Part shown: positions 1 through 64,000 of the stretch, in pieces
Position numbering within the stretch: the first letter of the stretch is position 1
Layout of the letters: every line of letters starts with the position of its first letter
Assembly (NCBI GenBank): GCA_951406725.2
Contig: OX597824.1
Location: forward strand, 85,746,001 to 85,810,000
DNA from: Octopus vulgaris
Taxonomy: Eukaryota
Direction of reading: 5' to 3'
Length of the DNA stretch: 64,000 bases
Program-made: the position numbers and the translations under genes
The notes under the pieces: generated by a model
What the model was told of the DNA's origin: nothing
Seen by the model: the letters and a program-made list of their open reading frames with translations, nothing else
Databases searched by the model: none

Positions 1-364
1 CTCGGGTTTGTTTCGACCCTTTAGAACTGGAATTTTTGAAAAGTAAAAACTTTGCATTATGTAGCTTGTTATTCTCTTTACGTGAACATTTTTCTGGTTG
101 AAATACACCGAAAAATTACGACACAGCAGTAAAAAAATCATAAAAAATAGGGATTTTCATAGAAAAAAAGCACCTTTTTGATGTAAAAAATTTTTAGTGT
201 TAACATGATCCGATTTGAATTTTTTCTTCTACAGAAGGAAGAGCAAAACTATCATAATCTCAATTTAGGTCAACTTGCATCGCAGGGTCTCGGAGGAGAT
301 AGTGTTAGTTGAAGGCTACCAAACCTGCCATACACAGACAACTTCAGCTTTATATATAGAGAGA
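1..364 (-). mobile_element. Non-autonomous Helitron, family H1 (cut by window edge)
   Basis: Near-identical to 27650-28044 and 38873-39266. Confidence 0.7.
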
Positions 365-1146
365 TGAATTCGCAATACACTGCTCCTTGTCACAGCTGAA
401 CACTGCCCCACAATAGCACTAAATGAGTAAGCCCAATAGGGAAGTTTCTATGTGATTATACAACCCCCTAAAAACAGCAGCCAAATTTCCCTCAAATTAC
501 ACTCTGCATTAAAAAGATCTTAAAAAGGCACTTTTGTTATGCACATGTCTGGAAAAAGATATGATGATCATAGTAGAAATATTTTGGAGCATAATTTTGC
601 TCAATTAAGTTTGATAATCTGAAGTTAAAAAGTACAAAATGGCAACCCTGCTTGTGGGTTGCATTTGATACTTTACATCTGGGTAAATTTGAATAAATTT
701 TGTTGTGTCTTGAGAGAGTCATTATGCCAATAACAACACATACACAGATTCAACTCTACATCTTTATTATTAACTAATTATCAAACCAACTAACTGATCG
801 TTTGTTTAATGTGCAAGTTAATCAATCAGTTATTTGTTAAAGTTCTTTTGTGGCTGTTTGCAACTTTCACGTCAGCAATTTACAAACTCAATATAAAAAT
901 GAAGTAAAATTTGAACAAACTATTTGGTTTTTTAAAAAATAATTTAGTATGGAAGCAACAACTTGGTATTTGATTTGGTCTTAACCTCAAATTTTAATGA
1001 CTAAATGCATGAAAATATATTACATTTGGTTTTACCAGGACAATAACAACCATCTCCCCACTTTCCTGGAGAGTTCTTCCATAAAAAGAAAATTAAGCTA
1101 ACATAATTATAGGCAGAACTATAGGAGAAAATAAATAGTAATTATA

Positions 1147-1378
1147 TTAACCCTTTTGATACCAACCCAGCCAAAACCAGCTCTGGTTCTGTGGTACAAA
1201 AGTCTTGTTTTCATAAGTTTGGAATTAAAATCTTCCACCAAACCTTAGTCACAATTTATGTTCCTAACACTAGCTTAAATGATAACTAAGTTATTTGACT
1301 AAATTCTTTGTTATATTTAAAATTGATTGAAAAAAAACACAGAGCATCTCAAAATAAATACAGTAACAAAAGGGTTAA
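1147..1378. mobile_element. piggyBac-type MITE, family A (inverted copy 2515-2743; older relative 2134-2518)
   Basis: TTAA|CCCTTTTG...CAAAAGGG|TTAA termini with TTAA TSD. Confidence 0.75.
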
Positions 1379-4300
1379 AGACACAGTGAGTTAAAAGAAC
1401 AGCAGATTAAAAGTTATTTCTTTCCAAAAAAGGCTTCTCAAGAAGTTAAAAAATATGAAATAGAACTCATAGTTGCAATGTATTGTCACTGCTCTGATTG
1501 AAGGGTTAGTGTTAGGGTTAGGGCTTGATGTCATCAAGAAGCATAAGTTGTCTTGAAGAACCTCAGAACATTCAATGGCACCAAATTAAGTGTTGTCAAT
1601 GATTTGCCTATATGAGAGATTTTCATTGGAGTCGTTTAAATAACAAATGGGATGGTCATGGTTGGAACATCTTTCGTCAAAGCTAACCTGGGTCTAAACA
1701 ACAAACATGTTTCTTAAAAGTCTTATCCCTGTTAGTAATTGAAACTATTTTCTTCTCATGCTAATATAAACGAGAACAAAATTGCTAAAAAAAAAATCAA
1801 TAAAATTAGCATAACCAACAACAATAAGCCTTTTCTATCCTTAACATCAACTATAATATATATAAAAAAAACGCTAAAATTTACTAAATCCCAATGATCC
1901 AAAGACCCAGCATTCAACTCCTCTTTCCTAAAGCGATAAGTGGATGAAAGGTAATTTAACTCTACACAGGGTATTGATCTACTGTAAGTAGTAGACCCTG
2001 TGAGGGTACACCCGTTACAAACATTCCTAATAACTAAGAAACCACGGCAAGTATTGTTGTAGTGGTGGTGATGGTGGTGGTAGAGGTGGTAATAATAAAA
2101 TCAATGTTGTTGAACACTCTTCATCAGCTCTATTTAATCCTTTTGCTACCATGTTTTTGTGGTAATATACTGCCTTTGTTTCAATTTTTGAAAATGATTA
2201 AAGAATTTAAAACAACTTTGTCGTTATTAAGCTGATACTTGGAACATAACAATAATAAATCTCTGAACGAGGTGTAAACAGTCACTGCACGACAATGTGA
2301 GGTATACTTGCCATCTCAATATGGCTAACCACTAAGGGTGGGTGTTACTGTAGCTTGTAGCCCTTAGTGGTTAGCCATATTGAGATGGCAAGTATACCTC
2401 ACTTGGAACATAAATTAACAGGAAATCTAGATGGAATGTTTAAATTTGGATCACTTAAAAACAAGAAGTCTGCATGATGCTAGAACATTCCCAGGTGGGT
2501 TAGTAACAAAATGTTTAACTCTTTCAGTACGGTATTTATTTTGAGATGCTCTGTGTTTCTCTCAATTATTTTAAATATAACAAAGAATTTAGTAAAATAA
2601 CTCAGTTATCATTAAGCTAGTGTTAGGAACATTAATCATGACTAAGCTTTGGTGGAAGATTTTAATTCAAAACTTATGAAAATAAGACATTTGTACTACA
2701 GAGCCAGAGCCGGTTTCAGCCGGGTTGGTAACAAAAGGGTTAATAGACTTTATTATAAGTCTGTGGACCAGTTAAAACGATGTTAGTACTTCCATCATAT
2801 AGAATCTGTCGTACACAAAGTATTCGATGCTGGAGCGGTGTGGCTGTCTGGCATAATGATTTATTGATGAATGCTGTTTGTCCACTAATGGTGATTATGA
2901 TGCCGATAAAAAAAAAACCCCATAAATGTAATGATAGTGGCAATAATGATGAGGATATTGACCTTACTATTGATAGTGCAATTTCCAAATATGGAACATA
3001 ATTTCCATTCATCCACCCCCAATTCCCCTCACGTTCATCAACTACATCATATATTTCCAGCTGGTTATAAGATTATCTAATCGTTGAATGATGCCTGTAG
3101 CATGTCCGATTATAGGCGTATTGCTATTTACTTGTTGCACAACAGAAATTTTGTGTAATACCCAATGAGCATTGCTTATATGATGAATATATTTGTGGTT
3201 ATGTATATATAGCAGCACTTCACAAAGCCATGTGTTGAGGCAGCTGTGTGTGTGTGTGTGCATGTGCGCATGAACATGGGTTATAATTTTTCTTTATAAA
3301 ACAAAAGACCAAGACATCTGGCATCTTGCTGTACTCAAGAAGGTCCATCTACCACAGCAGAATCAATACTGGTGCCACATTAAAAGCACCAGTGATGGTA
3401 CTATGTAAAAAGCATTGGTGCCATGTAAAAAGTAGTGGTACCGGTTCTTCATAAAAAGCACCCAGTACACTCTATAAAGTGGTTGGTGTTAGGAAGGGCA
3501 TCCAACCATAAAAACCATGCCAGAACAGACAATGGAGCCTGGTGTAGCCCCTGCCCTTACCAGCTTCTGTCAAGCCATTCAACCCAAAGTAGCATGGAAA
3601 ATAGACATTAAATGATGATTATGATGATGATAGCAAATTCAGAAATTAATATTTTCTCATGTATCAAAAGCTTCCAGTTTTTGGTTGTTGGGTCACACAA
3701 TTGATAGCATTATTGCATCTATGATGCAGAGTTCAGAATTTTAGTGAAATATTTGGTTTATAATGTATAACAACAATGTTAATATGGAAGATTCTTTAAA
3801 TATTTTTTTGCTCAGCTGAGCTAGTTTATATCATCTGGATCTAGAAAATGTGAGCCCTGATAGCAGTATGTACGGGAGTGGCTTCAGTTGGGCAGAACTT
3901 ATTACTACGTAATGGTCTATTACTCTTATGGTTATTAATATTAGAAATTTATTTGTGCAGAGGATTACAAAGTATGTGGGGAATCTTTTTTTCTGAGAGA
4001 GCCTGTTTGAGGTTTGCTTTATGTACATAAGAAGTGTGTAATAATTGTGGCAAGGTGTGTCATGCATGTCTGGATATTATGACTCCTGAGATATATATCT
4101 GGTGCTTGCCTTTAGTGTAAGGGGTAATGTTGTTTAAAAGGTGATGGGTCAATGCCATATGTAACTGTGATTTGGAAGATTTGCCTATATGCAGTTCTGC
4201 AGGTTTGTTGTTTTTCCATGAAGGAGTTGCATTGTAAAATTAATCCATGACCCATCAGTGATGTTTAGGTCCTGTATTTTCTTATCTTCTTTCTGACTTC

Positions 4301-5899
4301 ATATCTACCAAATACCCTCACAAGGCTTTTGGTTGGCCAGAGACTATAGTAAAAGACACTTATCCAAGGTGCCATGCAGTGACACTGAACCCAGAACTTC
4401 TTACCACAGAGCCACGTCTGTGCCTTTCCTTCGCCCTCTTCACAATGAACCTGAGGCTCCTTCAGTCCCAGGCTTAATGAACCAAGGGCTTGTCAGTGAC
4501 CTAACATGTTGGCTACCAGTGTTTAATCATAACCTAACGCCCGTCAACAGTCCCCCCACACACACACTCCAGCTACAGATCAAATAGTATCACTGTTCTG
4601 TAAGTGCTGGAGACAGTATAAGATTAAAATAAATCTTAGCCTGACAGAAATATCTGAGCAGAGCTTTGCAGGTGGTAAGATATGTTTATGTGACAGCTCC
4701 TCCAGCAACTCCCATAACCAAACTGGTACCACACAAACTGCTTTTGTTTTCCTCTGAACTCTATTGGTAAAGTGAAGGTGCATGGCTTAGTGGTTAGGGT
4801 GTTGAATTTACAATCATAAGATTTTGGTTTTGATTCCTGGAGTGTGCAATGCATTGATCTTGAACAAAACACTCCTACATGGCCTCAAGTCCCCCCTACA
4901 TGGCCTTGCTTTTTGCTTTTTGAGCCAAATAATTAACTAACTAACTAACTCAGCTAGCAAAAATGAGTGATCATGTGACAGACTGGTGTCCTGTCCAGGG
5001 AGCAGGGGGGGATATAGACACCACATCATCAACATCATCGTTTAACGTCCGCTTTCCATGCTAGCATGGGTTGGACGATTTGACTGAGGACTGGCAAACC
5101 AGATGGCTGCACCAGGCTCCAATTTTGATCTGGCAGAGTTTCTACAGCTGGATGCCCTTCCTAACACCAACCACTCCTGGAGTGTAGTGGGTGCTTTTTA
5201 TGTGCCAGGCGAAGCTGGCAACGGCCACGATCGGTTGGTGCTTTTTACGTGCCACCAGCACAGAGGCCAGTCGGGGCGGTGCTGGCAACAGCCACGTTCG
5301 GATGGTTCTTTTACGTGCCACCGGCACTGGTATCACAACTACAATTTCCATTGATTTTTGAGCGATTTCGATTTCAGGCCTTAGAAAACCAGCCCTATGA
5401 ATTATTCATCTTTTACACTGGCAAAGGCAATTCTCTAATAAATGCAGAGAGTGTACCTCATCATCAGTATAAAGAAAATTACGCTTATAACTCTGAATGT
5501 TCCAAATCATCCATTTGTTTGTAAACTGGTATTAATAACACAATAAGATGAGTGTACTGAACTGGATGTGTAATATCAGTGTGCAGGAATAACAGAACAT
5601 GAATCACAGGGATACTAAGAGGAAATGTAGGTTTTAGAAGTATTTGCAGTGATATGCAAAAAAGAAGACTCGCCGGCATGCTAACGTTTCTGCCAGCTCG
5701 CCGCCTTCTTCATCTGTCTAAATACCACCAAACAATGACCACATTTTCAATTACATTAATTTTGAAATTAATTCTCAATTCCTTGAAATTACCTCCCCTT
5801 TTCTTAGGGAGTCCTCCAGGAGGGTATTCTTTTTTTTTTTTTTTAACTTCACCCAGAGGGGTATTTCATCGAAAATACTTTGTTTATATCATCCAGTAC

Positions 5900-8860
5900 A
5901 ACTACCCTGAACTTATCTCAGTTTATGCCAGCTTCTCGTCGAGCCAAGATAATTTTGACGGGACAGTAATTTGTTTTCACGGCGCTAGTTTTAGGAGAGA
6001 GAACGGAATATTGCAAAAAGAGGTGAGAGAAGCGAAACTGGATCGATCGAACTAGGGTGTTGCTTACTCATGTACGATGCTAGGCACTGCTGGTCAGAAA
6101 CTGATTTTGTACAAAGGGACGAGGTGATGCACAGAAAAAAACACAAGCAAAAAAGAGACAAGGTGATACTGCAGTTTAACATGGCACACTCTCTGTTGAT
6201 CTGCAACTTGTATCGTTCGACTGACAAAAGTGAAAGGGAAACATAAACTCAGGACGGTCGAGGGCTAATTGAAAAGATTGAAGATATTATTTGTGTGCGT
6301 GTATGTATGTATGTATGTATGTATGTATGTGTGTGTGAGTGTGTGTGTGAGAGAGAGAGAGAAAGTGAGTGAGAGAGAGAGAGAGAGAGATACAGGAAGG
6401 GGTAGGAAAATCGTGACAATATTTAAGCGAACAATTTCGTCATTCAAACAAGAATAGGCAAACGTTACACGCACACACAAAACATCTTCACGGTCATTAA
6501 ACTCTTATGCTTGTAGTTCCTCAACCTGCTAGAAATAGCAGCCTTACCTCCTTTAAATCACGTTGTCTTGGAAAGGGGGAACATAGTGAATAATGCTTTT
6601 AAGATACCTCTAAAAAGACCGATTAGTTCTGACTTGAAGCTTATTGGTCGTAGATCTTCAATATTAAGCATAGAACAAAATAAATGACAAAATTGGTTGC
6701 ACACACGCCGCTGTAATCACGCATCCAGATATTTCTTACCGTATCCTTAGATTTGTTTGCACTTTATTTTCCACACTGTTTATGATGTGCTAATAATAAT
6801 AACGAATACCCCAAACTCTTTCTTCATCATTTATCTGTCTAAAGATTAGGACAATATGAAAATGTGACGTCCAAATTCTTCTCAAGAGTATTATTAACAG
6901 TCAAAAGAAAAAAAGTTTTCTTGATCGCAAAACGAAACCTAGTTGCAAGAGTTGTGTTGTGAAGGTATTGTTTAGCGCTAGCTCAGTCTTTTTTTATTAT
7001 ATATTTTGGGAACCGCATGCCCCATTAAACGAATCCCTTTCCCAGAAATTTGACCGCTGTTGTTAGCGAGTCGGGCGACTATGGAAAGTTCCCTCCTTGA
7101 CTACTCGCGTGTGAAGGCGGAAAAGTGCTACAGATGTGTGAGAAGAGATGATGCAATCTATCGAAATAGCATTTTACTCGACAATATTTTCAACCATTGA
7201 GAAAAATTATCGAGTGAGCCCAGGGGAACGGTGTACTGACGATCATGCTTTCCAATAAGGACTCATGCAAAGCAAGCGAAGCGACACCAATTAGGAATCG
7301 AAGTAGAAAAGTCGATGTATAATGAAAAGATAAAGAGAGAAGCATTCATGATTTCTCCTTAAAGAAGATCCTCGTACTTTATAGGGCTGAAGTAGGGATC
7401 AAGACTATGTAACTTTTATGCTTTACATGTCAGCGACATAAGTACTGTATTGCTTCAACTAAAAATCGAAAGCAAGTCGCGAAAAAAAGTTATAAAAGGA
7501 CATGTTGCATTTGTTAAGGAGGTCGATCGGCTTGTTTTAGACATAATGCGGACAGCTTCAGCTGTCAAGGGATGCTTAACATAGTAAGAATAAAGCAGTT
7601 TATACCAATAATATCCGTTACCGTGTCTTTGTCTTTACAAGATACGCTTGTTGTCTATATTTGTCTACAACATAAAACTGTTGTAATTGCCCATCAACTG
7701 CATGTATTTTCAACCTTTTGTCGGTTCACCGAATTAGTATGCATTGTCGTGCTAAACGGGTTACGGTACATTATAAGCTTTTTAAGTGTTAGGTGTAAAA
7801 CACACACACACAAAACAGATTTTTAAACAGAGAAGGGCTCACACCATCACACAATGCGACAAAGGAACGAACACACAGCACCAGTAAACTGCATAAAAAC
7901 ACTCGTGATTTCTAAAATATCTGGCGTCGTTTTTCTTACCAGTATCAAGAAAACTCGTGCCTCACATATCTGATTAAACCGCAAAAAGCTATCCAGACTT
8001 TCAGGACATAGGCTTTGATATTAACGATGAAAAATGCATCCACACAAATCATCTCTTTCCATCGTAGGTGATTTCTGTTACCTTCGTTTGAAATCCTTGT
8101 TTTGTTGTTTTCAAAGAGAGATCCTTAATTGCTGTCCATGCAGGGTTTTCGGTCAAACTATAATTAACGAAAACTTGTATGAATCCGTCCCGATCACAAC
8201 AAAGAACGGTCGTTCGACCTAAGAGAAATAGCAGCCAAATCCCTCTCCAAATACATGCTATCTCAGTAAATGAACAGATGCATCAGATAGCATAGCCTTA
8301 GATATCCACTGCAGATGCGATAGTCACGGCTGGGACGACTTTGATCATATTTTACTCGAAGCCAGCTCGATCAAGGCTAAGTTGGGGGCTAAACAACAAC
8401 TTACATCCGATAACAGAAAAAAAAAACAGATGAGTGTATATATATATATAGACAAAAGAGACATAATCCTAAAAAAGACTTACCTAAACGTGTGTGTTTT
8501 GTCTTTTTTTAAGCAACAGGGTTTCAGAAAATTAATTGTTCAAATGACTTTCAGGTGTTCAGGTGTGGAATTACCGAAACGGTACTTTTCAGTAGTTGAG
8601 GGAATTGTTTGTTGTTGCGTGTTCGATCGGAATTGAACAGAAGATTATTCTAGCGACGTGTTCAATCCGGACCAAATGTCTGCTCGTCGTCGTCGGCTTT
8701 AAATGACTCAATCACTATGATGATGACGGCGGCGGCGGCGGCAGAGGAGGAGGCAGCGGCGGCGGCGGCGGCGAAGGCAGATGCACAACATGTGCCCAAT
8801 TATACGCATGCGTCGAATCAAGCGGAGGTAATGCCCGGATACTTAAACGAAACTACGATA
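5900..8860 (-). promoter_or_regulatory. CpG-rich putative promoter / non-coding 5' exon region of a minus-strand gene leaving the window on the left
   Basis: Visibly higher CpG content; (GGC)n tract at 8728-8773; TGACTCA and ACGCATGCGT motifs; minus-strand donors AG|GTAAGT (~8484), TG|GTAAGA (~7940), CG|GTAAGA (~6740). No coding exon identified. Confidence 0.4.
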
Positions 8861-8957
8861 GAACTCTTCTTTCTCTTATTAACCGTTTTAGCTTTTACTT
8901 GTTTCAGTCATTGAACTGCGGCTGTGTTGTTATTGTTATGGTGGTGGTGGTAGGGTG

Positions 8958-10226
8958 CGATGGCAGTGAGCTGGCAGAATCGTTAGCGCACCGGGCGAGA
9001 TGCTTAGCGGTATTTCGTCTGCTGCTACGTTCTGAGTTCAAATTCCGCCGAGGTCGACTTTGCCTTTCATCCTTTCAGGGTCCGTAAATTAAGTACCAGT
9101 TATGCACTGGAGTCGATGTAATCGACTTAATACCTATGTCTGTCCTTGTTTAGCCCCTTGTGGGTAATAAAGAATTCGTCTGCTGCTACGTTCTGAGTTC
9201 AAATTCCGCCGAGGTCGACTTTGCCTTTCATCCTTTCAGGGTCCGTAAATTAAGTACCAGTTATGCACTGGGGTCGATGTAATCGACTTAATACCTATGT
9301 CTGTCCTTGTTTAGCCCCTTGTGGGTAATAAAGAATTCGTCTGCTGCTACGTTCTGAGTTCAAATTCCGCCGAGGTCGACTTTGCCTTTCATCCTTTCAG
9401 GGTCCGTAAATTAAGTACCAGTTATGCACTGGGGTCGATGTAATCGACTTAATACCTATGTCTGTCCTTGTTTAGCCCCTTGTGGGTAATAAAGAATTCG
9501 TCTGCTGCTACGTTCTGAGTTCAAATTCCGCCGAGGTCGACTTTGCCTTTCATCCTTTCGGGGTAGATAAATTAAGTACCAGTTCCGCACTGGGGTCGAT
9601 GTAATCGACTTAATACCTATGTCTGTCCTTGTTTGTCCCCTCTATCTTTAGCCCCTTGTGGGTAATAAAGAAATAGGTATTTCGTCTGCGTTACGTTCTG
9701 AGTTCAACTTCCGCCGAGGTCGACTTTGCCTTTCATCCTTTTGGGGTCGATTAAATAAGTACCAGTTATGCACTGGGGTCGATGTAATCGACTTAATACC
9801 TATGTCTGTCCTTGTTTGTCCCCTCTATCTTTAGCCCCTTGTGGGTAATAAAGAAATAGGTATTTTGTCTGCTGCTACGTTCTGAGTTCAAATTCCGCCG
9901 AGGTCGACTTTGCCTTTCATCCTTTTGGGGTCGATTAAATAAGTACCAGTTATGCACTAGGGTCGATGTAATCGACTTAATACCTACGTCTGTCCTTGTT
10001 TGTCCCCTCTGTGTTTAGCCCCTTGTGAGTAATAAAGAATTCGTTTGCTGCTACGTTCTGAGTTCAAATTCCGCCAAGGTCGACTTTGCCTTTCATCCTT
10101 TCAGGGTCGATAAATTAAGTACCAGTTATGCACTGGGGTCGATGTGATCGACTTAATCTGTTTGTCTGTCCTTGTTTGTCTTTGTCCCCTCTGTGTTTAG
10201 CCCCTTGTGGGTAGTAAAGAAATAGG
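8958..10226 (+). mobile_element. tRNA-derived SINE family S1, one head plus 7 tandem body units
   Basis: A-box-like GAGCTGGCAGAA; B-box GAGTTCAAATTCC in every unit; units start near 9014, 9175, 9336, 9497, 9681, 9864, 10040. Confidence 0.85.
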
Positions 10227-10262
10227 TGGTGGTGGTGGTGGTGGGATGGGGCGCTGCTTTGA

Positions 10263-11189
10263 GGTACTACTTAAGAACAGTGGTCCCGGCGCGCGCACTC
10301 GCGTACTCGCGCAACCGTGCTAGCTAGTCATAGTACTTATTCTGTCGGTCTCTTTCGTTAAACATCTAGGTTATGGGATGTCAACAAACCAGCACCGACT
10401 GTCAAACGGTGGTGAGGGACAGACACAAAGACATACATACACACACACACGCGCGCGCAGGTACTACTTATGAAGAGTGGTCCCGGTGCGCGCACTCGCG
10501 TACTCACGCATCCTCGCTAGCTAGTCATGACTAGTCGATCCTTACTTTGTGTTTTATTTTGTTTAACAAAAATTATTTACTTTTTTTATTTTGTGTTTTA
10601 TTTATTTTGCTAGGTAGTCGTTGTAGGATCGACTAGTCACGACTAGCTTGCGCGAGTGCGCGCACCGGGACCACTGTTCTTAAGTAGTACCCTGCTTTGA
10701 TTGGGTTTCAGCTAAACGAATCGATCCTAGTACTTATTGTTTTCAAAGCATGGTACTTATTCTGTCGGTCTTTTTTCGTTGAACATCTAATTTATGGGAT
10801 GTAAACAAACCAGCACCGACTGTCAAACGGTGATGAGGGACAGACACAAAGACAAACATACATACACACACACACACACAGGTACTACTTAGGAAGAGTG
10901 GTCCGGGTGCGTGCACTGACGTACTCATGCATCCACGCTAGCTAGTCGTGACTAGTCGATCCTTACTTTGTGTTTTTCTTTTATTTACTTTGTTTAAATA
11001 AATTATTTACTTTGTGTTTTTGTGTTTTCTTTACTTTGTTTTTAAATAATTATTTACTTTGTGTAAAAAAATTATTTATTTTGTGTTTTATTTACTTTGC
11101 TAGGTAATCGTTGTAGGATCGACTATTCACGACTAGCTAGCGCGGATGCGCGACTGCGCGCACCGGGACCACTCTTCTTAAGTAGTACC
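10263..11189. mobile_element. Mutator-like long-TIR MITE cluster (10263-10691 composite, 10881-11189; third copy 41548-41810)
   Basis: About 85-bp TIR GGTACTACTTAAGAAGAGTGGTCCCGGTGCGCGC...; 9-bp TSD CTGCTTTGA at 10254-62 and 10692-700. Confidence 0.75.
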
Positions 11190-11626
11190 CATACACATAC
11201 ACACAAATACTTAATTACTACAAGCTTTTAACGTAGTTCTGATCGAAGTGCATCATTTAACCCGTCATAACTCTTTTTAACTTTTGGTATTTTCAGGAAA
11301 TTTTTGCCAATTTAAAGCAGCAAATATTAATATTTGAAATATTTATGCTTAATCGATTTTAAATAAAATGTATATTGTTTTAACTCAATACAGTGATGCA
11401 CCACCAAATTCGTGTACAGGCAATGCACAAGAATTTCAGCATTAAATTCACTCTTGTATTGGATCAAACAATAATGTCCTTGTTAGATATATTTTAAAAT
11501 TACATATTTTATTCATGAAAGCAGCAGCACACCTTCTCAAGTCCCCACCACCATCGGCTTTGTTTCCTCATAACTTTCAGGTGTGTAAGTGGGGGTTATT
11601 TTTGTTTTCTACAAATACCTTTCAGA

Positions 11627-11934
11627 TGTGGAGGCGCAATGGCCTAGTGGTTATAGCAGCGGACTCGCAGTTGTAGGATCGCGGTTTCGATTCCCAGAAC
11701 GGGCGTTGTGAGTGTTTATTGAGCGAAAACACCTAAAGCTCCACGAGACTCCGGCAGGGGGGTGGTGGTGAACCCTGCTGTACTGTTTCGCCACAACTTT
11801 CACTCTTTCTTCTGTTTGCCTGCTCGCTTAGCGGCAGAGTGATATCATTCGAAGGCTAAAACAATGCGAAGCGCATTGTGACCAGCGATGTGTAGCAACA
11901 TCTGATAGCCTGGTTGGTCACGGTGATCACGGTG
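11627..11934 (+). mobile_element. tRNA-derived SINE family S2 (relatives at about 12812-13093, 18135-18385, 23805-24188, 42990-43272, 43743-43990, 51480-51710)
   Basis: A-box TGGCCTAGTGG; B-box GGTTTCGATTCC; TSD ACCTTTCAGA at 11617-26 and 11935-44. Confidence 0.8.
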
Positions 11935-13129
11935 ACCTTTCAGACAGTATTGATTGTCATTATATCGAAATTTACAGAGAAAAAAATTGGTGGGTGTTAA
12001 CACATGCTGAGACAATGTTTTCAAAATTTCAAGTTGTATTTTGTAGATATATGTGATGTGAGCGCACCCCCCCCCCCAATTTTTTTCTCCATAAATTCCT
12101 ATATAATCGTAATCCATACCATCTGAAAGGCATTTGTAGAAAATTTTATTTAGAAACATCAATTTTTCTGAATGTTATGAGGAAACAAAGTCGAGAGAGC
12201 ATACATGTGTAGGTGTACCAGAAAAACTATTAACTATACAAATCTGGAGCATTATGGTTTTTTTCTTTAAGAAATTGAATGACATATGCTTAGAATTTAC
12301 CCTAGTTACACATACCAATGAAAAGCAGATTAAGTTATATGAATTATGCTTTATCTTATTTTACTTCCTTGTGTGCGTGAAAAAGCAGTACACATATAGC
12401 AGTACTCATTGGTGAAAGTAAAAGCTTTTCTAAGGCTGAAGATAAAGCAAAAGTTCACAACATACAAGATAAAACTAGATAAAATGAAAAGTGAATATTA
12501 AAAAGCAACATGCAGAAAGGATAAGTTTTACGATTACTAATAAATAAACAAAGGGGCACGATACTTTCATTAACATCCTTTGTCTTTTACTTGTTTCAAT
12601 CATTTGACTGTGGCCATGCTGGAGCACTGCCTTGAAGGGTTTTAGTTGAACAAATCAACCCCAGAACTTATTTCTTTCTAAAGGTTTATCTTTTGCCTTT
12701 TGCCAAACCACTAAGTTACAGGGACGTAAACACACCAACGCTTGTTGTCGAGCAGTGGTAGGGGACAAACACAAGCACAAAGACACACATAGATACATAC
12801 ATATATATATATCAGATGTTGCTACACATCACTGGTCACAATGCGCTTCGCATTGTTTTAGCCTTCAAATGACGCCACCCTGCTGGCTAAGCGAGCAGAC
12901 CCAACAGAAGAAAGAGTGAAAGAAAGTCGGGGCGAAAGAGTACAGCAGCGATCGCCACCACCCCCTGCCGGAGTCTTGTGGAGCTTTAGGTTTTTTCGCT
13001 TAATAAACACTCACAACGTCTGGTCTGGGAATCAAAACCGTGATCCTACAACCGCGAGTCTGCTGCCCTAACCACTGGGCCATTGTGCCTCCACACACAC
13101 ATATATATATATAAACATATATATGTATG

Positions 13130-13215
<86 letters not shown>

Positions 13216-16200
13216 ATCCCACCCATGCCAGCATGGAAGGCAGACATTAAGCAATGATGATGATGATGATGATTTTATATATATATAAATATATACGCAC
13301 ACTCAACAGGCTTCCTTCACTTTCTGTCTACCAAATCCACTCTCAAGGTTTTGATCAGCCCAAGACTATAGTAGCAGACACTTGCTCAAGGTGTCACACA
13401 GTGGGACTGAACTTGAAACCATGTGGTTGGGAAGCAAGCTTCTCACGACACAGCCACACCTGTTGATTTGAGAATATTACAATAAAAATTAAGAACTACA
13501 GCAATTTAGTGAAAAAGAATTCTGCAAAATTAAACAAATGGAAAATGGTAAAAAAAAAAAAAGAAGATAAAAACACAGGTCATCATCATTGTCATTATTT
13601 TAATGTCCTCAAGGTGGCGAGCTGACAGAACCATTAGCATGCCGGGCGAAATGCTTAGTGGTATTCCGTCTGCTGTTACGTTCTGAGTTCAAATTCTGCC
13701 ACGGTCGACTTTGCCTTTCATCCTTTCGGGGTCGATAAATTAAGTACCAGCTACGCACTGGGGTCGATCTAATCGACTTAATCCGTTTGTCTGTCCTTGT
13801 TTGTCCCCTCTATGTTTAGCCCCTTGTGGGTGGTAAAGAAATAGGTATTATGCCCGTCACTGTGTTCTGGCTTCAAATTCTGCTGAGATTGACTTTGCCT
13901 TTCATCTTTTCAGGGTCGATAAATTAAGTACCAGTTGAGTACTGGGGTCAATATAATCGACTTACCCCCATCCCCAAATTTCAGGCTTTGTGTCTATAGT
14001 AGAAAGGATTATTTTAACATCCTCTTGCATGGGTTAGATGGAATTTATTGAGGCTGATTTTCTGTAACCAGATGCAAATTCTTAATGCCGACCCTTACCT
14101 GTTTTCAACCAAAGTAATATTTCTCTATGGCTAGACTTGCTTTCACAGAATAGTGGGAATCAATGACATTTATTTACAACAGTCGTACGATGTCAAGACA
14201 AGGAATAAATAAATAAACAAAATAAAATGGTATGCACACTCCTCAGCTATACACTGCATCTGGGAAAACTGGTGTTCTCAACTAAAAATTAGGCAGGGTG
14301 GGGTGTCTCCGAAAGGGGTCTCAGGGAGTAGTGTCCCTTCCTTCCTGAGCTAGTTTTCCACCACATTTCTTTAAAATCATGATAGAGGCCTTGGTCTCAG
14401 GACCACTCATGTTTAGAAACTGAGGTTGAGAGAAAGAGGGGCATGCTCCCTTTTGTAAATCCAGCCCCAAGAAAGCCTCATGATAGCAAGGGAGAATGGG
14501 CACCAGCCAGCCCAAAGGTTGGGGTAGTCTGCACCTGCCTACCTCGGTTGCTATGGCATTGAGGTAGATCCGGCCACCCCATTAATGGGGAGAAAACCCG
14601 GATTTAAAACACTGGATGATGATGATGATGATGATGATGAATTATGTAACAAAAGTTCACTAAATCCTCTTTCATTATTAGATTAGGTCTATCATTTGTT
14701 TACACATACTGGTTTCAAATTTTGACACAAGACCAGTAATTTTAGAGGAGGAGTAAGTCAATTGCATGGACCCCAGTTTTTCAGCTGGTACTTATTTTAT
14801 TGACCCCGAAAGGATGAAAGACAAAATCAACCTTGGAGGAATTTGAACCCAGAATGTGAATTCGGAAGGTGTGCCACTTATTACTTTGTCCAACAAGGTA
14901 AGGATTTTGACAGCTCGCCACCTTACCTGTCTATTCATATCAGTTGTGCAATAGGTAATTGTGTAACAGTCTTGTAATATTTCATCATTCAGCCACCAGG
15001 GTAAAAATTAGCATAAAATTGACATTAGCTTACTTTAACATACATTCACTAAAGATATGTATGTGCAGGGAGGGGGGGCACATGTGTGGGTGTGGGTCTT
15101 TTACTGCTTCTTTTTCTGTTTTTTTCTGGGGTTTTTTTGTGTGTCTGTTTTATTCTGTGGAATGTTCGTATGCACTTTTGGTTTTCATTGCTTTTTTTTT
15201 AACAATTTTACTTGACTTATTTATGCTTTTTGTCCTCTCTTTTATCCATTATCTAGCAAGTTGCCGTGCACCTGAATACTGCATACAATAACATCATTAT
15301 CTGTTTCCATATTACCCACAAGGGGCTAAACATGGAGGGGACAAACAAGGACAGACAAACGAATTAAGTCGATTACATCGACCCCAGTGCGTAACTGGTA
15401 CTCAATTTATTGACCCTGAAAGGATGAAAGGCAAAGTCGACCTCGGCGGAATTTGAACTCAGAACGTATACACAGACGAAATACCGCTACGCATTTCGCC
15501 CGACGTGCTAACGGTTCTGCCAGCTCGCCGCCTTTGCATACAATAACTTCATTATCATGCATGCATACAAATATACATACATGCATATACATACATATAT
15601 ACACATATTGTAGAGGTGCAAGGGCCCAGTGGTTAGGGTAGCGGACTTGCGGTCATAGGATCGCGGTTTTGATTCCCAGACCAGGCGTTGTGAGTGTTTA
15701 TTGAGCAAAAACACCTAAAGGTCCATGAGGCAGGGTGTGGTGGCGATTCCAAAGCCTTGTGAGTGGATTTGGTAGATAGAAACTGAAAGAAGCCTGTTGT
15801 ATTTATATGTGTGCATCTGTGTGTGCGCGCACGTGTATGTGTGTGTGTTTGTTTGTGCATCTGAGTTTGTCCCCCCCCAACATCGCTTGACCAACACTGG
15901 TGTGTTTACATCCCCATAACTAGCGGTTCATCAAATGAGACCAATAGAATTAGTACTAGGCTAAGCAAAGAATTATAAGTCCTGGGGTTGATTTTCTCAA
16001 ATAAAAGGTGATGCTCCAGTATGGCCACAGTCAAATGACCAAAACATGTAAAGCAATAAAAGAACTCTTTAGCATTTAAACGGCCCAATATATTCTACTT
16101 GTTTTATATTCAAACTGTTGAAATCTGGTTTCTCACATCTACCCAACAATGTCATTCTAATGATAAACAATTATATCACTAAAATCTCTAAGTTACAAGA

Positions 16201-16840
16201 AAATGCATAATTAATTCAAAACAATGTTAATTAATTATGTCTGGGGAGAGTCATTCTCTTTTAGCGCCTTATTAATTTAGCACACTCACCAATTTCCACT
16301 CATTTACTTATTTGTTTTTTATCAAAATTTTTGTTGCAACTTGCAGGGTTTTCAATAGTCGTTAACCCTTAATAAGTATTGAATTTCACAGAGTAATCCG
16401 AATGCTAAAAGGTTAAATCTTAAAACTCTTTGAAACAGATTTTGCGATATCTGTTTCTCTCACAGTCACACATCAGGGTCACACACAAAAACCAATCACA
16501 TAAACTGAGCCGTATTCACACATGCACACACACGTGCTCACACACACACACACACACACACAAATACATTGTCACTAACCCTCACAGACACTCAATCATA
16601 AATCCACACTCATGTTTACTCATTTATATATATATACATACATACTTATATATATATGTATATACATATATATATACATATATATATATAGATATATATA
16701 TATACACATATATATGTATGTATGTATGTGTATGTATGTATGTATGTATATATATACATACATACATACATATATATACTTACATATATATACATACATA
16801 TATATATACATATATACATACATACATATATATACATATA

Positions 16841-16893
<53 letters not shown>

Positions 16894-18624
16894 TTGTACA
16901 AACACATCATCATGCAAATACATTAATACGTACACATTCACACAAACACAATCAAATATAAACATTCACACACACATATAACAACAATGGCGCACACACA
17001 CAAACACACACATTCTTACAAAAGTACACTGATAGATAAGATAACTTCTGTAGTGCCATCTGTAACACTCTCAAACCTAGAACAGAGCAGGCTACTTTAT
17101 TTAAGATTTGATCCCAAGCCTGCTTTCCCCAGCACCACAACCACATCCCTGATAGACACTGCTTCCAATACACAACTCTTTTCTATCACAGTCAATAAGC
17201 CCTGCCTGAAACAATTCCCGTATACTCTACCCAAGAAGCTCTCAAGTTTTATAACCAACACCATTCAACTCTGCAGGACTGGAACATTTCTAATATAAAG
17301 AAATAATTGGATTAATCACATACAGCCACGTACAAACGGTAATTTGGTTGCTAATGAAATTTTTTTACTTCAAATCTCCCATTTCACAACTGATTTTGTC
17401 TTACCTTGTTTCCTTCATACTCACAATGATACCAACCCGGCTGAAACCGCCGCTGGCTCTGTAGTACAAATGGCTTGTTTTCATAAGTTTACCAAATCCA
17501 CTCACAAGGCTTTGGTCGGCCCGAGGCTATAGTAGAAGACACTTGTCCAAGGTGCCATGCAGTGGGACTGAACCCGGAACCATGTGGTTGGTAAGCAAGC
17601 TACTTACCACACAGCCACTCCTACGCCTATTCTTCTTAAAGTTCCTTTCACTTGAGTTGTTTAACTCATCTTCATCCAAATTTCAATTTTTCAAAAGCAT
17701 CACATCTTCCTCCTCCCCCCCCCAATGCAGTCTTCTCTTTTGCACACTATGGCTCACTATTCTAATGCTCGTTTTATTTTACTAGTATTTACATCTACAC
17801 AGCATTTTAATTGGTTTGATTATGTGTCTTATTCTTGAATGTGTGCGTAGTATAGAAGTGGATTCAGACTGGTAACCTTTATTTCAAAGCTCTCAGATCA
17901 AATCAGGTATCGCAGCATGTGTTATTGCAGCACTTTGCTTCATTCAGCTTCTGCTCAGGTCATCTCAGGCAGCCTTCCATATGATGGATCTCAAATCACC
18001 TTTGAGTGACTATTCCAGCTGTTTGACCCAAGAACTATCTTCTTATTTTATTATAGCCTTAATGGTTGAGTAGCCTTTAACTTCTATCCAACTTGTTTAT
18101 AGTATTACTTATATAAAGATATAATAAATAAATAAATGCGCCCTTTTTTTTAAAGCCTAGCCAGGCTCATGGGCCCAGTTTCCCAGTTTCTATGGCGTAT
18201 ATGTTCCCCAGCTGGACGGGATGCCAGTCCATTGCAGCATTACTCACTTTTGCCGGCTGAGTGGACTGGAGCAATGTGAAATGAAGTGTTTTGCTCAAGA
18301 ACACAATGCGTCTCCTGGTCCAGGAATTGAAACCACAATCTTACGATCATGATGCTGACACCCTAACCACTAGGCTACACGCCTCCGCATATAAAGATAT
18401 ACTATTCCATAAAGAATATCATCATCAGTCACTGGACTGCAGCCATGCTGGGGCACTGCTTTGAAGGGTTCAGTCAAACATGTTGACCCCAGTACTTATT
18501 TTTAAGCCTGGTGCTAACACCATTAGTATCTTTTTACCAAACCACTAACTTATGGGGACATAATCAAACACAACATCGATTGTCAAGCAGGGGTGGGGGA
18601 CAAACACAAACATAAAGACATTAA

Positions 18625-19105
18625 AATTCGATGACTGGCATCTGTTGCTAGTGGAGCGCTAAGAGTACCATATGAGTAAGATCGTTGCCAGAGCAACAAG
18701 CTGGCCTTCGTGCCAATGGCACGTAAAAGACACCATTCGAGCATGATCGTTATCTGCGTCGCCTTACTGGCGCTTGTGCTGGTGACACACGAAAAAAACA
18801 TTCGAGTGAGGTTGTTTCCAGTGCTGCTGGACTGGCTCCAGTGCAGGTGGCACATAAAAAGCACCATGTGAGCGTGGCCATTGCCAGTACCACCTGACTG
18901 GCCCCCGTGCCGGTGGCACGTAAAAGCACCCACTACACTCTTAGAGTTGTTGGCATTAGGAAGGGCATCCAGCTGTAGAAACTCTGCCAGGTAAGATTGA
19001 AGCCTAGTGCAGCCATCTGGTTCGCCAGTCCTCAGTCAAATCGTCCAACCCATGCTAGCATGGAAAGCGGACGTTAAACAATGATGATGATGATGATGAT
19101 GATGA
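18625..19105 (+). mobile_element. Retroposon family S4 with ~50-bp internal tandem units and (GAT)n tail (copies at about 5025-5375, 44170-44545, 47828-48085, 54440-54870, 56493-56884)
   Basis: Shared tail GGCATTAGGAAGGGCATCCAGCTG...CCAACCCATGCTAGCATGGAAAGCGGACGTTAAA then (GAT)n. Confidence 0.75.
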
Positions 19106-19699
19106 CACATGTACATACACACACACACACACACACACAAATACACACACATATATGATAGGCTTCTTTCAGTTTCCATCTGCTTAATCTTCTCTCAAGA
19201 TTTTCATCAGCCCAGTGTTAAAGTAGAAGACAGTATCCTGGGGTGCCATGCAGTGGGACTGAACCCAGAACCATATGGTTGTGAAGCAAACTTCTTAACA
19301 CACAGTTACACCTGCAAATATACATGTGTATGTATACTGTTATATATATGTATATATAAATATATACATATATATATATGTATGAACAACCCATGATTGT
19401 CCAACCCATGCTAGCATGGAAAGCGGACATTAAACGATGATGATGATGATGATAATGATGATGATGATCTACATTAATTAGTTCTACTCTAGAATATATT
19501 ATTAGTTTTGCTCCAAATCAAATTGTTCAAGATATAATACATTGATTCTGTCCAAATTGGCTACCATTCAGTTGAGAGGTTATATCATCAGAACCATATA
19601 CATTTTCAATCAGGTGTTTTGTATATCAAAGAAAATTAAAAATAAACTACCTGGCAATGTAAATCTCCCATTTAGTGCATGACAAAATAATATTACAAT

Positions 19700-19702
19700 C
19701 TA

Positions 19703-19780
<78 letters not shown>

Positions 19781-19801
19781 GATATCTATATATATATATA
19801 T

Positions 19802-19853
<52 letters not shown>

Positions 19854-19854
19854 T

Positions 19855-19885
<31 letters not shown>

Positions 19886-19981
19886 CTAGATAGATAGATA
19901 GATAGATATATCCATCTATCTATCTATCTATCTATCTATACAACATACACACATACTATATATATATATATATATTATATA

Positions 19982-20013
<32 letters not shown>

Positions 20014-20123
20014 GTATACATACCATATATATATATATATATATCCACACACACATATGTATGCATGATGTATGTATGTAATTATATATGTATATATATA
20101 TATACATGTATGTATGTATGATG

Positions 20124-20196
<73 letters not shown>

Positions 20197-20345
20197 GTAT
20201 ATATATATATGTATATGCTATATATATATATATATATGTATATGCTATATATATATATATATATATTATATGTGTGTATATGTATTTTCATGTATGTGTA
20301 TGTATATACACACACACACATACATACAAATGTGTGTGTATGTGT
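19700..20345. repeat. (TATC)n-(GATA)n-(TATC)n and (TA/TG)n microsatellites
   Basis: Seen directly; similar tracts at about 13100-13210, 16625-16890, 20877-21082, 25925-26325, 35770-35845, 60140-60385. Confidence 0.95.
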
Positions 20346-20527
20346 GAACGTGTTTGTATTTTGTGTGTGTGAGAGAGAGACTATGTGGTGTGTGCACTGA
20401 CCATATGAGCTAATTAAATAATTCTGAATGTAATAAAACCAAAATTTGTTTAGAGCAAGGCTAGGAATATATTCTGGACAGAATTAATTAACTCATATTT
20501 GAGAAGACTTAAAATAAATTTTCCTTC

Positions 20528-20559
<32 letters not shown>

Positions 20560-21368
20560 ATTTATGAGCATGGATATGTATTCACTTCAAAAATATAGCG
20601 TAGATACATAAACATACACAAATGTCAAATGCACACATACACACACAGACACACACGCACACAGACACACACGCACACATCATGTATAAATATAAAATCC
20701 AATTTTGAGATAAATCCTTCATGTTTTTGAATTACAGTGATAAAGAGGCTACATATATGCTATATATAAACTATAAGCTATATATATAAACTATAAGCTA
20801 TATATAACCTATGTAATTATATGGTTTGGATTTTTAAAATTGCATGTTCTGAGTTAGGTACAAAGAGTCACCTTCAATACATACATACATACATACATAC
20901 ATACATACATACATACATACATACATGCACACATACATACACACATACATATATACACACATACATACACATACATACATACACACATACATGCACACAT
21001 ACATACATGCAAACTTACATGCATACATGCATACATACATACATACATACACACATACATACATACATACATACATACATACATGTTTGTACCCCCAACA
21101 TCACTTGACAACCGATGGTGGTGTGTTTACATCCCCGTAACTTAGCAGTTCGGCAAAAGAGACCTATAGAATAAGTACTAGACTTACAAAGAATAAGTCC
21201 TGGGGGTCGATTTGCTCGACTAAAGGTGGTGCTCTAGCATGGCCACAGTCACATGACTGAAACAAGTAAAAGAGTAATTCCTTGTCTCTTAAATATAGAA
21301 CTGCACACATATATATATATATATATACTGGCATAGATGTGGCAACATTTGAAATGTTGTCTAGGTAT

Positions 21369-21439
21369 ATGCAGCTGATGAAGACAAATCAAATCTACGT
21401 TGTCAAACATATTTGAAGAGTCTGAAACCAGTCCTGCAT
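21369..21439 (+). ncRNA. Type I hammerhead ribozyme motif (minimal stem III)
   Basis: Stem I ATGCAG/CTGCAT; core CTGATGA (21375-81); stem II AGAC/GTCT with TCAAAT/ATTTGA extension; GAAA; stem III AC-CA-GT; cleavage triplet GTC ending at 21433. Confidence 0.8.
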
Positions 21440-21609
21440 TATCCGTTTCTAGGTTTTTCATTTTTCAGAGGTAAGACAAATTTTTTTCATGTTTGTTGCA
21501 CACACACGTCTTAGCTACTATATACGCAGTGAAGCTATACAATAGCGTCGTATTTATTATGATCGCTATTTTCCAGTAAATATCAGTACTTCGTTGTACC
21601 ATTTATTTA

Positions 21610-21651
<42 letters not shown>

Positions 21652-22342
21652 AATATATATTTATATACATAAATATACATACATATATATAACTCCTTAA
21701 AAATGACCTTTAGTAATCTGTAAACCTCTATATTAACTCATCATATAACTTCCAAATTTACAATCTCCACTTCTAAAATAATAATCCCTTCCCTTGTTTC
21801 TTGACTATATATATATATATATACATACATATCATCATCATCATCATCATCATCATCGTTTAACGTCCGCTTTCCATGCTAGGGGTCTGGGAAGCCCGAA
21901 GGCTGCACCAGGCCAGTCAGATGTGGCAGTGTTTCTACCACATCTGATATATATATATATATTCTATCGCGTTCACTAAAATTTTGTGCAGGAATCATAT
22001 CAAGAAGTGGCACAAACTGGTGACTTTTGGAACGTTTTAAATGTGTAATTCACGTATATTCACCTGATGAAAACAGTTTTCTTTCTTTTTTTTTTTTGCA
22101 TGATGTAATAATATCTCTATTCATCAATAAAAAAAACTTGTTGGAAACAGCTGTAGTAAACGAACCATTATCCATCTGTTGTTAGTTAGATATACCATTT
22201 AAGTACCTGATTCAATTGAATCCTCTGTGTGTGTGTGTGTGTAGCTTATTACTACATGCTACACACCTTCTACACACCAGTAGCTGTTATATGTTAAGGG
22301 ACAGCTGAAATCAGGCATTTTTTCTTTTCTATTCTTTTAGCA

Positions 22343-22397
22343 ATGAAGACCCTCTTTTTTATCACAGCAGTTTTGTTTTGTTGGCAGAACACTGCAG
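22343..22397 (+). CDS. Orphan gene, signal-peptide exon
   Basis: Pyrimidine-rich TTTTAG acceptor at 22340; ATG 2 nt later; CAG|GTATGT donor; MKTLFFITAVLFCWQNTA. Confidence 0.72.
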
Positions 22398-25300
22398 GTA
22401 TGTTATATATTATAATGGTTACCGGGGGGCAGTTATTGTTACAGTGATGGAAGTGTTATTGTTGTTGTAATGGATGAGGCTGTAGTTCTTGTTATAATGA
22501 TAATGAAATTATTGTATGCAGTGCTCAGGTGCACCACAACTTGTCAGAAAGTGCATATAAAGCATATGCAGTAATGTACAAATGTCTGGAAAGTGAACAG
22601 TGTATGAGTCAGATACATGCTTGCGTGTGTATGGAGGGGAGAAAATCAGGTGTAGTGTTGGCAAATCTCAGGAAGCATGGAAGTGTTGAAGGATGCAATG
22701 CTCCAACAACTAACAACTGATACTGGCAGTTTGTTCCATACTTCAGCAATACTTAGTGTGAAAAAATGTTTCCAAAAGTCATGGGAGCTGTGCTGTTTTC
22801 TGACTTTGTATACATGTCCACAGGTGTTAGATAGGTGGAGTTTGAAAAGGTGCTCAGAGTTATTGTTGGTAAGATGGTTAATAATTTTCTTGAAGCTGCT
22901 TCTGTACTGCTGTTGTGACTATTGCTGTTGCATTTGTTACTGATCTTGTTGGTACTGTTGTTGTTGTTGTTGTTGCTGTTGTTGATAGCTGGTGGTGGTG
23001 GTGGTGGTCACCACATAAGACCATCCTGTCTTTTGTCTATTGAAGTCTATGTTATCTAATTTGTTATACTATTTTCAAGAACATAACCTGTGATTCAAGG
23101 GAAATTTGATTGCTGAACTTAATAGATCAAATCTCCCTCTTGTTTCAGTTTCTAGAAGGTTGAGTTACCATATATAACAGGCACGAGCAACCTTTGTTTT
23201 TAGAGAAGTAGACCACATGAGACATGGTTCATTATTAGGTGGGCTGTACAGCTAAAATAATTCAAGGTAATTTTTTATTGGCATGCCATTCAGGAAAACC
23301 CATGTACCCCAGTGTGCCCATGACTATTATAGAGAGTCGCTTGTAGCAAAGCTAAAATGTGTGTGCTGCTCAGGGCAACCCTTGAATTTGCTACCCCGAC
23401 TGGGATCTATACAGTCTATATAAGATTATACAAAAGTGTTGCCCTCATAAAAGCTTCACCCGAGGTGGTCTATTTCCCTTACACCTCTAGCAACATTACA
23501 GCTTTGATAATAAGTTGTCAGAAGAGATAAAGTTCCAATCTAAAAGAAATCTCTGAAGATCTTCCTTGTTTTCTTTTATATTACTTAAAGGATTTCTTTG
23601 TTGCAGCTTACCATAGTAAAATTTGTTGTTTTCTTTGTTTCAGGTTGTGGAAATGACGAAAGAAGGTAATATTTGAAATTGAATCTAATCCTTATTTGTA
23701 ACTGTTTGATTGTATAGAGCATTAGGCAACCAGCCAAAGGGTTGATAGTTTATATTCTGTTTCCAGTACGTGTAACCTTGCCCATCAATTTTATTTATTC
23801 ATCATGGAAGCACTCCGTCGGTTACGACGACAAGGGTTCCGGTTGATCTGAATCAACGGAACAGCCTGCTCATGAAATTAACGTGTAAGTGGTTGAGCAC
23901 TCCACAGACACGTGTACCCTTAACGTAGTTCTCGGGGATATTCAGCGTGACACAGAGAGTGACAAGGCCGTCCCTTTGAAATACAGGTACAACAGAAACA
24001 GGAAGTAAGAGTGAGAGAAAGTTGTGGTGAAAGAGTACAGCAGGGATCACCACCATCCCCTGCCGGAGCCTCGTGGAGCTTTAGGTGTTTTCGCTCAATA
24101 AACACTCACAACGCCCGGTCTGGGAATCGAAACCGCGATCCTATGACTGCAAGTCCGCTGCCCTAACCACTGGGCCATTGCGCCTCCTTTTATTCATCAC
24201 TGATCTGGTGTAACACAGTAAGCTCAATTGTGAACCACATTATGCTTATCACAGATTGATCTCTGATATCACAGGCCAGAGATCAGTTAGAGATTCTGCT
24301 TGTACCACAAAAATGCATTCCAGCAACTGCTCATAATACTCAGTAACTCAGAATGCACTATCACATGTGTTTAGCTGACCATGCCGTGAGGTTACTCTCT
24401 TTTACTCTTTTACTTGTTTCAGTCATTTGACTGCGGCCATGTATGAGCACCACCTTTAATCGAGCAACTCGACCCCAGGACATATTCTTTTGTAAGCCCA
24501 GTACTTATTCTATCGGTTTCTTTTCCTGAACCGCTAAGTAACAGGGACATAAACACACCAGCATCGGTTGTCAAGCAATGCTAGGGGGACAAACACAGAC
24601 ACACAAACACACACATGCATATATATATATATACATATATACGACGGGCTTCTTTCAGTTTCCGTCTACCAAATCCACTCACAAGGCTTTGGTCGGCCCG
24701 AGGCTATATTAGAAGACACTTCCCCATGGTGCCACGCAGGTTATGTATTTTTTATATAAATTTATGTATTTGTACCTATCAACCTGGTATCAGTAAGCAG
24801 AAATAAAAGCAAAGGCGGTGAGCTGGCAGAAATGTTAGCATGCCGGGAGAAATGCCTAGCCGTATTTCATCTGCCACTACGTTCTGAGTTCAAATTCCGC
24901 CGAGGTCGACTTTGCCTTTCATCCTTTTGGGGTCGATAAATTAAGTACCAGTTACGCACTGGAGTCAATGTAATCAACTTAATCCGTTTGTCTGTCCTTG
25001 TTTGTCCTCTCTGTGTTTAGCTCCATGTAGGTAGTAAAGAAATAGGCATTTCGTCTGCCGTTACATTCTGAGTTCAAATTCCGTCGAGGTCGACTTTGCC
25101 TTTCATCCTTTTGGGGGTCGATAAATTAAGTACCAGTTACGCACTGGGATCAATGTAATCGACTTAATCCGTTTGTCTGTCCTTGTTTTGTCCCCTCTGT
25201 GTTTAGCCCCTTATGAGTAGTAAAGAAATAGGCATTTTGTCTGCCGTAACGTTTTGAGTTCAAATTCCGCCAAGGTCAACTTTGCCTTTCATCCTTTCGG

Positions 25301-26011
25301 GGTCGATAAATTAAGTACCAGTTATGCACTGGGGTTGATATAATCGACTTAGTCCCTTTGTCTGTCCTTGTTTATCCTCTCTATGTTTAACCCCTTGTGG
25401 GCAATAAAGAAATAAGAAACACTTATCCATGGGTCTCCTCTTGTATCCAGACAATAAGCCTTCCTTTTTCCTAACGGCATGTCTATTCTGGAGAATTCTT
25501 GACACTTGAGATTATCTCCCCTCCCTAAGTGGAGCTACTTTTCATTGCCATTTGGTAATTATGATACAACCTCTAGAGGAGGAGATGATCTTACTAAACC
25601 AAGAATTCTTATTGTTAGGTATTTAACATAGCAGAATTTGTCCTGTGTTATTTCCCTTAGCTCACTGCTGTCTTCCTAGCCACCCTTGTCCCCAACCACT
25701 TCCTTCCTTCTGGTCAATTCAACATATGCAACCGTTAATCCAGACACATTTTTCTTTCCTCTCTCCATTGTTTCCCATCCTCATTCCTTTCTGAAGAAGG
25801 GCATAGGTTTGAAACATCAAAGACTTCTTCCATTTTCCCTGGGCATTAAACTAATACATCTTGTTTGTTATTCCCTCACCTGCCTCTGTCATCTGTTTTG
25901 TTTCTTTGTTTGTTCAGTTTTGAACTATAATATATATAATATGTATTTATAATATATATGTGTGTATATACATACACACACATATATATATGTATACACA
26001 CACACATACAG

Positions 26012-26043
<32 letters not shown>

Positions 26044-26102
26044 GGAGAGAGACAGAGTGGCTATATATATATATATGCGTGTGTGTGTGTGTGTGTGTAT
26101 TC

Positions 26103-26133
<31 letters not shown>

Positions 26134-26209
26134 TATATACACATATATGCATATATATATTTATACACACATGCACACACACATATATGGAGTGAGACAG
26201 AGTTGGGAG

Positions 26210-26246
<37 letters not shown>

Positions 26247-27131
26247 GTATATATATACACACACACACGTATATATATATATATACACACACATATATAC
26301 ATATATTTATACACGCACACACACATATGGTGTGAGACAAAGAGTGGGGAGTAAAAAAATGCTGGGAAAGGAAGGTTCGTTGATGCATTGTGATATTTTC
26401 CTTGGCAGAGAGAAGCCGGACCAGTATTTGATACACTCCAGTAAACCGCAACATGAAATTATACAAGAGACAGATGTTTCTGACAAAGTGAACAGGTAAT
26501 ACAAATAGGTTTCTGCTTCTCTTTGTATGAAGTACAATTATCTCAGAATATATTTTCCCAGCCCACGTCTCAGAATAAAATATCTACAGCATTACATCAT
26601 ACTACAGCCATGCTACACTCTTAATATATAAAAGGGTATGTATGCAAGCAAGTATATATATATATATATATATATATTTATGTATGTAAGTACGTGTTTA
26701 TATATGTATGCATGTATGCATGCATGAGTGAATTTATGTATATAGCTATCAATGTATGTATATGTATGTTTGTAAGCAAGCATGTATGTGTTTATGTATG
26801 CATCTATGTATGAAGGTTTAGTAAAAGACAAAGTGAAACACAGTGGTATGGAACCTAGAACCATGTGGTTGGGAAGCAAACTTCTTACCACACAGCCATG
26901 CCTACTCTTTTACTCTTTTACTTGTTTCAGCCATTTGACTGAAGCCATGCTGGAGCACCACCTTTTTAGTCGATCGAGCAAATCGACCCCAGGACTTATT
27001 CTTTGTAAGCCTGGTACTTATTTTATCGGTCTCTTTTGCCAAACCGCTAAGTGACAGGGACATAAACACACCAGCATCGGTTGTCAAGCGATATTGGGGG
27101 GACAAACACAGACGCACAAACATACACGCAC

Positions 27132-27168
<37 letters not shown>

Positions 27169-30162
27169 TATACGACGGGTTTCTTTCAGTTTCCGTCTAC
27201 CAAATCCACTCACAAAGCTTTGGTCGGCCCGAGGCTATAGTAGAAGACACTTGCCCAAGGTGCCACGCAGTTGGACTGAACCCGGAACCATGTGGTTGGT
27301 AAGCAAGCTACTTACCACACAGCCACTCCTGCACCTACATTTAATATAATATATTACACATTACACTACAATAAATGAATACAACACAACATCATATTAC
27401 TCAACACTACCACAGTTTAGGCTCACATTACAATGCCACACTCTCATTGTCCAACTTTTTTTCCTTTCAGTGACCCTTCTCAGAAGTCCCTAACGGCTGA
27501 CCAAATTATAGAACAACTGAAGTTTCAACTTGGTCACTTAGAAATGCAAATTGTTTCAAACAATGTAAGTACTTTAAAACCTGGTCAAACTATATTTTTC
27601 ATTACAACAATCATTACACTGCACTTCCCTCTATGGTTATCTAATACTACTAGCAGTATTGCCCAGCGTTGCTCGGGTTTGTTTCGACCCCTTTAGAATT
27701 GGAATTTTTGAAAAGTAAAAATTTTGCATTATGTAGCTTGTTATTCTCTTTAAGTGAACATTTTTCTGATTGAAATACACTGAAAAATAGCGACACAGCA
27801 GTAAAAAAATCGTAAAAAATAGGGATTTTCATAGAAAAAAAGCACCTTTTTGATGTAAATAATTTTTGGTGTTAACATGGTCCGATTTGAATTTTTTCTT
27901 CTATGGAAGGAAGAGAAAGCCTTCTTCAATCATACTCTCAATTCTGGTCAACTTGCACCGCAGGGTCTTGGAGGAGATAGTGTTAGTTGAAGGCTACCAA
28001 ACCTACCATACACAGACAACTTCAGCTTTATAGAGAGAGAGAGATTGGGAAAAGCTGATGAAAAAGCCTTAATATGGTTAGTTGAGCTGGTTGCTAGAAA
28101 TAGCAGTCAAATACCTCTTAAATTGCACTACACTTAAAAGCAATGGTTCTCAACTGGGGTCCAAATGACCAATGGGAGTCCATAAAATAGTAAATTGGGG
28201 ATCCACAGTAGTATTTTAAGGGTCTGTGGAAAAATTTTGATTTAGATGTACCGTATTTTAATGTATATAAGGAACCCTTTTTTGTTAAAGATTTACACAT
28301 GGATGGTATTATAATCCCTTACAAAACCATTTTTCCAAATTTTAAGTCCCCAAAAGTAGGGGGTTCCTTATACATGAGGCATAGGTGCAAGAGGCTGTGT
28401 GGTAAGTAGCTTGCTAACCAACGACATGGTTCCAGGTTCAGTCCCACTGCATGGTACCTTGGGCAAGTGTCTTCTACTTGGACCGATCAAAGCCTTGTAA
28501 GTGGATTTGGTAGACGGAAACTGAAGAAGCTCGTCATATATATATGTGGGATGGGGGGGTTGTCCCAACATCGATTGACATCGATGCTGGTGTGTTTACA
28601 TCCCTGTAACTTAGCGGTTCGGCAAAAGAGACCGATAGAATAAGTACTAGGCTTACAAAGAATAAGTCCTGGGGTTGATTTGCTCAACTAAAGGCAGTGC
28701 TCTAGCATGGCCACACTCAATAACTGAAACAAGTAAAAGAGTAAAAGAGAATATCCATCCACTCACCCATCCATCACTCCTTCATTCCTCCCCAGCCACC
28801 CTTTCATATATGATCATATATTCACCCCACTCACTACTACTCCTGTTACCTGAGGTACCCCCTGGATACCTCGTCACCACTGTCCATCTCCTTGCAGATA
28901 TTTCTAATTCATTTTCACTCTCTCTCGTAAAGGTAAATAGTCTTGTAGCTGCTACACACCAAACTCTTCCTTTATACTTTAATCCCCATCAAACATATAG
29001 AAACAACATCCTGCTGCCCTGGAATTGTTGACTTGCAAGCTACATGGTGACCCCAATAATGCCAGTGGCACAAAGAAAGCACCCAATACACATAGTAAAG
29101 TGGTTGGTGCTAATAAGGGCATCCAGCCGTAGAGACCATACCAAAGCAGATACTGGTGTACAATGCAGTCCTTAACACATTAGAACCATGCCAAATTGTC
29201 TAACTCATGCCACCACCACCGCCACCACACCACCACCGTTGCCACTGCCACCACCACCACCACCACCACCATCGCCGCTGCCGCCACCACCACCACCACC
29301 AAATCTACCACCATCACCACCACCACCACCACCATCACCACCACCACCACCACCATCACAGCCACCACCACCACCACCACACCCACCACCACCACCACAC
29401 TACCACCACCACCACCACCACCACCACCATCACAGCCACCACCACCAAAACTACTACCACCACCACCACACCCACAACCACCACACCCACCACTACCACC
29501 ATCACCACCACCACCACCACACCCACCACCACCACCACAGCCACCACCACCAAAACTACCACCACCACCACCACCACCACCACCACCACCACAGCCACCA
29601 CCACCACAGCCACCACCGCCATCGCCACTGTCACCGCCACCATCGTGTGTGTGTGTGTGTGTACACATATATATTTGAGGTGGGATGTGTGTATGTATGT
29701 GTATGTGTGGAGAGATAGAAACAGAATTTTAAAAAAACAAAAAACAGATAGATTTATTGCCACATGCATAAATGATATTTCTGACATTTAAAAAAAGCAC
29801 ATATGGATTAATTCCCATTATGTATGAATATCAAACTCAATACTTGATAATATTTACACATCATGTAATACACTTCTATACTTTACATAACATATCATTA
29901 ACATGCTATTTTGCAGGATACATCCTCAACAATTAACCACATCTGGCAGCTGGTTGGAGCAGCAGACTCATTTGGCATGAAGGATCTCAATCGCGTGCTG
30001 AGCCTGTTCACCAAACTCAGCCGAGAAGCAATTCAACTGCTGCACACCCATGATTCCGAAGGGAAAAATAGTCCCCATGGTCAACTGGTGATGTTCGTGA
30101 AGGCTCTGCTAATGTCTCTACATGAAGCTGGAGTCATAAGAGATCGAAATATAGTTGGATAA
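22343..30162 (+). CDS. Uncharacterised secreted helical protein, 167 aa: join(22343-22397,23644-23665,26409-26495,27471-27564,29917-30162)
   Basis: Five exons with GT-AG sites and consistent intron phases (1,2,2,0) give an open frame: MKTLFFITAVLFCWQNTAGCGNDERREKPDQYLIHSSKPQHEIIQETDVSDKVNSDPSQKSLTADQIIEQLKFQLGHLEMQIVSNNDTSSTINHIWQLVGAADSFGMKDLNRVLSLFTKLSREAIQLLHTHDSEGKNSPHGQLVMFVKALLMSLHEAGVIRDRNIVG*. The N-terminus is MK plus a hydrophobic signal peptide. No transcript or homology check was possible. Confidence 0.75.
22496..22890 (-). mobile_element. CR1-like LINE 3' fragment (shorter copy at about 41128-41280)
   Basis: Minus strand reads CGHVYKVRK...KHFFTLSIAEVWNKLPVSVV, matching the CR1-type ORF2 C-terminus. 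Confidence 0.7.
23644..23665 (+). CDS. Orphan gene, 22-nt micro-exon
   Basis: TTTCTTTGTTTCAG acceptor; AAG|GTAATA donor; converts phase 1 to phase 2 as the model requires. Confidence 0.65.
25786..25823 (+). ncRNA. Decayed minimal hammerhead motif (Penelope-type terminal repeat)
   Basis: CTTT-CTGAAGA-A-GGGCATAGGTTT-GAAAC-ATC-AAAG; same family as the copy at 35931-35968, with CpG-type decay. Confidence 0.5.
26409..26495 (+). CDS. Orphan gene, symmetric 87-nt exon
   Basis: TTTTCCTTGGCAG acceptor; CAG|GTAATA donor; phase 2-2; open frame. Confidence 0.55.
27471..27564 (+). CDS. Orphan gene exon (helix 1)
   Basis: TTTTTTTCCTTTCAG acceptor; AAT|GTAAGT donor; amphipathic ADQIIEQLKFQLGHLEMQI. Confidence 0.75.
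27650..28044 (-). mobile_element. Non-autonomous Helitron, family H1
   Basis: Minus strand: 5' TC start, subterminal hairpin CCCGAGCAACGCTGGG, CTAG 3' end, no TSD. Confidence 0.72.
29209..29645. repeat. Long imperfect (CCA)n microsatellite in the last intron of the orphan gene
   Basis: About 440 bp; explains the poly-P/H/T/G/V ORFs. Confidence 0.95.
29917..30162 (+). CDS. Orphan gene, last coding exon
   Basis: TTTTGCAG acceptor; GC-richer, non-repetitive 81-codon frame to TAA (ORF 29911-30162). Confidence 0.78.
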   Translation, partial: DTSSTINHIWQLVGAADSFGMKDLNRVLSLFTKLSREAIQLLHTHDSEGKNSPHGQLVMFVKALLMSLHEAGVIRDRNIVG

Positions 30163-30370
30163 TGTATTCTGGGTTTGAGCGATAGGAGGCATGAAGGGAA
30201 GCAGTTGGTCCCACAGCTGTGGCTTTGATTGATATCATGGAATTGCTTCACTTTTGTCATTATCAATAGCCCTAACAAATGCTTGAAATTAGCAACTTTC
30301 TGTTTTTCTTAACAAAAATATATATATATATACATATATATATGTAAATGGATGAATGAATTATCCTTTG

Positions 30371-30465
30371 TTTATCTTTCCTGATGAGAAGGTTGCATTA
30401 TTTTACACAATTTAATCCTTTGGAATAAAACCAATGTTATCTTCGAAACATATGTTGAAAGTAAA
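30371..30465 (+). ncRNA. Type I hammerhead ribozyme motif in presumed 3' UTR
   Basis: Stem I TTTATCTTTC/GAAAG-TAAA; CTGATGA (30381-87); stem II GAAGGTTGCATT/AATGTTATCTTC; GAAA; palindromic stem III ACATATGT; triplet GTT ending at 30456. Confidence 0.72.
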
Positions 30466-30506
30466 AGAATTTGAATAACATCTGCGTTCAACTCCATTTA
30501 TTTACT

Positions 30507-30571
<65 letters not shown>

Positions 30572-31865
30572 TTATATATATATATATATATTGTATAAAA
30601 TCTGTTCTGTCTGTCTGTTTGTGTGTCTTGTAGGATCTTGAGCATCCTCCATCTGATTGCACTTAAATTTGATATGTAGATACCAATGGTATCAGGGTGT
30701 GTATAAGTCTTGAAAAAATTACAAAAATCGATTCCAGGTCAGAATGCGATCGATAAAGCCATGGGAACGTGCATTTGTACGCGCAAGTACATCAACTGTT
30801 ATATAAAATCCGTTCTGTCGGTTATTATTTTGCCTTAGCTTCGTTTCTTTCCTGCCAAGTTTACTGTTTAAACAATATTTGTGTTCTCCCAGTCAACAGC
30901 CTTATCATTACTGGTACTTTAAACTCTTCGGTTGCATATTTGTGTGAATAAAATGTTTTTCTTTGGAATAGAAAAAAAAGTCTATCTTTATTTCTTTTTG
31001 CTGGTGTCTCAAATTTAGGTTAAATCAGTGTTTCTCAAAGGGGAGGCCTATGGGACGGTCGGACAAGTTGTTTTGAGAAAATTTGGTTTAAATGTTTGAC
31101 AACTCAGCACCATCCATTGGACGGGGGGGGGGGCATTTTGCTCATATAGATTCAGATGAATATGGTACTTAAGTTAAGGTACCAGAATTTAGTACGGTAT
31201 TATCCATACAATTTCAAAATAAGGTGATTAAAATCAAAATAAGCAACAAGGATATCCAGATGTAATGCAGTACAATCGTTTCATGCAACTCCTTTTAATT
31301 GAACAATGCAATCATTTCATTACATCAATTTAAAATGTAGAGCAATCTTTAGCTGCACAAAGACATAGCATTTAATTAAATTAGAAGGGCACATTAGTAT
31401 AATTTTACTTAAGATCTGCAAGAAGTTAAGGAGATAGATAAAGAACATGTTTTACCAATAACGTCACAGTTGTTACAACTATGATGTTGTTGGTAAAGCG
31501 GCAGCGTCGTCGTCATCATTTTAACCACTTTTTCCAAGCTTGCATGAATTGGACAAAGTTTGCTGAGGTGAATTTTCAATGGACAGATGCCCCCCATGTT
31601 GCCAACACTCACCATATGTAGTTCTCCCTCTATTTCCCCCGAAAGTAGTCTTCTAACCCTTGCATCTAGCATCACATCTTTTCAATTTTTGTCTTTAATA
31701 GCACCCTGCTTTGTGACAATTCTTCATGTACTGTTCGTTTCCCCTCTTAAGTGGGTTGTGAACCAAGGCTCAGAGAATCCACACAACCAACTCTCATATA
31801 TACACAATCGGATGGCCATTGATTCTCATGAGTTCATCCAACCTTTGACAGGTCTTGTTCCTCAT

Positions 31866-32468
31866 GAAGGCGGCGAGTTGGCAGAAACATTAGCACGCCA
31901 GGCGAAATGCTTAGTGGTATTTCGTCTGCCGTTAGGTTCTGAGTTCAAATTCCGCCGAGGTCGACTTTGCCTTTCATCCTTCCGGCGTAGATTAATTAAG
32001 TACCAGTTACACACTGGGGTCATTGTAATAGGCTTAATCCGTTTGTCTGTCCTTGTTTGTCCCCTCTGTGTTTAGCCCCTTGTGGGTAGTAAAAGAAATA
32101 GGTATTTTGTCTGCCATCACGTTCTGAGTTAAAATTCCGCCGAGGTCGACTTTGCCTTTCATCCTTCCGGGGTCGATTAATTAAGTACCAGTTACGCACT
32201 GGGGTCATTGTAATAGACTTAATCCCTTTGTCTGTCCTTGTTTGTCCCCTCTGTGTTTAGCCCCTTGTGGGTAGTAAAAGAAATAGGTATTTTGTCTGCC
32301 GTCATGTTCTGAGTTCAAATTCCGCCGAGGTCGACTTTGCCTTTCATCCTTCCGGGGTCGATTAATTAAGTACCAGTTACGCACTGGGATCATTGTAATC
32401 GACTTAATCCGTTTGTCTGTCCTTGTTTGTCCCCTCTATGTTTAGCCCCTTGTGGGCAATAAAGAAAT
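31866..32468 (+). mobile_element. SINE S1 trimer with 16-bp TSD (other S1 copies at about 13611-14010, 15312-15535, 24813-25418, 33105-33542, 36711-36945, 37061-37255, 45881-46250, 49708-49915)
   Basis: Three ~185-bp units; TSD AGGTCTTGTTCCTCAT at 31850-65 and 32469-84. Confidence 0.85.
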
Positions 32469-32769
32469 AGGTCTTGTTCCTCATCCCCAGGGTGCCCAAA
32501 CATCGCCCTCCTCATCATAACGAGCTTGATGAGGGTTACTGGTATAGTTGCCAACAACCTCATTATCATCGTTATCATTATCATTTTGAAACCACTTACA
32601 GCATTCTCTCTCTCTCTCCAATGCTAGAAGAATGCCAGCCTCCTCCTCCCCCACCTCAACTCCAACCACCTCAGAACAATGCAATAAGACAAGTAAAAAT
32701 ACAACAACACTGGCCAGTCACTTTGCCAGTCTCCACCATCGTTGCTTGGTCCATTGTTTTCAAATGCAT

Positions 32770-32938
32770 TACTACTACTACTACTACTACTACCACCACT
32801 ACCACCACCACTACCACCAACATCACCACCAACATCCCCACCACCACCAACTACTACTACTACTACTACTGCTGCTGCTGCAACTACTACCACCATCACC
32901 ACCACCACTACCACCACCATCACTACAAACATCACCAC

Positions 32939-32969
<31 letters not shown>

Positions 32970-33098
32970 CACTACCACCACCCCCACCACCACCAACTAC
33001 TACTACTACTACTCTGCTGCTGCTGCTACTACTACTACTACCACCACCACCACCTACTATTACTACTATCACCTCCACTACTACTACTATTACTACTA
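32770..33098. repeat. Mixed (TAC/CAC/TGC)n trinucleotide tract
   Basis: Seen directly. Confidence 0.9.
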
Positions 33099-34215
33099 TG
33101 CCCGGCATGCATACATTTCTACCAGCTCGCCACTTTAATATTTTTTTCTACTTTAGGCACAAGGCCTGAAATTTTTGGGGAGGGGGGCCAGTCGATTAGA
33201 TTGACCCCAGTACACAACTGGTACTTAATTTATCGACCCTGAAAGGATGAAAGGCAAAGTTGATCTCGGCAGAATTTGAACTCAGAACGTAAAAACAGAC
33301 GAAATGCCTATTTCTTTATTACCCACAAGGGGCTAAACATAGAGGGGACAAACAAGGACAGTCATAGGTATTAAGTCGATTACATCGACCCCAGTGCGTA
33401 ACTGGTACTTAATTTATCGACCGCGAAAGGATGAAAGGCAAAGTCGACCTCGGCAGAATTTGAACTCACAACGTAACGGCAGATGAAATACCGTTAAGCA
33501 TTTCACCCAACGTGCTAACATTTCTGCCAGCTCGCTGCCTTACAATTAATACATATCAAGACAAAACTGAGTCAAGTACCACAAAGCCTGGGTACTTAAA
33601 ATGAATGGATGATATATGCTTCAGGAAAAAGTGGCATGAATTGATGACATTATAATCATCGTAGGAATGACTAAGATAATGTTTTGATGAAGTGTTTAAC
33701 TCTTTTGATATCAACCGGTCTGTGACCAATCTGAGTTCTATGATATAAATTCCTTGGTTTAAGGTGATCTAAATTAAAATCTTCCATCAAAATTCCATGT
33801 ATATTTTATCCTTTACTTGTTTCAGTCATTTTTTTTTCTTTTTTTTTTTAAATAGTTATTGACCCATTTATTTATTATTTTTTTAACCTCCAACCAACTT
33901 GCCCAAATCAGCCAAGCTGCCAAAGGGCTTAACCCAATTTTTTATGTAATTTCTGAAAAAAACAAAAAATCTCCTAATCTTTACTTATTGTAATAGGAGT
34001 GGCTGTGTGGTAAGTAGTTTGCTTACCAACCACATGGTTTCGGGTTCAGACCCACTGCATGGCACCTTGGGCATGTGTCTTCTACTATAGTCTCAAGCTG
34101 ACCAAAGCCTTGTGAGTGGATTTGGAAGACGGAAACTGAACGAAGCCCATCGTATATATGTATGTATATATATATATCATCATCATCATCATCGTTTAGC
34201 GTCCGTTTTCCATGC

Positions 34216-34266
<51 letters not shown>

Positions 34267-34709
34267 ATGTGTGTGTATATGTTTGTGTGTCTGTGTTTGT
34301 CCCCCCCCCCCCAACATCGCTTAACACCCGATGCTGGCGTGTTTACGTGCCTGTAACTTACCGGTTTGGCAAATGAGACCGATAGAATAAGTACTAAAAT
34401 AAGTCCTGGGGTCGATTTGCTCGATCGACTAAAGGCGGTGCTCCAGCATGACCATGTAAATTGGACTAATAGATTTATGTTATTTTTATTTTAGGCTACG
34501 GTCATGCTGGGGCACCACCTCGAAGATCTTTTAGTTGAATGAATTGACCTTCCCCCCAGTCCCTTTTCTTCTTTTAAAGTCTGGTACTTATTCTATCAGG
34601 CCCTTTTGTTGACCTTCCTTGGCCAGGACAGGCCTCAGTAAATCAAGTTTCCTTTTGTCTATCTCTACATAGCAGTAAAATATCACTCTCTCTCTTTCTC
34701 TCTCTTCTG

Positions 34710-35215
34710 TCTCTTTCTCGCGCTGGGTCCATACTGAGAAACAGATAAATGCCTCAACATATAATTCTGTTAGACTTTGCCAAACTTTGAGAAGAGTCAT
34801 TCTTCCAAGACTCATTGACAGATTTCAAAATGCTTTTATACAACTGACCCAGTGTTTCTCTGGTTATCTTATTATATCCTAGTTTCACATCATCATCATC
34901 CTTGCACATGGTCAGTCCACTGCTGGACAAATGCTTCAGTATGTTCTCTCCCACAACCGAAGTCTGATGTTTTCTTCATCAATGTTTGGATGCCAAAGAA
35001 TTTAACAAAGTCTCATCTCAGCTTCTTCATGGTCCTCCCTTATTTCCTTTTCTGGACATGATGTCCACTCTGCCAATTTGCTATTGTCCTTTCTTCTAAA
35101 AACATGTCCTGCTAAAAAACATTTCAGAGTTTTTATTTTCCAGATATTTTCCATCAAACTTGTTGCTACTCTTAATCTGTAATTTCCCCACTTATCCATT
35201 TTCTTTAATTTTCGG
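34710..35215 (-). mobile_element. Decayed LINE (RTE-like) ORF2 C-terminal fragment
   Basis: ORF 35002-35199 contains KIKTLKCFLAGHVFRRKDNSKLAEW, resembling the W-GH--R motif of LINE RT C-termini. Confidence 0.55.
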
Positions 35216-35292
35216 CATTCTCCTTTCCATTACTCTTTCTGTTGATCTTAATTCATTTTCATATATAAACATGTGTGTGTGTATGTGTATAC

Positions 35293-35355
<63 letters not shown>

Positions 35356-35357
<2 letters not shown>

Positions 35358-35672
35358 CTTTATAATTAGGGTTCAGCAAAGATTTGCTTTACCACATACC
35401 GAAGTTTAGAAATAGCAGCCCAAAAACCTTAGCTACTTCTACTTTAAAAGGGACACCCAGAAAAACTAAAATACTTGAAAACAATCCACGCAGGCAGAGA
35501 GGATTGATTTTCGTTATTTTTCCTCTCTGCCTGCGTGGATTGTTTTCAAGTATTTTAAATTTTTCTGGGTGTCCTTTTTAAAGTAGAAGAAATAGCTAAG
35601 GTTTTTTGGCTGCTATTTCTAAACTTCGGTATGTGGTAAAGCAAATCTTTGCTGAACCCTAATTATAAAGTA
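35356..35672. repeat. Fold-back palindrome, ~148-bp arms
   Basis: Arms 35356-35503 and 35521-35672 are near-perfect reverse complements. Confidence 0.95.
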
Positions 35673-35763
35673 TTACTTAAGTTTACCGTGAAATGGTCCT
35701 TTTTCATACCGAATTCTACTTGGTGAAATTATTGATTACTTCTTAATTAATTTTACCCTTTGT

Positions 35764-35849
<86 letters not shown>

Positions 35850-35930
35850 AGAGTTCAAGAAAAAAAAAAGACAAAGATAAGTGTACAAAACAAACAGATG
35901 TAATAGTATAACACCCAGGAATTGAAAAAG

Positions 35931-35968
35931 TCTTTTACGTTTCGAGCCTACGCTCTTCTACAGAAAGG
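35931..35968 (-). ncRNA. Minimal hammerhead motif with core substitution
   Basis: Minus strand reads CTTT-CTGTAGA-A-GAGCGTAGGCTC-GAAACGTA-AAAG; core A6 is replaced by T; lies beside a long (TA)n tract. Confidence 0.55.
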
Positions 35969-37752
35969 GACACAGAAAAAACAAGGAGAGAAAAAATGTG
36001 TGTAGTGGCTACCGATCTATCATGTATATATATATATATACATCTGTGTATATATGAATGCATCCATGTATGCGTGTGTGTGTGTGTCACTTCATTCTTC
36101 CTCGTACCCTTTCTTTCGTCCCTTTCGCTCAATCGCTCCTCTCCTTCTCTGCTTCAAATTCAATTATATCTCATTCTCGTAAACTTTTGATGCGCTGCCA
36201 TTGTCAGCAATCACTATTAGGCATTTGAGTGTTGTGGAATAGAAACGAACCTCTGACAAGTTGAGATCGGGGTTTTAGTACCCACAAGCTCATAATATGT
36301 GTTGTTAAAATTGAAGCGCTTCAGTTGAAAGCGGAATTGTTACAGAAGGGATAGCAGTTAGCTTTAAAATGAGATGGAGTTGTTTCCCTTTAAAATATCT
36401 TTCGATGTTGTCGTTGTCAACATTGTACCTTATAGAGTAGACAGGTGTTGAAAGGTGGTCCAGTCATGGGACTATGTAGTCTGGTTCTTTTAAGACAGTA
36501 AGGTATGCTATGGAAGGGAGTCGGTCGCTATTCCTCACAATCCTTATTGGCTGAAATCTGTTCTTGTATGAAGTAGAGAGAGGGGAGGGGAAAACTGAAG
36601 GTGCCGGAGAGGATGATAAACTGAAGGGGGGGAGAGAGGGAGAGAGAGAGAGAGAGAGAGAAGGACCGGAGAAACGGTAAGAGGAAGACAGAAATAAAAG
36701 AGAGGAATTAAGGCGGCGAGCTGGCAGAAACGTTAGCACGCCGGGCGAAATGCTTAGCGACATTTCCTCTGGTGTTACGTTCTGAGTTCAAATTCCGCCA
36801 AGGTCGACTTTGCTTTTCATCCTTTCGGGATCGATAAATTAAGTACCAGTTACGCACTGGCTCGATGTAATCGACTTAATCCCTTTGTCTGTCTTTGTTC
36901 GTCCTATGTTTAGCCCCTTGTGGGCAATAAAGAAATAAGAAATAAAAGAGAGATACGGACGGATAGACTGATGAGGTTGGAATTTGAAGGGGAAGTATTG
37001 CCGAAGAGAGAAGAAATGTCTAAAGAAACAACGGAACAGTGTCAATAATTGTTATTTTAAAGCGGTGAGCTGGCAGAATCGTTAGCACGCTGGGCGAAGT
37101 GCTATTTCGTCTGTCTTTACGTTCGAGTTCAAATTCCGCCGAGGTCGCATCTGCCTTTTATCCTTTCGGGGTCGATAAATTAAGTACCAGTTGCGTACTG
37201 GGGTCGATCTAATCGACTGGCCCCCTTCCCCAAAAAATTTCGGGCCTTGTGCTAAGAGTATAAGAGAATAATTGTTATTTTCGCCGTAACTGAACTGTTT
37301 TATAATAAACTGGAGAAAAATCACCTGCTTCCGTCAGTTTTCTAGCAAATGTTGTATGTGTATATATATACTCTTTTACTTGTTTCAGTCATTTGACTGC
37401 GGCCATGCTGGAGCACCGCCTTTAGTCGATCAAATCGACTCCGGGACTTATTCTTTGTAAGCCCAGTACTTATTCTATCCGTCTCTTTTTTGCCGAACCG
37501 CTAAGTAACGGGGACGTAAACACACCAGCATCGGTTGTCAAGCAATGCTAGTGGCACAAACACAAACACACACACACATATATATATATACATATATACG
37601 ACGGGCTTCTTTCAGTTTCCGTCTACCAAATCCACTCACAAGGCATTGGTCGGCCCGGGGTTATAGCAGAAGACACTTGCCCAAGGTGCCACGCAGTGGA
37701 CTGAACCCGGAACCATATGGTTGGTAAACAAGCTACTTACCACACAGCCACT

Positions 37753-37813
<61 letters not shown>

Positions 37814-38008
37814 TTATATATAAATATATATATGTATGTATGTATGTATGTGTGTGTGTGTATATGTATGTATGTATGCATGTATGTATGTATGTGCTGG
37901 GTATGACTCTAAACCAGAAGTTCCCGGGCATTGAGGAGTGAGGGACCACCTTTCAACCACCACTGTTCCCGGGAGTAGTAGTGCTTGTAACGTCCCTCTT
38001 ATGAGTTA

Positions 38009-38501
38009 CCGTAAATCCTCGAGTATAGTCCGCAGGGGGTTTTTAAGGGGCTGTACCTCTGAAAAACCCAAACCTTGTGTATAATACGGATCCTTTCTCT
38101 AACTTGATTCAAGGAAGTTTATATAACGTCCCTGGTTTGTAAAAATGTATACAGTAACGTCCTTTATTATTATTGTTTATATAACATAATGCAAACGTGT
38201 AGCTTTTTTGTGCATTTTATTTGAAGAAAATAAAGAAATAACAGTAATAACGTTTAATAAATGTTGCTTACTGCAAGTTATGGATGATTCTTTTATGACT
38301 TCATTGCTTTCAGGCTTAGCTTAAGGTATTTTCGCACCCGACATCACAAAATGCGTCGGAATAAGCATTGCCGGACAACAAATAGAGACTGGACATTGCT
38401 TAAAAAATAATTTTCATTTTTAACCTCGTATATAGTACGCACTAGGGATTTTGACCTTTAAATTTTGAGGCGGAAATGCGGATTATAACAAAGATTTACG
38501 G
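38009..38501. mobile_element. Tc1/mariner-superfamily MITE
   Basis: TA|CCGTAAATCCTCGAGTATAGTCCGCA ... TGCGGATTATAACAAAGATTTACGG|TA. Confidence 0.7.
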
Positions 38502-38872
38502 TAAGTCATTTTGATAAGATCACGTCTGGTGTCAACAACATTGTGTGTGTTATCATAGTGCTGACCCCAGTGGTCAATGTAAAAAGCAATGTCGACCCAA
38601 ATGTCATACGATCCTCAGAAAGCGATCCTGTAATCTTAGTCATTTCACCCTCTCAAATATCAAGAAAGAAGGAAGAAGACGATTTCCGCATTACCGTTCG
38701 ACTTGCAATGGACATAGTATTTCCAGCTATGACAATCTTATATTACTGTATATCGAATGTCGTCTTTCTTTTTTGAAAAAAAAAACAGATGTGATTTTGA
38801 GGGAGAGCTTTAACAGTTATTTTTACCAGCACTAGTGACCACAAATACGTTCCTGCACTGACTTATTGTAAA

Positions 38873-39266
38873 CTAGCAGTATCGCCCGGCGTTGCTCGGG
38901 TTTGTTTCGACCCTTTAGAATTGGAATTTTTGAAAAGTAAAAATTTTGCATCATGTAGCTTGTTATTCTCTTTAAGTGAACATTTTTCTGGTTGCAATAC
39001 ATCCGAAAATGGCGACACAGCAGTCAAAAAATCGTAAAAAAATAGGGATTTCCATAGATAAAAAAGCACCTTTTTGATGTAAATAATTTTTGGTGTTAAC
39101 ATGGTCCGATTTGAATTTTATCTTCTACAGAAGAAAGAGTAAGCCTTCTTCTATCATACTTTCAATTTTGGTCAACTTGCTCCGCAGGGTCTCGGAGAAG
39201 ATAGTGTTAGTTGAAGGCTACCAAACCTGCCATACACAGACAACTTCAGCTTTATTTATAGAGAGA
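38873..39266 (-). mobile_element. Non-autonomous Helitron, family H1, about 200 bp upstream of the NHLRC2 ATG
   Basis: Minus strand hairpin CCCGAGCAACGCCGGG followed by CTAG|T; TC start. Confidence 0.75.
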
Positions 39267-39464
39267 TTAAATGCTTACAGCAGCATCGTTTACCAAGCCT
39301 TCTCGTATCTAAGCATTAATTAGGCTCTCGATATTGTTTAACACCGGTGACCGAACGAAAATCGATGCAGGTATTGTGATGAATGAAAATTTAAAAAATA
39401 AATAAATAAATAAACCTGAGGATTAGAAAATAGAGTTATCTTCCTTGGCTCCCATGTGTTAATT

Positions 39465-39618
39465 ATGGCGGATCTAAACAGTGTCTTGGAATTATGCGGA
39501 GACCTGGAGATGAAATTAGAAGAAACACTTCTTCAAAAGGAAAGACGGGATCTAATTACCGAACATTTGGCATTAATTAGTTCCAAGTACAAATTCACAA
39601 TACCAGATTTTCCTGTCG
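39465..39618 (+). CDS. NHLRC2: NHLRC2 exon 1 ([10 protein letters not shown]...TIPDFPV-G)
   Basis: ATG at 39465; G|GTTAGT donor, phase 1; ends in the PDFP-G motif; absent from the ORF track. Confidence 0.88.
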
Positions 39619-40045
39619 GTTAGTTAATATCCAGTTATTTAGATATATATATTTCTATAGTTTTAACGGTATATCTGTCGTTCTTTTATTGTTTCTTCAA
39701 ACTAAAACATACTTTCCCCTCATTACTTGTTTCTTTTTCGCTAAACTTATATCGAGTTCGACTTCGCCCAAGCGGTTTCGACTCTCCACTTGCTTCAGTT
39801 TGTTCTAGAAAAGCATGAACGTCTCACGATCGGCTTCCGTTATATTGTAAATTAACGGCTTTATCACTAAGGAAATTCAAAATGATTTTGTACTTGTTGA
39901 ACACCTACCTGTGTATATATATTTATATATACATGCATACATACATACATACACACCTAAATTAACTTCGTAGGCATATCTTACCATTTGCAGAGATAAA
40001 AGAGAAGTTTCTTAGTTGATAAGCGAATTTTATTTGTATTTTGTT

Positions 40046-40084
<39 letters not shown>

Positions 40085-40429
40085 TCACATTCTTTATCTT
40101 GTCATGGAGGAAAACCAAAGAAAGAGAGAAAAAAAGTAGCCTGTTGGGTGTTAACAACTGTGTAGAAAACAAATTACAAAAAAAAATTGCGCAAACGAAC
40201 CTGGGGGGTGCGGAGAGGACTTTCGGAAAATTCGCAAAATCAGATTTTTCGGGAAAATAGATATATATTGATTTTATTTTTTAACGGAATCCCACGTTTT
40301 TTGGTTATGGAGGATCCGATTCTAAAAAAAAAAAAAAATTTTCAAAAATCGCATTTTCAAAATATTAATTTTTTTCAGAATCGGATCCTCCATAACCAAA
40401 AAACGTGGGATTCCGTTAAAAAATAAAAT

Positions 40430-40463
<34 letters not shown>

Positions 40464-42373
40464 ATCCATTTTCCCGAAAGTTATGATGGAAAAAATAGGA
40501 TCTTGTGAATTTTCCGAAAGTCCTCCTCCACCCGGTTCGTTTGCGCAATTTTTTTTTTGTCACATTCGTTTTCTACACAGTTGTTAACACCCAACAGGCT
40601 GTTATTCTTTCTTTTTTTTGGTTTTTGTTAACGAGTGAAGATCTTTATATTGACCGAAAATTCTAGATGCAGACAAATTGGTATAAACACACCACACCCT
40701 GACAGACGTTGTAAACACTAACAGTACATACACACAGTTATAATTAACTTTTGCTTTATTATTAATTTGCATTAACATAACTATTATTGCGATCGTTATA
40801 ATATGCTTGTTGGTCTACCCTTTATTCAAATTTCAGTCGCTGATTTCAGACTTTTTTTTTTAATCATAAAATTTATTTTTAAACATTAAAATTGCGTCAG
40901 CCAACCTTTTTGTGTGTAGCAAAATGTTTTTATTCTTTTTTTCCTTGAATTCTTGAAACAAGCCATAAAGTTGATTGTATCTCCTGAAAAATTACAAATA
41001 AAATTCGCGTAGACAACTTAGAAACTTCTCTTCTATCTCTGCAAATGGTAAGAGATGCCTACGAAGTTAATTTAAGGTAGATTGACGGGAGTTGAAGTGA
41101 CTGTGTGTGTACACTTGTATATAAATAATAATGAAATTATTGTATACAGTGCTAAAGTGCACCACAACTTGTCAAAAGTGCGTATAAAGCATCTGCCTTA
41201 ATGTACAAATGTCTGAGAAGTGAACAGTGTATGAGTCAGATACATGCTTGGGTGTGTATGGAGTGGAGAAAATCAGCCTTAAAGGTGAGGGGTTTCTCTT
41301 CTCCCGAGTATTCGTAGTTCAATATCTCGGCCCTTTGTGAGTCACAAGAGGCTTCGGCACACTGTGTGGTACATTAAAAGTGTCCACCACCGTTAGATTC
41401 CGGCCCAACAAGCACTGCCTGTAATTGGTATATTGTTATTTAGGCAGAGATAAAGAATACGTATACCATCCGTTTTCGGCGTAACAAAAACCCTAACCCT
41501 AAACACCGGGTGTACGTATTTTTTAACTTTCGCCGGCATTAATAACTGGTACTGTTTAAGAAGAGTGGTCCCGGTGTGCGCACTCGCGCATCCGCACTAG
41601 CTAGTCGTGACTAGTCGATCCTACAACGACTACCTAGCAAAGTAAATAAAACACAAAATAAATATTTTTTTTTACACAAAGTAAATAATTTTTTTAAACA
41701 AAGTAAATAAAACACAAAAACACAAAGTAAGGATCGACTAGTCACAACTAGCTAGCGGGGATACGTGACTACGCGAGTGCGCGCACCGGGACAACTCTTC
41801 TTAAATTACCTTAATTACACAGGTATCAAAACTTTTTAGTAGTACATACATTCAGGTCCCTGATACTTTATACAAGTAGGATAGTAGAACTTTAAAAACC
41901 GGTTATGTTTTTTATCGACCTTCCCGCCCGGTGAGAATAATAAAAAAAAGTATGTCGATCACCAACTGAATTCGAACGTGGAGTAGGAAACTAAAAACTG
42001 TATTTAGTCCCATTCTTTCGTCGGTGTCCAGTGTTATTTATTAATAATATTTGCAAAATAAGTTTAAAGATGGTGTTTTGTGAGGAGAAATGAAAAATTA
42101 AGATGTTCTTCGCTTGACAGAGAGTGGCTTGTTTCTATAAATGAGATGAGACTGAAGAGAGAATTGGATAAGATCTGTTTAAATATTGTAAATAATTATT
42201 TGTTGACAGTAAATATAATTAATTGTTTCTCTCGTCGGACAACGGCCATGCTGGGGCACCTCATTAACGGGGTTTAACCAATCGGCCTCGGTACTTTTTT
42301 AATCGTTAAGTTACGGAAACGTAAACAAACCGGCCATCGGCTGTCAGGTGGTGGTGGTGGTGGTAGTGGGGAC

Positions 42374-42408
<35 letters not shown>

Positions 42409-45400
42409 CACACACACACATTAACACAGTGGGTATAGATAGAGAAAATGGTAAAGGAACATTGATCCTATCTTCTATGTAATTTTTAAGTCTATCACAC
42501 TACATATTCTCTTACATGACTAAATGTTTTGTTATTTAGTAGTAGTAGTACTAGTAGTTTAGGCTAATCCTGCTCCCCCCATGTCCCCCCATTTTTTATT
42601 CGAACATGATGTGGCCAGGATTTCATTATCCAATGTACACAATCCATTTTAAAGGTAGCAAAATGTAATTTACAAGAGAATTAGTTGCTATTTCTAGCAG
42701 GCAGAGTGACCACATAAAGGTTCTCATGTTATTTTATGTCTTATAAACTGTTTTATTTCTTCTGTGAATATATACTATGTTTGCTTATGTATAAGTCACG
42801 CCCTTAATCTAGCGCTAAATCTTGGTACAGATTTCTTATCTTTCAGTGTTAGCTTTGCCTTGTATATAAGCCACACCCTAGGTTTTCTTTTTTTTTAGTT
42901 AAACCAAGTAAATCATAGTACAACTTATCCATGAGTAAACACAGATGTGACCCTGTGTCACTGTTGGGTTGTTGTTCCTTCTCTAGCCAGGCCTGGCTCA
43001 TAAGGGCTGGTTTCCCAGTTTCCTTGGCTTATAGGTTCCCCACCTGGATGGGACGCCGGTTCCATCGCAGGTGAGCTGCAAGATACAGGAGGAAAGAGTG
43101 AGAGAAAGTTGTGGCGAAAGAGTCAGCAGAAGTTCGCCATTACCTTCTGCCGGAGCCGCATGGAGCTGAGGTGTTTCGCTCATAAACACACACACACACC
43201 GCCCGTGAAATTTGAACCCACGATCTCTTGACCGCCTGTCCACTGCTCTAACCACTAGGCCATGTGCCTCCACACTGTTGGGGTGAATGTTATAAATATA
43301 TAGATCTGGGCTCCTGTTACTGTGGAGGAGGGTCTTGTTATAAATAGAGCTCACCCTGGCTCACTGTGGAAAGTTTCTACAATAAGTCTATAGATGCACC
43401 TTATGCCAGTATAAGAATATTTGCCTTTAACCTTTTAGTATTCAGATTACTTGGTCAAATGTTTTACTTATTTATTCACTGCTTTGAATTATTCATGCAT
43501 TCTCTTGTAGCTTTGAGATTTAGATGATGTGATTGTTTATTTTTTTTACAATGTCATTACGGGGTTGATGGCAGAGGCCAGATCTGGCCAGGTTCAACAT
43601 AGAATAAGAATATTTTGGCCAGATATGGCCAAAAGGGTTAATGCACTCCTTTCCTGAATTTGTACTGCTGAAATAAGGGTGTGTCTCCTATGCCATCAAA
43701 TATGGTTATTTTGAAAACTTGCTCATTATATCACACCTAAGTGTGGAGGCGCGCGGCTTAGTGGTTAGGGTGTTAGCATCGTGATTGTGGTTTCGATTCC
43801 TGGATCAGGCGATGTGTTGTGTTCTTGAGCAAAACACTTCATTTCACGTTGCTCCAGTCCACTCAGCTGGCAAAAATGAGTAACGCTGCGATGGACTGGC
43901 GTCCCGTCCAGCTGGGGAACACATACACCATAGAAACCGAGAAACTGGGATCCATGAGCCTGGCTAGGCTTTAAAAAGGGCGCATTTATTTATATATATC
44001 ACACCTAAAGTGATTTAGCGCTTCTAAACCCTTTAGCATTCAGATTATTCTGTCAAATGTAATGCTTATTTACTCACATTGTTTTGAATTAGTCATTGCA
44101 TTATCTCAAAGCTTCAAGAGTTTGATAGTGTGATTGTTTTATTTTTCGAATGACATTTTGAATGAAATCAAAATCAAATTCGATGACTGGGATCCGTGCT
44201 AGTGGAGCGCTAAGAGCACCATCCGAGCATGATCATTACCAGCATCGCCTTACTGGCACTTGTGCCGGTGGCATGTGAAAAAACATTAAAGCGAGGTTGT
44301 TGCCAGTGTCGCCGGACTGGCTCCTGTGCAGGTGGCACGTAAAAGGAAAAACACTATTTGAGTGTGGTCGTTGCCAGTACCACCTGACAAGCCCTCGTGC
44401 CGTTGGCACGTAAAAGCACCCACTGCACTCTCGGAGTGGTTGGCATTAGGAAGGGCATCCAGCTGAAAAAAACTCTGCCAGATCAGACTGGTTCGCCAGT
44501 CCTCAGTCAAATCGTCCAACCCATGCTAGCATGGAAAGCGGACATTAACCCTTTAGTGTTTAAACCGGTCATATCCGGCCCAAATAATTTACCTGTTTTA
44601 TGTTAAAACTACCCAGATTTGGTATCTCACACCAACCTATAATGTCATTCTAAAAACAGGTGATAACATCATCGAAATTTTGAAGCTATGAATTAATGCA
44701 TGATTAGCTTAAAACAATATGGATGAATAAGTATTATATTTGATAGAATAATATGAATGCTAAAGGGTTGAACGATGATGATGATGATTGTAGGTAGGAT
44801 ATTTTGGGTGGATATCTAAAGGGTTAGATATGTAGATCTGTACCCTTGTGTTACTGTATTGCATATATTTTTTTTTCCTCAACACTTTCATGTCTTTTTC
44901 TTTCTTTTTTTTTTTTTGTTGTGAAGGTTGTGACTGGCTGAACTCTGTTCCTCTCTCGCTGACCAACCATCTCAAGGGTAAAGTGGCAGTCTTAGACTTC
45001 TTTACTTACTGTTGCATGAACTGTCTTCATGTTTTGCCAGACTTGGAAATCCTGGAAGAAACTTACAGCATAGAGAAAGGTGTGGTTGTGATCGGTGTCC
45101 ATTCGGCTAAATTCAACAACGAGAAAGTGTTGGACAATGTAAGGAATGCTGTACTACGTCACAACATCATGCACCCTGTCATTAACGACCCTGAGGCCTA
45201 CCTCTGGAATGAACTCATGATAAATTGTTGGCCAACCTTTGTTGTCCTTGGACCTAACAATGAATATCTTCACTCGTTTGCTGGAGAAGGTAACAGACAG
45301 AGAATATTGGAATTTATTGATGTTGCCTTGGAGTATTATGGAGAGACTGGATTAATAAAACCTCACCAGTTGCCGCTACATTTAGAGAAAAATCATTTAG

Positions 45401-47634
45401 AGAGATGCGAGGACATTCTCCAGTTTCCCGGAAAGCTCTGTGTTGATGGTCAGGGGTCAATGTTATACATCTCAGACAGTGGTCACAATAGAATACTTGG
45501 CTGTAATCTTACCTCAGGTGTCATTAAGGTAAGTATTTTTATTTTAGAAATGGCATCTTTTTCAGTGTCACTATCATCATCATCATCACCACTACCATCA
45601 TCATTATCATCATCTTTGTCACTAGTACTAAAAATATTATTATTATTATTATTAACCCTTTAGTATTTAAACCGGCCATATCTGGCCAAAATATTTAATC
45701 TGTTTTATGTTCAAACTGACCAGATCCAGGCTCTCACACCCACCCTACAATGTTATTCTACATTAGGTAATTACACCATCAAGATCTTGAAGATATGAGA
45801 TAATGCTTGATTAATTCAAATCAATGGGAATCAATAAGCATTATGTTTGATAGGATAATCTGAACACTACAGGGTTAAGTAAGGTGGCAGGTTGGCAGAA
45901 TGGTTAGCGTGCTGGGTGAAATGCTTGGTGGTATTTTGTCCGTCTTCACATTCTGGGTTCAAATTCCACCAAGGTCGACTTTGCCTTTCATCCTTTCAGG
46001 GTCAACAAAATAAGTACCAGCTGAATACTGGGGTCAATGTAATCGACTATCCCCCACCCCCAAATTTCAGGCCTTGTGCCTATAGTATTTCTTTACTGCT
46101 CACAAGGGGCTACACATAGAGGGGACAAACAAGGACAGACAAATGTATTAAGTCGATTATATCGCCCCCAGTGTGTAACTGGTACTTATTTAATCAACCC
46201 TGATTAAATCGACTAGCCCCTTCTCCCAGAATTTTGGGCCTTGTGCCTAGAGCAGAAGAGAATATTTCCAAAACCATCACCATCACCACTGTCAATATTA
46301 TCACACTATTATCATTGTCATTACCATAATTATCTCCTCAAACTAATATCACAACCACTACTACTACCCTCATCATCATCATCATCATTACATTATTGTT
46401 GTAACTATTGGGTTGTCCGGAAAGTTTGTGCCGATTTATAGTAGCTTACCTTTCGACTTATTTTAGAATATGTTTGAGTCCATAAAATAGGATTTGACTA
46501 CACCTCCATTTAGAGCACAGTTTAAGCTATCTTTTCATGGAAGAACATTTATGTTCCTATAACCTGTGTTAATTCTGTAACCCTTTAAAATGGAAGATAA
46601 GAAGGTTTGTTTTCGGCACTTGATGCTTTTCATTTTCCGCAAAGGGAAAAATGCTTCACAAGCAACCAAAGAAATATGTGCAGTTTACGTTGATGTTTCT
46701 TTATCCGAAAGAACTGTACGGAAGTGGTTCGCAAGGTTCTGAGCTGGAGATTGTAGCCTTATTGATAAAGAATGATCAGGCAGACCATCCACTACAGATG
46801 ATGACCAAATCAAGTCATTAATTGAGAATAACCCACATTGCACAACCCGAGGATTGGCAGAAAGCCTCAACCTATCATAATCCATCATTCATGAGCACCT
46901 GGTAATGCTTGGGTAATAACAAGTATTTATTGACCTTTTAATTTCCTTTAAAAATCGGCACGAACTTTCCGGACGACCCAATATTATATATTATCATCAT
47001 CACCATCATCATTGCTTTTATCATTTTTTTCTTACTATCATATGTGTGCCTCTTAATGTGTGTACCTCTGTATGTGTGTGTGTGAGAGAGATGGATTCAC
47101 CGTTATCATTGTATTCAATGTCATTAGAAATTGTTAAGGAAACCATTTGGAAAGCAAGACTATTATCCATGTTCAGGTCATGGGTGACACATAGTTATAC
47201 ATGTTTCTACTCTTGTTATTTCAGACTGTTATTGGAGGACCTGAGAAAGGATTTCAAGATGGTTCTTTTCAAAATGCCAGATTCAATAATCCTCAGGGTT
47301 TAGTGCTAAACCACCAGACATTGTATGTTGCAGACTGTGACAACCATTCCGTGAGAAAGGTAACGCTCACTCACACACACTCTCTCTTTCTGTTTCTCAC
47401 ACACACACACACACACTTTCTCTCTCTCTCTCTCTTTCTCACATGCATACTCTTTTTTCACACTCTCTCATGTATATTTACTCTCTCTCTCTTTCTCATT
47501 CATACACACTCTCTCACATGTTCACTCCCTCATTTTCTCTCTTACACACTTTCTCTTCTTCCTCTCTCTTCTACTCTTTCTCTCTTCTCCCTTTCTCTTT
47601 GCTCTCTCTATTTTCCTCTTCTCCCTTTCTTTGG

Positions 47635-47677
<43 letters not shown>

Positions 47678-50600
47678 ATATATATATATATATATACACA
47701 CATCTTTCTCTCTCTCTCTTTATATGTATATATATATGTATATATCTAGGACCATATTCTCCATTGTGTCCTTTTTAAAGTTGGTAGGGTGTAATTTTTA
47801 TGTAATTTGGTTGCATTTTCTAGCATGTCATCATCATTGTTTAACGTCTTCCATGCTAGCATGGGTTGGTCGATTTGACTGGGGACTGGCAAGCCAGTAG
47901 TCTACACCAGGCTCCAATCTGATCTGGCAAAGTTTCTACAGCTGGATGCCCTTCTTAACGCCAACCACTCCAAGAGTGTAGTGGGTCCTTTTTATGTTCC
48001 ACCAGCACAGGAGCTAGTAAAGCAGAACTGGCATCAACCATGTTTGGATGGTGCTTTTTACGTGCCTCTGGCACAGAAGCCAATCGGTAACTAAACGCTT
48101 TCAAACTTCATATACTGGTAGAATGTGTCATATAAAATATATTTTACTCTTAACATTTTTGAGAAAAGCTTATATTTACGAAGTAATTTCACGTTAAAGT
48201 AGTCCTATTTTGGTAATTTCAACCAATCAATGACGTGTATTCAGCTGAATAAAATTACTGCCGTTGTTTGTCAACAACAACCATTGGCAGTGTATATTTC
48301 GTTTGTCACTGTTACTTATGACATTGTTTGTGCATTTATACTGGTTTTAAGGTGTTAGGGTTATAGGGTTAGGGTTAGGGTTGTCATAAATAACAGTGAC
48401 AAACGAAATATACACCTGAAACTAGCCAATGGCAACTGGACTCAGGACATGGAAAAATGTTTTCCAATATAACACTTTGGGTTGAAAATCAATTTGATCA
48501 ACCTTCTGATTGTGGTGATGATATATTTTACCAGAGAATATATGGTCCTCAACTTTTGATCTATGGACCCTATTTTAAAAGACAGGAGTTTGTAGGGGAA
48601 GTCTTGGTTGCTACATTCAGTAGATCAGGTAGATACATAGAAGCTCCCTGTTTCATGTGGTTGGTTTCTACTTCACTAACAGAATCAACTGAATTATACT
48701 CATTTAGAGTCTGTAGTTTACTTCTTCTGTCACTCAATATCGGTTCCACTTGTTCTTTGGAGTTCAAGTGACTCAATAGCATTACTCTCCATGACTCACA
48801 CTCGGGAGTTTGAGTTACTCATTATCTGTCACTCTTCCTAAATTATTCCATGCAATTTGAGTCACGTAGAATCTGTTATTCTCCCTAACTCATATCGTTT
48901 TCTGATTCCTCTGTGTCATTGTAGATTGATCTGACCAACAATAAAGTCACCACAATTGCAGGAACCGGTTTCCAAGGTGATGATAAAGAAGGAGGAAAAC
49001 TTGGTACACAACAACAACTTTGCTCTCCTTATGATTTGGTGATGGTACCTTCTGTTGGTAAGTACCCTGTAGGAATAAAAGATATTAATAGTATTATGTA
49101 CAGTTGTAGGACCACAACATGGTTCTTGTATGACTGTATGGTATAATGTTTGCTTCTCAACCACATGACCATGATTCCAGGTTCAGTCCCACTGTGTGGC
49201 ACCTTAGGCAAGTGCCTTCTATTATAGCTGGAAACTGGAAGAAGCCTGTCATGAGTATGTGTGTGAGACTCTTACTATCACCTTGCCTTGGTATCACATG
49301 ATAGTTGTAAATGAGTGTCACCATCATGCATGTGATATCCTTTGTTTCCAATCTTCTGCAAAAACATGTCCGATCACAAGGAAATATTACCTTAATAATT
49401 CCTTAAGGAGGCAAGCTTGCAGAATCATTAGGATACCAGGGGAAATTCATAGCAGCATTTCATCTGTCTTTACATTCAGAGTTCACATTCTGCCAAGGTC
49501 AACTTTGCCTTCCATCCTTTCAGTGACAATGAATTAAGTACCAGTTGAGTACTGGGGTTGGTGTACTCAACTTATCCCCTCCTGCAAAATTTCAGGCCTT
49601 GTGCCTATAGTAGAAAGGATTATTATTATTATTATTATTAACAAAATTATTAGAATGTAAAACAAATGCCTTGCAATAATTGTCCTGGCTCTTTATGTTC
49701 TAAGTTCCTGGCAGAATGGTTAGCACGCTGGCCGAAATGCTTAGTGCCATTTCGTCTGTCCTTATGTTTTGAGTTCAAATTCCACTGAGGTCGACTTTGC
49801 CTTTAATCCTTTCAGTGTTGATAAATTAAGTACCAGTGGAGTACTGAGGTCAATGTGATTGACTTAACCCCTCCCCCAAAATTTCAGGCCTTGTGCCTTT
49901 TGTAGAAAAGATTATTATTATTATTATTATAGCAGCTGGAGTCAGCCTAACTTGGCTATTTGTGATTGGTATCAGATCTTCAGCTTGAGAGAAGTTAACC
50001 TGTAACAGACTAGCTTGCCCTGCATGGATAGATTTGTCTTGTACCCCCATAATGTGACAAAAACCAGAGTAATTTATAACATTGTGATTTCTAAAAGTGT
50101 TAGGTATAAAATCTAATTTCTGTTTCAGTTTCTGGTAAACCCGATGTCCTCCTGATTGCTCTGGCTGGTTCACATCAAATCTGGGCCTATTTCTTGCAAG
50201 ATACAGTCTGGTTTCAAAAGAGGTAAATAACCACTTCATCACAGTATTGCCTTACAACTACTGGGTATTTTGTTTTTTGAGAAAAGCATGGAAGCGCAAT
50301 GGCCCAGTGGTTAGGGCAGCGGACTCACAGTTGGAGGAACGTAGCGGCAGACGAAATACCGCTAAGCATTTCGCCCGGCCTGCTAACGTTTCTGCCAGCT
50401 GGCCGTTTTAGCATTTATTATGTTGCTATTGTTAAAACTGAAGTCATTTTTTTTTACCTGATTTTTTTGTATTTGTTTTCTAAATATTCTATACAACAGC
50501 CAATATGAATGCGGCACCTGTGTCTGCGTTGCTGGCAGTGGGTGTGAAGAGAACCGGAACAACAGCTACCCTTTGAAAGCTTCCTTTGCACAGCCATCCG

Positions 50601-53600
50601 GAATAACTTACTGCCCATCACAGCATTGTGTCTACATTGCTGACTGTGAGAGTTCAAGTATTCGGTGTTTTGACCTGAAATCACAGGCCGTCCGAGCAGT
50701 TGTTGGAGCTGAGAGGAATCCTACGGTAACTTAATATATACTAGTGTACCTATATTGTCAAAAATATATTTACTAGTGTGACCATATTGTCAAATATATA
50801 TATATATATATATATAAAAGCATATAGTTCATATTCAGTTAAATAGAGAGTTGAAAGTAAATACTCTTTTACTTGTTTCAGTCAGTTGACTGTGGCCATG
50901 CTGGAGCACCACCTTTAGTCGACCAAATCGATCCCAGGACTTATTCTTTGTAAGCCTAGTACTTATTTTATTGGTCTCTTTTTCCAAACCGCTAAGTTAC
51001 AGGGATACAAACATATACACACACATACATATATACAATGGGTTTCTTTCAGTTTCCGTTTACCAAATCCACTCACAAGGCTTTGGTCGGTCTGAAGCTA
51101 TAGTAGAAGACACATGCCCAAGGTGCCACGCAGTGGGAATGAACCCGGAACCATGTGTGGTTGGTAAGCAAGCTACTTACCACACAGCCACTCCAACACC
51201 TATGAGCAATGAGAATGTGTGCTCAACACCACATTGAGCACTCATTCTTTATTTGTTTATTAAAGCTACCATTGGTTTCATGTTAAGAAATATCTCAACA
51301 ATTTTTCTATACAATTGGCTTGAAATATTGTTAAGATATTTCTTAACATGATACCAATGGTAGACTTAATACACAAATAAAATATATATATATATTTATA
51401 TATGTATACATTTTTTTTTTACATGATTATGTGACCAACATACATACATATATATTTATTCACATTTATGTATGTATATGTGGAGGAGCATGGCTTAGTG
51501 GTCAGGGTGTTGTACTCATGATCATAAGATTGTGGTTTCAATTCCTGGACTGGGTGATGTGTTCTTGAGCAAAACACTTCATTTCACAATGCTCCAGTCC
51601 ACTCAGCTGGTAAAAATGAGTAACACTGCGATGGACTGCATCCTATCCTAGAAGGAATAGATACACCACAGAATCCAGGAAACTGGCCTTGTGAGCCTGT
51701 GGTTTGGGAAGGACCAATCTATTATATAAAATCTGTTCTGTCTGTCTGTGTGTGTGTCTTCTAGTATCTCGGACATCCTCCATCCGATTGTGCTCAAATT
51801 TGATATGTAGATACTGACAGTATCAGGGCATGTATAAGTCTTACAAAATTACAAAAATCGATTCCAGGTGAGAATGCAATTGATAAAGCCGTGAGAATGT
51901 GCAAGTACATCAGCTGTTGCGGTCGATACTATGCGTACGCGAGAAAAATGCACATGCAGTTTGCGCAAAAAAAGCCGGCTGGCTTGAAATAATGCCACAA
52001 AATAGGACAGTCGGACAAGTTGATTTGAGAAAATTTGGTTCAAATGTTTGACAACTCAGCACTGTCCATTGGACAGGAGGCGTTTTGCTAGTATATGTAT
52101 AAAGAAATAAGGGTTAAGGTGTTTCAGGCATAGGTGTGTAGTGCAAATTTTGTCGCTCAACCACATGACTGTGCAGTCTCACTTCACAACACATTGGACT
52201 AGTGTCTTCTACTACAGCCCCAGACTGGCCAAAGCTGTTTGAATCGATTTGGTTGACAGAAATTGAAAGAAGCTCATCATAGGCGCAGGAGTGGCTGTGT
52301 GGTAAGTAGCTTGCTAACCAACCACATGGTTCCGGGTTCAGTCCCACTGCGTGGCATCTTGGGCAAGTGTCTTCTGCTATAGCCCCGGGCCGACCAATGC
52401 CTTGTGAGTGGATTTGGTAGATGGAAACTGAAAGAAGCCTGTTGTATATATGTGTATATATATGTATATATATGTGTGCGTGTGTGTTTGTATGTCTGTG
52501 TTTGTCCCCCTAGCATTGCTTGACAACCGAAGCTGGTGTGTTTACGTCCCCGTCACTTAGCAGTTCGGCAAAAGAGACCGATAGAATAAGTACTGGGCTT
52601 ACAAAGAATAAGTCCTGGGGTCGATTTTCTCGACTAAAGGCGGTGCTCCAGCATGGCTGCAGTCAAATGACTGAAACATGTAAAAGAATAACATGTGTGC
52701 ATGTGCATGCACGCACGCACACACACACACACAGCTTTTCTCCACCAAATTCTCTAGCAAGGCTTTGATCAGCCTGAGATGATAGTAGAAGACACTTGCC
52801 CAAGATTGCTGCATGGTGGGACTGAACCTGAGACCACATGGTTACGAACAGAAATGCTTTACCTACCACACAACCAAATGTGACCATGCATACAGTCTGT
52901 AGACACACAGACACATGTGGCATCAAAATAGCAGCATATACGAGGACTACCCAAGTAAATATGGTATGATCTGAAGATTATTTCTAACTGGTCAAGCAAC
53001 CTTTGATAGGCTCTGTTGTGCGTGTTCACATGGGAGGGAGGATTACTGGCTATTTAGAACGTTTTTTGGAAAATATAAATTTGGCCGGTGTTACTAATCC
53101 CCTTTAATAATCCTAATTATCATGGCTTTATTTCACACATAATTAATCTTCTTAATTACAAGGTGTGTTATTATGAGAGATGTTTACTGTATTTCTCCCG
53201 TCTTTTAATTTCATTGCTGGTGTTTATATATATCTGCACTCTTATATATATAATTTAGCTATATATATAATAATATATAACAAGGTATATATATATATAT
53301 ATAATATAAATAAAAGATTCAAAGTTCAGTAAATTCAAATTACTGTAATCTTCTCATCATATTTAATTGAATCATAATTGACATAAACTCCTCCATAATT
53401 GTATAAATTATTGTGTAATTACATATAATATTTTAATTAATATATAACTATAAATTATTATGTATTTATAGTATTATAGAAAGTATTATGTAAATATAAG
53501 TGAAGGCGCATGGCTCAGTGGTTAGAGAGTCGGGCTCACAATCATGGGGTAGTGAGTTCAATTCTTGGACTGGGATGTGTGTTTTATTCTTGAGCAAGAC

Positions 53601-56600
53601 ACTTTATTTCACATTGTTCCATTTTACTCAGTTGTAGAAATGAGTTGCGATGTCACTGGTGCCAAACTGTGTCAGTCATTAGAAGGTTACTTTCTAGGTG
53701 CAATCCCATGGTCATTTATGAATGAAGGGGGTCTTTACTCTTTATATAAATATGTAAATTATTTAGATGGCTGCAGGTGTGGTCAAGAAGTTTCCTTCAT
53801 AACCACATAGTTTCAGGTTCATTTTCACCATGTGGCAGCTTGGGCAGTTGTCTTCTATTATTGCTTCAGGTTGACCAATGCCTCATGAGTGGTTTTAGTT
53901 GATGGAAACTGAAAGAATCCTGTTGTGTATATGTGTATATCTGTGTGTGCATGAGTATTTCTCTCCCATTACTGCTTGTCAACCTGTGTTGGTTTGTTTA
54001 CATGCCAGCGACAAAGAGGTTTGGCATAAGAGACTAATGGAATAAAAGAAAAGGTACTGTCATTGAGTTGTTTGATTTAACCCTTTAGCACTTTAACAGG
54101 CCATATCTGGCCAAAATATCCTGTCTCTTTTATGTTCAAGCTGGCCAGATCTGGCCTGTCATACCTACCCTACAATGTCATTCTAAAAATAAACAATCAC
54201 ATCTCAGCTATGAGCTATTGGATAATGCATGAATAATTCAAAACAATGTGAATAAATAAGTGTTACGTTTGACAATAATTTGAATGCTAAAGAGTTAAAC
54301 CCTCAAAGGCAATGCCCCAGAATGGCCTCACTCCAGTAAATGGTAAATATGTGTATACTTAGGAAGGCTGACGATCCATTTCCCTTTTTCTGCCAATTTT
54401 TATTCTATTTACCTACAGTAAGTCTTCAAAATTTTATATCATCAACATCATCATCATCATCGTTTAGCGTCCACTTTCCATGCTAGCATGGGTTAGATGG
54501 TTCAACTGGGGTCTGGAAAGCCAGAAGGCTGCACCAGGCCCAGTTTGATCTGGCAATGTTTCTATGGCTGGATGCCCTTCCTAACGCCAACCACTCCATG
54601 ATTGTAGTGGGTGCTTTTTACGTGCCACCGGCACAGGTGCCAGACGAGTCTGGCAAACGGCCACAATCGGATGGTGCTTTTTATGTGCCACCGGCACGGG
54701 GGCCAGGTGAGGTTGGCAACGGCCACAAACGGATGGTGCTTTTTATGTGCCACTGGCACGAGGCCAGTCGGGGCGGCGCTGGCAACGGCCACGTTCGGAT
54801 GGTTCTCTTACGTACCACCGGCACTGGTATCTCAACTGCAATTTCCATTGATCGATTTCAATTCTGATTCTGATTTATATAATTTAAATAAATTGTTAAT
54901 TATGTCAGGTATCTATTTCTTAATCTTTAATTGTAGAATCTTTTTGCTTATGGCGATGTGGATGGTTCCGGCATTGAGGCAAAATTGCAACATCCTCTTG
55001 GAGTTGAGCTGTTAACTGATTCTCCCGATGGTCCCCTCATAGTTGCTGATACTTATAACCACAAGGTAAGACTGTTGTTACTTCATAAATCTTTATATTG
55101 ATGCTCCATAGTCTTTTGAGTTGCAAGTAGGGCTGTGGAGTCGAAACAAAACACTTTGACTCCAATTCTGACTCCAACTCCTGTACTATTGGCAACTTTG
55201 ACTCCGATTCCGACTCGGATTCCAACTCCAGTTCCGACTCCAATTCCAACTCTGATTCCGACTCCTATTTATGTAATTTAGTGATTGTGGTCTACATATC
55301 TCATAAAGCATATGCATATGCTTGTACTTTGAGTAGGCCTATATGTTATAATTGGTTTATAGTAAAGAAATTGTGCATCGGAATCAGAGTCAGCATAGTT
55401 TTACCGACTCCAAATCTGACTGCCCCTTACTTGTTTCTGACTCCGACTCCACAACTTCGACTCCACAACTCTGACTCCACGACTCTGACCCCATGACTCT
55501 GACCCCATGACTCTGACTCCACGACTCCGACTCCACGACTCCGACTCCATGACTCCGACTCCACAGCCCTGGTTGCAAAAACACTCAAGGTACATGTCAT
55601 CATGTATACTATGTGTATTTTGGTTGTATTTGTGCAGGTTTATTTTTGCGGTAAGGAAGTTACATGTTTATTCCCAAGTAATATTCATAATAAATATTTC
55701 TTTTACTTTGCTTCATCTTGTCTCTCTCTCTCTCTCTCTCTTTCTTTTGCAGATCAAACGTGTCAATTTGTCATCAAACTCTTGTTCTACATTGATCGGC
55801 TGTGGTCAGCCAGGGGACTTGATTTCTACTGACCCATTACTGTCATCATTTAACGAACCAGCTGATGTGGCAGTCGATGCAGCCAAGCAGTTAATATACA
55901 TTGCAGATACCAATAACCACCGCATAAAACTGTTTGATTTACACACAAACTCCCTGTCTGATGTAAGTAACTTAACCCTTTAGTGTTTAAACCGGCCATA
56001 TCTGGCCCAGATATTCTGCATGTTTTATATTCCAACTTGCCATATCCAGCCTCTTACACCTAACCTATATTGACATTCTAAAAATAGACAATCACATCAT
56101 TGAAACCTCAAAGCTATAACATAATGCATGATTAATTCAAAACAATTTGAGTGAAACAGTATTACATTTAACAGAGTAATCTGAACACTAAAGGGTTAAA
56201 CCAGTTACACTAATTACTTTAATTACACTAATTGATGTTTATTCTCCAATGACATAATAACAATTTATCTCCTTGGATATCATTAACACTCATTTCATTG
56301 GACATCTTAAGAAAGATAACTTAATACTGCAAGACACAGGAGTCTGATCCTTTACTGATTTATCATGTCTCATTACCCTGACCATGGATATAACAGTTAT
56401 TTATGACATTGGCACATCATTATCATCATCACATATGTTTTCCTATGCTGATATGGGCTTGCTGTGTCTGCTACACAATATATATCACCACTCCCGTGCT
56501 AGTAGGGTGCTAAGAACACCATCCGAGCATGATCGTTGCCAGAGCGGCTAACTGGCTTCCGAGCTGGTGGGACGTAAAAGGCACCATTCAAGCGTGATTG

Positions 56601-59251
56601 TTACCAGTGTCGCCTTATTGGCACCTGTGCTGGTGGCATGTGTAAAAAGATTCGAGCGAGGTCGTTGCCAGTACCACCTGACTGGCCCCGTGCTGGTGGC
56701 ATGTAAAGAGCACCGACTACACTCTCGGAGTGGTTGGTGTTAGGAAGGGCATCCAGCTGTAGAAACTCTGCCAGATCAAGAATGGAGCCTGGTGCAGCCA
56801 TCTGGTTCGCCAGTTCTCAGTCAAAATCATCCAACCCATGCTAGCATGGAAAGCGGACGTTAAACGATGATAATGATGATGATGTGTGTGTGTTCATCTG
56901 TGTGTTTGTGCGAGTGTAACTGTATGTCTGTGTATGTGAATGTGTTGTGCAAATGCGAGTAAGTGTATCTGCAGGTATGGGTGCATGACTGTGACTGTGT
57001 ATGTGTGAGAGAGAAAACGTGTATATGTCTGGGTGTATGAATGTGTGTCCTGGATCTGTACTTATGTGTAAATGTATCCTGTATCTATGTGTGTGAATAT
57101 GTGTCTATATTTATGTGTATATGTCTGTCTGAACATTTCTAATTTTTGTTCTCTCCATTGCAGTTTCCTTTGAAGATAGAAAAACTACAAGAATCGGTAA
57201 ATGTAAATTCCTGTGATTTAGATAAGACAAGATTTCGCATCACACCGAAAAAGACAAAAGCTCAGCTTTTGGAAACTGTCCGTTTATGTTCATCAAGTTG
57301 TCTAACATTCCAGTTAGACATCAGTTTCAGAAGTGGGGTTTCATTGACCAATGACATGGTCAGCTGTTGGCAGATTTTCACTGAAGGTTTGGATTATTTC
57401 TATCTTTCTTTGGTTATGTGCTTAAGAAGTTATCTTTGTTCAGTCCCCTGTTGCACAGGACCTTAAGGAAGCATCTTCTATTATAGCCTCTGGTTAACCC
57501 TAGCTTTTTCAGTGAAATTGGGTTTACCTTAAGAAACCCATCTGATAGACCATGTGTGATGTTGGGTTGTAGACTTTATTTTTCTCCCAGCGGTTCTTGA
57601 GATATCTTGTTCACTGACAAACAAACAAACATGACTGAAAACTATACCTCTGCCTTTGCTAAGGCGGAGGTAATGATAGACCAACAGGTTCTAATCCTGC
57701 TAATGTACACTGTTTTGTCATTAATTTACCATCCTCTACATTTCTACAGTCTGTCTACTTCACTGAACATAAAGGAGCTTCTATACGGTATCCAGTACTG
57801 CTAAAAATATCAGCCCTATTCTCTTATCTTCAAGCTAGGAAAGACACATCAGATATTGTTGTATATACTCCACCCCACCCCTCAAAAAATGACAAGTTGG
57901 TCATGATTGGACTGTCTAATCAAAGTTTGTCTGAGTATAAGCAACAGAGCACCTCATCACTTATGAGATACCCAGCTAGAGATGGGTACCTGTGTTTATT
58001 TATTTATGTAGTCATTTTCAGATGATTTGTCTCGTCATTGTTGTTTTATAAAATAAATTATTTTAGATTTGGAGTTTTTAACATGGAGGAAGCTTGCAAA
58101 CCAGCCACTCCATGTAACTAAATAATTATAACTAGCTGCCCCCCATGTAGCTCATAACTGTAACTAGCCACCCCGTGTTACACATAAAACTGTTTATCCC
58201 ATATTGCACTTAATTATTACCAGCCACCCCAATTCTAGACACACCCTGAATAAAAGACAGGATGGTCACGACTGTAATATTCCTGATCATAGGTCTGCTG
58301 GACCAGAGCTGACCTGGAGTTAAACATTGCATTTAATCATAATAAACCACCCCTATATAACCCCAATCATAACGTGACACCTACGGCGAGCTGGCAGAGA
58401 TGTTAGCACACCGGGTGAAGTGCTTCGTGGTATTTCGCCCATCGCTACGTTCTGAGTTCAAATTCCGCCAAGGTCAACTTTGCCTTTCATCCTTTCGGGG
58501 TCGCTAAATTAAGTACCAGTTACGCACTGGGTCGATGTAATCGACTTAATCCGTTTGTCTGTCCTTGTTTCTCCCCTCTGCGTTTAGTCCCTTGTGGGTA
58601 GTAAAGAAACAGACACCTACGTTGTCCATAATCATAATCAGCCACCCCTAATAACTTAAATCATACCCACAGTCCTGGATCCCATTGAGACAATTAGCGA
58701 CTGATCCCAGTCTGGGCGACTGGATTGATAGTGCTCCAGCTGTACTTGTTAGAACCTAGCCATGGTAGACACATAAATTACTAGCACAACATTGACATCC
58801 TTATCCATAGGCAGCAGATTTACCTGTCACTCTACCTTGGCTCATAGATAGTCATTATGGTGTTTTGCTCATAATGGTTAGAATAAGGTTTGAACTCATG
58901 ACCATTCAATTAATAACTCAGTGTGTTACTGTCACAGCTATTACTGTACTTTTTACAATTATATTATTTTCTTTTCTCTCATTTGTTTCAGACGATGCCA
59001 GCAAACAGCTTCTTGCAAACCTCACAAAAACAAATGGTGAAATTGTCGATTTGACCAATCAACCCAGAATTGACATCCATATACCAGTGATTGACCAGTG
59101 TACTCCCTTTCAAGTACACTTTGAGTGCCTTCTTTATACCTGTTCCGTGAAAGGACTCTGTAACATGGTTCCTTTACTTTACACACAGCCTATTGTAATA
59201 TCTAAAGATGGATTAGATTGTCATACTGTCACTTTAAAGCATTCTCTGTAA
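39465..59251 (+). CDS. NHLRC2: NHL repeat-containing protein 2, complete 10-exon CDS: join(39465-39618,44927-45528,47225-47359,48925-49057,50129-50222,50500-50725,54937-55065,55753-55962,57164-57386,58992-59251), 2166 nt, 721 aa
   Basis: All introns are GT-AG with matching phases and the joined frame is open to TAA at 59251. The translation carries family motifs recognised from memory of human NHLRC2: [95 protein letters not shown]. Confidence 0.96.
39955..41078. repeat. Nested inverted-repeat structure in NHLRC2 intron 1
   Basis: Paired arms 39955-40042/40988-41078, 40111-40241/40499-40625, 40261-40323/40377-40439. Confidence 0.9.
44927..45528 (+). CDS. NHLRC2: NHLRC2 exon 2 (thioredoxin-like domain, CCMNC)
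   Basis: Poly-T tract plus AG acceptor; AAG|GTAAGT donor; lies within ORF 44848-45663. Confidence 0.97.
45652..45878. mobile_element. piggyBac-type MITE, family B (also 44545-44771, 54077-54298, 55972-56199; inverted 43427-43641 and partial ~44027-44160)
   Basis: TTAA|CCCTTTAG...GGG|TTAA termini; about 225 bp; shared interior. Confidence 0.75.
46408..46981 (+). mobile_element. Internally deleted mariner element in NHLRC2 intron 2
   Basis: TIR TTGGGTTGTCCGGAAAGTTTGTGCCGATTT and its inverse; TA TSD; disrupted N-terminal transposase ([26 protein letters not shown]...TVRKWFARF...SGRPS). Confidence 0.9.
47225..47359 (+). CDS. NHLRC2: NHLRC2 exon 3 (NHL repeat)
   Basis: TTTCAG acceptor; AAG|GTAACG donor; TVIGGPEKG...[10 protein letters not shown]. 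Confidence 0.95.
48925..49057 (+). CDS. NHLRC2: NHLRC2 exon 4
   Basis: TGTAG acceptor; G|GTAAGT donor; [24 protein letters not shown]...SPYDLV. Confidence 0.95.
50129..50222 (+). CDS. NHLRC2: NHLRC2 exon 5
   Basis: TTTCAG acceptor; AG|GTAAAT donor; [14 protein letters not shown]. Confidence 0.93.
50500..50725 (+). CDS. NHLRC2: NHLRC2 exon 6
   Basis: ACAG acceptor; ACG|GTAACT donor; [14 protein letters not shown]...FAQPSG...VVGAERNPT. Confidence 0.95.
51718..52091 (+). mobile_element. Non-autonomous Helitron, family H2 (related copy at about 30590-31143)
   Basis: A|TC start; CTGTCC-ATT-GGACAG hairpin; CTAG|T end; long shared segments with 30590-31143. Confidence 0.7.
52280..52690 (+). mobile_element. 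tRNA-derived SINE family S3, CORE-like (copies at about 24395-24740, 26900-27336, 28378-28750, 33994-34450, 37371-37755, 50863-51200)
   Basis: A-box TGGCTGTGTGG; B-box GGGTTCAGTCCC; CTTGGGCAAGT core; internal (TA/TG)n; AAAAGA tail. Confidence 0.8.
54937..55065 (+). CDS. NHLRC2: NHLRC2 exon 7
   Basis: TTGTAG acceptor; AAG|GTAAGA donor; [10 protein letters not shown]...LQHPLG...ADTYNHK. Confidence 0.95.
55128..55571. mobile_element. hAT-type MITE with internal (GACTCC)n repeats, NHLRC2 intron 7
   Basis: TIR (T/C)AGGGCTGTGGAGTCG; 8-bp TSD GTTGCAAG/GTTGCAAA. Confidence 0.75.
55753..55962 (+). CDS. NHLRC2: NHLRC2 exon 8
   Basis: TTGCAG acceptor; GAT|GTAAGT donor; IKRVNL...FNEP...ADTNNHRIK. Confidence 0.95.
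57164..57386 (+). CDS. NHLRC2: NHLRC2 exon 9
   Basis: TTGCAG acceptor; AAG|GTTTGG donor; ends [14 protein letters not shown], matching the C-terminal domain. Confidence 0.88.
58385..58611 (+). mobile_element. SINE S1 monomer with TSD
   Basis: GACACCTAC(G) duplicated at 58376 and 58612. Confidence 0.85.
58992..59251 (+). CDS. NHLRC2: NHLRC2 exon 10 (last coding exon)
   Basis: TTTCAG acceptor, phase 1; [12 protein letters not shown]...YTQPI; TAA stop. Confidence 0.9.
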
Positions 59252-59345
59252 GCCTGGACAGTTTTATAAAATCTCAAAATTATTTTTTATTATATATAGG
59301 GAAAAATATGATTATTTTACATTAATTTTTCTATGCTAGCATGGG

Positions 59346-59379
<34 letters not shown>

Positions 59380-60318
59380 ATATCACCTCTATCAACTAGA
59401 CTATCACATGTTATACACTGCTGGTCACAATGCGCTTCCAGTTCTATCTTGATTGCGCCCATCTTATCCATCTTGGCCCAAATTGTTTATATATGTGTAT
59501 GTGTCTGCATCTGTCTGTCTGTATAATTGTTACGGTAAATGTAAAAAGTAGTGGAGAATAATTTTATATAGGCATTAGAATGAAAATAGTTATGAAAATA
59601 ACACAAGTTAAATTTGAGGCTAAGAGGAAACAAGCAATGAAAAAGTACCACTTGTAGTGAAAGCAGGTGCCTGAAAAGGGTAGAAATATAAAGCTAAAAA
59701 CCAAAAAACCAAAACACTTACTGAGATGTGTGTAATGAAACTTAGTATGCAAAAGGTAGAAACAGAAGAGAATCTGATGCTTTGGGTGATGGCCTTTATC
59801 AAAGAGCAGAAAAAAAATTTGAGAGGTAAGAGAAAGATAAAAATGTATGACACCAAAAACAGATGCCTGTTGACTTGGCAGTTCTACAGTGGAACCAGCC
59901 ATGTAAACAAATGTCTTTTTTGGTATCATAGTTTTTTTTTTTACTCTTCTCTTTCTTTCCTTTGGCATATTAATCTTCATTGTACACTTCTTGGTTTGTT
60001 ATTTTGCTCACTTTATATTTCCATGCTTTTTAGGTACAGGCTTTCACCTGTCTCACCATGCATGGTACTTTTTGTTTGTTTGTTTCCTCTTTCTCTCAAA
60101 CTTTACTTGTGTTATGTCTGTGATACTTTTGCATGCGTATAATATATATATATGTACGTATGTATGTATATATGCATAATATTATGTATATGTATAATAT
60201 AATAGATATATTTGCATAATATATGTATAATATACATATATATATATGTATGATATACATATATATATGTATGATATATATATATATATATATAGATATA
60301 TATATGTATATATATATG

Positions 60319-60361
<43 letters not shown>

Positions 60362-60385
60362 CACACATATACAAATATACACACA

Positions 60386-61659
60386 CAAAGGAGTTCTGAA
60401 AGTTCATGGCTTTGGGTAAAAGAAAATACAGGAGGATCAGTTAATTATGATTTTATACAACATATCCCCCCTCTCAGATTCACAAATTTATTGCAGCAGT
60501 CCTTCAGTTTTTCTAAGCCCTGTAAAAGAAGTTGGAAGGTTGAGTCTCCGACCAGGCCTCTGTAGCAGTGATCTCTTCAGAATAAGAGTGAAATTTCAAT
60601 TCCTTGAGATGTTTCTTCAGTTGTGGAAAGAGATGATAATCAGAGGGAGCCAGGTCAGGTGAGTAAGGTAGGTGGTCTACCAATTCGAAGCCAAAGTCAC
60701 GTATTTTCCATAGAGGTCATGTGTTGTGTGTGCTGTTGCATTGTCCTCCGCTTTCCATGGTGTTTCTGTTTCAAAGCTTCATGCAGTTCATCCAACAGAG
60801 ACCTGTAGTATTCTGTATAGATGGTGTGACTCTTTGGCAGATATTTTATGAGGAGTTCTCCATCTTTGTCCCGGAACTCTGAAGCCAGAATTCTTCCAAC
60901 TGGCTTCTGGGTCCAAAACTTCTTGGGACATGGTGAACAGCTGTGGTGTCACTCCATTGATTGCTGCTTGGTCTGGGAATCATAATGATGAAGCCAAGTT
61001 TGGTGACAAGCCAAGTTTGGTGACTAAACAAGCCATAAAATCAGCCTCTCCTGTTGCAAACTGGTCCAAAATCACTTATGTAGTTGTCACTCTGATGTGC
61101 TTCTGGTCTGCATCCAGGCATTTCAGCACCCGTTTTGTGGAAAGCTTTCTCACGTCTTGAATGTCGTGGACGATGTGCCTAACTCTTTCGCAGGAAATCC
61201 CCAGAGTCTCAGCTATATCTTCAGCTGAAATCCAGCAGTCCTCGAGAATCATGACATGCACAGTGTTGGCAGTTGCAAAAGTTGGCCATTCTGACTGGGG
61301 TTCATCTGTGACCCTGAAATGACCAGACCAAAAAACCTTGACACCCAAATTTTCACTGTGGAGTAAGATTGGCAGCCATCCTTCAAGTCTTTTTTTCATC
61401 TCATCATGGATTTCTGCCACTCCTTTGCCTTTCAAAAAGAGAAACCTCATGACCACCTGTGCTTCAATTTTTCAAAATCTACTGTAGGAACTGCCACCTT
61501 GTGCTAAATCTGCCAAAAAAGGGAATGATATATTGTATACCATCATGATTTTTTACATATTTTCTCCTAAATAGTTGTCCTACCTCCCTTGTACCTTTAC
61601 AAGAGAGCCCTACCCTTTCACAATACTTTTAAAGCCAGGAACTTTTCAGCACTCCCTTG
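60386..61659 (-). mobile_element. Near full-length decayed mariner element
   Basis: Imperfect TIRs; ORF 61076-61456 is an HTH-type transposase N-terminus; minus strand near 60600-60665 reads YSPDLAPSDYHLFPQLK, the mariner signature; stops and frameshifts present. Confidence 0.9.
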
Positions 61660-61680
61660 TATATTTGCATAATATATATG

Positions 61681-61717
<37 letters not shown>

Positions 61718-64000
61718 ATATAAAATATACATGTGTGTGTATATATACACACACACACACATATAGATATAAGTATATGCATGTCTGCTGTGTATGTGCA
61801 TGCTATATCTGCCATAAAGTATCCATGTTTTACTTGACAAAATTTTAATCTAGATCCAATGACCTAATCTCCATAATGACCATCCCTCCTACATCTGCCC
61901 CCATTCATTGATTCACCATATTTCACCTCATCCCCTATTCCTCTTCACCTACTGTGTCTTATATTCTGGACTATGACCCAACAATGTGGCCTCTACATGG
62001 TTGCTTGATCTGCTAGAAACACCAGCTAAGTCTCCCTCCAAACTACACCACTCTCTTACTGAAAAAAAAAGGACACGTTGGATAATGTAGTCCAGAGTAT
62101 TTCTATTGCTGAAAGAGAAAAGGGAGAGGTGTTATGGTCATTCTTGGAATACCTGTGAACATAGATCTGCTTGACCAAGTCTGACCTTGGTTAAACAACA
62201 ACAATACCACAAGGAACCATGTTAGTTAATTCCATCTTCCTTTGCTCCATTCCTGGCCGTATTTTATCCCCAGTTAGTAACCTGTCTGCAACGGTTATTT
62301 CACTCACCCCTATCCAGTCATCCCACCCTCTCTTTCACACACACCATCATTCGCAGACACTCACAAAATCCAGATCTTTTTTCTGCTGATTTGTTACATT
62401 TTCATTTTCTGGTTACCTAGTCAGCTGATCATATGCACCAAATTTAGAAGATATCTTTCTGTGGTTTAACCTAGGGTCACTTTTAAGGTGGGACCCATTA
62501 CTAACTGTGCCAGTTGGATGTCAGAGGGTCAAAGCTACGCCAATGGTGGGCAGCCACCAATTGCTCAGTAAACTGTCAGACTAATACCACCAAAACACTA
62601 AATGGTTTATATCCTACAGCTGTTCAATGTTTATAGTTACAACTAAATTTGCTCAGTCCATCTAGCTGTAAAATGGTACCATGGCATTAATACAGCACCC
62701 AAAAATCAATATTTTACATATTAAACTTCTCCCTCCATTTATTCTTCCTTTAAGCCAATTTCCTTAAGTTGACTGGCATCTCATATCTCATTCACTTAAT
62801 CTGTAGAATTATTCTGGTAGATCTAAGACTTCATTTTTATCTCAAAACTAGCAGTATAATCCGGGATTGAGTTAGGATTAAGCTAATCAAGTTCTTTATT
62901 TCAAACCAAACTAAGTAACGTCGACGTCAAATTTGGGCGAAATCCGTTGAATTTGGTAAACATTTGGCTGAAAATGAGTCGCAGATAACTTGATTGGGTA
63001 ATCCCATAAGGAATTGGTTTATCGATTTTTCCTACTCATCGATTATTTATTTTTTTTTTTCGTTTTTGGAGAACTTAGAGCATTCAAAGATCCCATGAGT
63101 CCTAAGTAATGCTGGCATCAAGTTTGAACAAAATACATCAAAATTGGTATAAGTTATGGTTGAAAATGGGGTGTAGCCAATTTTATTAGGAAATCCTACA
63201 CGGAATCGGTTTATCGATTTTTTTTTTTTATCCTGATTAAATGGAAAACCCCATAAGGAATCAGTTTATTGATTTTTCACCCCAAATAGGACCTAACCAA
63301 ACACAATATTACTGATTCAAAAGCATTTATATTTATACTTTAAAGTTGGTTTTCACACCCAACCCAGTTCTGCAGAATCAGTGTTGTGACGGGAGCGCAT
63401 GGGTTGGGAGTTTGATTGGCAGAGGTGATCAGGTTGCACATGCCAGCCCTTTGAAAACACCACCCCCATCATCTAACTCCCATTTGCCCATGGGTTGGGA
63501 ACCCTTCCAGCAAGGAAAATAGAATGCCCAAAAGGGCTCCTGATCCTCTGTCAGAAGCGGTTATGTTCAGATCACAACTAAGTCTTTATATATATACATA
63601 TATGGGCAACACACTCATACACACACACACGTACGTATGTACACCTATTGCATACATGTTTTTCGTATGCATACATGTTCGTGTGTGTGTGTGTGTTGCC
63701 CATATATCAACAAAGCACTTTTTTCTTCGATGGAAAAAAAAGACAACAAAACTCTTAAAAACTTACTCGTCACTAGAAGGGGACTTAACTCCTGTTTGCA
63801 AACAATGGTGATTTCTCCGACTTGAAAATTGTTAAAAGTTTTGATTGAAAATTTATTTTTACTGCTATTCGCTGGTGCCTCTGGGAAAAATAAGTTGACG
63901 AAAATACAGCTAGGGTCATCTAAGACTTCATTTTTATCTCAAAATGTTACAAGCCTTCATTGCTTGTTTCTTTAAAAAAAAAATAAAGTTTTGTGTCTGA

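Follow-up and report, generated by a model that had tools for sequence, protein, structure and literature searches.

Histidine-phosphotransfer (HPt) domains (PF01627), as found in ArcB, BarA, TorS, EvgS, RcsD, the P1 domain of CheA and yeast Ypd1, consist of four helices in an order compatible with that predicted for the octopod protein described here. When positions are counted from the phosphorylated His (H), the octopod proteins share with these domains the Leu at H+2, Gly at H+4, Ala at H+6, Gly at H+10 and Leu at H+14, and they differ from them in a predicted signal peptide and sequon, in the absence of the His and in the Val at H+3. Animals are not known to have His-Asp relays. HPt proteins are cytoplasmic and work with a cognate receiver domain, and the predicted signal peptide and invariant sequon of the octopod proteins speak against such a location. 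Class I four-helix cytokines of the leptin and Upd type have an up-up-down-down fold with long AB and CD crossover loops; the octopod protein is likewise small and fast-evolving, with predicted secretion and four predicted helices. Animal genomes commonly contain small secreted proteins that are confined to one taxon.

Hedgehog and Spitz, the substrates of HHAT and Rasp, carry a Cys at the mature N-terminus followed by a small residue, as is predicted for the octopod protein, although their domain is unrelated to it. According to the available part of PMC8061759, HHAT requires a free N-terminal Cys, tolerates Gly as the second residue and needs one of the first seven residues to be basic; an N-terminal Cys alone is insufficient, and among 87 human proteins with a predicted N-terminal Cys, only the Hedgehogs are shown to be HHAT substrates. 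The Octopus proteins agree with this basic-residue rule, and for Argonauta the agreement is not clear.

We estimate at roughly 60% the probability that the octopod gene encodes a fast-evolving, small secreted glycoprotein, which would act as a non-enzymatic helical ligand or binder and whose likeness to HPt domains would be convergent. The locus itself is not new, because its gene model already sits in the public annotation as an uncharacterised protein. What is new is the three-member octopod family with its invariant features, namely the predicted mature N-terminal Cys-Gly, the N86 sequon, the hydrophobic face of helix 2 and the terminal Gly, together with a measured test of the HPt proposal, the outcome of which was mostly negative.

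Gene structure and taxonomic range

The Octopus vulgaris gene lies on the forward strand at positions 22343–30162 of the window, which is the whole 64-kb stretch of DNA that was analysed, and its five coding exons (504 nt) encode 167 aa. The start ATG is located at 22343, and the stop codon ends at 30162. All four introns are of the GT-AG type with pyrimidine-rich acceptors, and their phases are 1, 2, 2 and 0 in order. The features of the locus are as follows.

22320..22342, + strand: pyrimidine tract and AG (at 22340) upstream of the ATG, read from the sequence
22343..22397, + strand: coding exon 1, predicted signal peptide (residues 1–19), 19/19 identical in O. bimaculoides
23644..23665, + strand: coding exon 2, 22 nt, predicted mature N-terminus Cys20-Gly21 plus R25
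26409..26495, + strand: coding exon 3, 87 nt, phase 2-2, R26 and polar linker predicted to be disordered (pLDDT <50)
27471..27564, + strand: coding exon 4, predicted helix 1 (64–83) plus the beginning of the invariant S84-N85-N86 loop
29917..30162, + strand: coding exon 5, D87-T88 (completing the N86 sequon), predicted helices 2–4, Gly167 and stop
30424..30429, + strand: candidate poly(A) signal, the first AATAAA 3' of the stop

The pyrimidine tract and AG at 22320–22342 suggest a non-coding exon upstream of the ATG. The intron between exons 1 and 2, in phase 1, interrupts codon 19, which is the predicted cleavage site. Exon 3 can be skipped without a frame shift, and its counterpart is absent from the Argonauta model. 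Exon 5 also encodes the HPt-like segment with W96, V99, G100, G106 and L110. No paralogue was found in the window.

The product is identical at 165 of 167 residues to isoform X1 of O. sinensis LOC115217579 and at 140 of 167 to isoform X2 of O. bimaculoides LOC106880006. Both of these annotated RefSeq proteins (167 aa each) align without gaps over all the junctions predicted in the initial annotation, and the predicted gene is a real, intact octopus gene. The sole further relative in a profile search of 1.84 billion representatives was the 142-aa protein Ahia01_000413400 of Argonauta hians, identical at 71 of 136 residues to the frame in which exon 3 is skipped. This search gave three matches at E ≤0.001, one of which was false: P0005, an 865-aa protein with prealbumin-like SpaA repeats in tandem, owed its score to the summing of seven short stretches and was dropped because the match is repeat-driven.

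Other searches covered a wide range of sequences. In the word-based searches, 2 of 50, 2 of 14 and 3 of 412 candidates were relatives, and the ESM Atlas contained no usable match for either query. In prokaryotic genomes, none of 74 pattern matches was confirmed; the test is a weak one, both patterns having been taken from the signal peptide. The phage sequences gave no match. The plasmids gave three matches at E 0.05–0.5, and the one examined is spurious, as it falls inside an Orn/Lys/Arg decarboxylase. No Pfam or NCBIfam family came close to the cut-off for the octopod proteins. The lineage specificity proposed initially is in agreement with these results, since relatives were found only in octopuses and the argonaut, and the gene product is probably a secreted member of a three-member family restricted to these animals.

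A failure to detect homologues is known to produce seeming lineage specificity, as described in the available part of PMC7660931. We regard an older animal family that diverged fast, with squid, gastropod and bivalve orthologues below detection, as possible at somewhat less than even odds. Between Octopus and Argonauta, the score of the core falls from about 235 to 120 bits, and the extrapolated scores at 2.5 and 3 times that distance, 44 and 31 bits, straddle the approximately 35 bits needed. However, the fold and family searches point to no parent family. This possibility concerns the origin of the gene and is compatible with the secreted-glycoprotein reading.

Secretion signals and the mature N-terminus

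The conservation described here rests on three sequences, those of O. sinensis, O. bimaculoides and A. hians. The signal peptide named in the initial annotation is again predicted: the N-terminal hydrophobic stretch has a Kyte-Doolittle 11-mer value of 2.51, and a -3/-1-compatible cleavage site follows G19 (A24 in Argonauta). The Cys is preceded by T-x-G or A-x-A in each of the three proteins. The -3/-1 rule would equally allow cleavage after C20 or G21. Beyond residue 25, no 19-residue window has a hydropathy above 1.44. Cys20-Gly21 is invariant (3/3) at the predicted cleavage site, and Cys20 is the only cysteine in the predicted mature chain. The single N-glycosylation sequon, N86, is also invariant, its surrounding loop being identical at 5 of 5 positions, and the C-terminal Gly (G167) is the last residue in all three proteins.

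In the secreted-glycoprotein reading, the signal peptide encoded by exon 1 would direct the protein into the ER, cleavage after G19 would expose Cys20, and N86, whose invariant loop joins helices 1 and 2, would receive an N-glycan. The invariant C-terminal Gly may act as an amide donor, leaving an amide as in peptide hormones of regulated secretion, although a single conserved Gly at the terminus argues only weakly for amidation. The RR dibasic site reported previously is present at residues 25–26, where R26 is created by the exon 2/3 junction, and it may serve to trim the N-terminus in Octopus. RR or KRR occupies residues 24–26 in both Octopus proteins; however, going by the Argonauta model, which is without that exon-sized segment but may have missed the 87-nt exon 3, such processing would not extend to the whole family.

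The exposed Cys-Gly can also be read as the site of a lipid anchor, in which HHAT/Rasp would palmitoylate the Cys and the polar linker would tether the helical domain, limiting its range. This is improbable, although several features fit it. The Cys-Gly stands right after the best predicted cleavage site in all three proteins and holds the lone Cys of the predicted mature chain. In line with the HHAT rule, Arg or Lys is present among the first seven mature residues of the two Octopus proteins, and the layout of signal, Cys, polar tether and domain resembles that of bacterial lipoproteins; the N-terminus of Argonauta gives a weak match to a lipoprotein model (E 0.028, far below the cut-off). 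However, the first seven mature residues of Argonauta contain His but neither Lys nor Arg, and RR cleavage in Octopus would remove the anchor. A bacterial lipoprotein in the strict sense was rejected: the bacterial lipobox has Leu, Val or Ile at -3 from the Cys, whereas the octopod proteins have Thr or Ala there, and the gene has four spliceosomal introns. If the Cys were palmitoylated, the protein would gain in importance, because the only HHAT/Rasp substrates named in the available part of PMC8061759 are Hedgehogs and the EGF-receptor ligands of Drosophila.

A structural or carrier secretion of mucus, egg coat, gland or haemolymph is unlikely, though not negligibly so. In such a protein, Cys20 would serve self-association or cross-links, and His residues would perhaps bind metal near the loop between helices 3 and 4. 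The unpaired single Cys is consistent with this role, as are the invariant H131 and H140, close to which each species has more His, and the two hydrophobic faces of helix 2. On the other hand, the protein has no low-complexity segments or repeats, the gene is single-copy in the window, and neither the identifier nor a peptide was found in the skin-mucus and ink proteome supplements of PMC10138644 and PMC10142993, where identifiers may differ.

Literature searches gave no described function for the three orthologues, all of which are uncharacterised. The identifiers LOC115217579 and LOC106880006 do not occur in the main text of papers, and topic searches returned no paper on the octopod protein as judged from titles and the beginnings of abstracts. 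The protein was not found in the supplements of PMC9712504 (readable files), PMC9699675 and PMC6635378, the tables of which may lack LOC identifiers, or in the 393 available characters of the PMC12607849 supplement. Evidence of expression, localisation or proteomic detection was thus not found in the literature and supplements, and these are weak negatives in which identifier types may differ. The most likely role of the secreted glycoprotein would be that of an extracellular signal or gland product; expression in the optic gland, a reproductive gland or the salivary gland would add to its importance and make it a candidate for an octopod hormone, a pheromone or part of a secretion.

Predicted fold

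The two AlphaFold models have mean pLDDT values of 59 and 56 and pTM values of 0.48 and 0.43. Both place helices at residues 64–83, 89–102/105, 107–130 and 139–156, with inter-helix loops of 5, 1–4 and 8 residues. The N-terminal third, residues 1–57/60, is predicted to be disordered at pLDDT <50, which is consistent with the polar linker that had been proposed upstream of helix 1. With moderate confidence, residues 64–156 are predicted to form four antiparallel helices, joined by short loops in an order compatible with an up-down bundle. As for the four amphipathic helices of the initial annotation, all four are modelled, but only helix 3 is strongly amphipathic, with a hydrophobic moment of 0.63 compared to 0.25–0.31 for the others. 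Helix 2 is hydrophobic on two faces. Its W96/V99/G100 face is invariant in all three proteins, and the face formed by I92, W96, V99 and G100 may pack on another helix or bind a receptor or other partner. The predicted signal peptide, the invariant sequon and the four modelled helices point to what is probably a secreted helical bundle, as first suggested. A cytokine-like nature was suggested as well; the class I cytokine fold is unlikely, because it needs two long crossovers and the inter-helix loops are too short for them.

Foldseek returned nothing at E ≤0.001 for either model. The best structural comparisons reached Z values of 10.6 (rmsd 2.7, 93 aligned) and 10.1 (rmsd 2.5, 91 aligned), below the threshold of about 13 for helical bundles. 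The top matches belong with designed helical repeats and alpha-solenoids (SG135 8e55, 7rdr, TPR/HEAT-like repeats, syntaxin Habc) and are tied at Z 8–10.6 as generic helical arrangements, and no chain described as HPt, cytokine, apolipophorin or hemerythrin is among the structural matches listed, at most 50 for each search. The only PDB sequence match was the designed repeat protein SG135, with E 0.024 for the single sequence and 9e-6 for the profile, the latter value being summed over repeats. The likeness to designed repeats and alpha-solenoids is a generic helix arrangement and implies no homology.

Likeness to histidine-phosphotransfer domains

The HPt-like spacing reported in the initial annotation is reproduced: each Octopus protein matches the consensus at 7 of 9 positions and Argonauta at 6, compared to 5–8 for six true HPts of E. 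coli. As also reported, H and K are replaced by W and V: the phospho-His position holds Trp in 3/3 octopod proteins vs His in 6/6 HPts, and H+3 holds Val in 3/3 vs Lys or His in 6/6. G100 at H+4 is invariant in the three octopod proteins; Gly occupies this position in about 87% of HPts according to the available part of PMC6341664. Argonauta strays further from the motif, with G-V-A-H-D. The face that is buried in HPts is hydrophobic in register in the octopod cores, and the sequence-based mean hydrophobicity of the face that bears the His in HPts is 0.27–0.49 in the octopod proteins vs −1.0 to −0.06 in the six HPts.

The motif score of the octopod proteins was reached by 8, 2 and 15 of 2000 targeted shuffles and by 29, 50 and 208 of 2000 shuffles in 7-residue blocks, a weaker excess. 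For a rough background composition, the expected frequency of a pattern of seven positions, slightly relaxed, is about 1.8 in 10 million residues. A profile was built from the six HPts of E. coli K-12, leaving out 80 ArcB loci and 12 plasmid ArcB matches because almost all are 75–100% identical to ArcB. In an unfiltered search with this profile, the octopod cores scored 7.0, 8.0 and 4.9 bits, all above the maximum of 4.7 bits among 152 non-HPt control windows, vs 22.8–36.2 bits for held-out HPts. The HPt likeness is more than pure noise, because the cores outscore all controls and the buried face is hydrophobic in register.

For the origin of this likeness, the initial annotation allowed for either convergence or a repurposed pseudo-HPt fold. 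The latter would be a degenerate domain derived from a bacterium, fungus or protist that gained introns and a signal peptide, and this is very improbable, even though the consensus positions (7/9), the invariant H+4 Gly, a 45-column hhalign register covering helix-loop-helix-loop-helix, the scores above shuffles and all control windows and a helix order fitting an up-down bundle count in its favour. Pfam Hpt was not listed for any of the three octopod proteins, P0001 and P0002 (E up to 10) and P0004 (E up to 1), where the HMMER filters drop most matches above E ~0.1, vs E 3.2e-14 for the ArcB control. The hhalign probabilities were 2% and 1.2%. The reciprocal profile of the octopod cores was unspecific, with 9.9 and 8.6 bits for non-HPt windows of TorS vs 4.7 for the best of the six HPts. 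In Smith-Waterman comparisons with three of the six HPts, a narrower sample, only 1 of 9 pairs had p <0.05, whereas all HPt-HPt pairs beat 500/500 shuffles; in BLASTP, P0001 matched the HPt of ArcB at E 32. Moreover, Argonauta lies further from the motif, and the profile search revealed no non-octopod relative apart from the repeat-driven false match.

It is equally improbable that the former His face became a hydrophobic patch at which a new extracellular partner docks, and there is very little chance that a His-less HPt domain was acquired horizontally, domesticated, secreted and possibly N-lipidated on the first Cys. If true, a two-component signalling module would now serve animals as an extracellular ligand. 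Such a domesticated HPt would fit the local motif, the helix register and G100, and the profile and fold results give it no support.

The likeness exists but is weak; its origin is most likely a common helix-turn-helix shape, and shared ancestry is disfavoured. Of the two origins initially allowed, convergence agrees with the weak scores and the unspecific reciprocal profile, and the HPt look of the secreted glycoprotein would stem from a common helix-Gly-cap-helix hairpin. The designed helical repeats have a helix-Gly-helix hairpin loop that is alike in sequence, and the SG135 alignment runs through the same A-x-x-x-G-x-x-x-L loop as the HPt-like segment.

Gene model and locus

The gene under study comprises five coding exons on the plus strand, which start with an ATG at 22343 and join into a frame of 504 nt encoding 167 amino acids. 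All four introns are of the GT-AG type, with phases 1, 2, 2 and 0.

Coding exons of the gene (joined frame)
22343-22397, plus strand, exon 1
23644-23665, plus strand, exon 2
26409-26495, plus strand, exon 3
27471-27564, plus strand, exon 4
29917-30162, plus strand, exon 5

When exon 5 alone was used as the query, two 167-aa proteins were found among 50 candidates, namely Octopus sinensis LOC115217579 isoform X1 and O. bimaculoides LOC106880006 isoform X2. Gap-free alignment of the window product to these shows 165/167 and 140/167 identical positions, respectively, which indicates that the gene proposed in the initial annotation is real; its description there was also accurate. The identity would also point to O. 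sinensis, or to a species very near it, as the source of the window. Existing annotation lists the locus as uncharacterised. An acceptor-like site directly 5′ of the ATG points to a further, non-coding exon upstream, an AATAAA is located at 30424, 3′ of the coding region, and no second copy of the gene was found within the 64-kb window.

The labels X1 and X2 indicate that other isoforms are annotated. Exon 3 (26409-26495, plus strand) is symmetric (phase 2-2); skipping it preserves the frame, deletes the dibasic RR site at residues 25-26 and gives a form similar in length to the Argonauta hians protein described below.

The next identifiable gene downstream is an NHLRC2-like gene at 44836-59251 on the plus strand, a useful anchor for synteny. 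Pfam identifies a thioredoxin-like exon and NHL-repeat exons in it, and human NHLRC2 is its top match in the PDB (E 2e-67); the frames 57143-57463 and 58811-59251, which have no Pfam match, are assigned to it by position only.

Resemblance to the histidine-phosphotransfer domain

The initial annotation described the helical region as similar to a histidine-phosphotransfer domain (HPt) lacking the phospho-His. When W96 is aligned to the His, 7 of the 9 consensus positions used there are matched in both Octopus proteins and 6 of 9 in the Argonauta protein, compared with 5-8 in six E. coli HPts. The face that is buried in HPts (for the four-helix core of Ypd1, see PMC6863705) is hydrophobic in register in the octopod proteins, and G100 occupies H+4, a position at which about 87% of HPts have Gly (PMC6341664). 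Against a profile built from the six HPts, the three octopod cores scored 7.0, 8.0 and 4.9 bits, which were reached by 8, 2 and 15 per 2000 shuffles, respectively, and by none of the 152 non-HPt windows of the same kinases.

However, held-out true HPts scored 22.8-36.2 bits on this profile, and block shuffles preserving helical periodicity reached the octopod scores in 29, 50 and 208 of 2000 trials. The hhalign probability was 2% and 1.2%, and Pfam Hpt was unlisted for all three octopod proteins, whereas the ArcB control gave E 3e-14. In Smith-Waterman comparisons with three HPts, p was below 0.05 in one of nine octopod-HPt pairs, whereas HPt-HPt pairs beat 500/500 shuffles. The reciprocal octopod profile scored two non-HPt windows of TorS (9.9 and 8.6 bits) above any HPt (best 4.7).

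At the residue level, the octopod face at the HPt His side is hydrophobic instead of polar, and Argonauta has G-V-A-H-D in place of G-A-A-D-S, which indicates that part of the motif is free of family constraint. The sole PDB sequence match was a de novo designed repeat protein, aligned through the same A-x-x-x-G-x-x-x-L loop; thus, the loop arises without descent. In addition, the segment was chosen by eye during a genome scan, and on a rough background about 2 comparable seven-position patterns are expected per 10 million residues. The local pattern is real, but it is weak and non-specific; the resemblance is most likely convergent, and a true pseudo-HPt is very improbable.

Protein anatomy, predicted structure and function

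The product is most plausibly a small, uncharacterised protein that octopods secrete. All three proteins have a hydrophobic stretch at the N-terminus; next come T-x-G or A-x-A and a Cys-Gly pair. The predicted mature chain contains no other Cys, and the first intron lies within codon 19, at the predicted cleavage site. The single N-glycosylation sequon is N86-D87-T88, within a loop identical at 5/5 positions across the three proteins, and its middle residue is the Asp of the HPt consensus. The C-terminal residue is Gly in all three. In peptide amidation a C-terminal Gly serves as the amide donor, and this Gly could do so; taken alone, this is a weak argument.

Two AlphaFold2 models, from the single sequence and from the three-sequence alignment, had mean pLDDT of 59 and 56 and pTM of 0.48 and 0.43. 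In both, the N-terminal third is disordered and helices are predicted at 64-83, 89-102/105, 107-130 and 139-156; block pLDDT over residues 61-160 was 61-81 in the first model. The predicted inter-helix loops of only 5, 1-4 and 8 residues imply antiparallel hairpins and speak against a cytokine fold, whose helical topology is up-up-down-down. Foldseek gave no match at E up to 0.001 with either model. VIA-align gave tied matches to solenoids, syntaxin Habc and designed repeats, with best Z values of 10.6 (93 aligned at rmsd 2.7) and 10.1 (91 aligned at rmsd 2.5), below the tool's own informative level for helical bundles. The invariant I92/W96/V99/G100 face may be either core or binding surface.

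With a probability of roughly 0.6, the protein would be secreted, glycosylated, helical and non-enzymatic; it would work by binding to a receptor or other partner, and its role would probably be that of an extracellular signal or a gland product. A secretion with a cross-linking or carrier role, relying on the single Cys and a His cluster, is unlikely, and a membrane-tethered ligand palmitoylated by HHAT is less likely still. According to PMC8061759, a substrate of HHAT must begin with a free Cys and have a basic residue within its first seven positions. The predicted mature Octopus proteins show both features, but the Argonauta one does so only with His taken as basic, and the review cautions that an N-terminal Cys is insufficient. 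LOC115217579 and LOC106880006 are absent from the main text and supplements of the searched papers, where tables may use other identifiers, and expression data may exist.

Taxonomic range and other features in the window

A two-sequence profile searched against 1.84 billion representatives gave three matches: the O. sinensis protein, a 142-aa protein (E 4e-32) and a false match, which was discarded because its score was driven by repeats. The 142-aa relative is A. hians Ahia01_000413400 (for the assembly, see PMC12682272). It lacks an exon-3-sized segment, and hence the RR site, and is identical to the in-frame exon-3-skipped form at 71/136 positions; exon 3 may simply have been missed by the Argonauta gene model. 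No family came near its cut-off in Pfam or NCBIfam, no usable neighbour was found in the ESM Atlas, and no credible relative in the phage, plasmid and prokaryotic genome collections searched. The family of three members is undescribed; as a small secreted protein restricted to one taxon, it belongs to a familiar kind.

From Octopus to Argonauta, the core score falls by half, which indicates a fast-evolving family. Squids sit at roughly 2.5-3 times the Octopus-Argonauta distance, where the extrapolated score is 44 (2.5x) and 31 bits (3x) against the approximately 35 bits needed; therefore, "octopod-specific" is indistinguishable from homology detection failure (for the concept, see PMC7660931). 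Whatever its function, the chance that the family is older than the octopods is not quite even.

On the minus strand, 2740-6248 contains open frames at 5991-6248, 4636-4884, 3831-4076 and 2740-3072, the first of which opens with a hydrophobic stretch resembling a signal peptide, with a donor-like site after it. These frames gave no Pfam match (E up to 0.1) and could be the exons of a gene that is transcribed divergently and encodes a secreted or membrane protein. A Cys-rich open frame at 38518-38835 (plus strand), in non-repetitive DNA adjoining a donor-like GTAAGT, has no match in Pfam or PDB and may be non-coding. One 160-185-nt repeat unit, presumably SINE-like, forms head-to-tail arrays of 3 to 7 copies at 9014-10227, 24864-25414 and 31916-32472, one of which sits in intron 2 of the gene. 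Transposase fragments at 60697-61471 (minus strand), which we take to be mariner-type, include a partial DDE domain (Pfam Transposase_1, E 1e-9), and short MITE-like elements with long terminal inverted repeats were recognised by eye at 10260-11190 and 41550-41810.
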